In this document: positions 1-64,000 of the stretch, piece by piece
How the letters are laid out: every line of letters begins with the position of its first letter
How positions within the stretch are numbered: the stretch's first letter is position 1
Assembly (NCBI GenBank): GCA_016699795.1
Contig: CP065011.1
Coordinates: 155,131-219,130 of the forward strand
Length of the DNA: 64,000 bases
From: Candidatus Moraniibacteriota bacterium
Lineage (GTDB): Bacteria; Patescibacteriota; Minisyncoccia; Moranbacterales; GCA-2747515
Reading direction: 5' to 3'
Translations under genes and position numbers: made by a program
The notes under the pieces: generated by a model
Told to the model about the DNA's origin: nothing
Database searches by the model: none
What the model saw: the letters and a program-made list of their open reading frames with translations, nothing else

Positions 1-573
1 GCTATTCATAAGCATTGCTTTCATAAGATTGCGAACTGTTATTTTTTCTCCTACTTGCAATCGTGTATCTATACAATATCCAGATCGAGGACATCCAATT
101 ACAGTCCCTTCGACAGAACGCATTTCTTGCGTAATAGTAACAACATCATCAAGGTTTTTTATATTCTCCATAACAAGAAGTGCTGTCATCATTTTCGTAA
201 GAGATGCAATTTCTCGCCGTTCTTTGCCCGCAGAATAATGAAGAATTGTTCCTGAATCCACATCAAGAATAACGGAAGCATGCGCAGTAGGAAACGCTGT
301 TTCTGAATAATTTTTTTTCAAACTCGGCGTAATTTTTTCCCAAGCCACCAATTTTTCCACAGAAACAGAAGAATATCCCAATCCTTTTTTTTCTTCATCT
401 TTTATAAATGCCCCTAAAACATTACCTGATGTCACCGATATATTGTATTCAGATTCTTCTTCTTTCCCTATCGCGAGAAGAAAAGGATGAGCCACATCCC
501 AAACAAAAAAAGTCGAAAGTGTTATCGAAAAAATGAAAAAAAGTAATGTTGTTATTATTGTAGGTCTATGCAT
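1..573 (-). CDS. D-alanyl-D-alanine carboxypeptidase (serine PBP5/DacA family), N-terminal part; gene continues beyond the window start
   Basis: Minus-strand translation from ATG at 573: MHRPTIITTLLFF..ASVILDVDSGTILHYSAGKERREIASLTKMMTALLV. SxxK active-site motif (SLTK) in a DacA-like context; signal-peptide-like N-terminus. Not in the ORF track because it runs off the window. Confidence 0.6.
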   Translation of the reverse strand, partial: MHRPTIITTLLFFIFSITLSTFFVWDVAHPFLLAIGKEEESEYNISVTSGNVLGAFIKDEEKKGLGYSSVSVEKLVAWEKITPSLKKNYSETAFPTAHASVILDVDSGTILHYSAGKERREIASLTKMMTALLVMENIKNLDDVVTITQEMRSVEGTVIGCPRSGYCIDTRLQVGEKITVRNLMKAMLMNS

Positions 574-1126
574 CTCCATCTCCATCTCGAATTAAACGAG
601 GATCCTTCTGAAGCTCCTCATAATCCGGGAGTTGTTTAAGTGAAGTAAGTCCGACACTCTCAAGAAAAAGCGATGTGGGTCCATAAAAAAAGACTCGGTT
701 ATTCTGGGGATGATCGACTTTTTGTATAAGACCTCGTACCAAAAGATTTCTCAATGCAAATGTACAATTCGCCCCCCGAATATACTCAATTTCTTGTCTG
801 GAAACAGGTGCTCGATATGCTACTATAGACAAAACTTCCAAGAGTGAAGATGAGAGAGGTGTCTCCACATCTTTCTTCATTAATTTTTCTACAAGAGGAG
901 CATTCTTCGCTTTTGTTACCAACACCAGAGTATCATCTTTTTCAATCAAGGACAAACCACTTTCTGCACGACTACAACGCATTTCCAAATTCTCTAATAT
1001 TTCTTCCAAATCCTCTTGTGTAACATCGATTAATTTCATCAATTTTTTCTTAGAAATAGGATCTCCAGAAATAAAAAGAATACTTTCTAAAGCACTTACC
1101 AACCGATTGCAATTCTGTTCATCCAT
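566..1126 (-). CDS. scpB: segregation and condensation protein B
   Basis: 186 aa; ScpB-like sequence (LESILFISGDPIS..., two winged-helix regions); immediately downstream of scpA in the same orientation. Confidence 0.85.
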   Translation of the reverse strand: MDEQNCNRLVSALESILFISGDPISKKKLMKLIDVTQEDLEEILENLEMRCSRAESGLSLIEKDDTLVLVTKAKNAPLVEKLMKKDVETPLSSSLLEVLSIVAYRAPVSRQEIEYIRGANCTFALRNLLVRGLIQKVDHPQNNRVFFYGPTSLFLESVGLTSLKQLPDYEELQKDPRLIRDGDGDA

Positions 1127-1138
1127 ATTTTTATACTA

Positions 1139-1852
1139 TCATTTCTTTTTTTCCAAAAAAATATCCCCAAAACATTCTTCCTGTCGAGCTATTATAATTT
1201 GAGTGCGAGAAAGCTCCAAAACAGCAAGAAAAGAAACAGCTACCTCTTCAACCTTTGCAGAATCCCCTATAAGTTTAGAAAATGTTCCTGTAAGACGTCT
1301 CCCCACAAGCGTGCGGATATGTCGGATTTTTTCTTCCAAACTTATCACTTGACGGATCACTTTTTTCTTCAAAATTTTAGGATCAGGTATTCGAGAAAGT
1401 GTTTTTTTAAATAACTCATAAAATTCTTGAGGAAAAAGAGTGTATTTTTGATTCTTTTTTGGCAAGAAAAAACTTTCAGTTTGCAAATATGCCTCTCTTC
1501 GAAATAACGTATTTTTGGAGGTATAAAGTTCGAAAATAAGTTCACTTGCCTCTTTGAAACGTTTGTATTCTTTCAATTGAAATTCTAATTCGTAAGCATC
1601 TTCTTCTTTTTCAGTTTCTTCTTCCAAAACAGGAAGAAGTGCTCGAGATTTTATAACAAGAAGTTTTGCTGCAACCACAAGAAAGTCTGCCAGAAAATCC
1701 AAAGAAATATTTTTGGACGTTTCTATATACCGAACAAACTGATCGGTAACCAAAGAAAGACTAACTTGAGTAATGTCTAATTTTCTTCGTTCTATCATCT
1801 CCAAAAGTACATCCATTGGGCCTTCAAACTGTTGTGTTTTCACTATGTACAT
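1139..1852 (-). CDS. scpA: segregation and condensation protein A
   Basis: 237 aa; ScpA-like N-terminus (QQFEGPMDVLLEMIERRKLDITQVSL) and kleisin C-terminal region; 12-nt gap to scpB. Confidence 0.85.
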   Translation of the reverse strand: MYIVKTQQFEGPMDVLLEMIERRKLDITQVSLSLVTDQFVRYIETSKNISLDFLADFLVVAAKLLVIKSRALLPVLEEETEKEEDAYELEFQLKEYKRFKEASELIFELYTSKNTLFRREAYLQTESFFLPKKNQKYTLFPQEFYELFKKTLSRIPDPKILKKKVIRQVISLEEKIRHIRTLVGRRLTGTFSKLIGDSAKVEEVAVSFLAVLELSRTQIIIARQEECFGDIFLEKKK

Positions 1853-1857
1853 AAAAA

Positions 1858-3090
1858 TCAGTCCTTAAATGCGTAGTTATCTCGAAGTGAAAAAGCTGGA
1901 TATAGAGCTAAAATTATAAAGATAAATGCAAGCCAAAATACATAAGAAATACTTCCAAAAATAAGAAAAAAGGATGAGGTAATTGCAACTACCACATACC
2001 CCAAAGATCCCGCCGTTCGAAATAAGCTTATAAGTCCCACAGCATCCCCGTCAATTTTTTTGTAGAAATACGAATCACGAAGCACTTCCAGAAGAGCTGC
2101 GCCAATCCTTCCAAAAATAAGAACCAAGCCCCAAATAAAAATAGAATTTGTTGTAATAAAAGGCATGCAAAAAACTCCAATTCCCATAATAATAAGAGCT
2201 ACCACTATAAGTTCTTTCTCTCCGAACCATCGATCAGCGATATAGCCAATAGGATATTGCAAAAAAACAAAAGGTAGCAATGCCAAAGAAAGAATGATAC
2301 CAATATCAGTCAAAGCTAAGCCCAAAGAAGTTAAATAAAGAGGTGTGAAGATTATTAATACGGCATAAAAAACTTCAAGAGTAAATGCCAACCAATAAAT
2401 AAAGAAAAGATCTTGATTTTTTCGTGCTTCGTGAAAAAATTTTCTAAAAACAATTTTTTGGGAGGTCCTTTGATTATTTTTCGAAAGTGCGAACACACTA
2501 AGAATAAGAAAGAGAGAGAAAAGTATTACGGTAAAAGAATACAGTGTTTGATATCCATAAGCATCAATAACGGCCGTAGAAAATACTGGTCCCAGAAGAA
2601 GTCCTGCGTTCATACAAGCAAGAAATATACCCCGAATCCTCCCCGATCGAGAATCAACAGAAAATCCTTCCAAAATAGAATCTAAATTTGTCCACAAAAC
2701 TTTCCCCAAAAAAAGGGAAAAAATAAGAAAAATTGAAGGAAGTGGCGCTGGACTAAACAAAGACAATCCCAGAGAAACTAAAATTTCGAGAAAAAGCAAG
2801 AAAAATAAAACGGTTGATTTTCCAAATACATACACTATGCGATCAAAGAAGAGTAATTCACAAAAACTCAACAAATAAACGAAAAGATATATCAATCCAA
2901 CATTTTCAGTATTCCATGCTTGGGAAAAATAAGATGATGCTGTGTACATTATCAACGACCCACATAAGCCCAAGAAAAAAGACATCCCAAATAAAAGTCT
3001 GATTTTTCCTCCATTAAAAACTTCATTCTTTTTCAAAACCATATAAGGTCTTTTATTTTTCAGGAATAATTTCTCGAACATATTCCACAA
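1858..3090 (-). CDS. MFS-type transporter
   Basis: 410 aa, about 12 predicted TM helices, MFS-like loop motif (GRIGAALLE); 5' end overlaps the upstream response regulator by 38 nt. Confidence 0.65.
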   Translation of the reverse strand: MWNMFEKLFLKNKRPYMVLKKNEVFNGGKIRLLFGMSFFLGLCGSLIMYTASSYFSQAWNTENVGLIYLFVYLLSFCELLFFDRIVYVFGKSTVLFFLLFLEILVSLGLSLFSPAPLPSIFLIFSLFLGKVLWTNLDSILEGFSVDSRSGRIRGIFLACMNAGLLLGPVFSTAVIDAYGYQTLYSFTVILFSLFLILSVFALSKNNQRTSQKIVFRKFFHEARKNQDLFFIYWLAFTLEVFYAVLIIFTPLYLTSLGLALTDIGIILSLALLPFVFLQYPIGYIADRWFGEKELIVVALIIMGIGVFCMPFITTNSIFIWGLVLIFGRIGAALLEVLRDSYFYKKIDGDAVGLISLFRTAGSLGYVVVAITSSFFLIFGSISYVFWLAFIFIILALYPAFSLRDNYAFKD

Positions 3091-3928
3091 GCTCGCTTGG
3101 AGTTATGTGAGTTTTAAGAAAAAATCCCTGAATTCCCAATTCTCGAACCTCTTCTTCTTGTTTATCCAATATAGATGCTGACATAACAATAATAGGAAGA
3201 TCGTATGTTTCTTTATTTTTTCGTATCAAACTAACAAGTTCATTTCCTGGCATTTCAGGCAAAAGAATATCTGTTATAACAAGATCAGGTTTGTTTTGAT
3301 TTATTAAATCCAAAGCCTCTCTTCCGGATGTGCATACCGTCAAGCGAAATCCCTCTTTACGAAGTCTTTCTGAAAATAAATCAACAAAAACCTCTTCATC
3401 TTCAACAAATAATATATATCTTCCTTTTTCTTCTTCAACCTCCACAACTTCTTCTTTTATCTCCGATTTTTCTTTCAATGAAGCTTCTTTCTCTTTCAAA
3501 GCATCCATTCTCTCTTCATCAGAAAAATGTAATGTTCGGTTTTTTCTTCGCTCACGAATTTCTCGAAGATACCGTTCTATTTCTTTAAGAAATTCAGAAG
3601 GATTAAATTGTGATTTTGATATAAATCCGGATGCCCCATATCGAAAAGCGGATTCTTGATTCTCGGTATCATTTAAATTACTAAAAATAACAATCGGCGA
3701 AGGAAGTGGGAGAGCGCCTTCATTGGAGATTTCTTTCAAAATAGTTATTCCGTCAAGACCAGGGAGTACAAGATCCAAAAGAACAAGGTCATATGAGCCA
3801 AGACGAATTTTCTTTTCTGCTTGATTTCCATCAGCCGCCAACTCAACTTTATAACCTACTTGTTCCAGTTTTTTTTGGTAAATTTCTGAAATCATCTCAT
3901 CATCTTCTACGAGTAAAATCTTTTCCAT
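3053..3928 (-). CDS. response regulator with two tandem receiver (REC) domains and no output domain
   Basis: REC1: LLVEDDEMI..DLVLLDLVLPGLDG. REC2: ILFVEDEEVF..DLVITDILLPEMPG..PIIVMSAS. Two phospho-acceptor Asp contexts; acidic linker. Confidence 0.8.
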   Translation of the reverse strand: MEKILLVEDDEMISEIYQKKLEQVGYKVELAADGNQAEKKIRLGSYDLVLLDLVLPGLDGITILKEISNEGALPLPSPIVIFSNLNDTENQESAFRYGASGFISKSQFNPSEFLKEIERYLREIRERRKNRTLHFSDEERMDALKEKEASLKEKSEIKEEVVEVEEEKGRYILFVEDEEVFVDLFSERLRKEGFRLTVCTSGREALDLINQNKPDLVITDILLPEMPGNELVSLIRKNKETYDLPIIVMSASILDKQEEEVRELGIQGFFLKTHITPSELVEYVREIIPEK

Positions 3929-3942
3929 ATTTTTTTACATTA

Positions 3943-5664
3943 TTATTCCAGGAAATCCTGTTCTTTATTTTTTTCTTCCGGTTTAAAATCTAGAGGTAAA
4001 GTTATAGTAAATATCGTTCCTTTACCTTCCCCCTCTGAAACAAATGTTATCTTCCCTTTATGTGCGAGTATTATTTTCTTTCCCACATAAAGACCGAGCC
4101 CTGTACCACTTGCATGAAGCCGGCCCGTATCTTTTCCTCGACAGAATTTTTCAAAAAGATTTGGGCTATCCTCTGGAAGAATGCCTATTCCGGAATCTTG
4201 TATAGCAATCACAATTTTTCCAGAATCTTCAAAAATGGAAATTCGAACAAATCCTTTCTTTGTATATTTTATAGCATTATCGATGAGATTCCACAAAACT
4301 TCTCGGATCTTAGCTTCATCTACAAGTATCTGGGGGAGTTTTTCTTCTGGAAGTTTTAGAGTAAATTCCAAACCAGCATCTCGAGCCCTTATTCGAAGCA
4401 TCTCAAAAACACTTTCCACAACATCATCTAATTGACAAGGTGCAAAAGTATATTCGAATTTTCCCGATTCAATACGAGAGATATTCAAAAGATCCTCCAC
4501 TAATTGAATAAGGCGATCATTGGAAAGATATACTTTATTGAGAGCATTTCGGACAGAAGCTTCCACACTTCCATACGATCCCTCCAAAATAAGAGAAACA
4601 AAACCCTTTATAGCAGTAAGTGGGGTCCTTAACTGATGAGAAGCGATAGAAATAAATTCTGATTTTACTCGATCAAGCTGTTTGAGTCGATCATTCGCAA
4701 GAAGTAATTTATCCGCCATCTTTTGGAGCTCTTCCTTTCGCTGGATATTTCTCTTCGTTGAACCAATAAGCATAAATCCTGCAATGCTAATCAGAATAAG
4801 AGAAATAGCTGTTAAAACCATATTAATTCGATTCTGTATAAAAAAGAATTGTGAGCCAATAAGAAAAATAATTGTCCACACCAAAATCTGAATACCTAAT
4901 AATTTTATATTCATGATATTAAATTTCACAATCGCATACGCAAGAAACCCAATAAAAACAGGCATTCCAAAAAGACCATACAATTCATATGAATATCCAA
5001 CTGTTGCCTCTAAATAACCTTTTTCTATAACATAATTAGATAACATATTAGCAAATAGAAACATAGCAAGAAAAAGATTTAAACCTATAGCCACCGTTCG
5101 AACTTTTCTTTTTTCTTCTTCCTTAGCTTTTTTATATTCTCGAAAAGAAAAAATAAGAATAATCGAAAAAATTATTATTTTTAAATAATCAACATAATCC
5201 TTAAATAAAACCTCCTCGACAGGAACACATTCATTACCATCAAAATAAACAAGATTATAGGGAGTTCCTAAATAAAATATAATAGGAACAAGGAAAAGAA
5301 AACCTATTATTTTAAAGAGAAAGGGAATATCCCTTTCATAAATAAAAACATAAAAAAAATAAAAACCTAACATAAAAATGAGAGCATCTGTCAGAGATCC
5401 AATGGACCAAAAAAACATATACATTCTACTGTCATAGCTCGTCCAAAGAATGATATTCATAGCTAGGAACAAAGAAAAAACCAAACACAAAGAAAAAAAT
5501 ATTTTACTTATTAAAGATTTTCCTCCTTTAAAATAAACCAGCAAACCTATGAATAAGGAAATAATTGCTGTGGGTATATGAGAGTAATACACAAGGCCCA
5601 AAGAAACAGATTCTTTCACAAGCATCGCACATTGTTCTATGTTGGAAACAAAATCAAATGTCAT
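3943..5664 (-). CDS. sensor histidine kinase (multi-TM N-terminal domain)
   Basis: 573 aa; HisKA H-box (IASHQLRTPLTAIKGF); HATPase_c N/G boxes (NLIDNAIKYT, DSGIGI, GTGLGL); about 8 TM helices at the N-terminus. Confidence 0.8.
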   Translation of the reverse strand: MTFDFVSNIEQCAMLVKESVSLGLVYYSHIPTAIISLFIGLLVYFKGGKSLISKIFFSLCLVFSLFLAMNIILWTSYDSRMYMFFWSIGSLTDALIFMLGFYFFYVFIYERDIPFLFKIIGFLFLVPIIFYLGTPYNLVYFDGNECVPVEEVLFKDYVDYLKIIIFSIILIFSFREYKKAKEEEKRKVRTVAIGLNLFLAMFLFANMLSNYVIEKGYLEATVGYSYELYGLFGMPVFIGFLAYAIVKFNIMNIKLLGIQILVWTIIFLIGSQFFFIQNRINMVLTAISLILISIAGFMLIGSTKRNIQRKEELQKMADKLLLANDRLKQLDRVKSEFISIASHQLRTPLTAIKGFVSLILEGSYGSVEASVRNALNKVYLSNDRLIQLVEDLLNISRIESGKFEYTFAPCQLDDVVESVFEMLRIRARDAGLEFTLKLPEEKLPQILVDEAKIREVLWNLIDNAIKYTKKGFVRISIFEDSGKIVIAIQDSGIGILPEDSPNLFEKFCRGKDTGRLHASGTGLGLYVGKKIILAHKGKITFVSEGEGKGTIFTITLPLDFKPEEKNKEQDFLE

Positions 5665-6448
5665 ATTTTTTATTTTCTAATAAACGTTGAGCCACTTCTT
5701 TCATTTTACCAGAATATCCACACCAAAACAATTCATTTTCATCTGGTATGACTACCATAGGAACAATGAGGGGTTTTATACCAAAAGTTTGAATAATTTC
5801 TTGGAAACTAGGAATAAATCTTTTCTGTGTAAATTCAACCTCAGCGCCCTCAATAAGATAATTTTCAAAGAGTATTCCATGCGTAAGAAATAATGCCAAA
5901 TACTGAGAATAGTATTCTCCTATTACTCTATGTTCATTAAACCAATCCGAAAACTCCACAATAGAACTCAAATCAAAATTGGGTATTGATTCTGTAAGCA
6001 TCGCGTGATGAAAATCTTTTAAACTCATTCCATTTAGAGTATTCACATCTTTTATACAAAGACCCTCATAAAAATTGAAATCCACAATCCTCTTGGCCGA
6101 TATTATTTTTTCATATTTTTTATTTTTATTTTCTTCGAAAAAATAAAGTTTACAAAGACAATACTTTGTTTGATTTTTTGCTACGAATTTTCCCGCGAGG
6201 TATTCCAGATAGAGAGGAGAAAGACCTGAATGTGTTACCATGTCATAAAAAAAATGAAACTCATAATTAGGACTCATAATTTCTCTAGAGATAACAGCTC
6301 GTGGAGATTCTCCCATACCAAGAGGAAAGTCATTTCCCAAAAATTTTTCCACCCTTTTTCGTAAATCTTTATCTTGCCACCTTTTTTTTATTTCATATTT
6401 GGCTTCAGATAATTTGGTGTACACATTTAATTCGGAAAAATCTTTCAT
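5654..6448 (-). CDS. hypothetical protein, first gene of the HK-RR operon
   Basis: 264 aa ORF with coding-like composition; overlaps the HK start by 11 nt; no motif recognised. Confidence 0.45.
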   Translation of the reverse strand: MKDFSELNVYTKLSEAKYEIKKRWQDKDLRKRVEKFLGNDFPLGMGESPRAVISREIMSPNYEFHFFYDMVTHSGLSPLYLEYLAGKFVAKNQTKYCLCKLYFFEENKNKKYEKIISAKRIVDFNFYEGLCIKDVNTLNGMSLKDFHHAMLTESIPNFDLSSIVEFSDWFNEHRVIGEYYSQYLALFLTHGILFENYLIEGAEVEFTQKRFIPSFQEIIQTFGIKPLIVPMVVIPDENELFWCGYSGKMKEVAQRLLENKKYDI

Positions 6449-6632
6449 ATATATTTACATTATTTAAAATACCTATTTATAGGATTGTTATCAATCTTCA
6501 TTTTCCATTGCAATTTCCAAATTTTCACTGCAAATTCGATGAAAATTTAAAAATTTCATTTACAAAAAGAAATTAGCAACAATTCCTTTATACCATAAAT
6601 TAAAAAAGGAATCTCATTGTATAAAGATTCCT

Positions 6633-7196
6633 TTAAAAGAAAATACTCGCTGAGTATTTTGTTAATTCCAAAAGAAAAAACTGTCGAGTAGTCCAGTATG
6701 CCGTACCAATGACCGAACTACCCAAGAAAACAAGCCAGTCTTTCTTGGAAAAAATCAAGGATCTTCTCGTGCCATTACTTGTTCGCAAATAAGCAACAGC
6801 AAAAAATGAATCCTGGAAAATACTCAGACTGAGAAAGGTGATAATCCTTCTCCAAGAAGAGAATTTTTCAGAGAAAATACTCAGGATTTTTCTTAAAAAT
6901 CCAGTCTCTCCGACAAATACCACTCTGAAGTAAAAGGCTATTATTATTTTTCTTATAAACCTTTCCACCAAATCTAGACCCGTCCAATCGAGTTCAGTCA
7001 TTGCGTGGAAATGAATGAGGATCCTATTTATAATGATAGCCCCTACCATAAGCCAGATCCAGCCATGAATAGGTCCCAGCCATTCAATTACCACTAGCCA
7101 TAGTGGATAATTGTAAAGCCAATTAATGACAGCAAGGGTTGAGAGTCCCGCTCCAATTTGAACGATTCTTTCTCTATATTTGGAGAGAATATTCAC
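6633..7196 (-). CDS. hypothetical integral membrane protein
   Basis: 187 aa with several hydrophobic segments; no recognisable motif. Confidence 0.4.
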   Translation of the reverse strand: MNILSKYRERIVQIGAGLSTLAVINWLYNYPLWLVVIEWLGPIHGWIWLMVGAIIINRILIHFHAMTELDWTGLDLVERFIRKIIIAFYFRVVFVGETGFLRKILSIFSEKFSSWRRIITFLSLSIFQDSFFAVAYLRTSNGTRRSLIFSKKDWLVFLGSSVIGTAYWTTRQFFLLELTKYSASIFF

Positions 7197-7280
7197 TTTA
7201 GCACCTCCTTTTTTTGAATAAGAACTTGCTCTATAATAACAGAAATCAAAGAAAAAGTCAAGAAAAAAAAGTATTCGTCA

Positions 7281-7321
7281 AGGCTCTAGACTAGAAGAAT
7301 TTTTTCTAATAGCCTAGAGCT
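7281..7321. terminator. long-loop inverted repeat (GGCTCTAG ... CTAGAGC) downstream of the DUF62-1 gene; possible terminator
   Basis: 8-bp inverted repeat with a U-rich loop, just past the stop of the 7361..8128 gene. Confidence 0.3.
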
Positions 7322-7360
7322 ATATTTAATTAAGATTTGATAAATTTAGCAAAAGACTTA

Positions 7361-8128
7361 TTAATAATCTATAGTAGTCCAAGTGACTCTGTCACCAATT
7401 TTAATATAGAATTCTTTGTACCCCTCAGAGTACCGGACGGTACCCAATTCAGGTAAAGAATGGATGGAACTGCCCGCATAAAGGACCCAGTCTTTGTCGT
7501 CTTGTGTCATCATTCTGTTTGAGAATTTTGCTTCAAACTTCTCTTCGCTATTGATGAATATTTTAAATCTCTGACCTTCTTTAAATCTTGGTGTTTCACC
7601 CATCATCTTGAGAAGGCCAAAATTATCAATATGGACAATTGTTCCTGTGCTGATATCAAGGCTGATTAATTGCTCAGCATCAAATGGTTTACCGAAGCTA
7701 TTTAATGGTTCTCCTGCAACTAATTTCGCAACATTTGGTGCATGTACATATTTACCACCGAAAGAGACAAAACCTGGGTCATGTACTTCATACAATGTTT
7801 TGTATCCAAAATCTTTTAATACCCAACTTAATGCACCCGTGTTAGCGCTAAAAAACTTAATTCCATTATTAAGTTCTCCATATATTCGCGCTGAGCGATG
7901 TTTTTGAGGGTTAATTACCACTGAAAAAACAGTGTCTTCGAAGTAGTAATCAGCCATAAGCCTTGTCAAAAAAGCAGCATTTATAAGTGAGAATTCTGCA
8001 ACACACACAAGTTCAACCTCGACATCTTTAACTCCAAGTTTAAAACATTCGTTTAAAACAATTCGACGCATTTCATTAAAAGCAACATCTTTGCAGTCGG
8101 TGATAATTACTACATTTTTCTTATTCAT
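7361..8128 (-). CDS. DUF62 / SAM hydroxide adenosyltransferase-fluorinase-chlorinase family protein (paralog 1)
   Basis: 255 aa; N-terminal VVIITDCKDVAF (the TDFG-like nucleotide-pocket region) and HIDNFGLLK (IDxFGN motif) characteristic of PF01887 (5'-deoxyadenosyl transferase family: FlA, SalL, SAM hydrolase). About 50% identical to the ORF at 22883..23653. Confidence 0.7.
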   Translation of the reverse strand: MNKKNVVIITDCKDVAFNEMRRIVLNECFKLGVKDVEVELVCVAEFSLINAAFLTRLMADYYFEDTVFSVVINPQKHRSARIYGELNNGIKFFSANTGALSWVLKDFGYKTLYEVHDPGFVSFGGKYVHAPNVAKLVAGEPLNSFGKPFDAEQLISLDISTGTIVHIDNFGLLKMMGETPRFKEGQRFKIFINSEEKFEAKFSNRMMTQDDKDWVLYAGSSIHSLPELGTVRYSEGYKEFYIKIGDRVTWTTIDY

Positions 8129-8139
8129 ATACAGTTATA

Positions 8140-8805
8140 TTAAAAATCTCGTGAAATAAAATCATATCTTATCTGCTTATTCCTGTCTCTGAAATATATA
8201 TCCATATTAATCACTCCGGATTCATCAGTAAGATAGAAATCAAGAATAATGTACTCCCCAAGTGCTGGAGCCATATAGGACGAAAACGTCTTAATTCCAA
8301 ATATATCATCAATAATATGCATCATTATCTCAAAGTGTGACACTGCCAATACTTGTCTGAAAGATTCACCCGCAGTAATTCTGCGCAAAACAAGATCTGA
8401 AATGAATTTATAAAAGCGTAGACGCCTATTTGCGTGAGTCTCGACAATGTGCGAGCTTTTATGATATAGCTCACGATTCTCGTAATGCTCCCTCGCCACA
8501 TCGTCAAGTGTAAGTCCAAGATCCTTTTCACGAGTCAAAAAGGTCTGTAGATCTGCATAGTCACTTGAGCGAATCTCTTGTACCTCAAAATACTCATCGC
8601 TAGGCAAACCGGCACCTTTAACGATAAATTCAAGCGTGCCTCGCGCCCGCGCCTTAGGGGAATGCAATAGGTCAACTCTTGATTTTGCGTCAATAATACC
8701 CTGTTCAACCAAATCTTCACCAAGATGAATTGCTCGCTCAACACCCTCGGGTGTCAAATCGTGTCCTATGTCTTTGTAATACGGTGCCTCGTGTCTTATG
8801 AGCAC
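8140..8805 (-). CDS. histidine phosphatase (phosphoglycerate mutase-like) family protein
   Basis: 221 aa; LIRHEAP (RHG-like) and HSPKARARGTLEF (SPxxRAxxT) motifs. Locally GC-richer codons (cgcccgcgcc etc.) than neighbours. Confidence 0.6.
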   Translation of the reverse strand: MLIRHEAPYYKDIGHDLTPEGVERAIHLGEDLVEQGIIDAKSRVDLLHSPKARARGTLEFIVKGAGLPSDEYFEVQEIRSSDYADLQTFLTREKDLGLTLDDVAREHYENRELYHKSSHIVETHANRRLRFYKFISDLVLRRITAGESFRQVLAVSHFEIMMHIIDDIFGIKTFSSYMAPALGEYIILDFYLTDESGVINMDIYFRDRNKQIRYDFISRDF

Positions 8806-8825
8806 TAATCAAAATAGTTTATTAC

Positions 8826-9437
8826 TCATATATCAGATTTTATTTGCTCAAACAACTCCCAAAACGTACTCTGATTAAAATGCTCACGCTCGGCAATAAC
8901 TGATATTTTTGAATTAGGCAATTTTTGATGTAGGTATATTGCATTTCTTTCCGTGCACACTGGGTCGTTGTCCGAATACCAAACAAAAATATTTTTACAT
9001 TTGTCCGCAATAGTATGAACTGCGGAATAATCAAATGTAAATGTTCCGGTACTCTCGTTAAAATCTTTTGGTTGAAAATCGTCAGACACAAATGGGGCAA
9101 TGAGGTGTAAATTTTGTATTACGATTTCGTTCTCAACTAGATACTTAAGAATAAAGGTAGTACCTAGAGAGTGGGCCACAATATCAATGTTTCTATTTTT
9201 ATATTTTTCTATATATTTTTCAAACACGATTTTCCAAATAGAGTACTGTGCATGATCAACACCAGGCATTTTAACCTTCGCCACGTCAAAGACATTTTCA
9301 AATGACCAAAGTAACCAATCCATCCAGTATTTATCTGTATGCACATACTCTATATCAAAACTTTGATAATATTTTTGCATTTGCAAATCATCGCAAAATG
9401 AATTTCCACCACTGATACCAAGTAATACTTTTTTCAT
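8826..9437 (-). CDS. alpha/beta serine hydrolase, YdeN/RBBP9-like
   Basis: 203 aa; GxSxG nucleophile elbow (VAHSLGT); overall YdeN-like size and layout. Confidence 0.55.
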   Translation of the reverse strand: MKKVLLGISGGNSFCDDLQMQKYYQSFDIEYVHTDKYWMDWLLWSFENVFDVAKVKMPGVDHAQYSIWKIVFEKYIEKYKNRNIDIVAHSLGTTFILKYLVENEIVIQNLHLIAPFVSDDFQPKDFNESTGTFTFDYSAVHTIADKCKNIFVWYSDNDPVCTERNAIYLHQKLPNSKISVIAEREHFNQSTFWELFEQIKSDI

Positions 9438-9459
9438 ACTCTATATTATTGTTAATACG

Positions 9460-9936
9460 CTATGATAATATTTTCTGAACAAATTCAGGACCAAAACCAG
9501 AGGAAATACTTTTCTCTTTTGCATTTCCAAGCAATTTCGACGACCAATCAACAGACCCCCCTCCAGCAACAAGCACCGGACTATCATCATCTTTTTTGAC
9601 AAAGATATTAAAACAGAGATCATTGTAATAGCCTAATCCGCCTTTTCTGTTTAGTTCAATTACGAAATTAACCTCTGGAGAAAATGATCGCATGGAATCT
9701 AGCAAGGTCTTCTCTTTGTAAGCAATGTTTCTTACTGCATCTTGTATGCCGTATTTTTCTAAGTGATTTGTGGGAACTTCAGAAATAGAATACACCTCGT
9801 AAGGAAGATCGATATGATAATTCTTAAAAAGATCCCACTCGTCATTTAAAACATTTTTATTTATTTCCTCTCTAGGAACAGATATGTAGGATGCTAATAA
9901 GGGGCTAGTATCATTTCCTAGTTACAGTGTAAAAAA
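9460..9936 (-). pseudogene. HisRS/HisZ-like class-II aaRS catalytic-domain fragment (truncated remnant)
   Basis: The open frame extends upstream of the tracked ORF without an ATG. It contains GGLGYYNDLCFNIF (cf. RGLDYYTGTVFE), GGGSVD (cf. GGGRYD) and SGFGPEF (cf. GFAMGLER, motif 3). Motifs 1/2 and the anticodon-binding domain are absent. Confidence 0.4.
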
Positions 9937-9976
9937 GTATATTTTTTTCCTATTTATCTTCATTTTTCTCTTTCAT

Positions 9977-10363
9977 TCATTTTTCATTAGGATTAGAACA
10001 TTCTTCTTTCTGAGAAGATTCCTCTTCCTGACAAAAAAGTACTTCACAATCCTTTTCTTCCATCTCACATTTTATTTCTTCATCGCAAGATTCTACTGAG
10101 TCATCTTCACAAGAAGGAAATGCGTATGCCTTTTTGTTTATAAGTTTATAATATTGAAGTTCTCTACCGTCTTCACTCAAAATACAATTTTCTTCTCCTT
10201 CTTCACATTCATAGACAAAACAACTCTCCAAAGAAGGATCGCATGGCAAATGCATTTGAATAGTATAATCTTTTAAAAGTATATATTTCGTATATGTTGC
10301 GCCCAAAGAAATAGCAACACCCACAAGAAAAACGATGAGAAGTATTTTTGATTTTTTATCCAC
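9977..10363 (-). CDS. membrane-anchored Cys-rich acidic protein, hypothetical
   Basis: 128 aa; N-terminal TM/signal; about 12 Cys and many Glu in the mature part. Confidence 0.4.
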   Translation of the reverse strand: MDKKSKILLIVFLVGVAISLGATYTKYILLKDYTIQMHLPCDPSLESCFVYECEEGEENCILSEDGRELQYYKLINKKAYAFPSCEDDSVESCDEEIKCEMEEKDCEVLFCQEEESSQKEECSNPNEK

Positions 10364-10437
10364 AAGATATAGAGTTACATTTTATATTCTCTCTTTAAGA
10401 TTGTACCACTTTGTATTATTTTTTCAAAAAATTTTCA

Positions 10438-11358
10438 TTATTCTTCATTTTTTTCTCCCGAAGGAAAATCTCCTCTTTTTTTACAAAGGCCATATCCAAT
10501 CATGCTGTAGCATAACTGAGCTGCGACATATTCAGTTCGGACATCATCTTCAAAAGGAGCTATCTCTACAATATCAGCCGATACAACTTCTTTTTTCAGA
10601 AATAAATGTTTTAAAAATTGAGAACAAAATTCCCATGTTAATCCCCCAGGAACGGGAGTTCCTGTGGCTGGCGCAACCGCCGGATCTAATCCATCAATAT
10701 CTAATGTGAGATACACTTTTTCTGTAGGGATAGCATTTACAATATCTTCAACGGAATAATTCATTCCTGTCCCCCACTCAAAAATCAAAGATTTAGATTC
10801 TCTTGCAAAAAGTATTTCGCTCTTTGCATACGTTCGGATCCCTATTTGCACGGTTGGAAAACCCAATTCCACACCCCTTCTCATAACACAAGCGTGTGAA
10901 AATCTCCCAGGATTTACCTCATTAAAAGAAGAATCATCATCATACATATCCAAATGTGCATCGATTTGAACCAAAGATATTTCATTACTTTCTTTGAAAA
11001 AATCAGCTAGCCCTTGGAAAACTCCTATAGAAATAGAATGTTCCCCTCCCAATGTAATGATAAACTTTCCAGAGGAGAAGTGATGAAGCCATCGCTCACG
11101 AACAGTCTGGATCATTTTTTCAGGAAGTTCCGAATGAATAGAAAGAAGAGAATCATCATGAAAAATCGAAAATTCTTTGGCTGTTTCCAGAAGAAGAAAA
11201 CGATCAAATAATTCCACTTTTTCTTCTAAGCAATGAACGATTTTCATGGGTCCTTTATCTTGTCCTTTTCGAAAAGAAGAAGAATAGTCATAAGGAACAC
11301 TTAAAACAACAGCATCACAAGATTTTTCATCAATGACATCCAAAATAGATTCTACCAT
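10438..11358 (-). CDS. speB: agmatinase/arginase-family ureohydrolase
   Basis: 306 aa; Mn-binding motifs GGEHSIS, DAHLDMYDD, LTLDIDGLDP, TPVPGGLT. Confidence 0.8.
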   Translation of the reverse strand: MVESILDVIDEKSCDAVVLSVPYDYSSSFRKGQDKGPMKIVHCLEEKVELFDRFLLLETAKEFSIFHDDSLLSIHSELPEKMIQTVRERWLHHFSSGKFIITLGGEHSISIGVFQGLADFFKESNEISLVQIDAHLDMYDDDSSFNEVNPGRFSHACVMRRGVELGFPTVQIGIRTYAKSEILFARESKSLIFEWGTGMNYSVEDIVNAIPTEKVYLTLDIDGLDPAVAPATGTPVPGGLTWEFCSQFLKHLFLKKEVVSADIVEIAPFEDDVRTEYVAAQLCYSMIGYGLCKKRGDFPSGEKNEE

Positions 11359-11368
11359 AAAAAATCAT

Positions 11369-12424
11369 TTACTCTTTGTCATTATTTATAAATATTTTTC
11401 CCAATTCTTTCTTCTCTCTTTTTTTCCAATCTCCCTGATGATACACATAACTTATCATAAGAGGAAGAACGGATGTTGCTTCAGCATACACCATTTGTGT
11501 ATTTTCAATGGTAACCTTCCCCCACGAATGAGCTTCTTTTAGCGTCGAGCTTGAACAAGCTCCATCTCGAACATCCGCAACTGTTATCTGCACTGCGTAT
11601 TTATGCATCGGGGTATTTTTTTTACCCAACATTTCAGCACACACAACAGTGTCTTGAGTGAAATTTTTGGGAACACCGCCTCCTATCATAAAAACACCTG
11701 TTTGTTTTGCCTGCATTTTTATCTCGGTAAGTTCTCTAAAATCAGCAACGGAATCGATTGAAATATGAATATTTGGCTTTTCAACTTGATTCATAACTAA
11801 GCCAAAACCAGCACTACTGTCGGAAAAAGCAGGGCAAAATATCGGCACATTATTTTCATAAGCAACCTGAACTAAAGAATCTTTTTTCTTGGCCTTCTTA
11901 GGATTTTCAGAGAGAAACTTTCCCATATGATAAATAAATTCTCTCGAAGAATAAGGTCGAGGCTCAAGAGAATCCGCTATTTCTTTGATAGCGTTGTCGC
12001 ACATTTGTAGTTCATTTTCATTTATATACGTATCATATATTCTATCGATATAAAGCGATCGTAATTTGCGGTCATCTGAATCTACTGATCCCTGATAATG
12101 CTTTGCGCCAAGAGCTTCGAAAAAATCCATATCTACTATCGTTGCTCCTGTTGCAACAACAACATCGATCATGTTTGTCTTTATCATGTCTACATAGATT
12201 TGCATACATCCAGCAGCACTTGTACTTCCTGCTATAGTAAGGATATTCACACATTTTTTTTCTTTTATCATGGCAGATAATATATCCGTAGCATGAGCAA
12301 CTTCTCTTGCCGAAAAAGACATTCCTCGCATGGAATCAATAATGTATTGTGAATCAAACTTCTTAATATCGATATGCTGAACAACGTTTGAAAGTAATTC
12401 TTTCTTTTCCTGTGATTTCTTCAT
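11369..12424 (-). CDS. deoxyhypusine synthase-like protein (bacterial DHS homologues are often homospermidine synthases)
   Basis: 351 aa; DHS family features IFCPAFSDSSAGFG, MIGGGVPKNF (cf. GGGxxKH), NAD-binding Gly-rich region TIAGSTSAAG. Confidence 0.75.
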   Translation of the reverse strand: MKKSQEKKELLSNVVQHIDIKKFDSQYIIDSMRGMSFSAREVAHATDILSAMIKEKKCVNILTIAGSTSAAGCMQIYVDMIKTNMIDVVVATGATIVDMDFFEALGAKHYQGSVDSDDRKLRSLYIDRIYDTYINENELQMCDNAIKEIADSLEPRPYSSREFIYHMGKFLSENPKKAKKKDSLVQVAYENNVPIFCPAFSDSSAGFGLVMNQVEKPNIHISIDSVADFRELTEIKMQAKQTGVFMIGGGVPKNFTQDTVVCAEMLGKKNTPMHKYAVQITVADVRDGACSSSTLKEAHSWGKVTIENTQMVYAEATSVLPLMISYVYHQGDWKKREKKELGKIFINNDKE

Positions 12425-12433
12425 ATTTTTGAT

Positions 12434-12871
12434 CTATAATAAATTTTGACTTGGGTATCGAGTTCCTCTTTTAACAAAATTAATTTCCGTTTCTTTCAAT
12501 TGAAATATTTCAGTAATGTGAGAGATGATCAGGTCTGTTTCCATATCATTTTTGCAAGTATAGACATCCGCACTCAAAAATCCTCTTCCAGGAAATGTGT
12601 GTATACTTATATGACTTTCTTCGATCAAAACATATCCACTCCAACCTCCAGGATCCTTTGTATCATTTCCCTTTGCAAAAAAAACTTTCGTCTCCGTAAG
12701 TTTGTGCATTTCACATTTAACCACCAGATCATCTAGACATTTACGAACAGATTCTTCATCGTTTAATTTCTCAAAATTCCCACCATAACCGTCAATCATA
12801 AGATGCTCTCCGAAGTTTATTGTTTCCATATATTTTTCTAAATTATTAATAATTAACTCATCTAGGTTCAT
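12434..12871 (-). CDS. speH: S-adenosylmethionine decarboxylase proenzyme (pyruvoyl-dependent SpeH/class 1b)
   Basis: Start reassigned to the ATG at 12871 (MNLDELIINN...); the tracked ORF begins at an upstream TTG. LIEESHISIHTFPGRG carries the ESH self-cleavage serine motif. Forms an operon with the DHS-like and speB genes (9-10 nt gaps). Confidence 0.75.
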   Translation of the reverse strand: MNLDELIINNLEKYMETINFGEHLMIDGYGGNFEKLNDEESVRKCLDDLVVKCEMHKLTETKVFFAKGNDTKDPGGWSGYVLIEESHISIHTFPGRGFLSADVYTCKNDMETDLIISHITEIFQLKETEINFVKRGTRYPSQNLL

Positions 12872-12968
12872 TCCTAGGAAAATGCCCCAATAGTTTTGTG
12901 ATTTGCAGTAACGTATCAACTAAGTTATACCTCTATTGTAACACTTTTCTATATAAAGACAAAGGTGA
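12855..12968. repeat. copy 1 of a ~110-bp direct repeat (promoter + leader + first 5 codons of speH)
   Basis: About 93% identical to 23727..23838: aactcatctaggttcattcctaggaaaatgccccaatagttttgtgatttgcagtaacgtatcaactaagttatacctctattgtaacacttttctatataaagacaaaggtgaa. Confidence 0.85.
12935..12962 (-). promoter_or_regulatory. sigma70-like promoter for the speH operon inside repeat copy 1
   Basis: Minus strand reads TTGTCT-16nt-TACAAT, about 65 nt upstream of the speH ATG. Confidence 0.5.
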
Positions 12969-13196
12969 ATGTACGAGATGAGTACCTCTTGGACACTTTA
13001 CTATATTTTTTCGTAAACTCTATAGGTGTCATATAGTCAAGAAATTGAAAGATTTATAAAAAATTTCAAATATCGCCTTTTGATATATAATAGGATTAGA
13101 TAAATATTATCCTCACCTACTAAAATAGGAACTTATATATGGAGCCCTTATTAATAAATTATTATCTCCATTTTTGAGCAATAATATTTCAAATTT

Positions 13197-13763
13197 ATGA
13201 TAAAGAATCTTGATAAATCCATTATAATAACAGGCGCCTCGGTTAGTGGAAAAACGACGTTATGTCGTCGTCTCATGGTACATTTTAAGCTTCAGCCACT
13301 ACCTGTACACATGACCCGAGAATTGCGAAACGGCGAAATTGAAAATGTTGATTTGGTTTTTATTGTAGAAGATGAATTTAAAGCGCGTTTTCTAAATGGA
13401 GAATATTTGCAAGAGTCCCTTGAATCGGCATATTTTAGCGGAGCCTATTACGGTTGCCCCAAAGAATGGATTAACCATACTAGAAATGAAGATTATTGTT
13501 GCTTTGTATGTCCAACAGTCAAAATGGCGAAAGAGTTAAAAAAAACACTTGGACAGAAAATTTTTTGGATACATCTGACTACTAATAAAAAAGTTAGATT
13601 AGAGAGGTTAATGAAAAGAAATCCCGATATGAAAAAAGAAGATTTTGATGCAAGAATTGAAAAAGGAGATGCGATTGTTGATACAACAGGACACGATTTA
13701 ATCATAGATACCAGTTATCTTAATGCTTGGGAAATTTTTTTCAACGCATTAGCGAGACTATAA
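13197..13763 (+). CDS. guanylate kinase-like P-loop nucleotide kinase
   Basis: 188 aa; Walker A GASVSGKTTL; MTRELRNGEIENVDLVFIVEDEFKARFLNGEYLQ parallels Gmk TTRxPRxGExxGxDYxFxxxxxFxxxxxxxxFLE, with both substrate-binding Arg kept. Confidence 0.55.
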   Translation: MIKNLDKSIIITGASVSGKTTLCRRLMVHFKLQPLPVHMTRELRNGEIENVDLVFIVEDEFKARFLNGEYLQESLESAYFSGAYYGCPKEWINHTRNEDYCCFVCPTVKMAKELKKTLGQKIFWIHLTTNKKVRLERLMKRNPDMKKEDFDARIEKGDAIVDTTGHDLIIDTSYLNAWEIFFNALARL

Positions 13764-13766
13764 TAT

Positions 13767-15515
13767 ATGTGTGGAATTGTAGCCATTGCTGGAAAAATTA
13801 TAAACAAGAATCACTATGACACTGAAGCTATGCTTCAGAAATTAAAGCATCGCGGACCGGACGGGCAAGGAGAAATAACATTTCCCCATTGCTGGCTTGG
13901 ACATCGACGACTCGCTATCGTTGATTTAAAATTTGGCAATCAACCTATGGTTGATGATAAATTAGCTATAACTTTTAATGGCGAAATATACAACCATCGC
14001 GAATTACGTAATCAATTAGAAAAAGTAGGATATCATTTTCAAACTCAATCTGACACAGAGACAATTTTGAAAGCATATCGAATGTGGGGAAAAGATTGCC
14101 CAAAGTATCTAGATGGAATGTTTGCTTTCGCAATTTGGGATGATCAGCAAAACGAATTATTTATTGCCCGGGACAGATTGGGGAAAAAACCCCATTATTA
14201 TTTTTTTGATGGAGACACAACGTTTCTTGCTTCCGAAATAAAATCATTAGTTGCTTCGGGTACTTTGGTTCCGGAAATAGACTATAAGGCTATCGACAAT
14301 TTTCTAAGGGTGATGTATATTCCGCCATGGAAATCAGTATATAAAAATGTTCATCAAATTCCACCCGCACATTGTGGAGTCTACAAGGATGGGAAACTTT
14401 CACTCGACAAGTACTGGACACTTCCTTCTCGGAAAATCGATATTTCATACGAAGACGCCAAGGTTGAAGTTCGTAGACTTCTTCATGCTGCAATAAAAAA
14501 AAGAATATCCTCTTCCGATGTAGAATTAGGCTCATTTCTCTCCGGCGGACTAGATTCATCATTGGTCACGCTTATTACAGCTGGCGAGCTTAATCACCCG
14601 CTTAAAGTATTTTCTGTCAGTTATGATAATCATGATGAGCTCCCTTTTGCCAAGCAAGTATGCGAAAAAATAGGTGGTGAACATTTTACAACACGCATCG
14701 ATGGGTGCATAACGCAAGAATTGGATAAAATAATCTCCTATTTCGATGAACCGCACGCTGATACATCCGATTTTCCACAACATCTTGTTTCACAACTCGC
14801 GGCACAAAAAGTAAAAGTTGTATTATCCGGAGACGGAGCTGACGAATTATTTTTGGGATATAAGTGGCATCTCAAACATAAAAAACCCAATCAAAACCAT
14901 GGTTCATCAGATATTTTCCGTAATCGCCTTCAATCAATATGCGCATTTCCCTCTTCTGACAGATCACTACTTTGGAAATACCCGGATGCATTAAATGACG
15001 ATATTATCATAAAAGATGCTTATAAAAAAAATTTCACCTCTATTGATAATGTTACAACATTTGATTTAACCTCTCACTTGCCAGGTCAAATTCTCACAAA
15101 AGTGGATCGTGCCAGCATGATGCATGGGCTTGAAGTTCGCTCACCCTTTCTGGATATAGCGTTAATAGAATTTGTTTTTAGTCTACCTTATGAATATAAA
15201 GTTCGTAACGGTGAACAAAAATATATTCTCAAAGATATTCTTACCGAATATATGCCCATCGATTTTGTTTATCGCCGCAAACAAGGGTTTGGAGCTCCAA
15301 TAGAACGATGGTTAAATAACCCCACAATGAAAGAGTATGTATATTCGAAACTAGGTTCTGATGCAAAAATAAGATCCATTTTTTCAGAAAAAATCCTTGA
15401 TAACTATCTGCATGATTTCTATATTAATGAACATAAGCACGAGCGTTCCGCACAGCGACTTTGGGTACTTCTATCCTTAGAACGCTGGATGACACAATTA
15501 AGTTTAACCTTATGA
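13767..15515 (+). CDS. asnB: asparagine synthase (glutamine-hydrolysing) family amidotransferase
   Basis: 582 aa; N-terminal nucleophile MCGIVAIAG, HRGPD, class-II GATase domain; PP-loop SGGLDSS in the synthetase domain. Only 3 nt after the kinase stop. Confidence 0.85.
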   Translation: MCGIVAIAGKIINKNHYDTEAMLQKLKHRGPDGQGEITFPHCWLGHRRLAIVDLKFGNQPMVDDKLAITFNGEIYNHRELRNQLEKVGYHFQTQSDTETILKAYRMWGKDCPKYLDGMFAFAIWDDQQNELFIARDRLGKKPHYYFFDGDTTFLASEIKSLVASGTLVPEIDYKAIDNFLRVMYIPPWKSVYKNVHQIPPAHCGVYKDGKLSLDKYWTLPSRKIDISYEDAKVEVRRLLHAAIKKRISSSDVELGSFLSGGLDSSLVTLITAGELNHPLKVFSVSYDNHDELPFAKQVCEKIGGEHFTTRIDGCITQELDKIISYFDEPHADTSDFPQHLVSQLAAQKVKVVLSGDGADELFLGYKWHLKHKKPNQNHGSSDIFRNRLQSICAFPSSDRSLLWKYPDALNDDIIIKDAYKKNFTSIDNVTTFDLTSHLPGQILTKVDRASMMHGLEVRSPFLDIALIEFVFSLPYEYKVRNGEQKYILKDILTEYMPIDFVYRRKQGFGAPIERWLNNPTMKEYVYSKLGSDAKIRSIFSEKILDNYLHDFYINEHKHERSAQRLWVLLSLERWMTQLSLTL

Positions 15516-17203
15516 ACAATAATAAAAAATCTTCGGCTTTGCTTGATAGTCTCCATACTGACTTTAAAAAAATATATACAACTATGTCAGAAAAAAACTG
15601 GCATGAGCAAATTACTTTTTATCTAAATAAAATAGGATTTTTTTCTGGTAGCCCTGCTAAAGAAAGAATGGTTACCGGCTGGATTGCCGGGCTTTGTGAG
15701 CGTGCATACTATGTTGCGGCGCATAGAAAACCAATAAATATTCGTTCAAACTTTAGCCGTCAACTCAAAAAAATAATAAGCTCCACATCCTTACCTGAGT
15801 TTCTTAGTTGTCCCGGACAAGTCATTTGCGGTAAACGTCAACCCTCATTCATCGAAGGCATTATTCCGACACTTGAACGTCTTCAAGTCATGGAACGCTT
15901 ACCAGAAGTGTTTGGTGCCGGTATAGATTCTATTATTATCGGCGGATCAATGAGTTATATCCCCTTCTTCGGCATACGCGAAAATAAAAAAACTAAGGAT
16001 TTTTCCGATATTGATACGCTTATCGTTATTAATAATAAGTTCTTTAAAAAGGCTTCCTGGAAAAAATTTATAAATGACAAGCTATTTCCCGTTAAAGAGA
16101 AAGAAAAATTTCTTGATCGAATAAAGGTTTTCCAAAAACTCAACCGCAACAATATTGCTGACGTATTCAGCCAAAAATTTTCTATTGTTGGGAAGTCTTT
16201 TATCGTAAGCAATCACTTTGTTACTCGTTCAGTATTCGAAAAAATGGTTTATACTGACTTAAAAAAATCTCTTCAAACAAGAAAGGATATGCAGTACATT
16301 ATGCGCGATTTTCGAATAGATCCCTTTAGGCACCCTTGCCATGCGCGTCATACTTTTGACGGCCAACGTTTTGAATCAGTAATTGCTGGACAGGAATTAG
16401 AATCAGGCGGATTTATTTCTAATATGCCAGGCTATATTATTTCTAATGAAAAGCTTTATCCTGGTGTCTATCAAACTGTAATTTCTCCCGCATTTTTAGT
16501 GTTTTATGATCGCATAGGAGAAACGACAAAATTGGTTAAAGAATTTGAAAATATTATTTACAGAGAGGTTAAATATATACGAAAAAAAACACCGTCAGCA
16601 ACATATGCTAAAGCACATAACCGTTATGATATTTTCCCTCTCGGCAGATATGATGACGGGCATAATTCTTACATTTCACCAAAGGAAATTAAAAAATATA
16701 TACCACCCCCCAACTTTAATATTATTGGAATCAAATCGGTTATCTCACCAGAAGAAGTTATAGCCGATAAAATTAAAGATTCAAAAGAAAATCAGCTCGT
16801 TCGTTATAAAGCAAGACGCTTTCTAGAAAACTGGAAAAGGAAAATGTTAAGAAATGCCGAAATGGAAATTGATAAATTCATTAATCAAGAGAGCCTTAAA
16901 TCACTAATGCTATCATCTAAAGAGCAAGGAAAACAATGGGCTACAGTAGCTGCCATCCCCTACGGCAAACAGATAATCGAAAAAATTCCGCATCCATATA
17001 AAAAATCAGATTCAAAAAACTTAATTGTGCGCGAAGAATTATTTACCCAAATCATAACGCCTGGTGATATTATGCGTTTAACTACATATGAAAAATTAGC
17101 ACAAATATCTGGAAAAGTTTATGTAGCAAGTATTATGGATTCAAAAGAAAAACGCAAAAATTTACCACTAAGCTATGAAGTAGTGATACCGATACCAACA
17201 TAA
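15512..17203 (+). CDS. large nucleotidyltransferase-domain protein (GlnE/GlnD/Pol-beta-like NTase signature), function unknown
   Basis: Start reassigned to the ATG at 15512, which overlaps the asnB stop (ATGA). IIIGGSMSYIPFFGIRE...KDFSDIDTLIVINN matches the hG[GS]...[DE]h[DE]h NTase motif (cf. GlnD vGGYGRgEL..SDIDLLI). About 560 aa; the rest is unassigned. Confidence 0.5.
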   Translation: MNNNKKSSALLDSLHTDFKKIYTTMSEKNWHEQITFYLNKIGFFSGSPAKERMVTGWIAGLCERAYYVAAHRKPINIRSNFSRQLKKIISSTSLPEFLSCPGQVICGKRQPSFIEGIIPTLERLQVMERLPEVFGAGIDSIIIGGSMSYIPFFGIRENKKTKDFSDIDTLIVINNKFFKKASWKKFINDKLFPVKEKEKFLDRIKVFQKLNRNNIADVFSQKFSIVGKSFIVSNHFVTRSVFEKMVYTDLKKSLQTRKDMQYIMRDFRIDPFRHPCHARHTFDGQRFESVIAGQELESGGFISNMPGYIISNEKLYPGVYQTVISPAFLVFYDRIGETTKLVKEFENIIYREVKYIRKKTPSATYAKAHNRYDIFPLGRYDDGHNSYISPKEIKKYIPPPNFNIIGIKSVISPEEVIADKIKDSKENQLVRYKARRFLENWKRKMLRNAEMEIDKFINQESLKSLMLSSKEQGKQWATVAAIPYGKQIIEKIPHPYKKSDSKNLIVREELFTQIITPGDIMRLTTYEKLAQISGKVYVASIMDSKEKRKNLPLSYEVVIPIPT

Positions 17204-17207
17204 CATC

Positions 17208-20114
17208 CTACCGCTTAAGCGTTATTATAATTTTCTTGTCTTCAATTGAGAATTCTTTTTTGATATCATTTTCTGAAAGCAAGTTTGATTGGATATTATT
17301 TGCCAAAACTTCTTTTTGAATCATTTCTCCAAACTTATTGAAAATTTCTTCCATTCCATCATATCCGACTCGAATACGATTATCAACTTCATATCCCGCT
17401 TCTTTGCGCATTTCTTGAATAACTCTAATTATCTCGCGAGCATTGCCTTCCATTTTCAACTCCTCAGTAATTTCAATATTTAGTTCAACCTTATTTTCTG
17501 GTCCACTTTTAATAACAACATTTTTGACATTAACCTCTTCTTTCATAATTTCTATAAAATCTTCCTGCATTTCATAGTTCGTAATTATCAATTCGGAAAG
17601 TGGTTGTCGGACCTTGATTCCATTTTTTGCACGCAATTGCAAAGCCTCCGTAATGATTTTTCTGGTATTATCCATTTTTTCATTTAACTCCGCGTCAATC
17701 AATTTTTCATCAGCCACAGGGAAGTCAACCAAATGTACAGATTCTTCATTTGCTAAGTTCTTATAAATTTCTTCTGCAATAAATGGAGTAAATGGTGACA
17801 TAACCTTTGATAATTCCACCAAAACATAGTGCAATGTTTGGTAAGCAGCTTCTTTATCACCATCATCCTCAGATTTCCAAAATCTCTTTCGGCTGCGGCG
17901 AATATACCAGTTAGATAATTCATCAATAAAATCCATGACTGGTTTCGTAGCATTTGGCAAATCATAAGCCAACATGTTTTCGTCAGCTGTTTTAATAAGT
18001 TTATGCAACTTTGATACAATCCATTTATCCAGCAAGCTTATTGTTTGAGGTCTCTCGCCTAAATTTTGAGGAGACCATTTATCTACATTGGCGTACATGA
18101 CGAAAAAACCATAACTGTTCCACAAGGTGCCCAATTTTCTTTGAATATCAGAAACATCCTTATCAATTAAGGCAAAATCGTCACCATTGAGCAGTGGTGA
18201 ACTTATCAAGAGGTATCTCAAGGCATCGGCACTATATTTCTCAAGCAAAACATTCGGATCCGTATAATTACCTAAAGATTTTGACATCTTTTTACCATCC
18301 GAACCCGCAATCGTACCAGTTACAATGACATTTTTAAAAGATTCCTTTCCAAAAAGACCCACTGATACGGCATGTAGGTAATAGAACCACGCACGAACTT
18401 GACCAACATATTCAGAAATAAAATCTCCCGGAAAATTTTCTTCAAACTTCTCCCTATTCTCAAACGGATAATGAAATTGAGCAAATGGCATTGACCCCGA
18501 TTCAAACCAGCAGTCCATAACTTTTTCAATTCTTCTCATCCCAATACCATCTATTTCAAAAGTTATTTTGTCGACATAAGGCAAATGGTAATCTCCAAGT
18601 TCTACGCCCGAAAGTTCCTTTAATTCTGCATAACTACCCACGACTTTTGTTACTACTGTTCCGTCAGATTGTGTTCCGCGCCAAACCGGAATAGGCGTAG
18701 CCCAAAATCGATCACGACTTAAGTTCCAATCGGGAGCAGTTTCCACAGTATTCCTAAACCGCTTTTCCTTAAAATGATCCGGGAACCAGTTGATATTCTC
18801 ATTTTCTTCCAACATCTCTTTTCTTTGCCCGTCAATATCCATAAACCAGCTTGGATGAGCTCGGTACATCAACTTCGTACCACACCTATGGCAATGTGGG
18901 TATTCATGCTGGACATAGTCAATTTTTAATACAACATCATCCACCAAAAAAGTTTTGGCTATTTCTTTATTTACTTCCCAAACATTTTTATCCTTCCATC
19001 TTCCATCGACATAGATTCCGTTTTCATCAACCGTATTTACGACTGGCAGTTTCTCTTTTTTAGCAACCACATAGTCATCTTCTCCGAAAGCCGGAGCGAT
19101 ATGCACAATACCTGTTCCATCTTCTGTTGTCACAAAATCCGCACCAATGATTCTGTGCGCTTTATCCCCATGATTTTTAAAAAGAGGCTTATACTTTTTA
19201 TTGACTAATTCCGCACCACTAATTTCTCCGACTATCTTCGGTGGAGTAGGCGGAACATCCAAGGAATTCAATTCTTTAACGGCAACAAATAAAACTTCCT
19301 TCTTATTTTCATAAGTTTCTTTTGCTAAAATAAAAATTTCTTCCTCCCCTTTTTTGTTATTATATCTAACTTTTACATAGTCAATTTTTTCACCTATTGC
19401 TAAGGCTACATTGGCCGATAATGTCCAAGGTGTCGTTGTCCAGGCTAATAAATATGTATTTTCTTCGCCTTCAAGTTGAAATTTCACATAAACCGATGGA
19501 TCAGTTACCACCTTATAGCTATTATCCATAGCTACTTCAGCTTTTGAAATCGGAGTCGCACACCGCGTGCAATACATTAGAACCTTTTCACCTTCATATA
19601 TTTTTCCTTTTTCATACAATTGCTTAAATGCCCACCAAACACTTTCCATGTATTCTTTATCCATGGTCTTGTATGCATTTTTAAATTCTACCCAGCGGCC
19701 GATTCTCTCAATTGTATCTTCCCAAACACTACCACCTTGAACCATTTCTCTATGACAAGTTTGAATATATTTTTCTAATCCAATTTTTGGAATGTCACGT
19801 TTATCTTTAATGCCTAGTTTTTTTTCTACCAAATTTTCCGCAGGTAGACCATGACAATCCCAACCCCAACGCCTTTCTACTCGCTTACCTTTCATAGTCC
19901 AGTACCGTGGCACTACATCTTTCACGATCGAAGAAAGTAATGTCCCATAATGAGGAATTCCTGTTATGAAAGGAGGTCCGTCATAGAAAACATACGCATC
20001 TTTTTTATCTCTCATCTCCACAGACTTTTTAAAAGTATCATTTTCCTTCCAAAACTTAATCATCTCCTGTTCCATTTCTGAATATTTTTTTCTTAATTCT
20101 ACCTTTTTAAACAT
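17208..20114 (-). CDS. ileS: isoleucyl-tRNA synthetase, eukaryote-like type 2
   Basis: 968 aa; YDGPPFITGIPHYGTLL (type-2 HYGH-class HIGH region); GWDCHGLP; KMSKS (KKMSKSLGN); CP1 editing domain present. Confidence 0.9.
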   Translation of the reverse strand: MFKKVELRKKYSEMEQEMIKFWKENDTFKKSVEMRDKKDAYVFYDGPPFITGIPHYGTLLSSIVKDVVPRYWTMKGKRVERRWGWDCHGLPAENLVEKKLGIKDKRDIPKIGLEKYIQTCHREMVQGGSVWEDTIERIGRWVEFKNAYKTMDKEYMESVWWAFKQLYEKGKIYEGEKVLMYCTRCATPISKAEVAMDNSYKVVTDPSVYVKFQLEGEENTYLLAWTTTPWTLSANVALAIGEKIDYVKVRYNNKKGEEEIFILAKETYENKKEVLFVAVKELNSLDVPPTPPKIVGEISGAELVNKKYKPLFKNHGDKAHRIIGADFVTTEDGTGIVHIAPAFGEDDYVVAKKEKLPVVNTVDENGIYVDGRWKDKNVWEVNKEIAKTFLVDDVVLKIDYVQHEYPHCHRCGTKLMYRAHPSWFMDIDGQRKEMLEENENINWFPDHFKEKRFRNTVETAPDWNLSRDRFWATPIPVWRGTQSDGTVVTKVVGSYAELKELSGVELGDYHLPYVDKITFEIDGIGMRRIEKVMDCWFESGSMPFAQFHYPFENREKFEENFPGDFISEYVGQVRAWFYYLHAVSVGLFGKESFKNVIVTGTIAGSDGKKMSKSLGNYTDPNVLLEKYSADALRYLLISSPLLNGDDFALIDKDVSDIQRKLGTLWNSYGFFVMYANVDKWSPQNLGERPQTISLLDKWIVSKLHKLIKTADENMLAYDLPNATKPVMDFIDELSNWYIRRSRKRFWKSEDDGDKEAAYQTLHYVLVELSKVMSPFTPFIAEEIYKNLANEESVHLVDFPVADEKLIDAELNEKMDNTRKIITEALQLRAKNGIKVRQPLSELIITNYEMQEDFIEIMKEEVNVKNVVIKSGPENKVELNIEITEELKMEGNAREIIRVIQEMRKEAGYEVDNRIRVGYDGMEEIFNKFGEMIQKEVLANNIQSNLLSENDIKKEFSIEDKKIIITLKR

Positions 20115-20379
20115 AAAATTATCATTTTATAATATTTAACTAACATAAAAATAAAAATCCCTACACAAATAATGTATAAGGACGATTGAAAATCGTGGTA
20201 CCACCTTAATTCCCCCAATATTTATATGGAGCTTGATTATGGCTATTACGGGCCACCCGGTGGATTCTACTTGCCTAATAGGCTTTCTTTTCACAGCATT
20301 GGGATTGATAGTCCCTCAAGCGCTTTATATATATAATACTTCTTTTTAAATATTAGGCAAATTACCAATCTTCTTAACT

Positions 20380-20815
20380 ATTTTATCAAGACTCTCAAAT
20401 AATGATTTCCTTTGACGGATCTACCGTTAAATCTGGATGTTTTGGAATTTCGTAATGCATATCCTTACCAATTTTTTCACTTCGTATATAAATCCAAAAG
20501 AGATTAATCAGTTTTGTAATCATATCCCGTATTGATTAAAAAGGTGCTATAACAGGAACGACCCTATTAAAACCTTGGCTATTAAGAACTTTTGTCAATC
20601 GCGCAACTCGCATATTGTGTTCCTTTCTATCTTCATTGCTAAATCCTAGATCTATTTAAATTGATACACGCGATTCATCTCCATCAAGAACTACAGCACT
20701 TAGTCGATCCTTTAGCAAATATGCGAGCAAGGTCTTACCTGAATTAACATTCCCAGTTTACTATATAATTCTTTTTTTGCTGTCTCATATCTTGGTTACT
20801 GAGATTTCTTCAATT
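20380..20815 (-). pseudogene. cysC: adenylylsulfate (APS) kinase pseudogene
   Basis: Minus-strand frame: AGGAGG-6nt-ATG MEKQIEEISVTKI*DSKKRII**TGNVNSGKTLLAYLLKDRLSAVVLDGDESRVSI*IDLGFSNEDRKEHNMRVARLTKVLN, then a frameshift and ..SQGFNRVVPVIAPF*. This matches CysC (..TGLSGSGKSTLA..[34 protein letters not shown]..FISP) but carries in-frame TGA, TAG and TAA codons plus at least one frameshift. Confidence 0.6.
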
Positions 20816-21137
20816 TGCTTTTCCATTCTAATCCTCCTGATTCCCCAGCCAGCATCACGACTATAAAAAACTTCTTTATATCAGGAATAGCTACTAAACA
20901 TTTTCATCACCCTCATACTCCTTTCTAATCCTCGCCATTCATTCTTCAACCAGATAAAGATAGATAAAATCTTAGAGTATCTCTAGCAGCGATGACGACG
21001 CTGCCACATTCATTTAGAACAACATTAATGGGAGCATTATGACCTCTGTGAAACGGTTGCTAACGACCTATACATAATGATTTACTCATGCATTTATGAA
21101 TACGCTGAATTCATCCTTAATTAATTTAACGGTTTTA

Positions 21138-21905
21138 TCAGTACTTTAAAATCTGATTTATCTTATTCGCTTTAGTTTTTGAGTTTATTTCATCCAAGAA
21201 AAGAGTAAATGATTCTCTTCGTGGAAGTAACCCTATCTCTCCCCTTTCTATTCCACGAGAATGACCAGGCAAATCAATATCACCTGTCACATTTTTAAAA
21301 TCAGCGTAATTCAGGAAAAGATCGCTATAATTGATTCCAATGTGACCACAAATTTTTTTCATTTCTTGAATGGGATTATTACAGAAATTTTCATACTTAA
21401 ATATCATCACTTCCTTTCCTACTAAGCTTGTTGTTAGCTCATATAAAAAATCAAGATTTTTATCATAAAATGTTCTTGGAGAAGCATTAAGAGAAAGCCA
21501 AACATCAATAGCGTTTCTAACAAAAGCAATCGGTATAACCGGAAAAAATTTGAATAGCGCATCAAGCGTAGCCAATGATTTAGATGGTTTAAAATTATTA
21601 TATCGGGATGGTACGAAACTTCCGAATGTCCAATCGCGAACTACTAGAGTTAAATTTTTAGAAATACAATATTCATATATTTCAGTTATGTTTTCAATAA
21701 ATCCTTCCGACTTCAATTCCAAACCGTACCATTCTTTAGATTGCTCTTTAATCGTGCTACAAGAACTAGGGCACAAAGCTTCAATACTTACCTCAGATAA
21801 AACAAAAGTATTGGGAATACTAGCAATGCATCTATTAAGCAAAGTCCCTCCGGACCGTGCATAAGCCATCATCACCACAATCGGTTTAGAATATTTATTT
21901 ATCAT
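21138..21905 (-). CDS. PAPS-dependent sulfotransferase family protein
   Basis: 255 aa; 5'-PSB-like motif ARSGGTLL near the N-terminus and 3'-PB-like RNAIDVWLS (RxxxDxxxS). Confidence 0.6.
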   Translation of the reverse strand: MINKYSKPIVVMMAYARSGGTLLNRCIASIPNTFVLSEVSIEALCPSSCSTIKEQSKEWYGLELKSEGFIENITEIYEYCISKNLTLVVRDWTFGSFVPSRYNNFKPSKSLATLDALFKFFPVIPIAFVRNAIDVWLSLNASPRTFYDKNLDFLYELTTSLVGKEVMIFKYENFCNNPIQEMKKICGHIGINYSDLFLNYADFKNVTGDIDLPGHSRGIERGEIGLLPRRESFTLFLDEINSKTKANKINQILKY

Positions 21906-21916
21906 CGTTTCTTTCG

Positions 21917-22876
21917 TTAGTTTTTAACTAAAGCTTCATCATATTTCTTTGATATAATTTCAACTTGTTTCTTCAAGTCTGTTATCGTTCCCTTCGCGGG
22001 AGATAATGAATAGGATGGCGTGAAAATATAATTATTATTATTGCCACCAACCCAGTATCTTCCATCCAGTAATATTTGTTCAGAAGTATTTGTCAAATTA
22101 TTTTTAAAAGTTTCGTCTACGGGAGCAATCCTAAAAAAGAAATCTTTATCCAAATCATAAATAATCCCATATCTATTTTTTATTTTTGTCTCATCATAAG
22201 CAATTTTATTTAATTTAATCCAATCGGCTAATATTTTTTTGATTAATTCAACACTAACATGAGGAGAATCATCAAGCCTCAATTCTTCTATTAGCTTTAA
22301 ATTTATCTTATTTTTATAGCAAAAATCAAATAAGCTAGGTAATGACGATATATTTATTTCAGTTACCGGAGTATTGAACTCTATTCTGCCCCCCCTTGAT
22401 TTGATGAATAATGCTGAATCCAAAGTATTTTTTAGACCATCTTTATCAAATCTCGCTCTTGTCGTTTTTTCATATATGTCCTTATCTAAAGATGGCAAAT
22501 GTATATGAACATCAGATAATCCATTTTTCAATAAATCATCAGCTAACTCAAGAGTCATTCTGGAACCATTAGTAGTCATCCCAACATCTTTCACATACTG
22601 ATTCAATATGCTAAATATTTCCACCAGGTCTTTTCTTAACGTTGGTTCACCACCCGTTATCTGGATGTGAAGATTTTTCTCATTAATAATATTTTTTAGT
22701 TCACTAACAAATTCCCGGACTTGCTCTAATGGAATAAATCCATATCCTCGCGTATACTTTCCATCTACGAATGGTCCGCAATATATACAATTTTGATTAC
22801 ATGCTCCCGTTACCGATAATCTTATTTCATAAAATGGCATAGAAACATGAAAATCTTTTGTATTCTCTAATAGCAT
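21917..22876 (-). CDS. radical SAM protein, MoaA/viperin-like class, lacking the MoaA C-terminal auxiliary-cluster cysteines
   Basis: 319 aa; IRLSVTGACNQNCIYCGP (CxxxCxxC); ITGGEPTLRKDL; MTTNGS. MoaA-like TIM-barrel region present; no C-terminal CxxC...C motif. Confidence 0.8.
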   Translation of the reverse strand: MLLENTKDFHVSMPFYEIRLSVTGACNQNCIYCGPFVDGKYTRGYGFIPLEQVREFVSELKNIINEKNLHIQITGGEPTLRKDLVEIFSILNQYVKDVGMTTNGSRMTLELADDLLKNGLSDVHIHLPSLDKDIYEKTTRARFDKDGLKNTLDSALFIKSRGGRIEFNTPVTEINISSLPSLFDFCYKNKINLKLIEELRLDDSPHVSVELIKKILADWIKLNKIAYDETKIKNRYGIIYDLDKDFFFRIAPVDETFKNNLTNTSEQILLDGRYWVGGNNNNYIFTPSYSLSPAKGTITDLKKQVEIISKKYDEALVKN

Positions 22877-22882
22877 AAATAT

Positions 22883-23653
22883 TTATATTTTTTCCCAAGT
22901 TATTACATCTCCGACTCGAATGTTAAGTTCTCTTGCACTATCCGTGCATCTGACTTTTCCTAGTTCAGGTAACCCCATGGAACTTCCGGGATAAAGTACC
23001 CAAGTTCCGGTATCATGATCCATCATTCGCGCTGAAGTTATGACCTCAATAGATTCATTTCCATTTACAAATATCCTCACTTTTGTTCCTTCTGGATAAT
23101 CAGGGAATTGATCTTTTATTTTCATTAACCCAAAATTATCAATATGAACGACGACACCTTTTTTAACAGAAAAGTCGCACAATTCGTCTTTACTTAGTTC
23201 CTTTCCATATTCTTCAAATGAAATCCTTGATGCTATTTTGGCAACCATTGGAGAATGAACATACTTGCCTCCGAACGGATAAAATTTACTTTCTTTTATT
23301 TCATATAGAGATTTTATACCAAAATCATCAAATAACCAATTCAATGTTCCAGTATCCGCACCTTCAAAATATATACCATTCGCAAGTTCGCCAAAAATTC
23401 TTTTTGGTCTCTGTTGGGATGGGTTAAGAATTAACATAAAAATAACGTCCTCCTTATAATGTTCTGCCATCAGTCGTGTAAGAAATGCTCCATTCGTTAT
23501 GGAAAATTCCTCGGCGGGAATAAGAGGCTCAATCTCTGTATAGCTATTGCCCAACTTTTCACACTCAGATAATATTTGTCTTCTAATTTCACAAAATGCA
23601 ACATCTTTGCAATCTGTAATGACTACAACATGTTTAACTGGTTTTTTCTTGTT
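22883..23653 (-). CDS. DUF62 / SAM hydroxide adenosyltransferase-fluorinase-chlorinase family protein (paralog 2)
   Basis: Likely start is the GTG at 23653 (VNKKKPVKHVVVITDCKDVAF aligns with the paralog-1 N-terminus MNKKNVVIITDCKDVAF); the tracked ORF starts 54 nt upstream. HIDNFGLMK motif present. 6-nt gap to the radical SAM gene. Confidence 0.7.
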   Translation of the reverse strand, partial: NKKKPVKHVVVITDCKDVAFCEIRRQILSECEKLGNSYTEIEPLIPAEEFSITNGAFLTRLMAEHYKEDVIFMLILNPSQQRPKRIFGELANGIYFEGADTGTLNWLFDDFGIKSLYEIKESKFYPFGGKYVHSPMVAKIASRISFEEYGKELSKDELCDFSVKKGVVVHIDNFGLMKIKDQFPDYPEGTKVRIFVNGNESIEVITSARMMDHDTGTWVLYPGSSMGLPELGKVRCTDSARELNIRVGDVITWEKI

Positions 23654-23726
23654 CACACTTAATGTTAAAATTAGGTAATTAAAGCACGCTAAGAATATTA
23701 GTATCACGCAATCTGGCTATTATATA

Positions 23727-23838
23727 ACTCATCTAGGGTTATTCCTAGGAAAATGCCCCAATAGTTTTGTGATTTACAGTAACGTATTAACTAAGTTATA
23801 CCTCTATTGTAATACTTTTCTATAAAAGACAAAAGTGA
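23727..23838. repeat. copy 2 of the ~110-bp direct repeat, immediately upstream of the DUF62-2 operon
   Basis: aactcatctagggttattcctaggaaaatgccccaatagttttgtgatttacagtaacgtattaactaagttatacctctattgtaatacttttctataaaagacaaaagtgaa. The speH ATG is degenerate here (ATA); promoter-like TTGTCT-15nt-TACAAT retained on the minus strand. Confidence 0.85.
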
Positions 23839-23903
23839 AAAATCCACAAAAAAGACCGATTTTCTTCAATCGGTCTCAAGAAAATCTAATTTCTCGTCTA
23901 GAG

Positions 23904-24761
23904 TTATTCGCAATATTCATTCATATTGGAATAATCAACTTCACTCCCCCGCAGAGGAAGACGTTTGAAAAGATTTTTATTCTTCAGAGGAGAATTATTT
24001 ACCTCAAAAAACTTTTGAATATCACCTATTCCCACGAAATCAAAAAAATCTTGATAATAACCTTGAGAAAAAGGATATTCGCTAAAGTTTGTTTTTGCTA
24101 TTTTGTTCATAATTCGAACATTTTTAGCATAAACCTCTTTGAAAGATCTCATCGAAAGAAAGGGATAGAGCTTCTGCGCATCTTCAAAAGGTAACTCTCG
24201 TTCTTGATAAAGCCTCCATTGATACGTACTCGCCACAATCTGAGGATAAAATCCATTATATTTCGTTATATCTTTGGCATACCCCACGGATTTGAGGAGT
24301 CTAAATTCAAAATCCCCACAATACAAACCCTGCGTTAGCAAAGAAGCATTTTCCAAGTATGTGAGAATGAGAACAGGATTCACCACAAAACCCAGTTCCG
24401 AAGAACTATTTTCTCTCACCGAATAATAAACAATTTCGGCAGGAGTTAAATTATGACTCGCATTTCCTCCTTGCAGTTGAGGTGTTTGTATCGCGCCAGG
24501 GCCATCTTGCCAGCTCGGCCTACTCCAAGTATTACAAGGATCCGCGCTTCGTAGTATTCGAGACCAGCATGTTCTCTGTGCATAGCACCAAAGATTAGTA
24601 TCTTTCATTTCTTGATACAAAGAGATCTCTTCGTTTTCATTTTCCGCTTGTAAGGAAAACGCCATCAAGAAAAGAAATAACGCCAAAACAAGAAGTGTGT
24701 ATTTTTTCACCAACTTTTCCTCTTTATGATTTGACAAAGTACCACCGATGTTCCAGCTCAA
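23904..24761 (-). CDS. hypothetical secreted protein
   Basis: 285 aa; hydrophobic signal-like segment LLVLALFLFLMAFSLQA followed by an acidic stretch; no motif recognised. Confidence 0.4.
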   Translation of the reverse strand: MSWNIGGTLSNHKEEKLVKKYTLLVLALFLFLMAFSLQAENENEEISLYQEMKDTNLWCYAQRTCWSRILRSADPCNTWSRPSWQDGPGAIQTPQLQGGNASHNLTPAEIVYYSVRENSSSELGFVVNPVLILTYLENASLLTQGLYCGDFEFRLLKSVGYAKDITKYNGFYPQIVASTYQWRLYQERELPFEDAQKLYPFLSMRSFKEVYAKNVRIMNKIAKTNFSEYPFSQGYYQDFFDFVGIGDIQKFFEVNNSPLKNKNLFKRLPLRGSEVDYSNMNEYCE

Positions 24762-24888
24762 AAGTATCGACTAAATGTATTTCTGTCAATAAAAAATCGT
24801 GCACACTTCACTTATTTTTTTAATTTTTGTTATAAAAAAACCGCGCAAAAAGAAATATTATTTTCCTTTCTACACGGTTTTTGAGTAA

Positions 24889-25569
24889 TCAGCTCCAGAT
24901 AATTTGAGCTATTTCCTCAAATTTTTCTCTTTCACTTCTATCATCTCTATACCATTGGGCAAGTGAAAGATAAGAAGTAATAATGGCATCAAGTTCGTAT
25001 TCCAAATAAGGAGAAGGTAAGCCCCTCTGAACATACCCAATGTCATAAAAAAACTTCATATTCTTCTTGGTTTCTCTCCAATCAAAAAGTATCTCGGAAG
25101 ATATCTTGATAGGAGGAAATGTTCTTCGAAACCACAAAGGATCCAGACTATGATGTAATTGAATTTCATGACGAATCTCATGACTGGCAATTTGAATAGC
25201 CATTGATTCAAGAGCTTCCAAGCTCCCATCAGTAAATCTGAATTCTTCTACGATTTCTTTTGGGTGAAGAATGTATCCGAACTCGCATGGAAAATCTTTT
25301 TGTCTTCCGTTTACGAAAGCACTGGTAACCAAAGAGTTCGGATGGAAGCTACAATAAGCACTATCTTCGTGAGGAAAAAATTTCTTTCTCTCTTGAATCG
25401 CCCCATGAAAGAAATAGAAATTCACCTTTCCTTTTTCAGGAATGTTTTCTTCATGAATAGAAACATTACTCAGTTGTATGATCTTTTGAGACCCCGTAAC
25501 TACCGAATGTAAGATAGAGAAACAATTTCTCATTCCTCTTAAAAGACTTTCACTGCCTATATTTGTCAT
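24889..25569 (-). CDS. hypothetical protein with HExxH metallopeptidase-like motif
   Basis: 226 aa; HEIRHEIQLHH (HExxH plus downstream His). Confidence 0.35.
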   Translation of the reverse strand: MTNIGSESLLRGMRNCFSILHSVVTGSQKIIQLSNVSIHEENIPEKGKVNFYFFHGAIQERKKFFPHEDSAYCSFHPNSLVTSAFVNGRQKDFPCEFGYILHPKEIVEEFRFTDGSLEALESMAIQIASHEIRHEIQLHHSLDPLWFRRTFPPIKISSEILFDWRETKKNMKFFYDIGYVQRGLPSPYLEYELDAIITSYLSLAQWYRDDRSEREKFEEIAQIIWS

Positions 25570-25967
25570 CGCTGTGTTCCTCCCACTTATTTCTTTTTAC
25601 AAGGTACGAAAATTTACAATGCTATCTTTTTCCACTTTTGTCAAAATCTGCACTCCTTCACCTGATATATAAACGATTCCAAACGTATTCAATCCTCTAA
25701 GAAAACCACATAAAGCAAAACTCAAACGGTATAAAAATAAGAAGGTATTATTTATTTATAAGGTCCGACTTTTTTCACAAAACAACACTCAATAAATGAG
25801 TGTTATACCTATTCTGCGCAAAAATTCTCTTCAAAATTTTTTATTAACCTATTTTTTCATTTCTCCTCTTTTTCTATTTTCTTTGATGAATTCGAAATAA
25901 GATTGAACAAAGGATAAAAAAACTCCAATTCCAGATATAATGTAAAAAATTGTAACAATAAAAACGA

Positions 25968-26279
25968 TTACAGATCTCTGCGATCTCTAGGATCGATATA
26001 AGAAAATAATTGCAAAAGAAGATACCCAAAAAAGGCATACAAAACAAGCGCTACCAGCGTTGCAAAATCGACCAAAAATCCTCCGAGATTAAAATCGGGA
26101 AGGATTCTTACAAATGGGCTAACAAGGGACTCCGTCACACCGTAAACCCAAACTACAAATGGTGTACTCGAATTGGCTGCAAAAAAAATAAATACAAAAC
26201 GAAACATCAGCAAAAATTCAATGATGCCAAAGACTATATTCACCAACGTTCTTATAATTCCTAACATAAACTTACTATG
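25968..26279 (-). CDS. YggT-family integral membrane protein
   Basis: YGGT-like repeats (FVRILPDFNLGGFLVDFATLVALV). The tracked ORF extends to 26396; the internal Met MHSKFML is the more likely start. Confidence 0.45.
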   Translation of the reverse strand, partial: HSKFMLGIIRTLVNIVFGIIEFLLMFRFVFIFFAANSSTPFVVWVYGVTESLVSPFVRILPDFNLGGFLVDFATLVALVLYAFFGYLLLQLFSYIDPRDRRDL

Positions 26280-35263: not shown

Positions 35264-35316
35264 AAGTCTTTTCTCTCTATAAAAACAAAAAACTCCCCTT
35301 TCTTCTATCATTTTTG

Positions 35317-35389
35317 AGCCACCTGTCGGACTCGGACCGACGACCCACGGTTTACAAAACCGTTGCTCTACCAACTGAGCTAAGGTGGC
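35317..35389 (-). tRNA. tRNA-Thr (anticodon UGU)
   Basis: Minus strand: GCCACCT TA GCTC AGTTGGT AGAGC A ACGGT TTTGTAA ACCGT GGGTC GTCGG TCCGAGT CCGAC AGGTGGC T. Confidence 0.8.
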
Positions 35390-35463
35390 GGGAACATATT
35401 TTCCAAAACATTCCCTACCATATCAGAAACTTTTCTTTTTTGCAAAGAAATCTTACTTTTACC

Positions 35464-36210
35464 TTAATGTAAAAATTGATCATGCGCAAGGACTCTTTCT
35501 AATCTTCGTATCCGCACCTTAGTACCCCGATGCTGAGGATCTAATTTTATCACTTGTCTATAGCATTCCAAGGCATCTTCAAAATTTCTCTGATCAATAT
35601 AAAAGTCTCCGAGAGATTCATAGGCGGATATATCACGAGGATTCAGCGCTATCCTTCCAATTAAAGCCTCTTCATAATCATTTTTCGAAAGTACACGTTT
35701 TTTGGAACTTGAAGGTTTCGTCATATCACTCACCATAGGACGAGAAACGATATCCTCTTCAGATTTTACAACGTCCATTGCTTCATCTTTCTTGCGATCA
35801 AGAAACATTTCCTTTTCTGACATCCCTTCTTTTACTTCCCTATTCAAATCTTTTGATTCTCCATAAAGTTCTTTCCGAGAAAAGACTTTTTTCATGCTAT
35901 TGTCCGTCGTTTTCTGTTTCTTGAAAAATATATTCAAAAATACTTTAAAAACAAACTTCACACCTCGAAAAAGAATTGAAAAAAATGAAGTAATTTTTTT
36001 TTCAAATAAATCCAAAAATCCTCCACTCTTCCCAACTAATTGAGGTCCTAAACGACTCAATTTTTGAGAAACTGAACTAAAATTTCCAAAGGGTGCCCTA
36101 CCTTGCAAAACCGTTTCCCTCTCAGTTTTTTTCTTTCTAAAAATTTTTATAAGAAAAAAAAGAGAAAGAAAGAAAATAATGGGCGGAATGATAAAATTCC
36201 AATAGGACAT
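35464..36210 (-). CDS. TPR-repeat protein with N-terminal membrane anchor
   Basis: 248 aa; N-terminal TM; C-terminal TPR-like repeats (AYESLGDFYIDQRNFEDALECYRQVIKLDP). Confidence 0.5.
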   Translation of the reverse strand: MSYWNFIIPPIIFFLSLFFLIKIFRKKKTERETVLQGRAPFGNFSSVSQKLSRLGPQLVGKSGGFLDLFEKKITSFFSILFRGVKFVFKVFLNIFFKKQKTTDNSMKKVFSRKELYGESKDLNREVKEGMSEKEMFLDRKKDEAMDVVKSEEDIVSRPMVSDMTKPSSSKKRVLSKNDYEEALIGRIALNPRDISAYESLGDFYIDQRNFEDALECYRQVIKLDPQHRGTKVRIRRLERVLAHDQFLH

Positions 36211-36231
36211 ACGTTTTTGAAAAACCTCCTG

Positions 36232-36819
36232 TTATAACTCGTAACGAATAAAATCTCCAACTTGAATATTTTCTCCCATTCGAGAGATTTTTTCAGTTAT
36301 TATTTGTTCGACCGTCATTTCGGGGTTTTTGATAAAAAATTGAGAAAGTAAAGCTCGCTCATTTCGAAACTTCTTTTCTTTTCCAAGAAGAATATTTTGA
36401 ATAATCTCTTCTTTCTTTCCTTCATTCTTAAGTTGCTCTGTCCAAATCTCTCTTTCCTTAAGAACTTTTTCATTGGAAACATCTTCACTTCTAAGACACT
36501 CTGGATCCATTGCGGCAATATGCATAGCAATATCTCGAGAAAGACTTACGAACTCCTCATTTCTTGCAACAAAATCAGTCTCACACAAAAGCTTTACCAA
36601 GACACCAATTTTTCCATTAGAATGAACATATTGTCCGATAATTCCTTCAGAAGCATCTCTGTCGGCCTTTTTTATAGCTTTATCATGTCCCCGTTTTTTG
36701 AGAATTTCAAGCGCCTTAGCATCATCTCCATTCGCTTCATCTAAAGCCTTCTTTACATCTACTACACCGGCTCCAGTTCGTCCTCGCAAAGATTTAATTT
36801 GCTCCATCGTAATTGCCAT
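36232..36819 (-). CDS. tsf: translation elongation factor Ts
   Basis: 195 aa; N-terminal UBA-like LRGRTGAGVVDVKKALDEANGD; EF-Ts core; directly downstream of rpsB. Confidence 0.9.
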   Translation of the reverse strand: MAITMEQIKSLRGRTGAGVVDVKKALDEANGDDAKALEILKKRGHDKAIKKADRDASEGIIGQYVHSNGKIGVLVKLLCETDFVARNEEFVSLSRDIAMHIAAMDPECLRSEDVSNEKVLKEREIWTEQLKNEGKKEEIIQNILLGKEKKFRNERALLSQFFIKNPEMTVEQIITEKISRMGENIQVGDFIRYEL

Positions 36820-36831
36820 ATAATTTTTTTC

Positions 36832-37665
36832 TTATTTTTTATTGGTATTTTGAATATTCTTTGAAGATTCAGGGGATTTCGTACGACGAGCTTTTCCAGC
36901 TTTGATAGCCTTAACGACCTGATTCAAAATAAATCGAACAGAAGAAATGGCATCGTTATTTGCAGGAACAATACAAGAAACTCCCGCAGGATCGTCATTC
37001 GTATCAACAATAGCAACAACAGGAATTCGAGCTATTTTTGCTTCTTTTATAGCAAGACTGTCTTCTTTTACATCCGTAACAAATAAAACTCCTGGAGTTT
37101 CCGTCATAGTGCGAAGTCCTCCGAGTTTTTCATTCATTTTTTCCACTTCTTCTTGCTTTTTCAAACGTTCTAATTTTGTATAGCTAGCAAAATCATTTCG
37201 TGCAAGCTTCTCTTCCAAATCAATTAAATATCGTACTCGAGATCGAATAGCATCAAAGTTTGTAAAAGTTCCTCCTAACCAACGAGCGTTCACAAAAGGC
37301 ATTTCAACTTCCGAAGCCTTCTCTTTTACTAAAGATTGAATATGTTTTTTGGTTCCTGAAAATAAAATCATTTTTCCAGAAGAAGCTGTTTCTTCGATAA
37401 AACGTAATGCGTCTTGTAGTTGATGCAATGTTTTTTTCAAATCAATAATAGCTACCCCTTCTCGATACATAAATACAAATTCATCCATCTTTGGATTTCT
37501 TCGAGATTTTTTATGTCCAAAATAAGCACCTGCCTTGAACAAGCTCTCCATAGAAAGCTCTTCTATTTTTTCCACTTCTTTACCCTTCTCATCACTTTTG
37601 GTGACAACGATATCTTTCTCTTCTTTCGTACTCATATGCTTTTTTCCTTTGGGCACCTTCTTCAT
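36832..37665 (-). CDS. rpsB: 30S ribosomal protein S2 (Lys/Glu-rich N-terminal extension of about 35 aa)
   Basis: S2 core LFKAGAYFGHKKSRRNPKM...; C-terminal basic tail. Confidence 0.9.
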   Translation of the reverse strand: MKKVPKGKKHMSTKEEKDIVVTKSDEKGKEVEKIEELSMESLFKAGAYFGHKKSRRNPKMDEFVFMYREGVAIIDLKKTLHQLQDALRFIEETASSGKMILFSGTKKHIQSLVKEKASEVEMPFVNARWLGGTFTNFDAIRSRVRYLIDLEEKLARNDFASYTKLERLKKQEEVEKMNEKLGGLRTMTETPGVLFVTDVKEDSLAIKEAKIARIPVVAIVDTNDDPAGVSCIVPANNDAISSVRFILNQVVKAIKAGKARRTKSPESSKNIQNTNKK

Positions 37666-37901
37666 TTCTTGTTATCACCGATAATCCGATTTTTCGGACA
37701 GGAAACGGTGTCGAAACAAAGAATGTACTATATAATTATATAAACCTCTCACACAAATTAATACACACTCTCTTTGAATAGAAAACAAGAGTGTCTGCAA
37801 TCAACAAAGCCACTCTGTGTTTCAATATAAAGAATACATCTGCTCTTGTCAAACCAAAAAAGACATGTTATCCTCTTTCGGTAGTCCTATTAAATGAAAG
37901 T

Positions 37902-38243
37902 ATGAAAGATAATATCCACCCAAATTATTTTACTAAGATTGAAGCAACTTGCTCTTGTGGCGCTGCTCTTTCTGTTGGTGCCACTCAAGAGAAAATTCAA
38001 ACAGAAATATGTTCCAGTTGTCATCCGGTTTATACTGGAAAGAAGAAAACTCTTGATACCACAGGACGAGTAGATCGATTCAAAAGAATGGCTCAAAAGG
38101 CTCAAGAAAAGCAAGAAGAAGACATTCGACTTAAAGAAGAAAAGAAGAAACGCGAAGAAATTCGAAGCACAAAGATTGAAGAAGAGGCCAAAAAGCCATC
38201 TAAAAAAGTATCAAAGAAGAAGAGTCCCGCAACAAAGAAATAA
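37902..38243 (+). CDS. rpmE: 50S ribosomal protein L31 with a long Lys/Glu-rich C-terminal extension
   Basis: Start reassigned to [10 protein letters not shown].. (classic L31 N-terminus); CxC...CxxCHP zinc motif; about 45 extra charged residues at the C-terminus. Confidence 0.8.
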
Positions 38244-38261
38244 CTTCTTACAGAAATCAAA

Positions 38262-38290
38262 AAATCGGTCTTTTCGACCGTTTTTTTGTT
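38262..38290 (+). terminator. rho-independent terminator after rpmE
   Basis: CGGTC-TTTTC-GACCG followed by TTTTTTTG. Confidence 0.65.
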
Positions 38291-38396
38291 GCTCTTTTTC
38301 TATTTGAGTCGTAAACTAAAAAATACATTTATTACTTTCTTAATTTTTACTTTTTACATTCTTTGCTTTTTACTCTAAATTTTTATTTCTTTTTTT

Positions 38397-39482
38397 ATGA
38401 ATTCAACCATCCAAAAACTTCGAGAAGAATACGAAAGTATCATAAAGCATCTTTCTTCTGGAGAATCTAGTCCTTCAGATCTAGCTAAATTTGGACGAAG
38501 ACAATCTCGTTTGGAAGAAATACTTTCTCTCGCGGATGCACTTGAAAAACTTCGTCATCAAATGCGCGGAAATGCCGATATCATTAACTCTGGAGAAGAT
38601 GCTGAACTTTCTAGCATGGCTATGGAAGAAAATGTTCTTCTTTCAGCAGAGATTGAAACATTAGAAACAAATCTCAACAAAGCACTTCTTCCCCCTGATC
38701 CCAATGACGAGAAGGACGTTATTATTGAAATACGTGCTGGTGCTGGCGGTGATGAATCTTCCCTTTTTTCTGCGGATCTTTTTCGCATGTACACACGTTA
38801 TGGTGAGCGATTAGGATGGAAAACGTCTATAATCCATTCCAATGGAACAGAGCTAGGTGGTTTCAAAGAAATTGTTTTTGAAATCCACGGATCAAAGGAA
38901 TCTCCTGTTTATGAAAAATTACGCTATGAATCTGGAGTTCATCGCGTACAAAGAATTCCTCAAACAGAAAAAGCTGGAAGAATACATACTTCTACAGCAA
39001 CCGTTGCCGTTCTCCCTGAGGCAGAAGAAGTGGATATTGTTATAGAGGCCAAAGATCTTCGTATTGATACGTATTGTTCGTCTGGACCAGGAGGGCAAAG
39101 TGTCAACACCACATACAGTGCCGTGCGTATTACCCATATACCCACCAACACCGTCGTTACCTGTCAAGATGAAAAATCTCAAATTAAAAATAAAGAAAAA
39201 GCTATGCGAGTTTTGCGATCTCGTCTTCTTAGTCTAGAGGAAGAACGTCTCGCCAAAGAAAGAACGGATGAGCGTCGATCTCAAATAGGAACTGGTGATC
39301 GAAGTGAGAAAATACGAACATATAATTTTCCACAAGATCGCATCACTGATCATCGAATCAAAAAAAGTTGGAGTAATATTGAAATTATTCTTTCAGGATT
39401 TGTAGATGATATTTTTGATTCGCTTCGCGAAGAAGATACAAAAAGAAAGTGGGAAATACAAAACAAAAAGGACCGTCTCTAA
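38397..39482 (+). CDS. prfA: peptide chain release factor 1
   Basis: 361 aa; GGQ motif ([12 protein letters not shown]); RF1-type tripeptide region [14 protein letters not shown] (PxT class). Confidence 0.9.
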
Positions 39483-39486
39483 TTGT

Positions 39487-40419
39487 ATGAAATCCCTTCG
39501 TCTTCAAGATATTCTTCTTCTCAACCCCCCTGTCAAAAGACACGAAAAAGAAATTCTCCTTGCTTTTATTTTGGGAGTTTCACGAGAGCATATAGTAGCG
39601 CACCCCGAAGAAATTCTTCCTCAACAATATTTTCAAAGAATTAAAACTCTTTTTTCAAAACGACAATCAGGCATTCCTTTAGCCTATCTTACAAAAATAA
39701 AAGAGTTTTTTAATTTAAATTTTTTTGTAAACAAGGATGTTCTCATACCGCGTCCAGAAACAGAACTTCTCGTAGAAGAATCTCTCAAAATTTTGAAAAA
39801 AAAGAAATTTGAAACAAACATTCTTATCGACATAGGAACCGGGAGTGGTTGTATTCCGATTGCAATATTACATCACATTTCTCCTTCTTTAAGACCAAAG
39901 ACGTTTGCTCTTGATATATCAGAAAAGTCTCTCATTGTAGCCAAAAAAAATGCAAGAATTCATTCTTTTTCAAACTCAATTATTTTTAAAAAAAGTAATC
40001 TTTTAGAAGATTTCTTAGAAAAAATACCCTCCTTAGAAAAAAATTCACTTCTTATTCTTACTGCCAATCTTCCTTATATTCCAGATCATTTCTACAACAA
40101 AGCATCTTCCCACAAAGAAAGTATAGGTATTTTATTTGAGCCCAAAGAAGCTCTTATTTCAGGAAAAGACGGCCTTAAACACTATCGCCGACTCTTTCGG
40201 CAACTCTCGAAAAATAGAGAAAAACTTCCAGATCAAATTATACTTCTTTGCGAATTCTTCGGGGACACCACCCAAAAAGATTTTTTTGAATCCCAAACTC
40301 AAACATATTTTCCCAAAAGCACCATTTCCATACAAAATGATCTTTCCAGTCGTCCGCGAATGGCCACAATAAAGATTCAAAACACAAGAAAAATTCCTCT
40401 TGACGCTCTACGCAGTTAA
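39487..40419 (+). CDS. prmC: release factor glutamine N5-methyltransferase (HemK/PrmC)
   Basis: Start reassigned to MKSLRLQ.., 5 nt after the prfA stop; motif I IDIGTGSGC; NPPY-type motif TANLPYIP. Confidence 0.8.
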   Translation: MKSLRLQDILLLNPPVKRHEKEILLAFILGVSREHIVAHPEEILPQQYFQRIKTLFSKRQSGIPLAYLTKIKEFFNLNFFVNKDVLIPRPETELLVEESLKILKKKKFETNILIDIGTGSGCIPIAILHHISPSLRPKTFALDISEKSLIVAKKNARIHSFSNSIIFKKSNLLEDFLEKIPSLEKNSLLILTANLPYIPDHFYNKASSHKESIGILFEPKEALISGKDGLKHYRRLFRQLSKNREKLPDQIILLCEFFGDTTQKDFFESQTQTYFPKSTISIQNDLSSRPRMATIKIQNTRKIPLDALRS

Positions 40420-40549
40420 CAGTATTGCCCCCTAAGCATACCAAGTATTACCCGTTACTACTAACTCTACAACCGCTTTTCAAAAAACTAAAAAGAGAGT
40501 AACCTATAATTACTAAGTACTTTCATAAAAATGTAAGGAGGGTAAAAGC

Positions 40550-40735
40550 ATGTCTCAAAATACTCATGTTTTCTCTTCCATCCTTTTCCTTATCGGAACT
40601 GTTCTTTACTTCTTGGCAATCTCCCTCATTCAAACAATACTCAAAAAAAGAAAAGAATCCAAAAGGATCGCGCTACGAAAAAGTAAAGAACCCCCTCCAC
40701 GGAAATTGGGTGAAAGAATATCTCCCGAAATATAA
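40550..40735 (+). CDS. small hypothetical membrane protein (61 aa)
   Basis: Strong SD AAGGAGGG 8 nt upstream of the ATG; one TM followed by a basic tail. Confidence 0.3.
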   Translation: MSQNTHVFSSILFLIGTVLYFLAISLIQTILKKRKESKRIALRKSKEPPPRKLGERISPEI

Positions 40736-40829
40736 GCTTCTTTGCGACGACTCATTCTTTCCTTTTTCGATTCGTCGCATTTTTTTCTCTTATTAACCCC
40801 CTATTTAAATTCTCAATTTTTCACGTGAT

Positions 40830-42068
40830 ATGTCCCCTTTCGAAACAATCAAAGAACAATTTCCGGTTTTCTCTCACCATCCGAATCTGTGCTATTTAGA
40901 CAGTCCTGCATCCACACTTGTTCCCAAGAAAGTGATAGATAAACTTTGTGAATATTACGAGAACTATCCCGTTAACGTAGCCCGTGGACTTTACCCACTT
41001 TCTGAGCGAGCTACAAAAGAAATGGAATTGGTACGAGAAAAATCAGCTCGTTTTTTTAACGCACACTCTTTAGATGAAATTATATTCACGAGAAATACCA
41101 CCGAATCCATAAATTTACTCGCTAGAGTCCTCCTTCCTAAACTCAAAAAAGGAGATGGCATAGCCATAACAGCAATGGAACATCATGCAAATTTTGTCCC
41201 ATGGCAACAGCTTTGTAAAATGTATGGCCTTGAACTCCGTATTATTAATTTTGATTCGAATGGAACAATTTCCCCTGATTCTATTCGAGAAAATATTGAT
41301 ACAAATATAAAAATATTTTCCTTTGTTCATGTGTCGAATGTTTTTGGAACTATACTCGATGCAAAAAAATTCATTCAAATAGCCAAAGAAAAAAATCCAG
41401 ATATTATAACCATTCTCGACACCGCACAGTCAGCTGGAAATAGCCTCATAGATGTCCAATCTTTGGATTGTGATTTTCTTGCGTGTTCCGGACACAAAAT
41501 GTTTGGCCCCAAAGGAGTTGGTATTCTTTATGGAAAGAAAAAATATCTCGACACACTTGATCCTTTTCTTTATGGAGGAGAAATGGTTACTTCGGTAACA
41601 GACGATGAAAGCACTTTTCAAAAACCTCCCCATCGATTTGAAGCCGGAACGCCCTCCATAGCAGATATTATTGCTTTTGGATCAGCATTGGATTTTATTG
41701 ATTTTCAAGAAAGAAATACCATAGCCCTTTATGAGAAACAATTAAGTGCTTTTGCTTGGAATGAGCTTGAAAAACATTTTGGCCAAGATATTATTCTTTA
41801 TGGACCCGAACCTTCCAGTGGAATACATTCTGGAATTCTTTCTTTTACTCTTTCTGGAATTCATCCTCACGACACTGCTCAACTTTTAGGACAAGAAGGG
41901 ATTTGTGTTCGCGCAGGATCTCATTGTGCCATGCCTCTTCACCAAAGGATGCACACCGAACACAAAGCGACTATTCGTATCGGACTTTCTATCTACAACA
42001 ACGAAAGTGATATCGAACGACTTATCGATGGACTTGAAAAAATAAAAAAGTTTTTTCCTTCTCATTAA
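40830..42068 (+). CDS. sufS: cysteine desulfurase (SufS-type, class V aminotransferase)
   Basis: 412 aa; PLP lysine in SGHKMFGPKGVGILYG; active-site Cys in RAGSHCAMPL. Confidence 0.85.
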   Translation: MSPFETIKEQFPVFSHHPNLCYLDSPASTLVPKKVIDKLCEYYENYPVNVARGLYPLSERATKEMELVREKSARFFNAHSLDEIIFTRNTTESINLLARVLLPKLKKGDGIAITAMEHHANFVPWQQLCKMYGLELRIINFDSNGTISPDSIRENIDTNIKIFSFVHVSNVFGTILDAKKFIQIAKEKNPDIITILDTAQSAGNSLIDVQSLDCDFLACSGHKMFGPKGVGILYGKKKYLDTLDPFLYGGEMVTSVTDDESTFQKPPHRFEAGTPSIADIIAFGSALDFIDFQERNTIALYEKQLSAFAWNELEKHFGQDIILYGPEPSSGIHSGILSFTLSGIHPHDTAQLLGQEGICVRAGSHCAMPLHQRMHTEHKATIRIGLSIYNNESDIERLIDGLEKIKKFFPSH

Positions 42069-42074
42069 ATAATT

Positions 42075-42440
42075 ATGGATATTTACAAAGAAATTATTCT
42101 TGATCATTATCGAAATCCAAAAAATTTTGGTTCTTTTGAAAATGCCACTTCCACAGAAACTATTGAAAACTTATCTTGTGGCGATATCCTTACTATGTCT
42201 GTCAAAATTGAAAATGACGTAATCGAGGATATTCGATTTTCTGGAAAGGGTTGCGCTATCTCCGTAGCAGGAGCATCTCTCCTTACAGAGTATGTAAAAA
42301 AGAAACCTATTCAAGAAATTCAGAGACTCACAAAAGAAGATATGATCAAAATTTTAGGAACAGATGTTGGTATAGTACGAATCAAATGTGCTCTTCTTCC
42401 TTTGGAGACCCTTCACAAAGTCATAAAAAAAGTAGTATAA
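42075..42440 (+). CDS. sufU: SufU/IscU-like Fe-S cluster scaffold
   Basis: 121 aa; NLSCGD, GKGCAIS and C-terminal Cys (KCALLP). 6 nt after sufS. Confidence 0.8.
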   Translation: MDIYKEIILDHYRNPKNFGSFENATSTETIENLSCGDILTMSVKIENDVIEDIRFSGKGCAISVAGASLLTEYVKKKPIQEIQRLTKEDMIKILGTDVGIVRIKCALLPLETLHKVIKKVV

Positions 42441-42471
42441 AGAATCTGTAATCAAATAAGAAAAAATCTTT

Positions 42472-42741
42472 ATGAGCAATCTCAAAGACAGTGGAAAACC
42501 ATTTGGTCCCGTAGAAAAGGATGATTGGACTGTATCCGTAGATAAAGAAAAATGTATTGGTGCTGGTATTTGTACAGCAATTGCAGCTCAATCCTTTGAG
42601 CTCGACGCAGAAGGAAAGGCTCTTATTTTAAATGGTATTGATCAAGAAAATAAAGAGGCTTTGCTTGATTCTGCAAAAGCATGCCCCGTTGCAGCTATTA
42701 TTATCAAAAATAAAGACGGGAGTACTGTTTATCCTGAATAA
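42472..42741 (+). CDS. small single-cluster ferredoxin-like protein
   Basis: 89 aa; CIGAGICTAIA....ACPVAAI (Cx5C....CP pattern). Confidence 0.55.
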   Translation: MSNLKDSGKPFGPVEKDDWTVSVDKEKCIGAGICTAIAAQSFELDAEGKALILNGIDQENKEALLDSAKACPVAAIIIKNKDGSTVYPE

Positions 42742-42947
42742 ATTTTTCCGAAGAAACGAATAAAGATTCAAAAAAATAAGGAGAATTTCATACTCAAAAA
42801 AAGATGATTTCCACACCAAGTGAGAATCATCTTTTTTGATTGAATTTTTTTCATAGGACTATTACCAATCTCCTTTCGTATATGAAATTTTCAAATTTTT
42901 ATCGAATTTGTAGCGAAAATTTGAAGATTGTAAGAGAAAATATACTT

Positions 42948-43706
42948 TTATTTATAAATCAATTTCCATATCATTTTTGATTCTCCTTTAGATATTTGTC
43001 TCAATAAAAATAATAAACCTAGAAAGAGAACAGCCAACGCAATGAAAAAATTTATTGGACTTTCTGTCATTAATACGGAGATATTAAAAATACCATGCAT
43101 GCTTATAGCAATAAAAAGACCTTTTATGATATTTTTCTGAGAATGTTCGGGGCTGAATTTTTTTCTTGCCAAATATAAACCACAAATACCCGTAGCCACT
43201 ATATGAAGCAGAAGAGGCATAAAAGAACGTAAGAATGAAATACCTATCAAATCCCTCATGGTATATTCACCAAATAAAACATCAAAAAAATATCCAGTAT
43301 TTTCAATAAAAGAAAAACCCAAAGCCAAACAAATTCCATAAAGAGCTCCATCGATAATCTGCGTAAAATGCTCTGAATAATATACTACTTTTTTAAGAAT
43401 AAAAAATTTTACAATTTCTTCTATAGCAACAAATAGAATAAGTACTCCCAATGAGGCTATGGACATTATTTCAGTTCTATTAAGAAGATTAACGTCTGAA
43501 TTATCTTCTCCATAAAAAATCTCACTCAAAAAAACTTCCAAAAGAAAAGCAATTATTGCAGCCAGGAATCCCCACAAAAACAATTGAAAAAGTAACTTTC
43601 TTGGTTCAGGTTCAGCTCTATCTCGTCGACCAAAAAACCAAAACCAAAAAAATACAGGAAGAATAACAAAAAATCCATATAAGAAAACAATGGGTATTGA
43701 TTGCAT
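42948..43706 (-). CDS. PrsW-family intramembrane metalloprotease
   Basis: 252 aa; EExxK (AIEEIVKFFILKK), FxxxENxxY (GFSFIENTGYF), HxxxxG (LLHIVATGICG); about 8 TM. Confidence 0.65.
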   Translation of the reverse strand: MQSIPIVFLYGFFVILPVFFWFWFFGRRDRAEPEPRKLLFQLFLWGFLAAIIAFLLEVFLSEIFYGEDNSDVNLLNRTEIMSIASLGVLILFVAIEEIVKFFILKKVVYYSEHFTQIIDGALYGICLALGFSFIENTGYFFDVLFGEYTMRDLIGISFLRSFMPLLLHIVATGICGLYLARKKFSPEHSQKNIIKGLFIAISMHGIFNISVLMTESPINFFIALAVLFLGLLFLLRQISKGESKMIWKLIYK

Positions 43707-43719
43707 AGCCTAAATCGAT

Positions 43720-44109
43720 TTAAAAAATTGCAGAAATTGATCCACTTAAAAGTCCCTTTTCTTGAAGATTCGCTATTACAACTCCAAAAATAAAACCAGT
43801 AATCATGCCTATGACAGAAAGTATCATACCAATCAATCCTAATGTTTTTTTGTTTCTTTTTCTAGCCAAGGAACCAAGAAAAATCCCAATCGGACCTAAA
43901 AGAATAGGAAAGGAAAGCAAAGACAAAGCAGCGCAAATAAGAGAAAATATTCCATAGATATTTCCACTCTCTCTAGTGGGAATTTCCGCCGGTATTCCCT
44001 GTGCCACAAAAAATGGTTTTTTTCCTTCTTGTGACTCCTGCGTAGCATTCCCGTCTGAAAAAGAAAAATTCTCTACAGTCTGTCCTTGATTCTCATTTTG
44101 ACTTTCCAT
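43720..44109 (-). CDS. small hypothetical membrane protein
   Basis: 129 aa; polar N-terminal region then two or three TMs. Confidence 0.4.
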   Translation of the reverse strand: MESQNENQGQTVENFSFSDGNATQESQEGKKPFFVAQGIPAEIPTRESGNIYGIFSLICAALSLLSFPILLGPIGIFLGSLARKRNKKTLGLIGMILSVIGMITGFIFGVVIANLQEKGLLSGSISAIF

Positions 44110-44284
44110 TTTTTTACACTTAGAGATTACTTTTTTTAGAATATCACACTGAACAATAATTTTCTATTAAAATTTTCTTTTCGTCCTTTCAAAAAAACAT
44201 TTCTCTATTATTTTCTATTGCTTTTTTAGCTTTTTTTTGATAAAGTTTAGATGTCTATTTTTTATTTTTCTATTCATTGTTTGT

Positions 44285-45235
44285 ATGAAACTTATCATCA
44301 ATATTCCAGCATTTAATGAAGAAATGGTTATAGCTAAAACCATTAAAGGACTTCCAAGGAAACTCCAGGGTTTAAGTGAAATCCTTATTCAAGTTATTGA
44401 TGATGGAAGTCAAGATAATACAGCAGAAATTGCAAAAAAGGCCGGAGCAGACATTGTATATTCCCATTCAACCAACAGAGGAATTGGAAAAACATTCAAA
44501 ACAGCTATAGAGATTGCATTAGAAAATGGAGCTGATTACTTTGTTAATATAGATGCTGACGGTCAGTTTGATGCTAAAGACATTCCCTTGCTTCTTGATC
44601 CCGTTCTGAAAGGAAAGGCTGACATGGTAGTAGCTGATCGATTTGGAGGAAAAGAAGCAAAAAATATTCCTTGGATAAAAGACGCTCTTAATCGCTTAGC
44701 AGCTCGCATCGTCGGTGGCTTTCTTCGAACAAAAATTAACGATCTCACTTGTGGATTTCGGGCTTTAAATCGTGAAACTATGCTCCGCCTCAATCTCCCA
44801 GGAGATTTTACCTACACACAAGAAACAATAATCGATGCTATTGGAAAAAATCTCAAAGTTGAATGGGTTCCTGTTCACGTTACCTATTTCGTCGATCGAA
44901 AATCTCGCGTCGTTCGAACGATTCGACAATTCGTTTCCAATAGTTTTAGTATTATTATAAAGGCTATTCGAGATGTTCGTCCTCTCAAGTTCTTTGGTAT
45001 TCCTGGATTTATTATGATGCTTATAGCGGTAAGTATTTTCCTTGTTTTTCTCTTTTTCTATTTTCAAGAATTCAAAATAACTCCCTATAGAAATTGGCTT
45101 CTTTTTTCTTTTGCACTTTTTGTCGTAGGTCTTCAATTTACAGTTTTTGCCTTTATAGCAGACATGATCCGAAGCTCAAGACGGCTCACGGAAGATCTTC
45201 TCTATCGCATAAAAAAAGAACACTATAAAAAATAA
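44285..45235 (+). CDS. family 2 glycosyltransferase (dolichyl/polyprenyl-phosphate sugar synthase-like) with C-terminal TM helices
   Basis: Start reassigned to MKLIINIPAFNEE; DDGSQDNT (DxD region), DADGQFD, about 2 C-terminal TMs. Confidence 0.75.
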   Translation: MKLIINIPAFNEEMVIAKTIKGLPRKLQGLSEILIQVIDDGSQDNTAEIAKKAGADIVYSHSTNRGIGKTFKTAIEIALENGADYFVNIDADGQFDAKDIPLLLDPVLKGKADMVVADRFGGKEAKNIPWIKDALNRLAARIVGGFLRTKINDLTCGFRALNRETMLRLNLPGDFTYTQETIIDAIGKNLKVEWVPVHVTYFVDRKSRVVRTIRQFVSNSFSIIIKAIRDVRPLKFFGIPGFIMMLIAVSIFLVFLFFYFQEFKITPYRNWLLFSFALFVVGLQFTVFAFIADMIRSSRRLTEDLLYRIKKEHYKK

Positions 45236-45267
45236 AGAGAAAAAGAAATAAAAAAATTTACCATTCT

Positions 45268-46383
45268 ATGCGAATACTCTTTCTTTCTAAATCATATCCT
45301 CCTACTATTGGCGGAATAGAAAATCAAAATTTTGAGCTTGCTGAGGCTCTCAAAAAACATGTTTCTGTAACTGTCATTGCCAATACCCGAGGGAAAAAAT
45401 TTCTTCCATTTTTTTTGCCTTATGCATTTATTAAGTCTCTCTTTCTTCTTAGAAAACATGACGTTATTCTTTTAGGAGATGGCGTTTTAGCACCCCTTGG
45501 ATTAGCACTTAGCGTTTTTTCTCCATCCAAAACATACGCCTCCGTTATTCACGGACTTGATATAACATTTGCCAAAAAAAAATCCATTTTGGGAATTCTT
45601 TATCGCTTTATCAATATTCCGTCACTTTCCCTTCTCGATCATATTCTTGCTGTGGGAAATGAAACTATCCAAGAAGCAGTAAGCGCTGGTATTCCACGGA
45701 AAATATGCACTTTTATACCCAATGGAATTAATCCTTCTACCGTCATTGCAAAAAGAACAAGAAAAGATTTAGAAAAACTTCTTGAAAGGAAACTTGAAAA
45801 CACCTTTGTTATTCTTCGTGTTGGGCGATTTGTCGAGCATAAGGGCGTAGAATGGTTTATTCGAAATATTCTTCCTTATCTCCCTGAGGATGTTATTTTT
45901 ATCGCGGCTGGAGGCTTAGTAAAAAGCAAAAATGCTGGTGATGCTAATTTTTTTCCGGAGTGTAAAAAAACTGTCCAAGAGCTCAAACTTCAAACTAAAG
46001 TTCATTTTTTTACAAATATTCCTTGGAAAGATATGCAAACGCTTTACAACACTGCTGATATTGTCGTATCTCCCAATATTCGAATACCAGGATCTATGGA
46101 GGGTTTTGGTATTAATGCTATCGAAGCAGGCGCTTGCTCTCGAGCTGTTATTGCTAGTGATTTAGATGGCCTTAAAGACGCTGTTCATAATGAAAAAAAT
46201 GGAATTCTCTTAGAACCCGCCAATAAAGAACTTTGGATAAAAACTTTGAGAGAACTTCTTGATAATAAAGAAAGAAGAGAACTTCTTGGAAAAAATGCGC
46301 ATGATTATGTTCTCAAAAACTTCACACGAGAAATAATGGCTGAAAAATATCTGAAAATACTCCGAACGAAAAGAAAGAAATAA
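45268..46383 (+). CDS. family 4 (GT-B) glycosyltransferase
   Basis: 371 aa; EX7E motif region SMEGFGINAIEAGACSRAVIASD. Confidence 0.8.
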   Translation: MRILFLSKSYPPTIGGIENQNFELAEALKKHVSVTVIANTRGKKFLPFFLPYAFIKSLFLLRKHDVILLGDGVLAPLGLALSVFSPSKTYASVIHGLDITFAKKKSILGILYRFINIPSLSLLDHILAVGNETIQEAVSAGIPRKICTFIPNGINPSTVIAKRTRKDLEKLLERKLENTFVILRVGRFVEHKGVEWFIRNILPYLPEDVIFIAAGGLVKSKNAGDANFFPECKKTVQELKLQTKVHFFTNIPWKDMQTLYNTADIVVSPNIRIPGSMEGFGINAIEAGACSRAVIASDLDGLKDAVHNEKNGILLEPANKELWIKTLRELLDNKERRELLGKNAHDYVLKNFTREIMAEKYLKILRTKRKK

Positions 46384-46568
46384 TAAAGAAGCTTAAAGAT
46401 ACTTGTATTTATTCGAGCCATTCTTTTACTTAAAAAATAGAATACTATTTCTACTATTTGAATAGCGTTAATTCTTGTAATACTAAAAACTTGTAAAAAA
46501 TAGAAGATTTTGATTTATAAAACAAGCTCATTAATGTTCTTAAAAAATTCTATTTTCTTTTTTAATTC

Positions 46569-47747
46569 TTATGAACTTTGAATGATCTTGGAAATATGCT
46601 CTTCGTCCTTACATCCGAAATCTTTACTTGCACTATAATACCTTTCTTTTTCGCCATAACATCCCCCATTATTCTCTGGTAAGGCTGTCATTACTGGCAA
46701 TAAAAAACCAATTTTTTGTTCTCTAAACTTATCATAAAGCGATTGTAATGTCTTAGCGCGATCTTTGCTATCCATACGAGCGAACGTGCTCATGTCATCT
46801 CCATGTTTCCCACTCCAATCAAGATGTACCAACACATTATGTGCATTCGTTACATATTGCTCATGCCAAAGAAGAGCCCAACACCAATCGCCCTCTTTTT
46901 TCCACCATCTTGAAAAGCAAGGTTTATTTTCAACTTTTCCATTAGCATATAAACCGACACCCCCCTCAATATAATCAAACATCTTTAAATATTCAGGGTC
47001 TGTAATATCATTCGTTTGGGCACCGATAACAATCTCTATATTTCGAGATTTTGCAGCATCTCGCATAAAGGTAATAATTTGGGGTATTCGAGTTTTCTTT
47101 GTGTCATCCTGAAGGAAAACTTGTCCAAACATAAAATTCTGGATTCCGATATCCATGGCTCGAGCGGTTATTTGCTCAAGATATAATCGATATTCTTTCT
47201 TTTCTAAAGAAGGAACGCATGTATGTTCTCCCCATTTATTTTTTGTATCTGGTGCGCACATATCATAAAAAGAAAAATTTCGATTTTCTTTTTCATAAAG
47301 ATAATCAGATTTGAGATGTATAGCCTCAGCAAGAAACATTCCCCACACAACGTCAGTCTTTCCTATCTTTTCGATAAAAGACTGTGCTTGATCGAAATCT
47401 GGAGGCTCCAACCATGTTTCAAGAGCTCTGTGCATAGAGTAACATGGGAGACGTTTCGCCATTTCAATATTTGATTCATCATCTCCATAACCCGAGAGCA
47501 ATCCATCTACGATACATCCTTCTTTTTTCATTCGATCTATCGATGGCGGTGGAATTTTTATAGTTTCCTTTTTTTCTTCTTTAGTATTTGCTTTTTCAAT
47601 AGTAGTATCCGTTTGTGCCAACTGTATAGAAACTGTTTCTTGTGAAACTGAAAATGTTTCGTAAGCACCATATCCCATCCCCATTACCATTGCTAAAAGA
47701 CAAAGAAAAAATCCATATAAAAATGTACGAAATTTTTTTATAAACAT
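46569..47747 (-). CDS. hypothetical secreted protein
   Basis: 392 aa; N-terminal signal/TM; Cys- and Trp-rich; no motif recognised. Confidence 0.4.
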   Translation of the reverse strand: MFIKKFRTFLYGFFLCLLAMVMGMGYGAYETFSVSQETVSIQLAQTDTTIEKANTKEEKKETIKIPPPSIDRMKKEGCIVDGLLSGYGDDESNIEMAKRLPCYSMHRALETWLEPPDFDQAQSFIEKIGKTDVVWGMFLAEAIHLKSDYLYEKENRNFSFYDMCAPDTKNKWGEHTCVPSLEKKEYRLYLEQITARAMDIGIQNFMFGQVFLQDDTKKTRIPQIITFMRDAAKSRNIEIVIGAQTNDITDPEYLKMFDYIEGGVGLYANGKVENKPCFSRWWKKEGDWCWALLWHEQYVTNAHNVLVHLDWSGKHGDDMSTFARMDSKDRAKTLQSLYDKFREQKIGFLLPVMTALPENNGGCYGEKERYYSASKDFGCKDEEHISKIIQSS

Positions 47748-47862
47748 AAATCCTCTACAACATTATCTATCCCTTTTAAGATCCTTACATGAAATACAAA
47801 AAAGAACAAAAAAAATTCCTTTTATCGAAAATATATATCCATCAGACTCCTTATGCTATATC

Positions 47863-49311
47863 TCAGATCTTATTCTTTACTACTTGTAGATCTTCTTGGG
47901 AAAGCACTTTGAAATACAATAAAATTCCTACATATAAACTAAATATGATAGGTGAAATAACAAAAAGATAAAGAATAGAAATTGGAAATAAACAAGCTAT
48001 ACCATATATAACAACACCAGCAAAAACAGAAATTCCTATTTCACGAAATAAAAGATGTGCTCCAAAAACTCGATATATAAAAAAGAGTACAGCGAAAAAG
48101 ACGAGAATAGCCACAAACAATTTTACTCCCACAAAACCCAAAGTACCATATTTTTCTGCACCCAAGAAAAGAAGGGCGCCATTAAGAACTAGAGCACTCG
48201 TAGCGATTCCTGCGGGAATATATCCCTTCCCCGCACCTATGAAAGCAAATCCACACACATACAAAACGGTTAAAAATCCCATAGCCGAACTTAAAATCAT
48301 AAGAAAAGAAGAAGCTCCGCTAAATTGTGACCCGAACAATAAACGAATGACTGGCTCTGCATACACTGAAAGAATTACTACGAATGGAATGGTAAGGAAA
48401 AGCATAAAACGAAGAGCTAAAGTAATAAGCATTTTCGCTTTTTTAAAACTTTTAAAAACACGTGCTTCCGAAATTGTAGGAAGAAGAATAATAGTAAGGG
48501 CATAAAAAAGAAATGTTGGGATTCTAGCAATTGTAAGAGCGGAACTGTATTCTCCCACAAGAACATCGTCTCCTGTTGTATATTTCAAAACATACATATC
48601 AAAGGAAATAAGTATTTCAAAAATTACCAAAAATATCGTTGTAGCACCCGCAAGAGAAAGTACATCATGAAAAGAAAATGTTGCTATTTCTTTAGAATCT
48701 TTCTTTTCAAACTTCCTCTCTTTATCTAATTGCCATGCTAAAAGAAAAATAAAAAAAGGAACAATTAAATATCCTGCAATAATTCCTGCCAAATGAAACC
48801 AGTATGCCAAGCCGATAATTACAGTCATACGAAGAAGTGCTCGCACAAATTTGAGTATGGATTGAATATGAAAATATTTAAGTCCAGAATAATAATGAAA
48901 ATAATAAAGATCTGCTCCATAAAGAGGAATAATAAAAGAAGCTATCCAAAAAAGTTCTGTAAGAGAAGAATCTCCCAAAAATGAAGCCAAAAGTGGTGCG
49001 CTTAAGAAAAAAATTCCTCCTGCCAAAAACATAAAAATAGATTGCCAAAGAGCGATCCGTCTTTTAATAAGAAAAACCATTTCTTGATCTCCTTTGGCAT
49101 AAGATGCACTCAAAAATTTTCCCATAGCAATAGGCAGTCCCGCTCCGACAAGATTGGCTATTATAAGTGTTATCGTTATGACTAGGGAATATTTTCCATA
49201 ATCCTCCACACCCAAAATTCTCCCCGCTCCCATATGGACAACATAGCCGGAAAGATAAAAAAGAAATTCTGCTCCAAAGAGCCAAAAAAAGGATTTTCCA
49301 AGAGTTGCCAT
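47863..49311 (-). CDS. polysaccharide flippase-like (Wzx/MOP superfamily) membrane protein
   Basis: 482 aa; about 12-14 TM helices; size and topology typical of oligosaccharide flippases; sits in the glycan locus. Confidence 0.55.
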   Translation of the reverse strand: MATLGKSFFWLFGAEFLFYLSGYVVHMGAGRILGVEDYGKYSLVITITLIIANLVGAGLPIAMGKFLSASYAKGDQEMVFLIKRRIALWQSIFMFLAGGIFFLSAPLLASFLGDSSLTELFWIASFIIPLYGADLYYFHYYSGLKYFHIQSILKFVRALLRMTVIIGLAYWFHLAGIIAGYLIVPFFIFLLAWQLDKERKFEKKDSKEIATFSFHDVLSLAGATTIFLVIFEILISFDMYVLKYTTGDDVLVGEYSSALTIARIPTFLFYALTIILLPTISEARVFKSFKKAKMLITLALRFMLFLTIPFVVILSVYAEPVIRLLFGSQFSGASSFLMILSSAMGFLTVLYVCGFAFIGAGKGYIPAGIATSALVLNGALLFLGAEKYGTLGFVGVKLFVAILVFFAVLFFIYRVFGAHLLFREIGISVFAGVVIYGIACLFPISILYLFVISPIIFSLYVGILLYFKVLSQEDLQVVKNKI

Positions 49312-49336
49312 AGAGTAATTTTAAAGGCTGATCTTT

Positions 49337-49750
49337 TTAATTTATACGATCATCCACCGAACGATAAATACTTCTTTTTTCTCCTGAACTATTTTTAACC
49401 TCCACAGTGCGGAGATCTGAATCACATTCAGAAAAATTTTTCTCTTCCTCTATATTTACAAATATTTTTTTATCAAAATCAACAGCTATTTCTCCTTGAA
49501 AAACAACTTTTCTTCCACAAAAAATTTCATATGTAAATGTTTGTTTTTTTCCTCGTTGATATACACTAAAATCCAAAGATTCTAATTTTTCTGGCTCAAC
49601 AAAAGAAATTTCCCACATATTCGAACTTTTTTCTTGAGAAACGCTTCTTCCTCCAAAAACTATCAAGAAAAATCCAATAAAAAGCACGCCCCCCACACTT
49701 GAAAGCATTTGGAGTGGTGTCATCTTTTGAAGTGGATCTGGTATATTCAT
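49337..49750 (-). CDS. hypothetical protein with N-terminal TM
   Basis: 137 aa; no motif. Confidence 0.35.
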   Translation of the reverse strand: MNIPDPLQKMTPLQMLSSVGGVLFIGFFLIVFGGRSVSQEKSSNMWEISFVEPEKLESLDFSVYQRGKKQTFTYEIFCGRKVVFQGEIAVDFDKKIFVNIEEEKNFSECDSDLRTVEVKNSSGEKRSIYRSVDDRIN

Positions 49751-49761
49751 ATGTTCTCTAT

Positions 49762-51717
49762 TTACTTTCCAAAATATTCGTATACAGAAAAATTCTCTCC
49801 AGAATATACCCGAGAAAATTCTTCATTTTCGCGAAATTTTTTTCCATCAAGGGATTCATTGATGGCGATCGCTTTAATATTAAGATCCTGATAACATTTT
49901 CTAGCTTCTTTCGTTTCTGGATAACTTATTGCATCCAGAGTACAGCGTTCAGACTTATCAGATGATCGATCATATCGAAAAAGATGTGCTCGATAGAAAG
50001 GATAATTATAATCACGCATAAAATATGATTTTATCCACGATCCCCCATTAATATTAATATGATCATACATTATCGTTTCTTCAGAGTGAGAATATTTTTC
50101 TCCTAAAAAAGAAGCGAGTCGATGAAGTTCCCCTGCTTTTATGGGTGAATTTCCAGAATTTAAAAAACCTATATTATCTGCCCATCCAGAAAAAGCAAAT
50201 CCAAGAAAAAACATAAAGACAAAACCTTGAAGAAAAATAGGAGGGAGCATTTTTTCTCTTTGAATCAAAGAAAATACTTCAATAACAAATAATGAAGTTA
50301 ATAAAACAAAAGGAATAATAGTATAATTCGCTGTTCTTACAGTAGGAATGTCTATACCCACAAGCGATGGAAAAAACACAAGAGCCAAAAGTGGTACCGA
50401 CCAACCCATAAGAATAGCCGGAGCAAACAAAGAAAAATCGTTTTTATTTTGAGAAGGATTTCGAAATCTTCGTATCACAAGAATGGAAAGAAAAATAATT
50501 CCAAAAACACCAAAATAAGCACGGTCTTCTCCTATAGTCAGTGCGTATTGCTCAAACGATATACCCATGTGTTCTTCTTTTTCTACAGGAGAACCTACTA
50601 CAGTTTGAACAGCTTTATTCGTAATATACGATGGTGTCCATACGAAAAAAAATAAGAATAAGCCCATAACCAAGACAATCCAAATTGAAGGCCTCAAAAG
50701 AAGTGGCACAATATTCTGTATGCAATATTTTCTTCCAAAAATAAAAAGGAATGTTACAATACCCACAAGAGAAAGAGCAAAAAGAAGTGTTGAAAGATGA
50801 TGTGTATAGGCCAAAACGAATAAGAAAAATATTCCCAAAGATAGAAAAATAGAATTTTTTTTCATTATTCCTACGAGAAAAACAAGGATACTCATTACAA
50901 TAAATAAATTACCCAAAGTATTTCCCACTACTCCACCCACAATATATTTCATTTGAGGCGAATCTAATCCAAATAAAATCCCCACACCAAACAAAGAAAA
51001 AACAGCTAACGTTTCAGAATGGAAAGTTCCAGCAAATAAACGTCTTGCCAAAATATAAACACCCAGCAATGTCATAATATGTACAAAGAACAAAGTAAAT
51101 ATGGGGTATATAGAAATTAAACTTGTTCCAGTTAAAATCGCTATCACGGAAAAAATGACATGTTCTCCCACAATAACATCTGATATAGGTTCAGGTTCGG
51201 AAACGGAATGTTTTTCATTCTCAGAGTCCGCCATAAGAATTTCACGTTCTTGGTATTTTGGTAATTCACCAGAGAGAATAATTGATTGTGACCAGTACAT
51301 ATGATGTCCCAAGTCTGTCGAGATAGGAATTGGATTTTGAGAAAGAAATAAAGATTTAAGAAGAACTAAAAGTGTAAAAATAATAAGAAAACCAAAAGAA
51401 AAAGATTTTTTGTTATGGTTCTTTAAAAACTCTTTTGCGTTTCTACTCGAATTTCGAACAAATAAAACAAATAAAATAATCCACGTAATATACAAAATAC
51501 TCAAAGAAACAGCATCGATCCGAATATTCAAAACATCCATCAAAATAGCAGAAAAAAGAGCAAGAGAAAGACTCAAAACAAAAGATATAACCAATGTTTC
51601 AACTGGATCAAAAAGATGTTTTTTATCGATATACCGCATTAAAACAACGCCGGGAAAAAACATTACTACGATAAAAACACCAAGGAAAAGAAGATTTTCA
51701 GCAACGAATTCGATCAT
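49762..51717 (-). CDS. large polytopic membrane protein, possible GT-C-type glycosyltransferase
   Basis: 651 aa; more than 12 TM helices followed by a ~120-aa soluble C-terminal domain. Function is inferred from context only. Confidence 0.4.
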   Translation of the reverse strand: MIEFVAENLLFLGVFIVVMFFPGVVLMRYIDKKHLFDPVETLVISFVLSLSLALFSAILMDVLNIRIDAVSLSILYITWIILFVLFVRNSSRNAKEFLKNHNKKSFSFGFLIIFTLLVLLKSLFLSQNPIPISTDLGHHMYWSQSIILSGELPKYQEREILMADSENEKHSVSEPEPISDVIVGEHVIFSVIAILTGTSLISIYPIFTLFFVHIMTLLGVYILARRLFAGTFHSETLAVFSLFGVGILFGLDSPQMKYIVGGVVGNTLGNLFIVMSILVFLVGIMKKNSIFLSLGIFFLFVLAYTHHLSTLLFALSLVGIVTFLFIFGRKYCIQNIVPLLLRPSIWIVLVMGLFLFFFVWTPSYITNKAVQTVVGSPVEKEEHMGISFEQYALTIGEDRAYFGVFGIIFLSILVIRRFRNPSQNKNDFSLFAPAILMGWSVPLLALVFFPSLVGIDIPTVRTANYTIIPFVLLTSLFVIEVFSLIQREKMLPPIFLQGFVFMFFLGFAFSGWADNIGFLNSGNSPIKAGELHRLASFLGEKYSHSEETIMYDHININGGSWIKSYFMRDYNYPFYRAHLFRYDRSSDKSERCTLDAISYPETKEARKCYQDLNIKAIAINESLDGKKFRENEEFSRVYSGENFSVYEYFGK

Positions 51718-51769
51718 GTCTTTATTATCATCGAAAAACTAATGAAAAGCAATTCTTATTTCAGAATTT

Positions 51770-52339
51770 TTAACCTTCACCGAAAATTTTCAAACGTAAA
51801 GATTCTTTTCCTTTTCCTGTTTTGGCACTCATCCAAAGAATGGAATCTTCAACGCCTTTCTCTCTAAATTTCTTTAATGCCTTATATTTCTCTTTTTGAG
51901 TAAGTTTGTCTGATTTATTCGCAATAATAACAAAAGGAGTTTTTCTTTCAAGAAAAGCTTGTAAAATTTCTTCGTCAAAAGATTTAAGTCCTACCTGAGC
52001 ATCTACAATCAAAACAACGAGTTCCAATTCCACACCCGATTCAAAGAGAAACCACAAAAGATGTTTTCTTAATTTCTCTCTTGATTTTTCTGAAATTCTA
52101 GCATAACCATAACCAGGAAGATCTACAAAATATCGTTTTTTTCCTAATGAAAAGAAATTTATTTCTCGAGTTTTTCCAGGTTCAGAACTAGATCTCGCTA
52201 TTTTTTTCCCCACGAGGAGATTAATAAGACTTGACTTTCCAACATTAGAACGCCCAACAAAAACAATCTTCTTTTTTTCATCAGTTACGATGGGATCGGT
52301 ACCAATAATTCCTTTAATAAATTCAACGTCTATTATCAT
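51770..52339 (-). CDS. engB: ribosome biogenesis GTP-binding protein YihA/YsxC
   Basis: Start reassigned to MIIDVEFIKG; G1 GRSNVGKSS, G3 DLPGYG, G4 NKSD. Confidence 0.8.
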   Translation of the reverse strand: MIIDVEFIKGIIGTDPIVTDEKKKIVFVGRSNVGKSSLINLLVGKKIARSSSEPGKTREINFFSLGKKRYFVDLPGYGYARISEKSREKLRKHLLWFLFESGVELELVVLIVDAQVGLKSFDEEILQAFLERKTPFVIIANKSDKLTQKEKYKALKKFREKGVEDSILWMSAKTGKGKESLRLKIFGEG

Positions 52340-53051
52340 AATCAAAATGTAAGTATTTTTTCCAATGAATATATAAATCTCTCGTCGCTTCGATATCTCT
52401 AACATTATAACGAGCAATATCTTTATATTGCTTTTGTGCGAATAATCGGGAGACATCATTACCTGAAACCCCTTGAATTTTCGGACTTTCTATACCAAAT
52501 GCTCGGCACCAGAGATGAAGTGATCCTTTTCGACGAAGGGCTCCATAAAAACTTAATTCTTCTTGAAGATCTACATGCTTAGCTTCAGATCGTTGCAAAC
52601 TCATATAACGATTGGAAAGAAAGTTTTTCGTTGGTCTAATGCTATGCACAGCACTTCTTACCATAAGAAAAGGGACATCAAAACTTCTTCCATTAAAGGT
52701 AACCAGTGTTGAGTACTTTTGAACTCCTTTCCAAAAATGAAAAAGCATCTTCGCTTCATCCATCTGTTTGAACAGTACACCATTCTCTTGAAATTCGCCA
52801 AATACTTCTCCGGGAGCTTGAAAATAAACAACTGATTTATTCTTCTCTACATCCAAAAGTCCTAAAGCAATAATTTCTCCTGTAAGTGGAGAAAATCCCA
52901 TACCCTCCTTTACATACGTGAGTAATTCTTCATGTTCCTTAGGGTCATTTGTCTCTCGATCAATCCAGCGAGTTAATGCTTCCCTGGTAGGTTCGTCCAT
53001 TTCATCGTAGGACTCTCCTTTCGTCTCAATATCTAATACGAGAGTAGACAT
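52323..53051 (-). CDS. RNase H-like 3'-5' exonuclease (DnaQ/YprB-like)
   Basis: 242 aa; Exo I LDIET, Exo II FNGRSFDVPFL, Exo III YNVRDIEAT. Confidence 0.55.
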   Translation of the reverse strand: MSTLVLDIETKGESYDEMDEPTREALTRWIDRETNDPKEHEELLTYVKEGMGFSPLTGEIIALGLLDVEKNKSVVYFQAPGEVFGEFQENGVLFKQMDEAKMLFHFWKGVQKYSTLVTFNGRSFDVPFLMVRSAVHSIRPTKNFLSNRYMSLQRSEAKHVDLQEELSFYGALRRKGSLHLWCRAFGIESPKIQGVSGNDVSRLFAQKQYKDIARYNVRDIEATRDLYIHWKKYLHFDYDNRR

Positions 53052-53052
53052 A

Positions 53053-53469
53053 TTATTTACTATTCAAAGGAACATTATGATCCTTCTTTGAATCCTTAAG
53101 TAACGTATTAAAAATTAGACTTCCCAAAGAAAGTATCATTGCACCAAGAATAGCATACCCAAAACCTTCTACTTCAAATCCTTTAATAAAGGTTGAGAGA
53201 AACCAGAAAAGAAAACCATTTATCACAAAAAGGAATAATCCCAAAGTAACAATATTCAAAGGTAGGGTAAAAAATATCAATAACGGCTTCAAAAGAACAT
53301 TTACCACTCCCCAAAAAAATGCCAAGATTAAAGCCGTAGAAAAACTCTGCACTTCTATACCAGGAATATAACGAGAAATAATAAGAAATAAACCAGCAGT
53401 GAATAACCAACGAAAAAGAATCATACGAATAGTATCTAAAAAATTAAGAATTTTTTCGTCTCGTTGCAA
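53053..53469 (-). CDS. small polytopic membrane protein, hypothetical
   Basis: 138 aa; 4 TM. Confidence 0.4.
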   Translation of the reverse strand: MQRDEKILNFLDTIRMILFRWLFTAGLFLIISRYIPGIEVQSFSTALILAFFWGVVNVLLKPLLIFFTLPLNIVTLGLFLFVINGFLFWFLSTFIKGFEVEGFGYAILGAMILSLGSLIFNTLLKDSKKDHNVPLNSK

Positions 53470-54862
53470 GAACTTTTATAGTTCTTAAACAAAGAAGAAT
53501 ATCAAGGGAAAGCGACCAATTTTCAATATAAAAAAGGTCTAATCTAAACTCGTCCTCAAAATCCAAATCACTTCTTCCTGAAACCTGTGCCATCCCCGTT
53601 ATACCAGGTTTTATAGTAAGGAGTCTTCTGTGGTATTCTCGATACTTTTCAACTTCCCTATTTTGGTGAGGTCTGGGACCTACTAAACTCATACTTCCCA
53701 ACCATACATTAAAAAATTGAGGGAGCTCATCAAGAGAAAGACGCTCGATAATTTTTCCTATACGTGTCTTTCTGGGATCATCTTTAATTTTATAAATAGG
53801 ACCCTTTCTTGTATTTCTCTTTTTAATAAGTTCCTTTTCATAAGCAAGTGCTTCTTCATAATGAGGATTTTCCACTGATGTGCTATACCTCCATTTCATA
53901 TAACGAAATTTAAAAAGTCGAAATATTTTTCCATCTGCACCGACTCTATCATTTTTAAAAACAATAGGTCCATCAGGATCTTCTAATTTGATAAGAATCG
54001 CGATAATCATCATGATAGGGAAAGAAAGTAAAATCAATAAAGAAGATGCCACGATATCAAAAATGCGTTTGAGAATTTTTCCCCAACCATCTAAAGGTGT
54101 ATGTGTGACTTCAAAAACTGGTTCACCTTCAAATGTTCGTAGTCGTATTTTCGACGCTTGTATACTTGTGGGAACATATAAATAACCAATATTGTGAATA
54201 GAACAATAATCAATAAGTTTTTCCTGAAGATCATCAGGAACACTAGGATCACAAAGAATAATTTCATCTATACCCATTTTTTTTCGAACATCTTTAATTT
54301 GACGAAGATTAATACCCTCGACAATATCTACGACACGATATCCAAGTTTGGGAATACTTCCTAAAACACGAGAAAAAAATTTCGTTTTCTCACTTCCGTT
54401 TATAAGAAGAACTCTATGAACACCAATGCCTCTTCGCAAAAGAAGTTGTCTCTGTATAAAAAGAAGAATAAAACGAAAAATAACAACATAGAAAGTTGCT
54501 AAAATCCATGTAGCTAAAATAATAAAACGAGAAGCAAACCATTCATTCTGAAGAAATATCATTACAATCACAATAACCAATCCTATACTAAGAGCGCGAA
54601 AAACTCTTCCTATTTCAGAAATAAAAGATCTCGTAATTCGTATGCTATACAGCCCTTCAAATGCAAAAATTCCTAAAAGAAAAGGAATGATCAAAAGAAC
54701 GACATTTATATAATCGCCATAAGAAAACTCATAAAGACGATTATTAAAAATAATAACCTCTGGAATATTTCGAATCCAGTATGCCGTAGTGGCAGCAAGG
54801 GCAATAGCTAAAAAGTCGATCGGAACCTGAATACCACTAAAAAAAAGTTCGGATCGTTTCAT
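53444..54862 (-). CDS. polyprenyl glycosylphosphotransferase (WbaP/bacterial sugar transferase family)
   Basis: C-terminal domain DELPQFFNVWLGSMSLVGPRP. Start reassigned to the second Met because the tracked start overlaps the RNase P RNA. Confidence 0.75.
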   Translation of the reverse strand: MKRSELFFSGIQVPIDFLAIALAATTAYWIRNIPEVIIFNNRLYEFSYGDYINVVLLIIPFLLGIFAFEGLYSIRITRSFISEIGRVFRALSIGLVIVIVMIFLQNEWFASRFIILATWILATFYVVIFRFILLFIQRQLLLRRGIGVHRVLLINGSEKTKFFSRVLGSIPKLGYRVVDIVEGINLRQIKDVRKKMGIDEIILCDPSVPDDLQEKLIDYCSIHNIGYLYVPTSIQASKIRLRTFEGEPVFEVTHTPLDGWGKILKRIFDIVASSLLILLSFPIMMIIAILIKLEDPDGPIVFKNDRVGADGKIFRLFKFRYMKWRYSTSVENPHYEEALAYEKELIKKRNTRKGPIYKIKDDPRKTRIGKIIERLSLDELPQFFNVWLGSMSLVGPRPHQNREVEKYREYHRRLLTIKPGITGMAQVSGRSDLDFEDEFRLDLFYIENWSLSLDILLCLRTIKVLATRRKNS

Positions 54863-54887
54863 ATTGTTATCGAAGTTCACGAATAAT

Positions 54888-55279
54888 CGAAACAACGGAT
54901 CAAAACAGGTATATAAGCCGGATTCTGTCGAGGACGACCATTTCTCTAGACGTATCGTTACCGATACGCTCTTCTCCGATTAAGGAGAAAGCGACTCTTC
55001 TCTCAATAAAGAGAGACACGGTCTTGCATTCGGGTAAGGATTTAACCGTTTCACTTCTATAGTTTCCTATAGAACTCATCCTATTCGAAAATAGGATGTT
55101 TTCTTTTTCGCAAAAGAAAACGTCTCTGTTCGCACCTCGCGCTTCACAGCGTGCGGGAGTTACCCGCTACCCAGTTCCTTTAAAAAAATAAAGGGAATGT
55201 CCGGACTTTCCTCTTTCTCTCTTTATAAAATAAAAAGAAAAAGCGATCGTCATACCTGTTCTGATTCGTTGTTACGCTT
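54888..55279 (-). ncRNA. rnpB: RNase P RNA (bacterial type A-like) with extended P1
   Basis: Minus strand contains GAGGAAAGTCCGGAC (P4 5' strand) and ACAGAATCCGGCTTA (P4 3' strand). Long P1 pairs AACAACGAATCAGAACAGGTAT with ATACCTGTTTTGATCCGTTGTT. The region is GC-richer than its flanks. Confidence 0.75.
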
Positions 55280-55522
55280 AAAAAGAAACCCCTCTAAAAT
55301 AGCACATTTTATATTTTTTGTCAATAACATTCCCCTTTCTTTCTTTTTGTCTAAGCGTTTCTTAGGAAATCTCCTTCTCTTTACAAATCAGTACTTCGAG
55401 TATAGACGTTTTTTTGAAAAAATACCAATCTAAAAAAACTCTACTTTAAAAATAATTATTTTTCACAAACCTACCCTGGCAAGTATTTCTTTATTTCTAT
55501 GCATTCCAAGAATAAGAATATT

Positions 55523-56719
55523 TCAATTAACTCTAAAGGGAAAAACTTCTGTAAGCTCTCCAGAATAATAAAACTCATAAGCCAATGATCCAAAAGTATA
55601 TTGTATATTATTAACTTCAATAGAGCTTCCTCCCACCTTCGGATCAGGTTTTGGTTTTGATTGAGGAAATCCTACATTAAAAAGAGTACCTACAATTTCT
55701 GGACGATATTGCAAGTCATAACCTGCGTTTTTCCATTGAGACATTATCTGTTTCAAATAAATGGCACCATAAAGATAAGAATAATAATGTGTATCATCGG
55801 TTAATCGAGCATATCTACCACCCTCTTTATTTTCAAAGTCTAAAACATTTTGAAAGTCAACTCCCAAATAATAAGGAGAATTTGCATCTTTCAAATGTTT
55901 TTCTGTTTCAATAGCTGTATTTTCTTTAATTCCCATAATGCCAAGCGAAATCTTGTTAGCATTACCAAGAATTTTCAACGGTTCAAAAATTTTTTTGAAA
56001 AGCTCGCGATCGCTATTAAACAATCTCACTTGTTCCACAATTGCGCACGCCACAAGCAAACGCGATTCAATCCCCGCGATAGCTGCCGCCTTATCAATAA
56101 CATCCTTATCTTTAACAATGGCTTCTTTAATAGCACGCCATTCTTCATTATCCATCCAAGGAAAAATCGCCGCGCCCTTAGCACCTACATATTTTTCATC
56201 AATCGCTTTATCATCTATTTCTATATTTTCAGCATCACAATACATAAATATTTCTTTTCCATTCTTTTCTTCGATTCTAATTTTTGCCGCCAAGATCATT
56301 TTTAGAATTAAAATATCAGCATCTGTTTGTTGATACGTTTCAATTATTTTCGACGCTGTTTCAGGAAAATACTGTCCGATTACATCAATCTCGCAATAAT
56401 TTTTCATTTTTATACGTCTTTTTTCAGAAATTTTTTCCATTTTAGAATCTAGTGTGTATAGAGAGCCTATTTTTGCAGAAACTTCCCCACCTTCAATTCC
56501 CAAGTTTTTTCCCTCAGATAAAAAGTCTTTTCCCTGTGAAAATTGAGAGAAAAGCTCATTATTCAAATCAACTGCTCCTTGCACATCCGTCCAATGCCAA
56601 CGTATAGCGAAAAATCCAAATACTAATATAAAGCCAATGATAGCAAAAATATAAAGAATAACTTTATAAGTATAATGAAAAAATGTCCGTATACGTTTAT
56701 CCATATTACTGTAAACCAC
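55523..56719 (-). CDS. hypothetical membrane-anchored protein
   Basis: 398 aa; single N-terminal TM; no motif. Confidence 0.4.
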   Translation of the reverse strand: MVYSNMDKRIRTFFHYTYKVILYIFAIIGFILVFGFFAIRWHWTDVQGAVDLNNELFSQFSQGKDFLSEGKNLGIEGGEVSAKIGSLYTLDSKMEKISEKRRIKMKNYCEIDVIGQYFPETASKIIETYQQTDADILILKMILAAKIRIEEKNGKEIFMYCDAENIEIDDKAIDEKYVGAKGAAIFPWMDNEEWRAIKEAIVKDKDVIDKAAAIAGIESRLLVACAIVEQVRLFNSDRELFKKIFEPLKILGNANKISLGIMGIKENTAIETEKHLKDANSPYYLGVDFQNVLDFENKEGGRYARLTDDTHYYSYLYGAIYLKQIMSQWKNAGYDLQYRPEIVGTLFNVGFPQSKPKPDPKVGGSSIEVNNIQYTFGSLAYEFYYSGELTEVFPFRVN

Positions 56720-57084
56720 ACAATCAAATCATCAACAAAAACACAATAGCAATTGAAATATTTTTAAATTTTCCTTGAAACTATTTTATATCAACAAATT
56801 CTTTCATTTGGATATTCTAATATTTTTTTCCTTTATTAACAAATACACTTAAAAATTTCACTTACCCAAATAAAAAAATAAACTCGCGAACTATCATTAC
56901 AGCCTCTATAGACGTAGTGTATGTATCATCAAGAAAAAATAATCACGGAAGTATTACTTCTTCTTTTTTTAAAGAACATTTCCTATACACTCTAAAAATA
57001 AAAAATACAAAAATACTCAAACATACCACTAGGGTAACAATAATATTCAAATATTGTCCGCCAAAACCATCAGCTGAAAGATGT

Positions 57085-58164
57085 TTAAGAAATTAATCCG
57101 AGTTGCTTTCTAATTTCTTTGATTTTTTCTTCATCCTCTCTTTTTTGTAATTCTTCTCTTGATGGAGCTAATTTGTGCAAAGTTATTCCATGCCGACCAG
57201 CAGCTTTCTGCAAAATAATTTCATATGTTCCTGTCGCATTTATTTCTTTTATACTAGTTACCAGAGCCTCTTTACGAAAAATTCGATCTCCTTCTTCCCC
57301 GTTTCCACCCACTTCAAGGGGCCATATTCTTGCTGTTCCACCTTCAGTGAGAAGAGCGTCAATGTTTTGAATAAGTTGCTGGATTTCCCTTGGGTCTTCT
57401 AGGTATGCAGGAACTGAATATTCCGCCCAAATCTCATCAGCACCCACAATACCCTCCTCATTCATTCTATCAATAAAATTTTCATCTGAAGCACTCAATG
57501 CCACAACTCTGTCCGCTCCTTCTTCGACATTCTCAACAAATGGATCCACATTAATAATTTCGCGAGGAGTAATATCATTTTCGGTTAACTCTTCTTTTAA
57601 TTGACTACGCCCTCCGCCTAGAAGAACTATTGTTTTATCATCAAGTATTTCTTTAGCAAATGATCGAGTCGCTTTTGTGTCATAAGGAAAAAATAAAGTA
57701 TTCCAATACGTTTCTCTCTTAGCTGCTCCCTTACCAGGCTGAATCTCAAAAAACTTTCTATTGCGCTGAGTTGTATCAAAAGAATCACTATCCGTAAGTT
57801 TACCTCGATTATGATATTCGACATTTTCCGCTATATCACGTATCACCCCTTCATTTTTAAAAGAACTTGTAGAATTTTCTTTCGCTTTAAGCGCTTCAAG
57901 AGAGATATCTTCAATCAAGGTTATAATGTTTTGGGGTAAATCTTCTTCCTTCGAACGTCCTGGGTCAAAAAGCATTCCAAATTTTTCCTTTAATTTTTTT
58001 GTAACTGTCGTTCCTGCTCGCTGAAGATAAAAGGCTTGAGACTCCCCCGATTGCCTTTCTATGTTTTCATATTCTCGTAAAGATTGCTCTCTATCAAAAC
58101 TGGATTTTTCTTTTTCTTTACTTTCATCAGGAGTATTTTGTGGCGTATATTCTTCTAATTTCAT
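57085..58164 (-). CDS. hypothetical acidic protein
   Basis: 359 aa; highly charged; no motif recognised. Confidence 0.4.
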   Translation of the reverse strand: MKLEEYTPQNTPDESKEKEKSSFDREQSLREYENIERQSGESQAFYLQRAGTTVTKKLKEKFGMLFDPGRSKEEDLPQNIITLIEDISLEALKAKENSTSSFKNEGVIRDIAENVEYHNRGKLTDSDSFDTTQRNRKFFEIQPGKGAAKRETYWNTLFFPYDTKATRSFAKEILDDKTIVLLGGGRSQLKEELTENDITPREIINVDPFVENVEEGADRVVALSASDENFIDRMNEEGIVGADEIWAEYSVPAYLEDPREIQQLIQNIDALLTEGGTARIWPLEVGGNGEEGDRIFRKEALVTSIKEINATGTYEIILQKAAGRHGITLHKLAPSREELQKREDEEKIKEIRKQLGLIS

Positions 58165-58231
58165 AATTTTTGAGATTAAAAATAAAAATTTTCACGATTA
58201 ATTCGATGAGTAGGGCGAGAAGGATTTTCTA

Positions 58232-58801
58232 TTATTTCTTTTTATATTCTGATTTTAATTTTGAAAAAACTAATGTATTACGAAAATTGTTAAAATGCTC
58301 ACTAAAAGAATCTTCTCTATATTTACCCTCATATACATAACCACATTTTTTAGCTACTCCGGAAGAAGCTTCATTTTTTTCATCACACCTTATTTGAATT
58401 CTGTTTAATTCCATTTTTTCAAAAACTTCTTTTTCAAGTATCTTTACTGCTTCTGTCATATAACCATTTCTTGTATGAGAAGAAGATAACCAATAGCCAA
58501 TTTCACCGGATTTTTCTTTTTCATTCATATCAAAAATAGAAATGTTTCCTATATGCTCATTATTTACAAAAAGACCATATTCAACTTTTTTTCCTTTTTT
58601 TGTTTCCTCCTCTTTATCAAATAAATATTTCAGACTATCCTCTACTTTCAAAGTTAGTGCGGTCCAAGAGAACCAAGGTTCTAAATGTTTACGATTTTCG
58701 TCTACTACTTTAAATATAGTTTCAGCCATTTCTAAAGTTGGCCTTGTTCTTTTTAAAAGTAATCTATCACCTCTAAGTTGATTTTTGAATTTTATTACCA
58801 T
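58232..58801 (-). CDS. GNAT family N-acetyltransferase (RimJ/RimL-like)
   Basis: 189 aa; motif A-like region YWLSSSHTRNGYMTEAVKIL. Confidence 0.65.
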   Translation of the reverse strand: MVIKFKNQLRGDRLLLKRTRPTLEMAETIFKVVDENRKHLEPWFSWTALTLKVEDSLKYLFDKEEETKKGKKVEYGLFVNNEHIGNISIFDMNEKEKSGEIGYWLSSSHTRNGYMTEAVKILEKEVFEKMELNRIQIRCDEKNEASSGVAKKCGYVYEGKYREDSFSEHFNNFRNTLVFSKLKSEYKKK

Positions 58802-58961
58802 ACTTTTATTGTTATACTCATCAGAATATTTAAAGATTTACATGCAGATCTGGAAAAGTTATTTCATCTAACATCTAGACGTCGTCTGAAATTGCATAAC
58901 AAGTTTAAGTATAACGTAATGAAACCAGACATGCCACATTACTATATTGCATGATGTAAAT

Positions 58962-59396
58962 TTATAAAATATGGTCGGATTGAAACATTGAACGTAAATC
59001 AGATATATTTTTATCAAAATTTTTAGAACTAAATTTTTTATCACGGTTTTTACCCATTAACATAAAAGGACTTCGTTCTTCATTTTTAAATCGAGCGAAT
59101 ATATGGAAATGACAGTGTTTTATTTCTTGACCTGCTTTTTCACCATTGTTTGTAGAAAAATTATAACCGCAACAATTTTCTTTACTTTGTAGTTTCTTAA
59201 ATATTGAATTTTGAATATGTGTAAGGTCTTTTGATTCATTATTGTTAAGCTCAAAGGAATATTGCAAATGCCTAATCGGGATAATAAGAAAATGTCTTGG
59301 AATTATTGGATTACGTGGATACAAAACTCTAAAAAATTTAGTTCTAAAAATTTCTTGTTTTGCAATTACATCTTGTGAACAAAAGTCGCAGACCAT
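58962..59396 (-). CDS. HIT (histidine triad) family protein
   Basis: 144 aa; HCHFHIF (HxHxHxx). Confidence 0.65.
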   Translation of the reverse strand: MVCDFCSQDVIAKQEIFRTKFFRVLYPRNPIIPRHFLIIPIRHLQYSFELNNNESKDLTHIQNSIFKKLQSKENCCGYNFSTNNGEKAGQEIKHCHFHIFARFKNEERSPFMLMGKNRDKKFSSKNFDKNISDLRSMFQSDHIL

Positions 59397-59414
59397 ATTT
59401 TATAAAGTTATTTC

Positions 59415-59572
59415 ATACAACGTCAGGGATATACGAAGTTTTTCTGGAACGAAGTGGAAGAAAAATTTGGGTGAGGGGCGAGCCGAGCCCCGAACCGTAT
59501 ATCCCTTGTTATACGACCCGACGACTGAAAGGAGGAGAGCGCAGCGTGGCTTGAGTTCAAAAAATATTTTTC
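59415..59572. repeat. palindromic element family member b
   Basis: TIRs ATACAACGTCAGGGATATACG / CGTATATCCCTTGTTATACG; internal CGAAGTTTTTCTG..AAAAATTTGGGTGAGGGGCGAGCCGAGCCCC; tail AAAGGAGGAGAGCGCAGCGTGGCTTGAGTTCAAAAAATA shared with element d. Confidence 0.7.
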
Positions 59573-59623
59573 GTTCTCATTCATTATGATAGGCTTTCCT
59601 TATTTATTATAAATTTGATTTTC

Positions 59624-60283
59624 CTATGAATCAAATGCAATTGCTTGTTTGATATAATATCTCAATATTTCATCTTTATAATCCTTAGCTTTACTTAACC
59701 TAAGATTCAGACTTTTGTTGCCTTCTCCTTCAAGTAGCGAATATTTATCTTCAAATTTTTTACCATCGGAAAAAGAAAAAGTGATGCCTCTTTTTGTTGG
59801 GCTAAGTGTTATAACTATTCGTTTATTTCTATAAACAGGAACACCATAATATTTCTCGGTTCCTCCACGCATTTCTTCTTTAAGATCAGAAAATTCTTTT
59901 TTTATGAGCGCCCTGAATTTAACAACAATGGATTGATATTCAGGTAAAACTTTTGATTCAATGAATAATTCAATAGGTGGTTTCATATTATTTCCCTCCT
60001 TATAATCTTTGAACCATTTTTTTGCACTCTCTCTGCGATGAGGACAACCAGGCCAGCAACAAGGTCTTTTCTTTCCCTCCATAATTTCGGCTGATAAGCG
60101 GTCAATATGTCCTTTGCGTGTTTCTGTGGTTTTTACAATAGTAACCCAGCAAATCCACTCATTACGAGCAAGAGGGGTGAGCTTGTTCCACTTAGAAAGC
60201 AAATCTAAATTGGAAACCAGACCTTTTTCCATATCTTCTGGTACTTCATGAACAACTCCTGTGGCAATTTCTATTTTTTTCAT
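59624..60283 (-). CDS. YdeI/OmpD-associated + DUF1801-like protein
   Basis: KRPCCWPGCPHRRE (YdeI CxWxGC-like); C-terminal DUF1801-like region. Start moved to MKKIEIATG to avoid an 80-nt overlap. Confidence 0.5.
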   Translation of the reverse strand: MKKIEIATGVVHEVPEDMEKGLVSNLDLLSKWNKLTPLARNEWICWVTIVKTTETRKGHIDRLSAEIMEGKKRPCCWPGCPHRRESAKKWFKDYKEGNNMKPPIELFIESKVLPEYQSIVVKFRALIKKEFSDLKEEMRGGTEKYYGVPVYRNKRIVITLSPTKRGITFSFSDGKKFEDKYSLLEGEGNKSLNLRLSKAKDYKDEILRYYIKQAIAFDS

Positions 60284-60287
60284 ATTT

Positions 60288-60734
60288 TCAGCGTTCACAG
60301 ATTTCTTTGAAATACTCAAGAGCTTTTGGCCAGGCAGTATCAAACATTTCTTGAAATGCTTCATCAACTTCCATGACTACTTCAAGTGTTGTTTTTTCAT
60401 CTCCTTCATTTTTGAAGAAGTAATCTTCTCTTGAACCAATCCACTTTTTCATCATCTCATCAGTGAGTTCCACCTCTATATTCTGTGGATTGACCATAGC
60501 AATATGCTTGCATTTTATAGAATTGTTTGGATTTAATTCTTCGATCATAACCTTGGTTCCACCTTGGGTTTTGTCAAAGAAAGAGATGTGTCCGCCTTGC
60601 TTCCATTCTCCTTCATACGTCATGCCTTCTCCCCAGGCTTTGGCCCACTCTGGATAAACTGACTTGTCCATGATTTTGTTGAACACAAAATCGCATGGTT
60701 TATTGATTGTTATTGAATAGGTTAGTTTTTTCAT
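60288..60734 (-). CDS. SRPBCC (AHSA1/Bet v1-like) family protein
   Basis: 148 aa; SRPBCC-like size and pattern (INKPCDFVFNKIMDKSVYPEWAKAWGEG). Confidence 0.55.
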   Translation of the reverse strand: MKKLTYSITINKPCDFVFNKIMDKSVYPEWAKAWGEGMTYEGEWKQGGHISFFDKTQGGTKVMIEELNPNNSIKCKHIAMVNPQNIEVELTDEMMKKWIGSREDYFFKNEGDEKTTLEVVMEVDEAFQEMFDTAWPKALEYFKEICER

Positions 60735-60755
60735 ATTATTCTCTACTAAATTTTA

Positions 60756-61148
60756 TTACTCCATCGAGTGAAGACCGAACATGTTTCCTTCAGAGTCCAA
60801 GCAAAGTGAAATAAAACCGTATTCACCGATACTCATTTTAGGTTTGACAATTTTCCCACCAGCAGAGATTACTCTCGATTCTTCTGTTATGCAGTCTTCA
60901 GAGTGAAAGTATATGAGGGTGCTATTGCCACCTGCGTTAAACCCTTCCATTTTTACCAGTGCTCCCGCTGCACCATAAGTTTCCATGTCTCCAGGAAAGC
61001 TCATCATTATTGTGTTTTGGTCAGATGGATCTCCCAGTGGTTCTAGTTTGGTGTCAAACACCGCCTCATAGAACTTTGTGGCTTTGTCCATGTCATCTAC
61101 ATATATTTCAAACCAAGCTGCTTTTCTTATTTTCATATTGTTCTCCAT
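60756..61148 (-). CDS. VOC (glyoxalase/bleomycin-resistance/dioxygenase) family protein
   Basis: 130 aa; FEIYVDDMDKATKFYEAVF and C-terminal FGLHSME, typical of glyoxalase-fold proteins. Confidence 0.6.
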   Translation of the reverse strand: MENNMKIRKAAWFEIYVDDMDKATKFYEAVFDTKLEPLGDPSDQNTIMMSFPGDMETYGAAGALVKMEGFNAGGNSTLIYFHSEDCITEESRVISAGGKIVKPKMSIGEYGFISLCLDSEGNMFGLHSME

Positions 61149-61169
61149 TAAAAAGTAAAGTTATTAAGA

Positions 61170-61300
61170 TTTTATAATCTAATATTTCCACCAGTGTTAC
61201 ACTGGTGGTTTAATTTAAGGGAAATATTAGGGTCTGAGAAAAACGACCGAACCGAAGGTGAGCATGCCACTGGTGTTTCACCAGTGGTGTCGTTTTTCTC
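61170..61300. promoter_or_regulatory. twin palindromic operator-like sites nested in longer inverted repeats, upstream of the VOC gene
   Basis: CCACCAGTG-TTA-CACTGGTGG (61188..61208) inside CTAATATTTCC...GGAAATATTAG; CCACTGGTG-TTT-CACCAGTGG (61267..61287) inside GAGAAAAACGAC...GTCGTTTTTCTC. Confidence 0.55.
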
Positions 61301-61386
61301 TTGACATATTCTCTTTAAAATCAAATTTGTCCATCTTTGAAAGCCTATCATTCCTTATTTTCCGTTAGAAAAATATTTTTTGAATT

Positions 61387-61522
61387 GCGTATAACGTATC
61401 CAAATATCTGAAGTTTGCTGGAGTGAAACGAAAGCAAATTTGGGTCGAAAAAGTTTTGCGCTCCTTAATTTAAAATCTAATAAGGCAAAACTTTTGAGCC
61501 AGATATTTAGTGTTGTACGATG
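61387..61522. repeat. palindromic element family member c
   Basis: CGTATAACGTATCC..ATATCTGAAGTT..GCAAATTTGGGTCGAAAAAGTTTTGCGCTCCTT...AAGGCAAAACTTTTGAGCCAGATATTTAGTGTTGTACG. Confidence 0.7.
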
Positions 61523-61523
61523 T

Positions 61524-62009
61524 TTAGTTTTTAAAAAGCCCCCACTCTGAAGCTTGGTATTTATCTTGCTTTGCTATTATATCAATTTGTTTTTGTATCT
61601 CCAAAATATCCTCCTTATTTAATGGCTCAAATTTATCGTAGAATCCAGATTCACGAGCTGGCAAATACACGGACTCCGGAAAAACCTGATCCTTAGCATC
61701 AAATGTGCGACCGAACACATGCACATGCAAAAAGGGCTTTTCGCCAGTTTTAAACGCCCAGTTGCCCATATCTTGATAATTTATTTTTACAACTTTAATT
61801 CCGCGATTATTCAAGCTCTTTTCCATTGCTTCACCGACAATCATTGTCAATCTCATTAATTCTATGGCAACAGCAGGCACAAGGTGTGTTCGGTCGGGAA
61901 TCGACGCATCTTTAATACGAATACGAATATGCCCTCCATCGGTGCGACTGACGAAAGGTTTTTCATGTGATTCAACGATAAAATTTTCAGTTAGATAAAT
62001 TTTAGCCAT
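61524..62009 (-). CDS. HIT-like (histidine triad) protein
   Basis: 161 aa; FLHVHVFG (HxHxHxx). Confidence 0.55.
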   Translation of the reverse strand: MAKIYLTENFIVESHEKPFVSRTDGGHIRIRIKDASIPDRTHLVPAVAIELMRLTMIVGEAMEKSLNNRGIKVVKINYQDMGNWAFKTGEKPFLHVHVFGRTFDAKDQVFPESVYLPARESGFYDKFEPLNKEDILEIQKQIDIIAKQDKYQASEWGLFKN

Positions 62010-62060
62010 ATTTTTAATAAAAGATATTTTGCCTTTTAGGGCTTTTTAAAAACTAAATTT

Positions 62061-62250
62061 CGTATAACGTATCCGAATAAACGAAGTTTTTCTGAAGCGT
62101 AGCGAAGAAAAATTTGCGAAAAGTCCGAGCTGAGGACTTTTCCGTTTATTCGGTGTTGTCCGAGGGTTCTTTTGCCCCTCATTAATGTAATTATATCAGA
62201 TAAAAGGGCAAAAGAAAGCGCAGCGCCTCCTTGAGTTTCAAAAAATAAAC
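62061..62250. repeat. palindromic element family member d
   Basis: CGTATAACGTATCCGAATAAACGAAGTTTTTCTGAAG...AAAAATTTGCG...CCGTTTATTCGGTGTTGTCCG; hairpin TTTTGCCC...GGGCAAAA; tail AAAGCGCAGCGCCTCCTTGAGTTTCAAAAAATA. Confidence 0.7.
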
Positions 62251-62374
62251 TTTACCTTATTAAAAGAGTCCTTTTGGAATTTTTTTGGTCGTCCTATGGA
62301 CAAGGATTGATAAATATGCTTATATAAAATATATTCAGCTAATAAAGGCTGAAAACTAACCAAAGGAGGGAATT

Positions 62375-62536
62375 ATGTACTTTAATCTGCATGGTGTTCC
62401 GTGGCATATTGACAAAAAAGAAGTAGCAAGTCAGTCAGCCAACACTCCTGTGCCTCGGTCGTATTGGGTGGCCGGAATAATCATCGGCTTAGCTCCTTAT
62501 GTCATCGTTGGGCTGGGAATATTATTTTCACGGTAG
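62375..62536 (+). CDS. small hypothetical membrane protein (53 aa), GC-richer than its surroundings
   Basis: SD AAAGGAGGG 6 nt before the ATG; MYFNLHGVPWHIDKKEVASQSANTPVPRSYWVAGIIIGLAPYVIVGLGILFSR; followed by a hairpin plus T-run at 62541..62593. It is the only plus-strand ORF in this minus-strand block. Confidence 0.35.
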   Translation: MYFNLHGVPWHIDKKEVASQSANTPVPRSYWVAGIIIGLAPYVIVGLGILFSR

Positions 62537-62540
62537 ACGC

Positions 62541-62593
62541 TGCCTCGTGCCAGAAAGTTTTTCGGAACAATTTGGCACGGGGCTCTTTTTTTA
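62541..62593 (+). terminator. hairpin plus T-run terminator
   Basis: CCTCGTGCCA...TGGCACGGGG followed by CTCTTTTTTT. Confidence 0.4.
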
Positions 62594-62650
62594 AAAAAAT
62601 TCCAAAAGGGCTCAAATATAAAAATAAAAAGTTTGTTTTTTTGAAATTTC

Positions 62651-62780
62651 GGACAACGTTTGCGTGTATCAGAAGTTTTTTCGAAATGAAATGAGAAAAA
62701 ATTTGGGTGGAGAAAATTTGCTTTCCATATTATTTTATTTGAGCAAATTTTCGCAACCTGATACACGCTGTTAGGTGATG
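62651..62780. repeat. palindromic element family member e
   Basis: CGGACAACGTTTGCGTGTATCAGAAGTT...AAAAAATTTGGGTGGAGAAAATTTGC...GCAAATTTTCGCAACCTGATACACGCTGTTAGGTG. Confidence 0.7.
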
Positions 62781-62809
62781 TATTTTTTAAAATTTTATAA
62801 ACTCGTCGA

Positions 62810-63058
62810 TTACAGATACCAATAATTAATAATACCCATCGCTGTTATAACGGTAAAAATTATTGTCGTAATCAAGATCCCAATTTGCCCAGCTTGTTTA
62901 TAGGATTTCCATGACGAATACAACCAGAACGGTTGGGCAAGAAGATTGATAATAAGTCCAAACTGCGGATATTTTAACGAAGTCGCTATTTGAGCACCAA
63001 TAGTTAAACCTGGCAGGGCAAATTGGGTTACCGAATTGAATAATTTTTCTTTGTTCAT
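62810..63058 (-). CDS. small hypothetical membrane protein
   Basis: 82 aa; 2 TM. Confidence 0.4.
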   Translation of the reverse strand: MNKEKLFNSVTQFALPGLTIGAQIATSLKYPQFGLIINLLAQPFWLYSSWKSYKQAGQIGILITTIIFTVITAMGIINYWYL

Positions 63059-63092
63059 GGCAATGTTTATAAAATTTTTAAAAATATTTCAT

Positions 63093-63228
63093 CTAACGTT
63101 AAGAATATCTGAAGTTCATTGTAGCATAGCGGAAATGAATTTGGGCCGAAAAAGTTTTGCTTTCCTTTATTCAAGTATCTAATAGGCAAAACTTTTGAGC
63201 CAGATATTCTTTGTTAAGTGATGTAATA
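63093..63228. repeat. palindromic element family member f
   Basis: CTAACGTTAAGAATATCTGAAGTT...GAATTTGGGCCGAAAAAGTTTTGCTTTCCTT...AGGCAAAACTTTTGAGCCAGATATTCTTTGTTAAGTG. Confidence 0.7.
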
Positions 63229-63267
63229 AAAATTTTTCTTCCTTTTTGCATTTTAAACAGGACAATT

Positions 63268-63939
63268 TTATGATTCCAATTTCAGAGGGTTGAAGTTAGT
63301 TTCATAATCGTAATAATCTTCATTTTCAGCTTTCTTCAATTTCTCCACAACTTTGTAAGTAACGGGAGTCATAATAACTTCAACTACAACTTTCAGAAGC
63401 CAGCCAGACAATATCGAAGCCACAAGCAGGTTGGTCGGAATCACAGCATAAAGCGCAATCACATAAAATAAAATTGTGTTCACTCCTTCTCCGACAACAG
63501 TTGAGCCAATAGTCCTAGTCCATAAATATTTTCCTTTCGTCCATATTTTCATTTTTGCCAAAACATAGTCATTTAAAATTCCACCAGCCCAGACCGCGAT
63601 CCAGCCACCAAACAAAATTCGAGGCACTTGTCCCAAAACACGAACATACGCACTGTTTGCATCAAATCCAGCGGCGGGCGGAAGTAAAACCACAATAGAA
63701 TAAATCACACCAGCCAATACAGAGGCAAGCAAAACCATCCACACAACACTTCTTGCTTTGGCATAACCATAAACTTCCGTTAGCACGTCAGCAAAAATGT
63801 AAGTGAAAGGAAAATATAAAACTGTTGCGGATACTGTAAAAATTCCAAGTTGAACAATTTTGCCAGCCGTAATATCAGAAACAAGCTGAAAAGTAATATA
63901 CAATGCTGTAATTAGCCCAAGGTATTTGTATTGCTTCAT
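63268..63939 (-). CDS. yhhQ: queuosine-precursor transporter (YhhQ/DUF165 family)
   Basis: 223 aa; YFPFTYIFADVLTEVYGY motif; 6 TM. Confidence 0.65.
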   Translation of the reverse strand: MKQYKYLGLITALYITFQLVSDITAGKIVQLGIFTVSATVLYFPFTYIFADVLTEVYGYAKARSVVWMVLLASVLAGVIYSIVVLLPPAAGFDANSAYVRVLGQVPRILFGGWIAVWAGGILNDYVLAKMKIWTKGKYLWTRTIGSTVVGEGVNTILFYVIALYAVIPTNLLVASILSGWLLKVVVEVIMTPVTYKVVEKLKKAENEDYYDYETNFNPLKLES

Positions 63940-63985
63940 AAAATTGTCCTGTTTAAAATTCTTAATTAAAAAATTTTTATTATTT

Positions 63986-64000
63986 CACTTAACGTTTCGG
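63986..64000. repeat. start of another palindromic element (truncated by the window end)
   Basis: TATTTCACTTAACGTTTCGG matches the 5' ends of the elements at 30080 and 63093. Confidence 0.4.

Follow-up and report, generated by a model that had tools for sequence, protein, structure and literature searches.

Within the window (the whole 64-kb stretch of Moraniibacteriota DNA analysed here), the speH operon occupies the minus strand and consists of speH (SAM decarboxylase; 12434-12829 from its probable true start), followed downstream by a deoxyhypusine-synthase-family gene (11369-12424) and an agmatinase-family gene (10438-11358). Upstream of it lies a 10.8-kb block (12970-23724), which carries a kinase-like gene, AsnB and an unknown 580-aa gene on the plus strand, and ileS, a cysC pseudogene and genes for a sulfotransferase-like protein, a radical SAM protein and DUF62-2 on the minus strand. 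The last three form an operon led by DUF62-2 (SAM_HAT_N; GTG 23656 to 22883), with the radical SAM gene (22876-21917) and the sulfotransferase-like gene (21905-21138) behind it. Beyond the block, a further minus-strand gene (23904-24761) ends in an intrinsic terminator with a 10-bp stem followed by a T-run (23852-23877, minus strand). Domain searches bore out the gene identities proposed in the first-pass annotation, namely AdoMet_dc, DS, Arginase, guanylate-kinase-like, AsnB, IleS, the APS-kinase pseudogene, sulfotransferase-like, radical SAM and SAM_HAT_N.

The top-scoring repeat of the window in a blastn comparison of the window with itself, in agreement with a separate repeat finding, is formed by positions 12854-12969 (copy 1, before speH) and 23725-23839 (copy 2, before the DUF62-2/radical SAM/sulfotransferase operon). 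Both copies are on the minus strand, each at the 5' end of an operon, and they are separated by ~10.9 kb. They are equal at 109 of 116 aligned positions (94%) with one 1-nt gap (E 1.3e-43 over the 116 columns; 4e-46 with a shorter query), so that the earlier coordinates of 12855-12968 and 23727-23838 at ~93% identity were right to within 1-2 nt. At both edges identity drops off sharply into unrelated flanking sequence. A base-by-base alignment revealed six substitutions and a 1-nt deletion in copy 2 relative to copy 1; since there are only 7 differences in 116 nt, the perfectly identical core of 35 nt is expected by chance (P = 0.56). Two copies only were seen in the 64-kb window by blastn and a covariance model, and the repeat search of the window revealed no terminal inverted repeats in the copies or next to them. 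These searches covered 64 kb, and further members of the family may lie elsewhere in the 1.19-Mb genome.

The source is a metagenome-assembled genome, and the first-pass annotation had named an assembly artefact, with a chimeric or collapsed join at the repeat and copies not arranged as shown, as an outcome that would overturn its reading. The junctions 12969/12970 and 23839/23840 (two of the four repeat/unique junctions) and the junction of copy 1 with speH indeed lie outside the independent contigs retrieved. Nevertheless, the evidence went against an artefact. With differences at 7 positions the copies are two distinct loci, the source contig CP065011.1 measures 1,186,598 bp, and an assembler that yields a megabase contig would not be misled by a repeat of only 116 nt. 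Moreover, Logan contigs from SRR11674012 match 26117-23842, 23770-20519 and 12996-14237 at 99.8-100%. The second of these short-read contigs (L001), which stems from one other sample with the strain, equals window positions 23770-20519 at 100% identity and contains the 3' 46 nt of copy 2 with the junction to DUF62-2. Logan assembly uses k=31, and L001 begins precisely at the first copy-2-specific 31-mer, made up of 30 nt from the shared 35-mer and the copy-2-specific base 23740. This is the branch point expected of a genuine two-copy repeat in a k=31 graph when the reads contain both copies. We consider an artefact extremely improbable; the repeat at 12854-12969/23725-23839 should rather be kept in mind as one that breaks short-read assemblies.

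A consensus scan recovered the minus-strand TTGTCT-16-TACAAT promoter previously noted in copy 1 (12962-12935) and added a TG before the -10 hexamer, which makes it an extended -10 site (TTGTCT-16-TGtTACAAT). The motif TGNTAYAAT has 13 matches in the window against 6.9 expected, a number reached by 1 of 100 shuffles, and several matches sit upstream of genes in the correct orientation. The claim that copy 2 keeps this promoter held for the hexamers, which are both present (23832-23827 and 23811-23806), but not for their setting: the TG before the -10 has turned to TA and the spacer is 15 nt instead of 16. The resulting site (TTGTCT-15-TAtTACAAT, 23806-23832, minus strand) is apparent from the alignment and was not reported by the consensus scan. 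The 5' edge of the repeat precedes the -35 hexamer by 7 nt and its 3' edge falls inside the leader, which argues that it is a single compact promoter/UTR unit, with copy 1 comprising the putative promoter and the initial ~75 nt of the 5' leader of the speH operon.

This view of the leader depends on where speH starts. The GenBank call begins at ATG 12871, within the repeat, and it had been proposed that the repeat holds the first five speH codons. Nearly all of the 120 homologues listed are shorter than the GenBank-length SpeH and cover ~88-90% of the query. In an alignment of eleven SpeH homologues most begin with M-x-T-x-NFGEH, which corresponds to ATG 12829, and the TIGR03330 match begins at residue 6 of this shorter SpeH. 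The GenBank start is thus probably a mis-annotation, worth flagging for practical use, and the 'five codons' would be 5' UTR. Shine-Dalgarno sequences were found at 11 of 65 ORF starts, the genome being mostly devoid of them. ATG 12829 sits 25 nt past the repeat, which places copy 1 at -26 to -141 relative to this codon. The earlier observation that ATG 12871 has become ATA in copy 2 was confirmed by the alignment.

Counted from the DUF62-2 start GTG 23656, copy 2 occupies -69 to -183; this start is backed by orthologues with an ATG at the equivalent codon. The distance to the reading frame, first put at about 75 nt, is a unique spacer of 68 nt (23657-23724). At the head of this spacer the repeat junction creates a perfect TATAAT (23724-23719). 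On its other side, copy 2 begins ~12 nt after the terminator stem of the upstream gene. Because this intrinsic terminator just precedes copy 2, the DUF62-2 operon is predicted to require its own promoter within 23657-23851. The closest orthologues of DUF62-2 that we found (87% amino acid identity, on ENA contigs L083 and L084) follow an ileS by 14 nt and have no leader, and these contigs become homologous to the window right at the DUF62-2 start codon. Since the orthologues lack it, the leader in front of DUF62-2 would be the derived state.

At five of the six substituted sites a G or C of copy 1 corresponds to an A or T of copy 2, the substitutions strike the TG of the extended -10, and the single indel alters the -35/-10 spacing. 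From this we infer that copy 1 is the constrained original, which fits the mutation pattern in a 34% GC genome; the call is drawn from mutation bias, because no outgroup carries the leader. Copy 2 is likewise taken to be transcriptionally active, although with the 15-nt spacer and the missing TG its promoter, seemingly weaker than that of copy 1, may be decaying instead of used.

Both operons are headed by SAM-using enzymes, and the copies have remained 94% identical despite unrelated flanks. This would be compatible with a leader that acts as a riboswitch-like RNA, or with an operator for a DNA-binding regulator, through which SAM, a SAM by-product or polyamines would control the two operons jointly. 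The transcribed repeat can also be drawn as a three-stem fold whose closing stem (UAACUUA/UGAGUUA) pairs the predicted 5' terminus with the very 3' edge of the repeat. However, none of the searches backed the small cis-regulatory RNA suggested in the first-pass annotation. Rfam 15 gave no relevant match for the window at the gathering threshold and none for the two copies at E<=10. The minimum free energies of the transcribed leaders were no better than those of dinucleotide shuffles (z +0.12, +0.35, +0.87 and +1.29), and compensatory changes were seen in none of 17 predicted pairs, a test to which two near-identical copies give almost no power. The identical core, as calculated above, needs no selection to explain it. 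A covariance model of the leader, run on the window and 20 related loci that include about a dozen speH upstream regions, matched nothing but the two copies. Neither blastn nor the covariance model detected the leader at the most closely related speH and DUF62 loci retrieved; these speH loci have unrelated, shorter leaders of ~35 and ~85 nt. An exact 22-mer of the repeat was not found in JGI metagenomes or IMG/VR, and blastn of the window detected no copy before a second DUF62 paralogue (7361-8128).

Nor was an expression platform apparent, since 12700-13250 holds no terminator-like site and the probable start codon 12829 lies outside the repeat. The hairpin thought to sequester the AUG is a small CUAGG/CCUAG stem of 5 bp (12862-12878, minus strand) that leaves AUG 12871 in its 6-nt loop. 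Copy 2 has this hairpin as well, and folding in isolation gave -6.0 and -6.4 kcal/mol for the two copies; in sequence context it appears as a weak centroid only. Common control through the repeat therefore seems quite unlikely to us. Slimmer still are the chances of the specific version in which the 77-nt transcribed part of the repeat would be an RNA regulator (or an operator with a leader) peculiar to this lineage. It would link both operons to a common SAM-related signal and would represent a small riboswitch-like class, hitherto undescribed, that spread when the promoter-leader was duplicated. Only a ligand-responsive leader would give the locus broader interest, and nothing found points to one.

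A different history is suggested by the position of the copies at the ends of the block. The block might have been inserted into, or rearranged within, the interval that separates speH from the gene at 23904-24761, via a crossover at a homologous ~116-nt leader. Campbell-type integration of a circle, or duplication followed by deletion, would have left a repeat on either side. In that case copy 2 would be a by-product in decay that serves no function itself, and the DUF62-2 operon would be started elsewhere, e.g. from the TATAAT at 23724-23719. In line with this, removal of the block and one copy would leave a normal colinear minus-strand order of gene, terminator, promoter/leader and speH, and promoter-relevant bases have been lost in copy 2. 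The block also contains the cysC pseudogene and is mosaic, with parts that occur in other contexts in relatives: on L082 the kinase-AsnB pair (kinase 96% and AsnB 71% identical) adjoins methyltransferase and NIF3 genes, and on L083/L084 DUF62/radical SAM follows a different ileS.

Several observations speak against such an event. No integrase, recombinase or transposase was detected among the block ORFs (Pfam, NCBIfam, PADLOC) or in the broken region 20115-21137 (Pfam), the GC content of the block (0.32-0.38) does not deviate from that of its flanks, and the homology to L082 ends at 13044, 75 nt off the repeat. The ileS in the block is bona fide (TIGR00392, 852 bits versus a cutoff of 621) and probably the sole copy in the 1.19-Mb genome, and for this reason the block is not freely excisable. 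None of the relatives found is close enough to show an empty site. Together with repeats that are 94% instead of 100% identical, these data lend no support to the excisable or inserted segment with direct-repeat ends that had been put forward earlier. The broader crossover history we regard as possible, though rather doubtful.

In our view the repeat is best explained as a duplicated promoter-plus-5'UTR module, which places it among the putative mobile promoters (PMPs) as a family with two members. We see in it neither a structured regulatory RNA nor the termini of a mobile element, and assign the duplication reading a probability of roughly 55%. Copy 1 would be a working sigma-70-type promoter with an extended -10, together with the start of a ~100-nt untranslated leader of the speH polyamine operon. 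The 116-nt module would have been copied to the head of the DUF62-2/radical SAM/sulfotransferase operon, right after the terminator of the preceding gene, presumably by illegitimate or short-homology recombination. Copy 2, or the TATAAT at its 3' junction, would most likely provide the transcription start for the DUF62-2 operon. This partly sustains the promoter/leader capture considered in the first-pass annotation, which fits the orientation of the copies, their place at operon 5' ends, the terminator and the leaderless relatives; its RNA component is what falls away. Deletion of the block would leave a tidy terminator-promoter-speH order, with which an insertion history accords too. If the duplication reading is true, the locus would illustrate how an operon that has lost the gene once in front of it (ileS in relatives) acquires a transcription start anew. 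It would then be one more case of promoter reuse, notable only for the streamlined 1.19-Mb genome of a Moraniibacteriota bacterium.

Among known systems, SAM riboswitch and leader regulons resemble the present case in that one conserved 5' leader precedes two operons using the same metabolite. They differ from it because the repeat lacks an Rfam match, a thermodynamic or covariation signal, an expression platform and conservation in other genomes. In addition, the repeat includes the promoter, which points to a DNA duplication rather than an independently retained RNA element. As in att-bounded islands, direct repeats flank a ~10.8-kb, partly mosaic block with a pseudogene; unlike in such islands, there is no integrase or recombinase, no compositional deviation and no tRNA target (the nearest tRNAs are at 34.4-35.4 kb of the window), the repeats are 116 nt long and only 94% identical, and the block holds the housekeeping gene ileS. 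Outward promoters of IS elements and MITEs, such as the Neisseria Correia element (CREE) and Yersinia ERIC, both cited as examples in PMC3488235, also represent repeated DNA that brings a promoter to neighbouring genes, but here terminal inverted repeats and a nearby transposase are absent and the 64-kb window holds two copies only.

The likeness to PMPs is closer. These are duplicated promoter regions before non-homologous genes (Matus-Garcia, Nijveen & van Passel 2012, Nucleic Acids Res 40:10032, PMC3488235; Nijveen et al. 2012, PMC3575422), defined as non-coding stretches that measure 50-100 nt or more and whose copies within a genome are at least 80% identical in nucleotide sequence (PMC3488235). 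The repeat has 116 columns at 94% identity, and both copies precede the first gene of an operon, copy 2 lying only partly within the 150-nt stretch of the PMP definition. The downstream genes are non-homologous (AdoMet_dc versus SAM_HAT_N), nothing is similar beyond the repeat, and the upstream neighbours are a divergent kinase-like gene for copy 1 and an unrelated 285-aa hypothetical for copy 2. The present case departs from the survey in exceeding its 50-100-nt window, in its host, a candidate-phyla-radiation (CPR) bacterium, and in the SAM cofactor theme of both downstream operons; families with all members in the same COG made up only 3% of the survey (PMC3488235). In common with PMPs, it is a similar non-coding stretch in the promoter regions of two non-homologous transcription units of one genome, without an IS or riboswitch match, and its two members place it in the commonest class. 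The survey counted 4074 families, 2771 of them with two members, with a mean identity of 92% and a mean length of 66 nt, and ascribed such two-member pairs to random duplication by recombination (PMC3488235).

The best repeat found by self-comparison of the 64-kb window has its two copies on the minus strand, one before the speH operon (copy 1, 12854-12969) and one before the DUF62-2 operon (copy 2, 23725-23839). The copies are 94% identical over 116 columns (E about 1e-43), which bears out the direct repeat of ~110 bp and about 93% identity described in the first-pass annotation. The base-by-base alignment proposed there resolves into six substitutions and one 1-nt deletion (seven differing positions), and the similarity ends sharply on both sides. 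A covariance model found no third copy of the transcribed part in the window. An assembly artefact, which had been named as the case that would undo the repeat, is very unlikely because the copies differ at seven positions and independent Logan short-read contigs (SRR11674012) agree with the window, matching 26117-23842 (99.8%), 23770-20519 (100%) and 12996-14237 (99.8%). The Logan contig L001 opens with 30 of the 35 nt over which the two copies agree perfectly, followed by the copy-2-specific base at 23740, and so starts at the first 31-mer that belongs to copy 2 alone. This is the graph break expected if the reads contain both copies, the Logan assembly graph being built at k=31. The window's proteins match exactly those of a Candidatus Moraniibacteriota MAG consisting of a single 1,186,598-bp contig (locus tags IPN70_008xx). 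These locus tags presumably belong to BioProject PRJNA629478, a set of long-read MAGs from activated sludge described in PMC9765116.

The start of speH determines whether the repeat is coding. GenBank (QQS61466.1, 145 aa) and the first-pass annotation both place it at ATG 12871, within the repeat. Of the 120 speH homologues listed, nearly all are shorter than this 145-aa query (coverage about 88-90%), and in most of eleven aligned SpeH homologues the start is M-x-T-x-NFGEH, which corresponds to ATG 12829 (METINFGEH); the TIGR03330 alignment begins at residue 6 of the 131-aa form. Only 11 of the 65 ORF starts in the window have a Shine-Dalgarno-like motif, and A/T-rich runs such as AAAAAT-ATG are typical before starts; translation initiation in this genome thus appears to be largely Shine-Dalgarno-independent. 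Given this A/T-rich pattern, the context at 12829 (GAAAAATAT-ATG) fits better than that at 12871 (CCTAGGA-ATG). The GenBank speH product is probably 14 codons too long, with the start at ATG 12829 and a length of 131 aa, and the whole repeat is most probably non-coding, including what had been read as the first five codons of the SAM decarboxylase in copy 1. With speH starting at 12829, the ATG to ATA change in copy 2 stands as a base change but not as the loss of a start codon. A conserved upstream ORF was also considered, but from the ATG at 'CTAGATGAG' copy 1 reads M-S-stop whereas copy 2 has an ORF of 17 codons, and the idea was rejected.

Copy 1 lies on the minus strand, within the intergenic region that separates speH from a divergent guanylate-kinase-like gene (13197, plus strand). 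A consensus scan reported a promoter-like site at 12962-12935 (minus strand), with TTGTCT, a 16-nt spacer and TGtTACAAT, in agreement with the sigma70-like promoter (TTGTCT-16-TACAAT) previously read from the minus strand. The extended -10 motif TGNTAYAAT has 13 matches in the window versus 6.9 expected, a number reached in 1 of 100 shuffles, and several of these matches are placed 5' of genes in the correct orientation; TAYAATAG showed no significant enrichment. Profile matches identify the operon genes, all on the minus strand, as speH (AdoMet_dc; TIGR03330 above cutoff) and members of the deoxyhypusine-synthase and agmatinase families.

Copy 2 begins about 12 nt past the 10-bp stem of the intrinsic terminator of the gene at 23904-24761 (minus strand), and ends 68 nt before the DUF62-2 GTG at 23656. 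This start is confirmed by the 257-aa GenBank call and by orthologues in which the corresponding codon is ATG. On the same strand, the SAM_HAT_N gene is followed by a radical SAM gene (6-nt gap) and a sulfotransferase-like gene (11-nt gap). Copy 2 had been said to retain the promoter: the hexamers are indeed kept, but with only 15 nt between -35 and -10 and with TA in place of the TG ahead of the -10, which is why the consensus scan did not report the site. A perfect TATAAT (23724-23719, minus strand) falls at the exact point where copy 2 gives way to the unique 68-nt spacer, and DUF62-2 might be transcribed from it instead. No significant similarity to a decayed speH 5' fragment was detected after copy 2 past GAGTTA. 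At five of the six substituted positions a G or C of copy 1 is replaced by an A or T in copy 2 (the genome is 34% GC); the differences include the extended -10 TG, and the single indel shifts the promoter spacing. From this comparison of the two copies we infer that copy 1 may be the constrained original and copy 2 a drifting derivative.

It had been suggested that the leader, the transcribed 5'UTR part of the repeat, might be a small cis-regulatory RNA. In the whole window, Rfam at the gathering threshold returned only RNase P and tRNAs, away from the copies, and at E<=10 either copy gave noise and no family match. Folding of both strands over several spans showed that the transcribed leaders are no more stable than dinucleotide shuffles (z +0.12 to +1.29); z values of -1.6 and -1.8, obtained in two of four cases for full 116-nt units that include untranscribed promoter DNA, carry no meaning in our view. 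Folded together, the two copies give a weak consensus of three stems (-9 kcal/mol) that shows no compensatory change; its closing stem falls at the 3' end of the repeat, as seen in two sequences only. With 7 differences spread over 116 nt, chance alone is expected to leave a perfectly conserved core of 35 nt (P = 0.56). The CCUAGG...CCUAGA hairpin that was thought to sequester the AUG has a 5-bp CUAGG/CCUAG stem and a 6-nt loop that holds AUG 12871; it reaches -6 kcal/mol in isolation, is a weak centroid only in context, and lies at least 33 nt away from the probable speH start. At the copy 1 leader, neither a terminator nor a start-masking platform was found. A covariance model built on the two leaders (R1) had no match upstream of related speH genes, and an exact 22-mer of the conserved core was absent (0 matches) from both JGI metagenome contigs and IMG/VR. 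No test applied pointed to a riboswitch, and the proposed regulatory RNA is unsupported. That the copies are a shared SAM-linked regulatory element, for which the theme of the genes is the one argument, is improbable.

At the closest available speH loci (70% and 59% amino acid identity; contigs L089-L092 and L088), the leaders that follow a TGCTATAAT promoter measure about 35 and 85 nt and are unrelated to that of the window, and the alignment with the window is confined to the coding start. A string common to the window and L089, 'TAYAATAGAGG..TAT', is too short to count. A scan with the deoxyhypusine-synthase-like protein (best match 72% identity) of the GTDB collection, in which the window's species is not included, revealed no leader and no synteny 5' of speH. 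For the gene at 23904-24761, the closest relative, the same strain in Logan excepted, is 63% identical, and the one longer contig (L087, 58% identical) showed no synteny around it. Look-up returned no contig records encoding speH, the deoxyhypusine-synthase-like protein, agmatinase and the 285-aa form of this upstream gene. A protein-guided search for DUF62-2 in JGI metagenomes gave no match, and searches of GTDB, Logan and JGI metagenomes found no relative close enough to display an empty site. In two ENA contigs (L083 and L084), a DUF62-2 orthologue (87%) lies 14 nt after an ileS gene that is only 43% identical to that of the window, and homology to the window begins exactly at the DUF62-2 start codon. 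Because the orthologue follows ileS and homology exists only from the start codon, the DUF62-2 leader is, by this comparison, a derived feature of the window's lineage; it would have been gained when, or after, the DUF62-2 operon parted from its former upstream neighbour.

Between the copies lies a block of ~10.8 kb (12970-23724) with profile matches to a kinase-like protein, AsnB, IleS, an APS-kinase pseudogene, a sulfotransferase-like protein, radical SAM and DUF62-2, in addition to an unknown 580-aa protein. The other option of the first-pass annotation, a mobile or inserted segment, found no support: the block has no recombinase, no tRNA target and no compositional deviation, and no test applied pointed to a genomic island. 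The block is a mosaic relative to other Moranbacteria (L082, L083, L084). In GCA_964387895.1 (L082), the kinase (96% amino acid identity) and AsnB (71%) genes stand beside methyltransferase and NIF3 genes, and homology with the window sets in at 13044, which is 75 nt off the repeat. Without the block and one of the repeats, terminator, promoter and speH would follow one another in a tidy order, so an insertion or recombination history is possible. A recombination scar, with copy 2 decaying, is the main rival, which we regard as unlikely but less so than a SAM-linked element. We favour, with a probability of roughly 0.55, a promoter/5'UTR module that was duplicated and would serve as such at both loci.

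Several features of the block deserve separate mention. The ileS gene (17208-20114, minus strand) is MupA-like yet bona fide (TIGR00392, 852 bits versus a cutoff of 621), and scores 697 bits with the mupirocin-resistant MupA model, under its cutoff of 1900; this, with the low identity to the ileS of L083 (2-1513), suggests that ileS was replaced or rearranged in this lineage. A hairpin and T-run resembling a terminator (20157-20183, minus strand), only ~45 nt 5' of the ileS start and 3' of a promoter-like site (20333-20360, minus strand), could be where the DUF62-2 operon ends or an ileS attenuator; neither a T-box nor another Rfam family matched there. The cysC (APS kinase) pseudogene at 20398-20757 (minus strand) is interrupted by two or more in-frame stops (Pfam APS_kinase, E 1e-17 for the joined pieces) and adjoins the intact sulfotransferase-like gene. 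The ~150 nt 5' of the guanylate-kinase-like gene (13044-13196) are conserved in L082 (9845-10000) and matched no Rfam family. The contrast there between the kinase (96%) and the adjacent AsnB (71%), together with the different neighbours, suggests that the kinase and its upstream segment are mosaic or recently exchanged, possibly with a conserved leader of their own.

Other repeats in the window are a 106-nt direct repeat (61403-61507 and 63104-63208, 81%), inverted repeats of ~60 nt (63213-63273 and 63936-63993, 82%) and of 55 nt (30202-30255 and 30539-30592, 89%, arms ~280 nt apart), and repeated segments at 34283-35196 (59 nt at 95%; 133 columns at 74%) inside a four-tRNA cluster (34472-35389). 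The DUF62 (SAM_HAT_N) paralogues at 7361-8128 and 22883-23656, both on the minus strand, are 49% identical and 15 kb apart; the former sits at the tail of a gene string that lies 3' of the speH operon, and it lacks a copy of the repeat.

Among known kinds of repeat, no test applied pointed to a MITE, with copies counted within the 64-kb window. A search of 1362 genomes for conserved sequences upstream of non-homologous genes (50-100 nt, >=80% identity) yielded more than 4000 families of 'putative mobile promoters', of which 2771 have two members, with a mean identity of 92% and a mean length of 66 nt (Matus-Garcia et al. 2012, PMC3488235). [quoted passage not shown] The repeat before speH and DUF62-2 agrees with putative mobile promoters in its sequence characteristics, and a duplicated promoter/5'UTR would be the ordinary explanation for it.

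What the first reader, a model, noticed from the sequence alone, without database searches (positions are those of the whole stretch)
20115..21137. ~1-kb noncoding gap is a decayed PAPS-supply locus: an APS kinase pseudogene with TGA, TAG and TAA in frame, and possibly a second remnant
Seen in sequence:
- A minus-strand frame beginning with AGGAGG-6-ATG reads through the CysC P-loop (NSGKTLLA), LDGD, DLGFS..DR and the ISP region.
- It is interrupted by all three stop codon types and at least one frameshift. This is therefore decay, not stop-codon recoding.
- Between the sulfotransferase stop and this pseudogene, a frame containing QPFHRGHNAPINVV...VVIAARDT faintly resembles an HxxH nucleotidyltransferase (ATP-sulfurylase-like?) remnant. 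This second assignment is speculative.

Implication: it shows recent loss of sulfate activation next to an intact sulfotransferase.
Basis: seen in the sequence. Interest (0 to 1): 0.5.

Follow-up and report, generated by a model that had tools for sequence, protein, structure and literature searches.

The report
Dead fused sulfate-activation gene plus T-box leader
The 1-kb gap holds one decayed gene, a fusion of a small nucleotidyltransferase and an APS-kinase-like domain that is intact at the same spot in related bacteria, followed by a working-looking tRNA-sensing leader for the isoleucyl-tRNA synthetase gene; this is an ordinary gene loss, although the neighbouring sulfotransferase genes have stayed intact.

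Summary
The interpretation needs three corrections.

1. The "CysC pseudogene" and the "HxxH remnant" are one gene. Window 21089→20346 (minus strand, 744 bp) is the remnant of a 249-aa fusion. Its N-terminal ~105 aa are an HxGH nucleotidyltransferase resembling archaeal NMNAT. Its C-terminal part is an APS-kinase-like domain. The closest intact relatives are 82-83% identical over all 249 residues.
2. The AGGAGG-6-ATG is internal coding sequence (GIRRIRMEKQ), not a ribosome-binding site and start codon.
3. The last ~215 bp of the gap (20140-20360) is not decay. It is a conserved T-box leader, terminator and promoter-like site for ileS.

The gene carries 7 nonsense codons of all three types and 4 small indels. 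Its own lineage has 49 substitutions, against 13 in its closest intact relative. An independent Logan assembly is 100% identical over 642 bp, which covers six of the stops and three of the indels.

Orthologous loci keep the order SAM_HAT–rSAM–sulfotransferase–fusion–T-box–ileS with the fusion intact. In the window the three upstream genes remain open and constrained.

Sulfotransferases are the commonest neighbours of this fusion across phyla. That supports a PAPS-supply role, which is inferred and not shown. Overall this is an ordinary pseudogene of modest interest.

The parts
20346..21089 (-). Unitary pseudogene of a 249-aa fused gene: an HxGH nucleotidyltransferase domain followed by an APS-kinase-like domain. 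The ancestral ATG is at 21089-21087 and the ancestral TAA at 20348-20346.
   Evidence: tblastn of intact homologue P0001 covers residues 1-249 in 4 pieces across three frames, E=2e-88. Nucleotide alignment with four intact orthologues. Homologues are single fused ORFs.
20775..21089 (-). Remnant of the N-terminal nucleotidyltransferase domain (codons 1 to ~105). FHRGH (the HxGH motif) lies at 21050-21039. The ISxTKIR motif is truncated by TGA at ~20787.
   Evidence: PF01467 scores 35-38 bits in intact orthologues. The PDB profile search matches archaeal NMNAT 1f9a at E=4e-9. Alignment.
20346..20774 (-). Remnant of the C-terminal APS-kinase-like domain. P-loop GNVNSGKT at 20754-20731, LDGD at 20688-20677, DLGFS at 20652-20638.
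   Evidence: PF01583 E=3.7e-18 on the stop-masked frame. TIGR00455 scores 69 bits. PDB APS kinase 8a8h matches the family profile at E=6e-23.
20538..21062 (-). Span holding seven nonsense codons. By orthologue codon and approximate window position: W10 TAG (21061), R51 TGA (20941), R104 TGA (20787), W112 TAG (20762), L113 TAA (20759), S147 TAA (20657), R/Q187 TAA (20538).
   Evidence: Substitutions polarised against L008, L006 and L002. Translation.
20406..20968 (-). Span holding four indels relative to intact orthologues: -2 bp (~20967), -4 bp (just after 20897), -1 bp (~20878), +1 bp (~20409). The reading frame runs 1→2→1→0→1.
   Evidence: MAFFT alignment with L008, L006, L002 and L004. Frame changes of the tblastn pieces.
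20824..20838 (-). It is internal coding sequence for ...GIRRIRMEKQ... of the fusion.
   Evidence: Aligned to codons 84-93 of all orthologues, where the sequence is AGGATG or AGAAGA.
20140..20335 (-). T-box leader of ileS. It has an ultrashort Stem I (GGGA-CUAUCAA-UCCC, with the Ile codon AUC followed by A in the loop), Stem II, IIA/B and Stem III, the T-box sequence AAUUAAGGUGGUACCACG, and a terminator.
   Evidence: Rfam RF00230 at E=5e-8, 44.5 bits, below the gathering score of 93. Conserved in L008, L006 and L002. Consensus fold has 6 compensatory pairs out of 43.
20147..20183 (-). Intrinsic-terminator-like hairpin (11 pairs) plus a U-run. Its 5' arm (CCUU...) is also the 3' strand of the antiterminator helix.
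   Evidence: Terminator scan found 1 site against 0.4 expected. The hairpin is conserved in all 4 leaders.
20333..20360 (-). Promoter-like TTGCCT-16-TATTAT (TATAAT in L008). Its -35 hexamer overlaps the last codons of the pseudogene.
   Evidence: Consensus scan. The count of such sites is not above shuffles, so this is only a lead. The element is conserved in L008 and L006.
17208..20114 (-). ileS (968 aa, with DUF5915 at the C-terminus), the gene controlled by the leader.
   Evidence: Pfam tRNA-synt_1 E=1.6e-124, plus Anticodon_1 and DUF5915. NCBI names it isoleucine--tRNA ligase, QQS61470.1.
21138..21905 (-). Intact sulfotransferase-like gene (255 aa) immediately upstream of the pseudogene.
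   Evidence: Sulfotransfer_3 E=1.1e-5, 26.3 bits, just under the gathering score of 27. The motifs ARSGGTLL and RNAIDVWLS are conserved in orthologues. dN/dS is 0.06 against L006.
21917..23656 (-). Intact upstream genes of the same cassette: a MoaA-like radical SAM gene (21917-22876) and a SAM_HAT_N/DUF62-like gene (22883 to ~23656, GTG start).
   Evidence: The same order is found in L002-L006.

Best explanation
The gap holds two things.

1. Window 21089-20346 (minus strand) is a unitary pseudogene of a single fused gene. The N-terminal ~105 aa are a minimal HxGH adenylyl/cytidylyltransferase domain closest to archaeal NMNAT. The C-terminal ~145 aa are an APS-kinase-like P-loop kinase without the canonical lid. 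The gene is dead: 7 nonsense codons, 4 frameshifting indels, and roughly four times more substitutions than its closest intact relative, biased towards GC→AT. In related Patescibacteria the intact gene sits in the same cassette, SAM_HAT–rSAM–sulfotransferase–fusion.

Inferred: the intact gene supplied activated sulfate to the sulfotransferase. The N-domain would adenylylate sulfate to make APS, and the kinase would phosphorylate the 3'-OH to make PAPS.

The upstream genes have stayed open and constrained since the loss. The cassette therefore probably still works, using PAPS or APS from another source. Candidate sources are a gene elsewhere in the 1.19-Mb genome, or the host or community. This step is also inferred.

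2. Window 20360-20140 is the functional-looking regulatory region of ileS. It has a promoter-like site and an Ile-specific T-box riboswitch whose expression platform looks like a transcription terminator.
For: Shown:
- Full-length homology to intact fused proteins, 82% identity over 100% of the query.
- The lesion catalogue.
- Lineage substitutions 49 against 13. Identity to L008 is 89.9% inside the gene, against 97.7% in the sulfotransferase 3' end and 96.2% in the leader.
- 100% identity of an independent Logan contig (SRR11674012) over 642 bp, including six stops and three indels.
- Syntenic intact orthologues in L002-L006, and in L008.
- Intact copies are under purifying selection, dN/dS 0.08.
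- Neighbouring genes have no lesions. Unique amino-acid changes, window versus L006: sulfotransferase 27 vs 24, rSAM 24 vs 26. dN/dS is 0.06-0.09.
- At the pseudogene's lesion density, about 37 disabling lesions would be expected in those 2.5 kb if they were unconstrained. None is seen.
- No second copy exists in the window.

Support for the PAPS role:
- APS-kinase motifs and PDB matches.
- Foldseek's top hits are bifunctional ATP sulfurylase-APS kinase enzymes (2gks, 1m8p), aligned across both domains at E~1e-8.
- Among 145 flanking genes of the fusion in 41 loci from many phyla, the commonest Pfam family is Sulfotransfer_3 (13), followed within the sulfotransferases by Sulfotransfer_1 (7). 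No ATP-sulfurylase family is in the top 25.
- Other contexts include TauE and sulfotransferases.

T-box.
Against: - No enzyme activity is known for this fusion, and I found no paper on it.
- By sequence the N-domain matches NMNAT, not ATP sulfurylase.
- Intact orthologues score below every NCBIfam adenylyl-sulfate kinase cut-off, 96 bits against 138.7.
- The structural model is only moderate (pLDDT 72.7), and the ISATKIR region is below 50.
- The +1 indel at ~20409 and the last ~170 bp of the pseudogene are not covered by the second assembly.
- The rest of the genome could not be searched for another sulfate-activation gene.
- The Rfam T-box score is below gathering, and covariation rests on only 4 sequences.
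Confidence: 0.9

Rival explanations
1. The gene is intact, and the stops and frameshifts are sequencing or assembly errors in a long-read MAG.
For: The window comes from a MAG with a 1.19-Mb contig. Such assemblies can carry indel errors. The -1 and +1 indels lie in short A or G runs.
Against: - Seven of the lesions are base substitutions that create stops.
- They sit within 49 lineage-specific substitutions, 37 of them non-synonymous. Indel-type errors do not produce that pattern.
- An independent k-mer assembly (Logan, SRR11674012) is 100% identical over 642 bp, covering six stops and three indels.
- The flanking genes have no lesions.
Confidence: 0.02
2. Two separate decayed genes: a cysC with its own RBS and ATG at 20838-20824, and a separate sat-like remnant upstream.
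For: AGGAGG-6-ATG is a textbook start context. Kinase-only homologues exist, for example P0025 at 148 aa. In SAR11 loci the two halves appear as adjacent ORFs.
Against: - Thirty-seven of the 39 homologues found are 243-267-aa fusions of PF01467 and PF01583.
- The five syntenic orthologues are single ORFs with no stop between the domains.
- The AGGAGG-ATG stretch aligns to conserved internal codons (GIRRIRM) and is not AGGAGG in the orthologues.
Confidence: 0.03
3. The parent fusion was not a sulfate-activating enzyme. It could have been, for example, an NMNAT-plus-kinase enzyme of NAD or nucleotide salvage in the manner of NadR. In that case the loss says nothing about PAPS supply.
For: - The best sequence matches of the N-domain are archaeal NMNAT and NadM.
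- There is no sequence match to ATP sulfurylase.
- The kinase lacks the canonical lid and falls below the CysC equivalog cut-offs.
- P-loop kinases change substrate readily (general knowledge).
Against: - The kinase keeps the LDGD, DLGFS and DR..HN..R signatures and matches only APS kinases in the PDB, E=6e-23.
- Sulfotransferases are the top neighbour family across phyla.
- Foldseek aligns the two-domain arrangement with bifunctional Sat-CysC enzymes.
Confidence: 0.17
4. The interruptions are bypassed by stop-codon reassignment or programmed frameshifting, so a protein is still made.
For: Some Patescibacteria relatives (Gracilibacteria, Absconditabacteria) reassign UGA (general knowledge).
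Against: - All three stop codons occur, at positions that are W, R, L, S and R/Q in orthologues.
- Four indels of different sizes lack any common slippery context.
- Every other gene examined in the window reads cleanly with table 11.
- Invariant family residues are substituted. For example G118, which is at least 90% conserved, is N here.
Confidence: 0.01

Closest known systems
Bifunctional ATP sulfurylase-APS kinase (Sat-CysC), e.g. Aquifex aeolicus 2gks; also the fungal ATP sulfurylase with a C-terminal APS-kinase-like domain (1m8p, 1i2d)
   Same: The domain order is the same: an N-terminal adenylyltransferase of the HxxH/HxGH α/β-phosphodiesterase superfamily, then a C-terminal APS-kinase fold. 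These are the top Foldseek hits, aligned over both domains. The kinase motifs are shared.
   Different: The N-domain here is ~105 aa and NMNAT-like by sequence, against ~380 aa of PUA-like plus ATP-sulfurylase catalytic domains. The N-domain has no sequence match to ATP sulfurylase. The kinase lacks ~30 lid residues. No activity has been tested, and the window copy is dead.
Stand-alone adenylyl-sulfate kinase CysC (TIGR00455 / PF01583), e.g. Methanothermococcus thermolithotrophicus 8a8h
   Same: Walker A motif, LDGD, DLGFS..DR and the IxP strand are shared. 8a8h is the best PDB match, E=6e-23. Pfam gathering is passed.
   Different: The protein is fused to a nucleotidyltransferase and has a shortened lid. 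It falls below the NCBIfam equivalog cut-off even when intact, 96 bits against 138.7.
Archaeal NMN adenylyltransferase (MJ0541, 1f9a) and NMNAT fusions (NadM, NadR)
   Same: GRxQPFHxGH and ISxTxIR motifs are shared. It is the best sequence match for the N-domain, E=4e-9. NadR also combines an NMNAT domain with a P-loop kinase.
   Different: Only ~105 aa against ~170 aa, and far below the NMNAT cut-offs (34 bits against 181). The partner domain is APS-kinase-like, not a ribosylnicotinamide kinase. The genomic context is sulfotransferases, not NAD genes.
Actinobacterial ileS T-box riboswitches with an ultrashort Stem I (Mycobacterium, Nocardia; Sherwood et al. 2015, as reviewed in PMC7583486)
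   Same: Both regulate ileS. Both have an AUC specifier in the terminal loop of a very short Stem I without the distal tRNA-elbow platform. Stem II, IIA/B, Stem III and the UGGN bulge are present in both.
   Different: Those riboswitches act on translation by sequestering the Shine-Dalgarno sequence. Here the platform is a hairpin plus U-run about 35 nt before the start codon, which looks like a transcription terminator. The host is a Patescibacterium, not an actinobacterium.

Membership tests
APS kinase domain (Pfam PF01583) | Profile match above the Pfam gathering score | tested here: met
   The stop-masked remnant scores 66.4 bits against a cut-off of 21.1. Intact orthologues score 81-90 bits.
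APS kinase domain (Pfam PF01583) | Walker A P-loop, LDGD, and the DLGFS..DR..N..R substrate motifs | tested here: met
   GNVNSGKT, LDGDE.R and DLGFSNEDRKEHNMR are visible in the remnant and conserved in the family.
CysC equivalog (NCBIfam TIGR00455 and PRK subfamilies) | Whole-protein score above the curated cut-off, which requires the full-length kinase including the lid | tested here: not met
   The remnant scores 69.4 bits and intact orthologues 85-96 bits, against a cut-off of 138.7. Only profile positions ~12-115 of 184 are matched.
CysC equivalog (NCBIfam TIGR00455 and PRK subfamilies) | APS 3'-phosphorylation activity | not testable with these tools
   Needs an enzyme assay of an intact orthologue.
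HxGH nucleotidyltransferase superfamily (PF01467, TIGR00125) | HxGH motif and profile match | tested here: met
   FHRGH at 21050-21039. PF01467 scores 31-38 bits against a cut-off of 21, and TIGR00125 scores 31 against 27.7, in orthologues.
HxGH nucleotidyltransferase superfamily (PF01467, TIGR00125) | Second signature, ISxTxxR | tested here: met
   ISATKIR is (near-)invariant in the family. In the window it reads ISVTKI*, with the Arg codon mutated to TGA.
ATP sulfurylase (Sat) | Sequence or fold relationship of the N-domain to the Sat catalytic domain | tested here: inconclusive
   The profile search against PDB matched Sat-containing chains only through their kinase part. Foldseek aligned both domains to 2gks and 1m8p at E~1e-8, but with rmsd 18-20 Å and a moderate model.
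ATP sulfurylase (Sat) | Sulfate adenylylation activity | not testable with these tools
   Inferred only from the kinase partner and the sulfotransferase neighbourhood.
Unitary pseudogene | Full-length homology to an intact gene, plus several independent disabling lesions | tested here: met
   Residues 1-249 are covered. There are 7 nonsense codons and 4 indels.
Unitary pseudogene | Intact orthologue at the syntenic position in relatives, and no second copy nearby | tested here: met
   L002-L006 and L008 carry intact copies. No other copy exists in the 64-kb window. The rest of the genome was not searchable.
Unitary pseudogene | Relaxed constraint, seen as an accelerated rate not concentrated at third codon positions | tested here: met
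   49 substitutions against 13. By codon position they fall 14/27/8. Five are synonymous, 37 non-synonymous and 7 nonsense.
Unitary pseudogene | Lesions are not assembly artefacts | tested here: met
   The Logan contig L001 is identical over window 21160-20519. The 3' 170 bp, including the +1 indel, are not covered.
T-box leader (Rfam RF00230) | Covariance-model score above gathering | tested here: not met
   44.5 bits against 93, although E=5e-8. The shortfall comes from the 76-nt Stem I segment of the model being replaced by 7 nt.
T-box leader (Rfam RF00230) | T-box sequence with a UGGN bulge, a specifier codon matching the regulated aaRS, and mutually exclusive terminator and antiterminator helices | tested here: met
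   AAUUAAGGUGGUACCACG is present. AUC followed by A lies in the Stem I loop upstream of ileS. The terminator's 5' arm overlaps the antiterminator's 3' arm (and inspection).
T-box leader (Rfam RF00230) | Long Stem I with a distal tRNA-elbow platform, typical of transcriptional T-boxes | tested here: not met
   Stem I is a 4-6 bp hairpin with a 7-nt loop in all four orthologous leaders.

The most novel reading that the evidence does not exclude
The parent gene belongs to a widespread, uncharacterised 'mini PAPS synthase' family, with at least 558 loci across Patescibacteria, Omnitrophota, Planctomycetota, Acidobacteriota, SAR11 and archaea. In it a ~105-aa NMNAT-like adenylyltransferase does the job of ATP sulfurylase. 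This Moraniibacteriota genome lost the gene yet kept its PAPS-type sulfotransferase cassette under selection. That would mean the episymbiont now takes activated sulfate (APS or PAPS) from its host or community.
Probability: 0.15. Interest if true: 0.6.

Novelty: new member of a known kind. Interest (0 to 1): 0.3.

Why it matters
The finding itself is an ordinary single-gene loss in a reduced genome, and it corrects an over-split reading of the gap. It has value in three modest ways.

1. It points to a fused nucleotidyltransferase-APS-kinase family that is widespread. NCBIfam has no specific model for it, and I found no paper on it. It is strongly linked to sulfotransferases. If its small N-domain really adenylylates sulfate, it would be the smallest known sulfate-activating enzyme.

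2. The sulfotransferase, radical-SAM and SAM_HAT genes have stayed intact long after their presumed PAPS supplier died. That gives a testable hint of metabolite dependence in a candidate-phyla-radiation bacterium.

3. The same gap contains an ileS T-box with an ultrashort Stem I and a terminator-type platform. Reviews describe that combination as atypical, and Rfam-threshold annotation misses it.

Tried and rejected
- Stop-codon recoding or programmed frameshifting: rejected. All three stops occur at unrelated ancestral residues, and there are four different indels.
- Assembly error: rejected for 642 bp by an identical independent contig.
- Second copy in the window: none.
- Canonical cysC, sat or a sulfate transporter within ±10 kb: none among the 19 ORFs scanned.
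- More orthologous loci through a metagenome scan with the sulfotransferase: only one distant hit (49% identity), not followed.
- Exact look-up of the window's IleRS, to find an independent contig covering the pseudogene's 3' end: nothing on record.
- Rfam at gathering threshold on orthologous loci: no T-box reported. The element is seen only at E-value threshold.
- Literature on the fusion: two full-text searches found nothing relevant. Sherwood et al. 2015 is not held.
- Possible selection signal in the decay: there is an excess of codon-position-2 changes (27 against 18.2 expected, P=0.006), nonsense changes (7 against 3.3, P=0.04) and a deficit of synonymous changes (5 against 10.4, P=0.03) relative to a spectrum-matched simulation. 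These are post-hoc, uncorrected tests on small counts. I treat the pattern as compatible with neutral, AT-biased decay.
- The apparent gap at 51718-52322 is an artefact of my greedy ORF picker. It holds a clean GTPase-like ORF.
Full report
**What is in the sequence**

- AGGAGG-6-ATG at 20838-20824.
- A frame reading through GNVNSGKT, LDGD, DLGFS..DR and IAPF.
- In-frame TGA, TAG and TAA.
- A change of frame before the C-terminal helix.
- Upstream, QPFHRGH...VVIAARDT.

With the stops masked, the kinase frame matches Pfam APS_kinase at E=3.7e-18 (66 bits). It matches NCBIfam apsK at 69 bits, which is below that model's equivalog cut-off.

**One gene, not two**

I searched the protein database with the conceptual kinase product. 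It returned 39 homologues, 37 of which are 243-267-aa proteins carrying PF01467 (HxGH cytidylyl/adenylyltransferase-like) followed by PF01583. The best is 82% identical over the whole query.

tblastn of the best hit (P0001, 249 aa) against the window covers residues 1-249 in four pieces, from 21089 to 20349, in three frames, at E=2e-88. There is no other copy in the 64 kb.

The AGGAGG-ATG encodes the conserved internal GIRRIRM, and orthologues read AGGATG or AGAAGA there.

The family alignment (32 sequences, 73% mean column identity) shows:
- Invariant HxGH, ISATKIR and Walker A motifs, plus LDGDE, DLGFS and DR..H.
- A kinase roughly 30 residues shorter than canonical CysC in the lid region.

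**Lesions**

I aligned the window with four intact orthologous genes at nucleotide level and polarised the changes.
- Seven nonsense codons: W10 TAG, R51 TGA, R104 TGA, W112 TAG, L113 TAA, S147 TAA, R/Q187 TAA.
- Four indels: -2, -4, -1 and +1.
- 49 substitutions on the window lineage against 13 on the lineage of its closest relative, L008.
- On the window lineage, 5 are synonymous, 37 non-synonymous and 7 nonsense.
- GC→AT changes outnumber AT→GC changes 31 to 13.

Identity to L008 is 97.7% in the sulfotransferase 3' end, 89.9% in the pseudogene and 96.2% in the ileS leader.

A spectrum-matched simulation shows a marginal excess of second-position and nonsense changes (P=0.006 and P=0.04). 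These are post-hoc tests, and I do not build on them.

The own-lineage divergence (~7%) is of the same order as the per-lineage synonymous divergence from L008. The gene has therefore been drifting for about as long as the two lineages have been apart. It is "recent" only in the sense that it is still fully recognisable.

**Not an artefact**

The window's proteins are NCBI QQS61468-QQS61472, from a Candidatus Moraniibacteriota MAG with a 1,186,598-bp contig. IleRS and the sulfotransferase have consecutive accession numbers, so no protein was called between them.

A Logan assembly of run SRR11674012 contains a 3,252-bp contig that is 100% identical to window 21160-20519. That span includes six stops and three indels. 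The last ~170 bp, with the +1 indel, have no second witness.

**Orthologous loci**

Contigs from several metagenomes carry the following order, with the fusion intact at 249-250 aa (L002-L006):
- SAM_HAT_N
- radical SAM
- sulfotransferase
- fusion
- a ~250-bp gap
- IleRS (968 aa)
- an unknown protein (553-560 aa, opposite strand)
- AsnB
- Gmk

Intact copies are under purifying selection (dN/dS 0.08).

In the window the three upstream genes are open. Their numbers of unique amino-acid changes are similar to those in L006 (sulfotransferase 27 vs 24, rSAM 24 vs 26, SAM_HAT 33 vs 20). Their dN/dS is 0.06-0.09. At the pseudogene's lesion density, about 37 disabling lesions would be expected in those 2.5 kb if they were unconstrained. 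None is present. The loss is therefore confined to one gene, and the cassette appears to be still in use.

**What the parent gene did (inferred)**

The C-domain matches only APS kinases among solved structures (8a8h, E=6e-23). The N-domain matches archaeal NMNAT (1f9a, E=4e-9) and, by sequence, no ATP sulfurylase. No NCBIfam model claims the fusion, and all CysC and NMNAT equivalog cut-offs are missed.

An AlphaFold model (pLDDT 72.7) has bifunctional ATP sulfurylase-APS kinase enzymes (2gks, 1m8p) as its top Foldseek hits, aligned across both domains at E~1e-8.

A scan of GTDB species representatives found at least 558 loci encoding relatives. They occur in Patescibacteria, Omnitrophota, Planctomycetota, Acidobacteriota, Alphaproteobacteria including SAR11, and archaea.

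I scanned the two genes on each side of the fusion in 41 loci, 145 proteins in all, against Pfam. The commonest family was Sulfotransfer_3 (13 proteins), and Sulfotransfer_1 matched 7. No ATP-sulfurylase family was in the top 25, and PAPS_reduct occurred twice. Individual contexts add TauE and further sulfotransferases.

The window's sulfotransferase keeps ARSGGTLL and R-x8-S (RNAIDVWLS). From general knowledge of sulfotransferases, I recognise these as the 5'-PSB and 3'-PB PAPS-binding motifs.

Together this supports a PAPS-supply role. It does not prove that the small N-domain is the sulfurylase. An NMNAT-like or other nucleotide function remains possible (about 0.17).

**The rest of the gap**

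Rfam at E-value threshold reports a T-box leader at 20175-20329, E=5e-8. Its 44.5 bits fall below the gathering score of 93 because the model's 76-nt Stem I core is replaced by 7 nt.

The leader is conserved in L008, L006 and L002. The consensus fold has 43 pairs, 6 of them with compensatory changes. It shows:
- A 4-6-bp Stem I with the invariant loop CUAUCAA (Ile codon AUC followed by A).
- Stem II, IIA and Stem III.
- The T-box sequence.
- A hairpin plus U-run at 20183-20147.

The hairpin's 5' arm is the 3' arm of the antiterminator. The ATG at 20114 lies about 35 nt past the U-run, and no Shine-Dalgarno sequence lies inside the helix. The platform therefore looks transcriptional.

Reviews associate ultrashort Stem I with translational, mostly actinobacterial, T-boxes, and long Stem I with transcriptional ones (PMC7583486, PMC7778990).

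A promoter-like TTGCCT-16-TATTAT at 20360-20333 overlaps the pseudogene's last codons. It is a consensus match only.

**Verdict**

The locus is a unitary pseudogene of a fused nucleotidyltransferase/APS-kinase-like gene, followed by a functional-looking ileS T-box leader. The gene loss is ordinary. Three side observations are leads rather than results:
- an uncharacterised family that may be a minimal PAPS synthase;
- retention of the sulfotransferase cassette after the loss;
- an atypical T-box.

Noticed in passing
window 20140-20335 (-), with L008:924-1115, L006:3915-4105, L002:8790-8975: The ileS T-box combines an ultrashort Stem I (AUC in a 7-nt terminal loop) with a terminator-type expression platform. 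Reviews link short Stem I to translational, actinobacterial T-boxes. It scores below Rfam gathering, so routine annotation would miss it.
   Followed up: partly
window 21138-23707 (-); L002:5465-8753; L006:622-3901; L091:137-7530: A conserved cassette of SAM_HAT_N (DUF62-like), a MoaA-like radical SAM gene, a sulfotransferase and the fusion lies next to ileS. SAM_HAT, IleRS, the fusion and a Sulfotransfer_3 gene are linked again, in a different order, in a more distant lineage. The product is unknown and the recurring link to ileS is unexplained.
   Followed up: partly
loci L007, L009-L088: The nucleotidyltransferase-APS-kinase-like fusion is widespread, with at least 558 loci among GTDB species representatives. 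It occurs in Patescibacteria, Omnitrophota, Planctomycetota, Acidobacteriota, SAR11 and archaea. NCBIfam has no specific model for it and I found no paper on it. In SAR11 (L088) the two halves appear as adjacent 135-aa ORFs.
   Followed up: partly
window 20346-21089 (-): Substitutions on the pseudogene lineage are enriched at codon position 2 (27 against 18 expected) and in nonsense changes (7 against 3.3) relative to a spectrum-matched simulation. Synonymous changes are few (5 against 10.4). The effect is marginal, post hoc and unexplained.
   Followed up: partly
window 31759-32169 (+): A 136-aa ORF carries only the N-terminal SAM-like domain of a phage-type integrase, with no catalytic domain. 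It may be a truncated integrase remnant.
   Followed up: no
window 30055-30825: A 771-bp stretch has no ORF of at least 70 aa, no tRNA and no Rfam hit at gathering threshold. Six-frame translation showed nothing obvious by eye, and it was not searched against databases.
   Followed up: no
window 22883-23707 (-): The mechanical ORF of the SAM_HAT gene starts 17 codons upstream of the orthologues' Met. At the orthologous start position the window has GTG (Val in the ORF translation), which is probably the real start.
   Followed up: partly
window 54898-55262 (-) and 34471-35389 (-): Bacterial RNase P RNA class A (126.8 bits) and a cluster of four tRNA genes (Trp, Thr, Tyr, Thr). These are ordinary features.
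   Followed up: no

What the first reader, a model, noticed from the sequence alone, without database searches (positions are those of the whole stretch)
20380..23838. DUF62 (SAM 5'-deoxyadenosyl-transferase family) + MoaA/viperin-like radical SAM + sulfotransferase operon with a decayed APS kinase, next to type-2 ileS
Seen in sequence:
- Three co-directional genes separated by 6 and 11 nt: a DUF62/PF01887 enzyme (VVVITDCKDVAF, HIDNFGLMK), a radical SAM protein with a MoaA-like N-terminus (IRLSVTGACNQNCIYCGP, ITGGEPTLRKDL) but no C-terminal auxiliary-cluster cysteines, and a PAPS-type sulfotransferase (ARSGGTLL, RNAIDVWLS).
- Downstream lies an APS kinase (cysC) pseudogene with in-frame stops.
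- A second DUF62 paralog, about 50% identical, sits at 7361..8128.

Established knowledge:
- The DUF62 family cleaves SAM at C5' with water, chloride or fluoride (SAM hydrolase, SalL chlorinase, FlA fluorinase).
- MoaA/viperin-class radical SAM enzymes act on NTPs.
- Sulfotransferases with an APS kinase supply module appear in 5'-O-sulf(am)oyl nucleoside pathways.
- Aminoacyl-sulfamoyl-adenosines inhibit aminoacyl-tRNA synthetases, and extra or type-2 ileS copies act as resistance genes in producers.

Inference:
- This is a candidate pathway for a sulfated or 5'-modified nucleoside small molecule, or alternatively an unusual SAM/5'-dAdo salvage module, in a reduced genome.
- The adjacent ileS is of the eukaryote-like type 2.
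- The PAPS-supply gene is dead, so the sulfotransferase may be decaying or may use PAPS from elsewhere.
Basis: partly seen in the sequence, partly recalled or inferred. Interest (0 to 1): 0.8.

Follow-up and report, generated by a model that had tools for sequence, protein, structure and literature searches.

The report
SAM-adenosyl, radical SAM, sulfotransferase cluster
The three genes are real and are half of a rare, conserved gene cluster of tiny symbiotic bacteria (with an archaeal variant) that most likely builds a sulfated, adenosine-derived small molecule from S-adenosylmethionine; its product is unknown, and this genome has lost the genes that supply activated sulfate.

Summary
On the minus strand of a Candidatus Moraniibacteriota (CPR) genome lie a DUF62-like gene, a MoaA-like radical SAM gene with one Fe-S cluster, a PAPS-type sulfotransferase, a dead APS kinase, and ileS behind a T-box leader.

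New here:
- **Larger cluster.** The trio is half of a conserved CPR cluster: guanylate-kinase-like kinase, AsnB-type amidotransferase, a new 563-aa nucleotidyltransferase-fold protein, DUF62, rSAM and sulfotransferase. The first three sit at 13197-17203 in this window.
- **Lost sulfate supply.** Relatives carry intact cysD, cysNC and a SsuA-type ABC transporter between the sulfotransferase and ileS. This genome deleted them, yet the sulfotransferase is still under purifying selection.
- **Conserved core.** DUF62-like and rSAM genes are neighbours in all 14 loci examined. DPANN archaea pair them with an alpha/beta hydrolase and a truncated class I aaRS paralog that has a degenerate HIGH motif.
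- **Variant without rSAM.** A third variant replaces the rSAM with an enolase-like protein. Its DUF62 is the ortholog of the window's second paralog.
- **No hydrolase triad.** This DUF62 clade lacks two of the three residues of the Asp-Arg-His water-activating triad (Asp to Asn, His to Gly), so it is probably not a SAM hydrolase.

Best reading: biosynthesis of a sulfated, 5'-modified adenosine-type metabolite. The idea that ileS is a resistance gene is untested and not favoured.

The parts
22883..23656 (-). DUF62-like (SAM_HAT fold) protein. Likely start is the GTG at 23656 (257 aa); the open frame extends to 23707. Two of the three Asp-Arg-His hydrolase triad residues are replaced (Asp to Asn, His to Gly).
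   Evidence: Orthologs of 257 aa.
21917..22876 (-). MoaA-like radical SAM enzyme with a single CxxxCxxC cluster and no auxiliary-cluster cysteines. It is a member of a distinct CPR/DPANN family.
   Evidence: AF2 model pLDDT 90.6. Best structural match is MoaA, TM 0.66.
21138..21905 (-). PAPS-type sulfotransferase-fold protein with 5'-PSB and 3'-PB motifs.
   Evidence: dN/dS 0.147 against L090. Adjacent cysD/cysNC in relatives.
20428..20835 (-). APS kinase (CysC-type) pseudogene with five in-frame stops and an internal deletion. It is the remnant of the sulfate-activation module.
20157..20329 (-). T-box leader of ileS with a short stem I. A hairpin loop CUAUCAA holds AUC. The T-box core is GGUGGUACCACG, followed by a terminator-like hairpin at 20183-20157.
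   Evidence: Rfam T-box 44.5 bits, E 2.6e-8, below the gathering score. 85% nt identity to the L090 leader. Terminator scan.
17208..20114 (-). Isoleucyl-tRNA synthetase, eukaryote-like (type 2) architecture. It is a recurrent neighbour of the cluster.
13197..13763 (+). Guanylate-kinase-like P-loop kinase, not Gmk (67.9 bits against a cut-off of 160). First gene of the conserved partner block.
13767..15515 (+). AsnB-type glutamine-dependent amidotransferase.
   Evidence: TIGR01536 467.8 bits against a cut-off of 267. Conserved position.
15512..17203 (+). 563-aa protein of a family with no Pfam model. It has a nucleotidyltransferase-fold core (GGSMSY...SDID) and a new overall architecture.
   Evidence: AF2 pLDDT 87. 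Tam41 is the best fold match.
7361..8128 (-). Second DUF62-like paralog. It is the ortholog (85% and 63% identity) of the DUF62 in the rSAM-less, enolase-containing cluster variant.
23852..23877 (-). Terminator-like hairpin upstream of the DUF62 gene, which suggests the trio starts its own transcription unit.
   Evidence: consensus scan only.

Best explanation
The DUF62-rSAM-sulfotransferase operon is one half of a conserved, patchily distributed accessory gene cluster of CPR bacteria. The cluster uses SAM as an adenosyl donor to make and tailor an adenosine-derived, sulfated small molecule.

**Shown**
- The six-gene cluster (kinase, AsnB-type amidotransferase, NTase-fold protein, DUF62-like, MoaA-like rSAM, sulfotransferase) is conserved in order across Moraniibacteria- and Falkowbacteria-type genomes.
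- In three of them it is followed by intact cysD and cysNC, with a sulfonate/sulfate-type ABC transporter in one.
- The DUF62-rSAM pair also occurs in DPANN archaea with different partners.
- This DUF62 clade lacks two residues of the water-activating triad.
- The rSAM has one Fe-S cluster, and its fold is closest to nucleotide- and nucleoside-acting rSAM enzymes.

**Inferred**
- The DUF62-like enzyme displaces methionine from SAM with a nucleophile other than activated water, giving a 5'-substituted 5'-deoxyadenosine (or adenosine by another route).
- The rSAM abstracts a ribose or side-chain hydrogen to rearrange or dehydrate the intermediate. An enolase-like protein does the equivalent step in a sister cluster.
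- The sulfotransferase adds sulfate from PAPS.
- The kinase and the NTase-fold protein phosphorylate and then nucleotidylate a hydroxyl or phosphate.
- The AsnB-type enzyme converts an acid group to an amide.

**In this genome**
- The PAPS-supply module has been deleted down to an APS kinase remnant.
- The cluster has been split by a rearrangement around ileS.
- The pathway therefore either uses PAPS from elsewhere or is at an early stage of decay.
For: - **Synteny.** Type A loci are L003/L004, L006, L009, L010 and L090/L091. Type B loci are L002/L013, L005, L007, L008, L011, L012 and L014. Type C loci are L088 and L089.
- **PAPS supply.** CysD scores 436.7 bits (cut-off 396.6), CysNC 736.8 (715) and SsuA-family 181.9 (163.5) in L090. 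It is also present in L009 and L010.
- **Triad loss.** VIDPxVGxxR becomes [IL]N[PS]..., and FHGRD becomes FGG[KL][YH], in all 10 clade members aligned against MJ1651 and 2zbu. The role of the triad is taken from PMC10491745.
- **rSAM family.** About 69 members score 236-718 bits, then there is a gap to true MoaA at 65 bits. Structural neighbours are MoaA, viperin, BlsE and AbmM.
- **Purifying selection.** dN/dS is 0.06-0.15 for all three genes.
- **NTase fold.**
- **Rarity.** 6 of 185,579 species representatives carry the rSAM family, and none is found in viral contigs.
- **Pseudogene.**
Against: - No product, substrate or activity is known for any of the proteins.
- The sulfotransferase Pfam score is just under threshold.
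- Triad loss could also mean a non-catalytic SAM-binding role.
- The cluster lacks an obvious exporter in most loci, and it lacks any hallmark of classical natural-product clusters.
- The three variants share only the DUF62-like protein, so the 'core chemistry' may differ between them.
- This genome lacks PAPS synthesis genes nearby, as do L003 and L006, which sits oddly with an essential sulfation step.
- The DPANN variant has no sulfotransferase at all.
Confidence: 0.45

Rival explanations
1. Aminoacyl-tRNA-synthetase-directed nucleoside antibiotic, of the sulfamoyl or sulfated adenosine type. The neighbouring ileS in CPR, or the dead class I aaRS paralog in DPANN, would serve as immunity or as a biosynthetic partner.
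For: - ileS lies next to the cluster in 5 loci despite different gene orders (window; L003; L009 and L010; L090).
- The DPANN variant encodes a 390-aa class I aaRS paralog with HIGH degenerated to LP[IL]GY. Its profile reaches true class I aaRS.
- PAPS supply, a sulfotransferase and a glutamine amidotransferase recall the parts list of sulfamate nucleosides. The amination step of those pathways is still unassigned (PMC10946740).
Against: - ileS has a conserved T-box leader with a likely AUC specifier.
- It passes the housekeeping ileS equivalog.
- It is the only ileS in the 64-kb window.
- It has diverged much more than the cluster genes: 56% against 77-86% amino-acid identity, with saturated dS. 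This argues against co-transfer.
- Type C loci have no aaRS nearby.
- Many bacteria use type 2 IleRS as their only copy (general knowledge).
Confidence: 0.12
2. Modification of a macromolecule (tRNA, other RNA or an envelope component) rather than synthesis of a free metabolite.
For: - Many rSAM enzymes modify tRNA.
- The cluster includes an NTase-fold protein and a P-loop kinase.
- The class I aaRS-like protein in type B keeps weak matches to an anticodon-binding domain.
- ileS is adjacent.
Against: - No RNA-binding domain, glycosyltransferase or membrane anchor was found in any cluster protein.
- PAPS-dependent sulfation of RNA is not known.
- The cluster is far too rare for a core translation function.
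Confidence: 0.15
3. SAM housekeeping. The DUF62 protein would remove inactive (R)-SAM or otherwise condition the SAM pool for the adjacent rSAM enzyme, or would take part in 5'-deoxyadenosine salvage.
For: - Characterised DUF62 proteins are (R)-SAM hydrolases.
- The gene is tightly coupled to an rSAM gene.
- A SAM decarboxylase/polyamine operon lies nearby.
Against: - The hydrolase triad is not conserved in the whole clade.
- The NCBIfam (R)-SAM hydrolase model scores 22.6 bits against a cut-off of 350.
- In type C the same DUF62 clade occurs without any rSAM.
- This reading does not explain the sulfotransferase, PAPS genes, amidotransferase or NTase.
Confidence: 0.1
4. Anti-phage defence that makes a modified nucleotide, viperin-like, with kinases feeding substrate.
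For: - PADLOC pVip models hit the rSAM at 57 and 51 bits.
- A nucleotide-kinase-like gene is in the cluster.
- Distribution is patchy and looks like horizontal transfer.
- Restriction-modification and Schlafen/AlbA genes lie near some loci.
Against: - The rSAM is closer to MoaA than to viperin (103 against 47 bits; fold ranking).
- No other cluster protein matches PADLOC.
- Seven or more biosynthetic-type genes plus a sulfate-activation module are not typical of known defence systems.
Confidence: 0.08

Closest known systems
DUF62 / SAM hydroxide adenosyltransferases, including (R)-SAM hydrolases (MJ1651, PH0463, StDUF62), and the halogenases FlA and SalL
   Same: Same fold family: Pfam SAM_HAT_N above threshold, and the best PDB sequence hits are MJ1651 and the (R)-SAM hydrolase 22uy. 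The N-terminal T-D motif and the HID.FG motif are conserved.
   Different: - Asp and His of the water-activating Asp-Arg-His triad are replaced (Asn and Gly) in all clade members.
- FGN becomes FGL.
- The score against the (R)-SAM hydrolase equivalog is 22.6 against a cut-off of 350.
- Like the halogenases, this clade lacks the triad, but it does not resemble them otherwise (FlA is only a 16-19 bit local match).
MoaA (GTP 3',8-cyclase)
   Same: Best sequence and structure match: 1tv7 at E 8e-14, and TM 0.66 over the whole chain. It shares the LRLSVT..CN..C.YC, ITGGEP and TTNG motifs.
   Different: - No C-terminal auxiliary [4Fe-4S] cysteines and no PF06463 domain.
- Scores 103 bits against cut-offs of 231-325.
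- Occurs in CPR/DPANN genomes, always beside a DUF62-like gene rather than moa genes.
Nucleoside- and nucleotide-acting rSAM enzymes: viperin/pVip, AbmM (albomycin), BlsE (blasticidin S)
   Same: Next-best structural and sequence neighbours. All abstract a ribose or sugar hydrogen of a nucleoside or nucleotide.
   Different: Scores are far below family thresholds (viperin 46.9 against 180). The C-terminal beta-domain has its own invariant motifs (FRIAP, DGRYWxGG).
Sulfamate/sulfate nucleoside pathways of actinomycetes (nucleocidin, ascamycin)
   Same: They combine PAPS-forming genes, sulfotransferases and an N-donor enzyme around an adenosine scaffold (PMC10946740). The ascamycin paper also mentions a radical SAM gene (PMC4257720 is listed; I did not read it).
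   Different: - No homology was tested between the gene sets.
- Those clusters have no DUF62 member.
- The organisms, gene order and the NTase, kinase and AsnB partners differ.
- The resemblance is at the level of a parts list only.
Tam41-type nucleotidyltransferases (CDP-diacylglycerol synthase)
   Different: No significant sequence similarity. There are large extra N- and C-terminal domains, and no structure matches the whole protein.

Membership tests
DUF62 / SAM hydroxide adenosyltransferase (hydrolase type) | Pfam SAM_HAT_N domain at or above the gathering score | tested here: met
   32.7 bits (22883-23707) and 32.6 bits (7361-8128) against 26.3.
DUF62 / SAM hydroxide adenosyltransferase (hydrolase type) | Strictly conserved Asp-Arg-His triad that activates water (PMC10491745) | tested here: not met
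   Asp is replaced by Asn and His by Gly in all 10 clade members aligned with MJ1651 and 2zbu. The Arg position is ambiguous.
DUF62 / SAM hydroxide adenosyltransferase (hydrolase type) | NCBIfam (R)-SAM hydrolase equivalog score | tested here: not met
   22.6 and 18.4 bits against a cut-off of 350.
DUF62 / SAM hydroxide adenosyltransferase (hydrolase type) | Cleavage of SAM at C5' releasing methionine | not testable with these tools
   Needs an enzyme assay.
MoaA (GTP 3',8-cyclase) | N-terminal CxxxCxxC radical SAM cluster | tested here: met
   C26, C30 and C33 are invariant. PF04055 scores 73 bits.
MoaA (GTP 3',8-cyclase) | C-terminal auxiliary [4Fe-4S] cluster (three Cys, Mob_synth_C PF06463) | tested here: not met
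   There are no conserved C-terminal cysteines. Family members lack PF06463, whereas the true MoaA hits have it.
MoaA (GTP 3',8-cyclase) | Equivalog score thresholds | tested here: not met
   101-103 bits against 231-325.
Viperin / pVip | Family model threshold | tested here: not met
   NCBIfam viperin_w_prok scores 46.9 against 180. PADLOC pVip scores 57 bits, and that library has no curated cut-off.
PAPS-dependent sulfotransferase | Sulfotransferase Pfam domain | tested here: inconclusive
   PF13469 scores 26.3 bits against 27, spanning the whole domain. PF00685 scores 18.8 against 22. The L089 ortholog has an unmarked PF13469 hit on record.
PAPS-dependent sulfotransferase | 5'-phosphosulfate and 3'-phosphate binding motifs (xRSGxTxL; RNxxDxxxS) | tested here: met
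   ARSGGTLL and RNAIDVWLS are conserved as AR[SC]G[GIV]T and RN[AP]IDVWLS across types A and C. The motif definitions come from general knowledge.
PAPS-dependent sulfotransferase | Genomic link to PAPS synthesis | tested here: met
   cysD and cysNC lie directly downstream in L009, L010 and L090. They are lost in the window.
APS kinase (CysC) | Intact reading frame with a P-loop and the PF01583 domain | tested here: not met
   The domain is recognisable (65 bits with stops masked), but it has five in-frame stops and a deletion. It is a pseudogene.
Type 2 (eukaryote-like) IleRS | ileS equivalog, MupA/MupB-like sequence, and a C-terminal domain without the type 1 zinc-binding tail | tested here: met
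   TIGR00392 scores 852 against 621. MupA scores 697 and MupB 688 bits. PF19302 (DUF5915) is present and no zinc-finger domain is reported. No phylogeny was done.
IleRS as antibiotic self-resistance copy | A second, divergent ileS in the same genome, or resistance substitutions | not testable with these tools
   Only 64 kb of the 1.19-Mb genome is available, and it holds one ileS. The gene has a T-box leader.
T-box riboswitch | Rfam gathering score, T-box core sequence and terminator | tested here: inconclusive
   44.5 bits against 93 (E 2.6e-8), because stem I is very short. The core GGUGGUACCACG and a terminator-like hairpin are present and conserved in L090.
Class I aminoacyl-tRNA synthetase (390-aa protein of the DPANN variant; not in the window) | Homology to the class I catalytic and anticodon-binding domains | tested here: met
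   A profile of 23 members reaches proteins with Pfam tRNA-synt_1, tRNA-synt_1g and Anticodon_1 at E of 1e-3 or less in 1.84 billion sequences. hhalign places the HIGH region in register.
Class I aminoacyl-tRNA synthetase (390-aa protein of the DPANN variant; not in the window) | HIGH and KMSKS signature motifs | tested here: not met
   HIGH is replaced by LP[IL]GY. No KMSKS was seen on reading the sequences; this second point rests on inspection only.

The most novel reading that the evidence does not exclude
CPR bacteria and DPANN archaea, obligate symbionts with minimal genomes, use a non-hydrolytic DUF62 adenosyltransferase and a new MoaA-like rSAM to make a sulfated or sulfamoylated adenosine analogue. 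The compound would target class I aminoacyl-tRNA synthetases of hosts or competitors. The adjacent ileS, or in archaea the catalytically dead aaRS paralog, would act as immunity or as the enzyme that loads the amino acid. This would be the first natural product pathway of this kind outside actinomycetes, and a new nucleophile for the DUF62 fold.
Probability: 0.1. Interest if true: 0.9.

Novelty: new variant of a known kind. Interest (0 to 1): 0.62.

Why it matters
- **New chemistry for a small enzyme family.** Only three nucleophiles (water, chloride, fluoride) are known for the DUF62 fold. A conserved clade without the water-activating triad, always embedded in a tailoring cluster, is a direct lead to a fourth.
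- **A new rSAM family.** The MoaA-like rSAM family has no auxiliary cluster. Its context points to a nucleoside substrate.
- **Unusual organisms.** CPR and DPANN organisms are thought to make very few specialised metabolites. A cluster shared and exchanged between them would bear on how these symbionts interact with hosts.
- **Pathway decay caught in progress.** This window has the supply module deleted while the tailoring enzyme is still under selection.
- **Testable now.** Every protein is small and soluble-looking, and intact versions with the PAPS module are available (L090, L009, L010).

Tried and rejected
- **True MoaA or Moco synthesis.** Rejected: no auxiliary cluster and sub-threshold scores.
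- **Viperin.** Rejected as a membership claim.
- **Alternative genetic code explaining the stops in the kinase.** Rejected: the stops include TAA and TAG, and neighbouring long ORFs read normally in table 11.
- **The pseudogene as a decayed copy of the guanylate-kinase-like gene seen in L003.** Rejected: that gene is intact at 13197-13763, and the remnant matches APS_kinase.
- **Homology between the 390-aa DPANN protein and the 563-aa CPR protein.** None found (hhalign E 0.27).
- **Sequence-profile searches of PDB.** Nothing meaningful for the 390-aa and 563-aa families.
- **T-box leaders upstream of ileS in L009 and L010.** None detected.
- **Viral contigs.** No family member.
- **Literature searches.** No paper found for 8WM2, or for DUF62/rSAM/sulfotransferase in CPR, that describes this cluster. 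The library is limited.
- **Not done.** The rSAM family in metagenome contigs at scale, a phylogeny of IleRS, and any whole-genome check.

Full report
**Source and layout**

The window comes from a Candidatus Moraniibacteriota (CPR/Patescibacteria) MAG contig of 1.19 Mb. An identical radical SAM protein carries that NCBI name. G+C is uniformly about 34%, and the region shows no compositional break.

On the minus strand, read 5' to 3', lie:
- a terminator-like hairpin (23877-23852);
- a DUF62-like ORF (22883-23707, with a probable GTG start at 23656);
- a radical SAM ORF (21917-22876);
- a sulfotransferase-like ORF (21138-21905);
- about 1 kb without an intact ORF;
- a T-box leader;
- ileS (17208-20114).

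The gaps between the three genes are 6 and 11 nt, as reported.

**Check of the observation**

- **DUF62 paralogs.** Pfam places both in SAM_HAT_N just above threshold.
- **Second gene.** It falls in Radical_SAM.
- **Third gene.** It spans the whole Sulfotransfer_3 model at 26.3 bits, against a cut-off of 27.
- **Non-coding stretch.** It contains a recognisable APS kinase: PF01583 at 65 bits once the stops are masked. It carries five in-frame stops and an internal deletion.
- **Second DUF62.** The paralog at 7361-8128 is 49% identical.
- **ileS.** It passes the ileS equivalog, is MupA/MupB-like and has the DUF5915 C-terminus. This fits the eukaryote-like type 2.

**What the trio belongs to**

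The radical SAM protein defines a sharply bounded family. About 69 clusters at 90% identity score 236-718 bits, and the next hits are true MoaA proteins at 65 bits. Members come from CPR bacteria (Moraniibacteria, Falkowbacteria) and from DPANN archaea (Woesearchaeota, Nanoarchaeota). Only six of 185,579 GTDB species representatives carry one, and no viral contig does.

Gene neighbourhoods fall into three types.

*Type A (CPR).* The order is guanylate-kinase-like kinase, AsnB-type amidotransferase, a 563-aa protein without any Pfam family, DUF62-like, rSAM, sulfotransferase. The loci are L003/L004, L006, L009, L010 and L090/L091. The window has the first three genes intact at 13197-17203 on the plus strand. 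The 'three-gene operon' is therefore half of a six-gene cluster that a rearrangement around ileS has split.

*Type B (DPANN, plus L007).* The order is DUF62-like, rSAM, an alpha/beta hydrolase and a 390-aa protein.

*Type C (found through homologs of the 563-aa protein).* The genes are a divergent enolase-like protein, kinase, amidotransferase, the 563-aa protein, DUF62-like and sulfotransferase, with no rSAM. The DUF62 of type C is the ortholog of the window's second paralog (85% and 63% identity). That paralog is therefore not a simple local duplicate.

DUF62-like and rSAM genes are adjacent, or two genes apart, in all 14 independent rSAM-containing loci.

**The sulfate branch**

In L009 and L010 the sulfotransferase is followed by intact cysD and a cysN-cysC fusion.

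In L090, the closest relative with long flanks (rSAM 83% identical), the order is sulfotransferase, cysD, SsuA-family binding protein, ABC ATPase, ABC permease, cysNC, an S66 peptidase, leader, ileS. CysD, CysNC and SsuA all pass NCBIfam cut-offs.

The window keeps the two ends of this arrangement: the sulfotransferase on one side, and the leader plus ileS on the other. The leader is 85% identical in nucleotides to that of L090. About 6.6 kb in between is missing, and only an APS kinase remnant is left.

The remnant is only 34% identical to the L090 kinase domain. It may therefore descend from a different, stand-alone cysC. I could not settle this.

The sulfotransferase is not visibly decaying. 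dN/dS against L090 is 0.147, compared with 0.077 for DUF62 and 0.064 for the rSAM. That comparison spans time before the deletion. L003 and L006 also lack cysDNC next to the sulfotransferase.

**The individual enzymes**

*DUF62-like protein.*
[quoted passage not shown] Characterised members are (R)-SAM hydrolases.
- HMMER alignments to MJ1651, 22uy and 2zbu, and a 12-sequence alignment, show the clade replaces VIDPxVGxxR with [IL]N[PS]... and FHGRD with FGG[KL][YH] in all ten members from types A, B and C.
- The Asp and the His are gone. The (R)-SAM hydrolase equivalog scores 22.6 bits against a cut-off of 350.
- I infer, but have not shown, that the clade still binds SAM (the T-D and HID.FG motifs are kept) and uses a nucleophile other than triad-activated water.

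*Radical SAM protein.*
- Only the CxxxCxxC cysteines and one other Cys are conserved among 33 members. There is no Mob_synth_C domain.
- A confident model (pLDDT 90.6) matches MoaA best (TM 0.66). Next come SuiB, SkfB, viperins, BlsE and AbmM.
- By sequence, MoaA and AbmM (8wm2) are the top solved relatives.
- It is not MoaA. Its nearest neighbours mostly act on nucleotides or nucleosides.

*The 563-aa protein.*
- It belongs to a family of 64 clusters, all unannotated.
- It has a GGSMSY...SDID motif. A few members match NTP_transf_2 weakly.

*Kinase and amidotransferase.*
- The kinase is guanylate-kinase-like but far below the Gmk threshold.
- The amidotransferase passes the generic glutamine-hydrolysing asparagine synthase model.

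*The 390-aa protein of type B.*
- It reads like a class I aaRS with HIGH changed to LP[IL]GY.
- hhalign places that segment on the HIGH region of a real MetRS.
- A profile search of 1.84 billion proteins reaches proteins that Pfam calls tRNA-synt_1, tRNA-synt_1g and Anticodon_1.
- It is a truncated, probably non-adenylating aaRS paralog.

**ileS**

- *Leader.* Upstream of ileS is a T-box leader: Rfam 44.5 bits, E 2.6e-8, below the gathering score because stem I is very short.
- *Leader features.* It has the core GGUGGUACCACG and a terminator-like hairpin. A small hairpin has the loop CUAUCAA, which contains the Ile codon AUC. All of these are invariant in L090. The specifier assignment is my inference.
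- *Adjacency.* ileS adjoins the cluster in the window, L003, L009, L010 and L090. In L006 the relevant flank is cut off. Types B and C have none nearby.
- *Divergence.* ileS is much more diverged than the cluster genes between the same genomes: 56% against 77-86% amino-acid identity, and dS saturated against about 1. Against L003, L009 and L010 it is 41-47% identical, compared with 49-75% for the cluster genes.
- *Reading.* This pattern fits a housekeeping ileS beside which a more recently exchanged cluster sits. It does not fit co-transfer of a resistance gene. It cannot exclude the resistance model, because the rest of the genome is not available.

**Interpretation**

The composition is as follows:
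- a SAM adenosyl-transfer fold without the hydrolytic triad;
- an rSAM of the nucleoside-acting neighbourhood, or an enolase-like protein in its place;
- a PAPS sulfotransferase with its own sulfate uptake and activation genes;
- a kinase;
- a nucleotidyltransferase;
- a glutamine amidotransferase.

Taken together, this composition is best explained as a pathway that builds and decorates an adenosine-derived small molecule. I put this at about 0.45.

Rival readings and their weights:
- **aaRS-inhibitor version (about 0.12).** It gains from the ileS adjacency and the dead aaRS paralog, and from the parts-list resemblance to sulfamate nucleoside pathways, whose amination step is unassigned (PMC10946740). 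It has no direct support.
- **Macromolecule modification (0.15).**
- **SAM repair (0.10).**
- **Viperin-like defence (0.08).**

I found no description of this cluster in the searchable literature.

**Verdict**

The finding is real and more extensive than reported. It is a new variant of a nucleoside-type biosynthetic cluster, built from three unrecognised protein families: the triad-less DUF62 clade, the single-cluster MoaA-like rSAM family and the 563-aa NTase-fold family. A fourth family, the dead aaRS paralog, occurs in the archaeal version. The function remains inferred.

Noticed in passing
window 20157-20329 (-): T-box leader in front of ileS with an unusually short stem I. A 7-nt loop CUAUCAA holds AUC, and a terminator-like hairpin follows. 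It is 85% identical in nucleotides to the leader in L090, with compensatory-looking changes in one stem. No T-box was detected before ileS in L009 or L010.
   Followed up: partly
window 10438-12919 (-): Polyamine operon between the two cluster halves: SAM decarboxylase (12434-12919), 1,9-bis(guanidino)-5-aza-nonane synthase (11369-12424; NCBIfam 549 bits against a cut-off of 500) and an arginase/agmatinase-family gene (10438-11358). It is a second SAM-consuming module in the same 20 kb.
   Followed up: partly
window 5654-9437 (-); L089 13793-14515: The second DUF62 paralog sits beside a histidine phosphatase (8140-8805) and a serine hydrolase (8826-9437). A 264-aa protein without Pfam (5654-6448), followed by a histidine kinase (3943-5664), has a homolog in the same relative position near the type C cluster of L089. 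This may be remnant synteny of a type C cluster.
   Followed up: partly
window 17208-23656 against L090: Synonymous divergence of DUF62, rSAM and sulfotransferase (dS 0.9-1.4) is far lower than that of the adjacent ileS (saturated; 56% amino-acid identity). This suggests recent exchange of the cluster between lineages, independent of ileS.
   Followed up: partly
L002 7686-8834; L005 7666-8859; L008 5955-7151: A 390-aa family restricted to DPANN-type loci is a truncated class I aaRS paralog with HIGH changed to LP[IL]GY. About 80 representatives at 50% identity exist, and none is annotated.
   Followed up: yes
L007 8848-10031: In this locus the aaRS-like gene is split into two overlapping ORFs (257 and 140 aa), and the alpha/beta hydrolase is absent. 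This may be a frameshift or decay.
   Followed up: no
L088 5497-6645; L089 5523-6707: An enolase-like protein lacks the N-terminal enolase domain (eno model 231.6 bits against a cut-off of 300). It occupies the cluster in place of the rSAM. L088 also has a HIT-family protein and a Zeta-toxin/AAA_33-like kinase directly downstream.
   Followed up: partly
L009 (record CAYSKV010000010.1): The record is titled as an uncultured Gammaproteobacteria MAG. Its cluster is the CPR type A, and all seven cluster and ileS proteins match the Moraniibacteriota window at 47-75% identity. The contig may be mis-binned.
   Followed up: no
window 54898-55262 (-); 34471-35389 (-): RNase P RNA (class A, 126.8 bits) and a cluster of four tRNA genes (Trp, Thr-GGU, Tyr, Thr-UGU). 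These are ordinary housekeeping features.
   Followed up: no
window 15461-15515: The mechanical ORF of the 563-aa protein starts at a TTG that overlaps the end of the amidotransferase gene by 55 nt. The NCBI call, and the orthologs, start at the ATG at 15512, which overlaps by 4 nt. This suggests translational coupling.
   Followed up: partly

Follow-up and report, generated by a model that had tools for sequence, protein, structure and literature searches.

Hairpin repeats between small accessory genes as probable recombination sites of an integron-like gene-capture platform in CPR bacteria

Integrons, especially chromosomal integrons and CALINs, are among the closest described systems to the locus analysed here. 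In integrons the recombinase gene is divergent from a co-oriented array of compact, mostly single-ORF cassettes with diverse accessory cargo, and a conserved insertion site adjoins the recombinase gene. The cassettes are spaced by imperfect palindromes whose AAC…GTT core is invariant and which are under selection on structure, not sequence; the cargo-antisense strand folds better, and the crossover maps to the AAC. Xer systems offer a second comparison. The CTX phage integrates through XerCD as a folded single strand: a Xer-like recombinase without an I2 domain works on a folded single-stranded hairpin and a double-stranded chromosomal site. In Xer-exploiting elements, such as the pdif modules of Acinetobacter, modules flanked by recombinase sites pile up next to one another, and the genes of XerS and XerH adjoin their own dif sites. 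REP/BIME elements and MITEs, finally, are short repeated intergenic palindromes.

The window (the whole 64-kb stretch of DNA that was analysed) contained a repeat family that shared the integron features listed above. Its elements are probably the recombination sites, equivalent in role to attC, of an integron-like gene-capture platform specific to CPR bacteria (Patescibacteria). Judged by its sequence signature, the candidate platform is widespread in CPR bacteria; no prior description of it was found in the literature. It would comprise three parts: a tyrosine recombinase gene with a compact product, usually of 270 aa; a conserved double-stranded attI-like insertion site with two TTATRCGA boxes, ~118 nt upstream of the recombinase gene; and an array that leads away from the recombinase and consists of short cassettes, most with one gene, with one Y-shaped hairpin between neighbours. 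The + strand of an element (recombinase-sense, antisense to the cargo, equivalent to the integron 'bottom strand') would, when single-stranded, adopt a DNA fold with an outer stem (…YAACG/TGTTR…), a bulge of 2-4 nt, an inner stem of 10-11 bp and a three-way junction with an invariant GAAGT…ATTTGGG…CC. Strand exchange by the recombinase would take place in the 5' box, inside its TAAC, with the attI-like site as partner for insertion, or with another element for excision of a circle.

The candidate platform also differs from integrons. Its hosts are CPR bacteria, and its recombinase is a 270-aa protein without the ~43-residue IntI-specific domain (I2 helix). Its sites bulge 2-4 nt on the AAC arm only, the opposite arm having no extrahelical bases; they carry a conserved side hairpin and ATTTGGG junction, and their box consensus is extended (ATTTCRNMTAAC / GTTATRYGATGT). 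Pairing between the ends of a cassette spans 17-37 nt rather than just 7 nt, and sites of one array were no more alike than sites of different arrays. Compared with Xer/dif systems, the candidate platform has a dispensable, apparently mobile recombinase, its sites are ~117-nt three-way junctions rather than 28-bp dif sites, and the arrays reach at least 10 single-gene cassettes in one orientation.

Elements and cassettes in the 64-kb window

The elements formed a single family of imperfect palindromes of 78-208 nt, all on the + strand. Covariance model R1 found six strong copies (92-107 bits each) and a degenerate one; a decayed copy and a copy truncated at the window edge complete the set. 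Outside the arrays, R1 found no copies in the window, including 36 kb that were searched with the filters off. The composite motif AACGT-N9-15-GAAGT-N5-30-ATTTGGG occurred five times, always on the + strand, against zero expected by chance. Only this composite was significant; the AAATTTGGGY box alone was not above chance (20 matches, 22.8 expected).

Positions 58.9-64.0 kb would be the distal part of an array with its head past the window edge. Element 'i', represented only by its start (63982-64000), was complete in the overlapping Logan contig L001 (64.1 bits), where it was followed by a minus-strand gene for 101 aa and then by the first part of a further element; the array runs on past the window. 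The adjacent cassette (63213-63993, − strand; Pfam) encoded a Vut_1/YhhQ-family transporter and had ends that were 25-nt reverse complements (inverted repeat I6). Element 'f' (63086-63227, 106.1 bits; AAC end 63097, GTT start 63213) was 85% identical over 157 nt (blastn) to positions 1335-1490 of L002, and this contig (L002/L043) is labelled Bacteroidetes. A minus-strand cassette for an 82-aa membrane-like protein (62770-63097) showed 33-nt complementarity between its own ends (I3). Beyond element 'e' (62646-62784, 99.2 bits; AAC end 62657, GTT start 62770), a cassette-like segment of no assigned strand (62155-62657) had as its sole ORF one of 53 aa on the + strand (62375-62536), besides a tail with a GC-rich mini-hairpin. 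Element 'd' (62057-62169; AAC end 62068, GTT start 62155) scored 99.4 bits on the + strand and 22.5 bits on the − strand and carried GCGTAGC in its side-hairpin loop.

The HIT-like protein cassette (61512-62068, − strand; Pfam) had ends complementary over 30 nt (I4). It was followed by element 'c' (61384-61526; 106.9 bits, supported by folds; AAC end 61395, GTT start 61512) and by a long segment (59508-61395, − strand) with three genes recognised by Pfam: YdeI/DUF1801, SRPBCC-like and VOC/glyoxalase. An unexplained double palindrome (61170-61310, I14) also lay in this segment. Element 'a' (59410-59522, 98.1 bits) had a 5' box …ACAAC ending at 59421 and a 3' GTT starting at 59508, and its DNA fold was −17.8 kcal/mol on the + strand and −15.3 on the − strand. 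The last recognisable cassette gene encoded a HIT family hydrolase (58962-59396, − strand; Pfam). At the distal array end, the decayed copy at 58861-58960 kept ATTTCATCTAAC, GAAACCAGACATGCC and …GCATGATGTAAAT; this is a weak call because R1 gave only 8.8 bits. The GNAT gene beyond it (58232-58801) may be an older cassette.

A second, decayed platform would occupy 30.0-32.2 kb. Element 'h' (30666-30768, 91.8 bits; GTT start 30754) matched copies in L046 and L033 at 90-95% identity. The degenerate element 'g' (30075-30241; 23.3 bits, E=0.0035) had an intact 5' half, an expanded interior and a lost 3' arm. Pfam and junction analysis identified a class I SAM methyltransferase in the first, attI-proximal cassette of this small array (30754-31738, − strand). 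It was followed by an attI-like junction (31739-31800, no strand assigned) and a tyrosine recombinase pseudogene (31855-32194, + strand) recognised by its PF13495 match, sequence and reading frames. The pseudogene adjoins the two 30-kb elements and is the only recombinase copy in the window. It is dead: the start ATG is ATA, a frameshift lies near 32135 and the catalytic domain is deleted. It was 97% identical to P0001, and its relatives extend into the full catalytic domain.

A preliminary description of this DNA had reported a one-orientation repeat family, and R1 bore this out. The ATTTGGG box, the AGGGATAT/ATATCCCT stem and both shared-tail subfamilies were likewise present. The terminal repeats had been mispaired: the real partner of AATATCTG is CAGATATT, and GAAGTT opens the side hairpin. 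A supposed inverted-repeat variant, GAATATCTGAAGTT / AACTTCAGATATTC, is the same bases on the opposite strand. The copies had also been placed between almost every gene pair, which was an overstatement; the YdeI-like, SRPBCC and VOC genes (59624-61148) share one inter-element segment, and the GNAT/HIT gap has only the decayed remnant. Local tandem gene duplication as the source of the copies was excluded because the genes between copies are unrelated.

Structure and strand asymmetry of the elements

The elements fold as Y-shaped hairpins with strong covariation. Across 64 distinct elements from >20 MAGs, 89.7% of cells paired, a figure somewhat inflated by the fitting of the alignment (A3) to the model's structure, compared with 68.5% in shuffles and 32-45% in slid registers. 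Double-sided changes numbered 478, with 162 expected. The + strand folded better in 59 of 65 elements (p=4e-10), and two G·T wobbles were nearly invariant (58/64 and 62/64 elements). GCGNAGC mini-hairpin motifs in elements and tails numbered 34 on the + strand against one on the complement, versus 45:44 outside arrays; the DNA form of such hairpins has a much higher stability than the RNA form (PMC13037366). The strand-biased wobbles, folding energies and mini-hairpins indicate that the + strand would act as folded single-stranded DNA. Several points count against the platform reading. The element pattern is opposite to the canonical bottom-strand rule (PMC5027507), and the recombinase lacks the I2 or additional domain, which the literature treats as a requirement if integrons are to recombine single-stranded attC sites (PMC9668308; PMC7790495). 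The window's sole recombinase copy is dead, the head of the main array lies outside the window, and neither excised circles nor polymorphic arrays were seen directly.

Junction, recombinase and cargo across genomes

A recombinase profile search returned 53 reference-genome loci, almost all from CPR bacteria, and the same layout was found in >120 metagenome contigs. R1 had 62 matches in the recombinase loci, all on the recombinase strand and all upstream of the recombinase. In an independent set of 80 metagenome contigs, chosen solely by the junction motif, 100 of 100 matches were on the junction strand and 98 on the cassette side (p about 1e-58), though the two sides were of similar extent (191 and 210 kb). 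Elements, junction and 270-aa recombinase were linked almost without exception in >130 loci. The elements occurred only in arrays separating short, unrelated, co-oriented genes, and each array abutted an attI-like junction.

The junction has the general form …YAAC|TSGTTWTTATRCGA…, ~118 nt upstream of the divergently transcribed tyrosine recombinase gene. In the window, the cassette end …ATATAAC (to 31738) was joined to TCGTTATTATACGAA … TTGTATATTATACGAA, with two direct TTATRCGA boxes. The conserved block started directly after the cassette-terminal YAAC in ~40 loci, blastn homology to >30 loci started at 31732-31737, and four contigs began at or within 2 nt of the junction AAC.

The recombinase was almost always 270 aa long and had all catalytic residues. 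Its best NCBIfam model was TIGR02249, integron integrase, with a score under the cutoff; on NF040815 it reached 218.3 bits (cutoff 220). It carried the C-terminal SPL tail common to an IntI4 alignment and aligned end to end with archaeal XerA (4a8e, 5hxy). By these comparisons the predicted protein is related to IntI and XerA. Protein identity was 50-82% across deeply separated CPR lineages, and at the nucleotide level the copy in the window was ~65-81% identical to the others; these values would suit horizontal spread more than vertical inheritance.

The inter-element segments had a median length of 668 bp, with a median coding fraction of 82% for the longest ORF, which pointed away from the recombinase in 48 of 54 segments. 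The cargo was unrelated and of accessory type, including GNAT, NUDIX, hydrolases, HEPN and many DUFs. Of 39 segments, 17 had ends that were reverse complements of each other across 17 nt or more (control 95th percentile 9 nt; p=4e-8). An orthologous cargo module was bounded exactly by GTT…AAC, and beyond its right-hand element the cargo was unrelated in the two contigs. In the single informative orthologous cassette pair (L099/L137), both flanking element cores were at background identity (51%; background median 53%), so that pair gave no support to the expectation that a cassette and its own site are inherited together.

Alternative explanations

The recombinase might be a housekeeping Xer-type enzyme of the host, the junction a dif-like site and the cassettes IMEX-like hitch-hikers piling up beside it. 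The end-to-end XerA alignment and near-cutoff NF040815 score favour this, as do the XerS/XerH gene positions and the CTX phage precedent. Xer-related recombinases of candidate phyla have also been placed in a 'Cand' subgroup of presumed Xer stand-ins (Smyshlyaev et al., PMC8138268). However, the window's copy of the gene is dead, 8 of 40 genome loci have an interrupted copy, its identities across deep lineages suggest horizontal transfer, this genome has two separate arrays and one MAG has two loci (L049 and L056), and the junction consists of two direct repeats, not a 28-bp dif-type inverted pair; we regard the housekeeping role as unlikely. That the elements are ordinary attC sites of a CALIN, served by a canonical IntI encoded elsewhere with the adjacent recombinase incidental, appears very unlikely. 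Cassette arrays without a nearby IntI are common among integrons (PMC9024848), and the AAC/GTT core, imperfect palindromes, co-oriented cassettes and one-strand folding bias are all integron-like. Yet an IntI-type enzyme was seen in none of the loci, where the 270-aa recombinase is a near-constant companion; strict RYYYAAC was present in 13 and GTTRRRY in 16 of 61 sites, and the spacer is 2-4 nt on one arm instead of 5-6 nt on both, with a mirrored asymmetry.

Structured RNAs recurring ahead of every gene, whether as cis-regulatory leaders or as small RNA genes, would account for the covarying three-way-junction fold and for the position of each element upstream of a gene on the gene strand. 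This reading is highly improbable: the better-folding, wobble-bearing strand is antisense to the genes, no Rfam family matched, no functional relationship links the downstream genes, the stability of the GCGNAGC motifs is specific to DNA, and the recombinase association would be left unexplained. The REP/MITE family proposed in the preliminary description, whether selfish or domesticated, with possible terminator or promoter functions, is hardly credible. The elements are indeed palindromic, repeated, intergenic and of MITE-like size, and the lineage-restricted structured palindromes tied to a small accessory gene array stand as described. Two hairpins in the region score terminator-like, but consensus scans gave 7 terminator-like sites (4.6±2.0 in shuffles) and 30 promoter-like sites (21.8±4.7), neither count above shuffles, and an HUH/RAYT transposase was absent among the ORFs scanned. 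In place of target-site duplications, the flanks were the mutually complementary ends of neighbouring gene segments, to which the outer 'terminal repeats' belong. The distribution also differs from that of REP/BIME elements and MITEs: the copies are not dispersed in the 64-kb window, are linked to a tyrosine recombinase, and in the recombinase and junction loci lie on one strand (62/62 and 100/100) and nearly all on one side.

Palindromic elements and their folded form

The reported palindromes were recovered by sequence reading (59000-64000) and by a repeat scan as imperfect palindromes, all on the + strand and lying between small minus-strand genes, and both of the outlying copies reported near 30.1 and 30.7 kb were present. 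Between 59 and 64 kb the minus-strand genes flanking the elements encoded HIT, YdeI/DUF1801, SRPBCC-like, VOC and HIT-like proteins, an 82-aa protein, and a Vut_1 transporter (Pfam). The composite motif AACGT-N9-15-GAAGT-N5-30-ATTTGGG occurred five times in the window, on the + strand only, versus zero in shuffles. As part of this composite the conserved internal box of the preliminary description stood; the AAATTTGGGY/ATTTGGG box alone was not above chance, and the two sides of the proposed inverted-repeat variant, GAATATCTGAAGTT / AACTTCAGATATTC, were reverse complements of each other rather than opposite arms.

A covariance model of the element, R1, was built from eight copies. Six of its matches in the window were strong, at 92-107 bits, and a seventh was a degenerate copy; no others were found there, including over 36 kb searched with filters off. 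Scores were far higher on the + strand than on the - strand (e.g., 99 vs. 22 bits), and median element length was 117 nt. A Logan contig overlapping the window end showed that the array goes on: a further element is followed by a 101-aa gene, after which one more element begins. Past the window edge, two short Logan contigs each broke within the array, short of its head. Elsewhere in the window, a Rfam gathering scan located a bacterial class A RNase P RNA (54898-55262) and a cluster of four tRNA genes (34472-35389), ordinary housekeeping features that confirm the chromosomal context.

All copies folded as DNA into one Y shape: an outer stem (…YAACG/TGTTR…), a bulge of 2-4 nt on the 5' arm, an inner stem of 10-11 bp with variable sequence, a side hairpin opened by an invariant GAAGT…ATTTG or a covarying GATGT…ATATG, and a terminal hairpin closed by GG…CC. 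More than 20 metagenome-assembled genomes supplied 64 distinct copies for an alignment, in which 89.7% of cells were paired (68.5% in shuffles and 32-45% in slid registers) and 478 double-sided changes were counted (162 expected); pairing is somewhat inflated because the alignment was fitted to the model. Independently, RNAalifold applied to a plain MAFFT alignment of the elements found compensatory changes in 21 of 35 pairs.

The + strand was the better folder in 59 of 65 elements (Wilcoxon p = 4e-10). Two G·T wobbles, AACG·TGTT and GAAGT·ATTTG, were near-invariant. The motif GCGNAGC was enriched approximately 20-fold in elements and their tails, with 34 occurrences on the + strand and one on the complement; outside the arrays the two strands carried 45 and 44. 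All three asymmetries, each independent of the others, single out the + strand, the one that is recombinase-sense and antisense to the cargo. The bottom strand of integrons has this geometry, and, as in integrons, the strand antisense to the cargo folded more stably. Mini-hairpins of d(GCGNAGC) melt at approximately 76 °C and their RNA equivalents are far weaker (PMC13037366). Together, the strand bias of GCGNAGC and its DNA-specific stability argue for folded single-stranded DNA, and against RNA or duplex recognition.

A GC-rich “CCCGA-type” tail followed 13 of 60 elements (about a fifth), for example at 59523-59572 and 62170-62250 in the window and in five compared loci (L006, L017, L018, L019 and L021). 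It was comprised of tandem GCGNAGC-type mini-hairpin motifs (…GAGCGCAGCGTGG…) and often ended in GAGTTCAAAAAATATTTTTC. This tail is the shared tail noted earlier and forms a module of its own, placed after the 3' box and ahead of the cassette body.

Cassettes and their cargo

As in integrons, the segments between elements were compact cassettes, usually of one ORF, with diverse accessory functions. Median segment length was 668 bp, of which the longest ORF covered a median of 82%, and in 48 of 54 segments this ORF pointed away from the recombinase. Mean identity among 40 cargo proteins was 8%. Cargo included GNAT and NUDIX proteins, serine hydrolases, methyltransferases, HEPN proteins, an ADP-ribosyltransferase and many DUFs.

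Segments started with GTTATRYGATGT… and finished with …ATTTCRNMTAAC. The two ends of a segment were mutually reverse-complementary over 17-37 nt in 17 of 39 segments. Median complementarity in the controls was 4 nt, both for mismatched ends (95th percentile, 9 nt; p = 4e-8) and for the two flanks of a single element (p = 3e-6). Complementary ends are what a unit looks like if it has been closed into a circle through the hairpin.

An orthologous cargo module at two loci, L099 and L137, was 85% identical and bounded exactly by GTT…AAC, and the cargo past its right-hand element was unrelated between the two. In integrons each cassette is co-inherited with its own attC; in this single informative orthologous pair both flanking element cores were 51% identical, which is background level (median 53%). 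A systematic comparison of which flanking element goes with a cargo had 2 informative pairs among 90 segments. Crossovers on either arm of the element are possible. Unlike the sites of sedentary chromosomal integrons (PMC9668308), sites within one array were no more alike than sites of different arrays (54% vs. 53% identity, p = 0.15).

Two small ORFs lay in cassette-like segments on the strand opposite to the cassette genes, and neither had a Pfam match. The ORF at 62375-62536 (+) encoded 53 aa with a hydrophobic C-terminus, was preceded by a promoter-like site (TTGATA-17-TATATT, 62307-62335) and was surrounded by 47-nt inverted repeats. The ORF at 30347-30541 (+) encoded 64 aa rich in Cys and acidic residues, with TTGACA and TATGAT-like hexamers upstream as read from the sequence only. 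Both might be modules of the addiction or toxin-like kind, as in chromosomal integrons. A double palindrome (61170-61310) in the VOC gene leader consisted of two near-identical hairpins (CCACCAGTGTTACACTGGTGG, CCACTGGTGTTTCACCAGTGG) nested in longer stems. Both hairpins scored terminator-like on the + strand, and the palindrome matched neither the element model nor any Rfam family.

Recombinase, junction and alternative readings

A recombinase pseudogene at 31855-32194 on the + strand (ORF 31759-32169) matched the N-terminal SAM-like domain of tyrosine recombinases. It lay 1 kb from the 30.7-kb element and was divergent from the minus-strand genes. Its start codon had changed from ATG to ATA, its frame was shifted after …IEIQSAKK, and it had no catalytic domain. 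A word-indexed protein search with this remnant returned only fragments of at most 201 aa, and the full-length protein was taken from genome loci. A profile built from relatives of the window recombinase and run against reference genomes identified 53 loci at 48-82% identity, almost all in many classes of CPR bacteria (Patescibacteria). Many of these loci lay only 100-260 nt from a contig end, and no close relatives were found in the viral contigs searched. In total, 24 of 32 complete genes encoded exactly 270 aa and the other eight 256-283 aa; the full-length protein has the full R…K…HxxR…H…Y catalytic set. At locus L003 (10001-11643) the recombinase gene was shortened to 148 aa and followed by three GIY-YIG endonuclease ORFs on the opposite strand; it may have been invaded by a homing-endonuclease element.

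In approximately 40 loci a cassette-terminal …YAAC was followed directly by a conserved block upstream of the recombinase; in the window this junction falls at 31738/31739. The conserved junction read TSGTTWTTATRCGA … TTGTATATTATRCGAA, two direct repeats approximately 118 nt before the start codon. Sequence to its left differed in every genome, and four contigs started at, or no more than 2 nt from, the junction AAC. These are properties of an attI site. The two TTATRCGA boxes of this region (31739-31800 in the window; the same region in approximately 40 loci) both read TTCGTATAAT on the cassette-sense strand, which holds a perfect -10 hexamer directed into the array. Judged from this hexamer, the boxes might additionally act as an outward promoter of the first cassettes.

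Within the 53 recombinase loci, R1 gave 62 matches, all on the strand of the recombinase and all upstream of it, with arrays of 7-10 elements in three loci (L006, L023 and L038). With the junction pattern as a probe, at least 120 metagenome contigs were matched, which form an independent test because they were picked without reference to the elements. The first 80 contained 100 element matches, all 100 on the strand of the junction and 98 on its cassette side (sides of 191 and 210 kb; p ~ 1e-58). At least one element was present in 53 of the 65 contigs having at least 600 nt of cassette side, and the other 40 junction contigs added 42 more matches.

The preliminary description had taken the family for REP- or MITE-like repeats. 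REP/BIME palindromes are short (20-40 nt) and scattered through the whole genome in either orientation, whereas the copies here were confined to arrays and to one strand, and no HUH (RAYT) transposase was present among approximately 30 window ORFs scanned. MITEs form scattered insertions with terminal inverted repeats and target-site duplications; here no scattered copies were found, and the flanks of an element were the ends of neighbouring segments, each complementary to its own other end and not directly repeated. The elements are instead best explained as sites on which a recombinase platform acts. Consensus scans for promoters and terminators gave counts no higher than in shuffles, and Rfam searches with gathering or E-value thresholds returned nothing beyond noise (E ≥ 0.068). 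A riboswitch or leader RNA was rejected given the unrelated cargo and the wrong strand, and hammerhead or other ribozymes given the lack of any Rfam match. A CRISPR-like array was rejected since the spacers are genes, and tandem gene duplication since the genes are unrelated.

The main rival explanation is that the recombinase also serves as the Xer of its host. Its domain architecture is of the Xer type, with no IntI insertion, and against solved structures it was collinear with XerA over residues 12-265. The archaeal XerA model NF040815 scored 218.3 bits (cutoff 220). A housekeeping dimer resolvase should however be intact, and the gene was a pseudogene in the window and interrupted at 8 of the 40 loci. 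Also against this explanation, one genome has two arrays, and recombinase identity is high across deep CPR lineages.

Comparison with integrons and occurrence among hosts

The window shares with integrons a recombinase gene that adjoins an attI-like site (31739) and is divergent from a one-orientation array of minus-strand cassettes. The best-scoring NCBIfam model for the recombinase was the curated integron integrase model TIGR02249, but at 219.3 bits the CPR protein fell short of the cutoff (265) and its match was split at profile position 177. Compared with VchIntIA/IntI4 (2a3v), the protein has 19 residues (179-197) in place of 62 (183-244); therefore the IntI-specific domain around patch III (I2 helix) is absent. 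A C-terminal …SPL is common to both proteins. This additional domain is regarded as defining and necessary for integron recombination (PMC9668308, PMC8138268), as the abstract of PMC7790495 likewise states.

The sites also departed from attC. Full consensus attC boxes, RYYYAAC and GTTRRRY, were present in 13 and 16 of 61 sites, respectively. Of 60 sites, 54 carried AAC itself and 59-60 carried GTT, within the local consensus ATTTCRNMTAAC / GTTATRYGATGT. In the attC bottom strand the extrahelical bases lie on the arm opposite the AAC triplet, with a 5-6 nt spacer on both arms (PMC5027507). In the better-folding strand of the CPR elements the side hairpin lay on the same arm as AAC, with 2-4 unpaired nt on that arm and 0-1 on the other. 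The platform is predicted to work like an integron, but two defining features are absent: it has neither the IntI domain nor the asymmetry of a canonical attC.

We give roughly even credence to a broader reading, in which CPR bacteria own a widespread, horizontally shared capture system of integron type. Its recombinase, a minimal IntI/XerA-like enzyme that has lost I2 or never had it, would recombine folded single-stranded Y-shaped sites with mirrored attC asymmetry. CPR bacteria make up a large share of bacterial diversity and have tiny genomes, and to our knowledge few mobile-element systems have been described for them. Shared by Saccharibacteria, Gracilibacteria, Peregrinibacteria, Microgenomates and Parcubacteria, such a platform would give their accessory-gene flux a major route and would explain the breaks in CPR assemblies at these loci. 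In the integron field, the handling of folded single-stranded DNA is credited to the gain of an I2 helix (abstract of PMC7790495). If the broader reading is true, the CPR system would be a natural counter-example to that helix as the innovation enabling hairpin-cassette recombination, and would either reflect the ancestral integron state or have been invented independently. With an enzyme that has no I2, the platform is a natural case for testing how tyrosine recombinases gained the ability to act on such DNA. Together with its structure-defined sites, the compact enzyme (270 aa) could also be of use as a recombination tool.

Full-text literature searches found no description of integrons or integron-like platforms in CPR bacteria. 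The archaeal-integron study defines IntI by its specific additional domain (PMC9668308), and surveys using that criterion would therefore miss the CPR recombinase. Pipelines with a domain-based definition would report orphan attC clusters at best, so integron-like systems may be under-counted.

The same platform was also observed on contigs labelled Bacteroidetes, Promethearchaeota (Asgard), Atribacterota and Actinomycetota (L002/L043 at 2152-3700, L050, L006 and L035). On the Bacteroidetes-labelled contig, the recombinase was truncated by a serine-recombinase fragment beside a tRNA gene. These contigs represent either cross-phylum transfer or mis-binned CPR contigs, and may bear on published attC clusters without an integrase in archaeal MAGs.

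Upstream of the recombinase in a Komeilibacteria locus (L028, 6452-8716) lay relatives, at approximately 67% identity, of two window genes: the alpha/beta-hydrolase gene at 28141-29154, to the left of the 30-kb array, and the YdeI-like gene at 59624-60283 (its N-terminal part). The element model found no sites in that locus, where the array may use a diverged site type. The small array of the window may once have reached approximately 28 kb.
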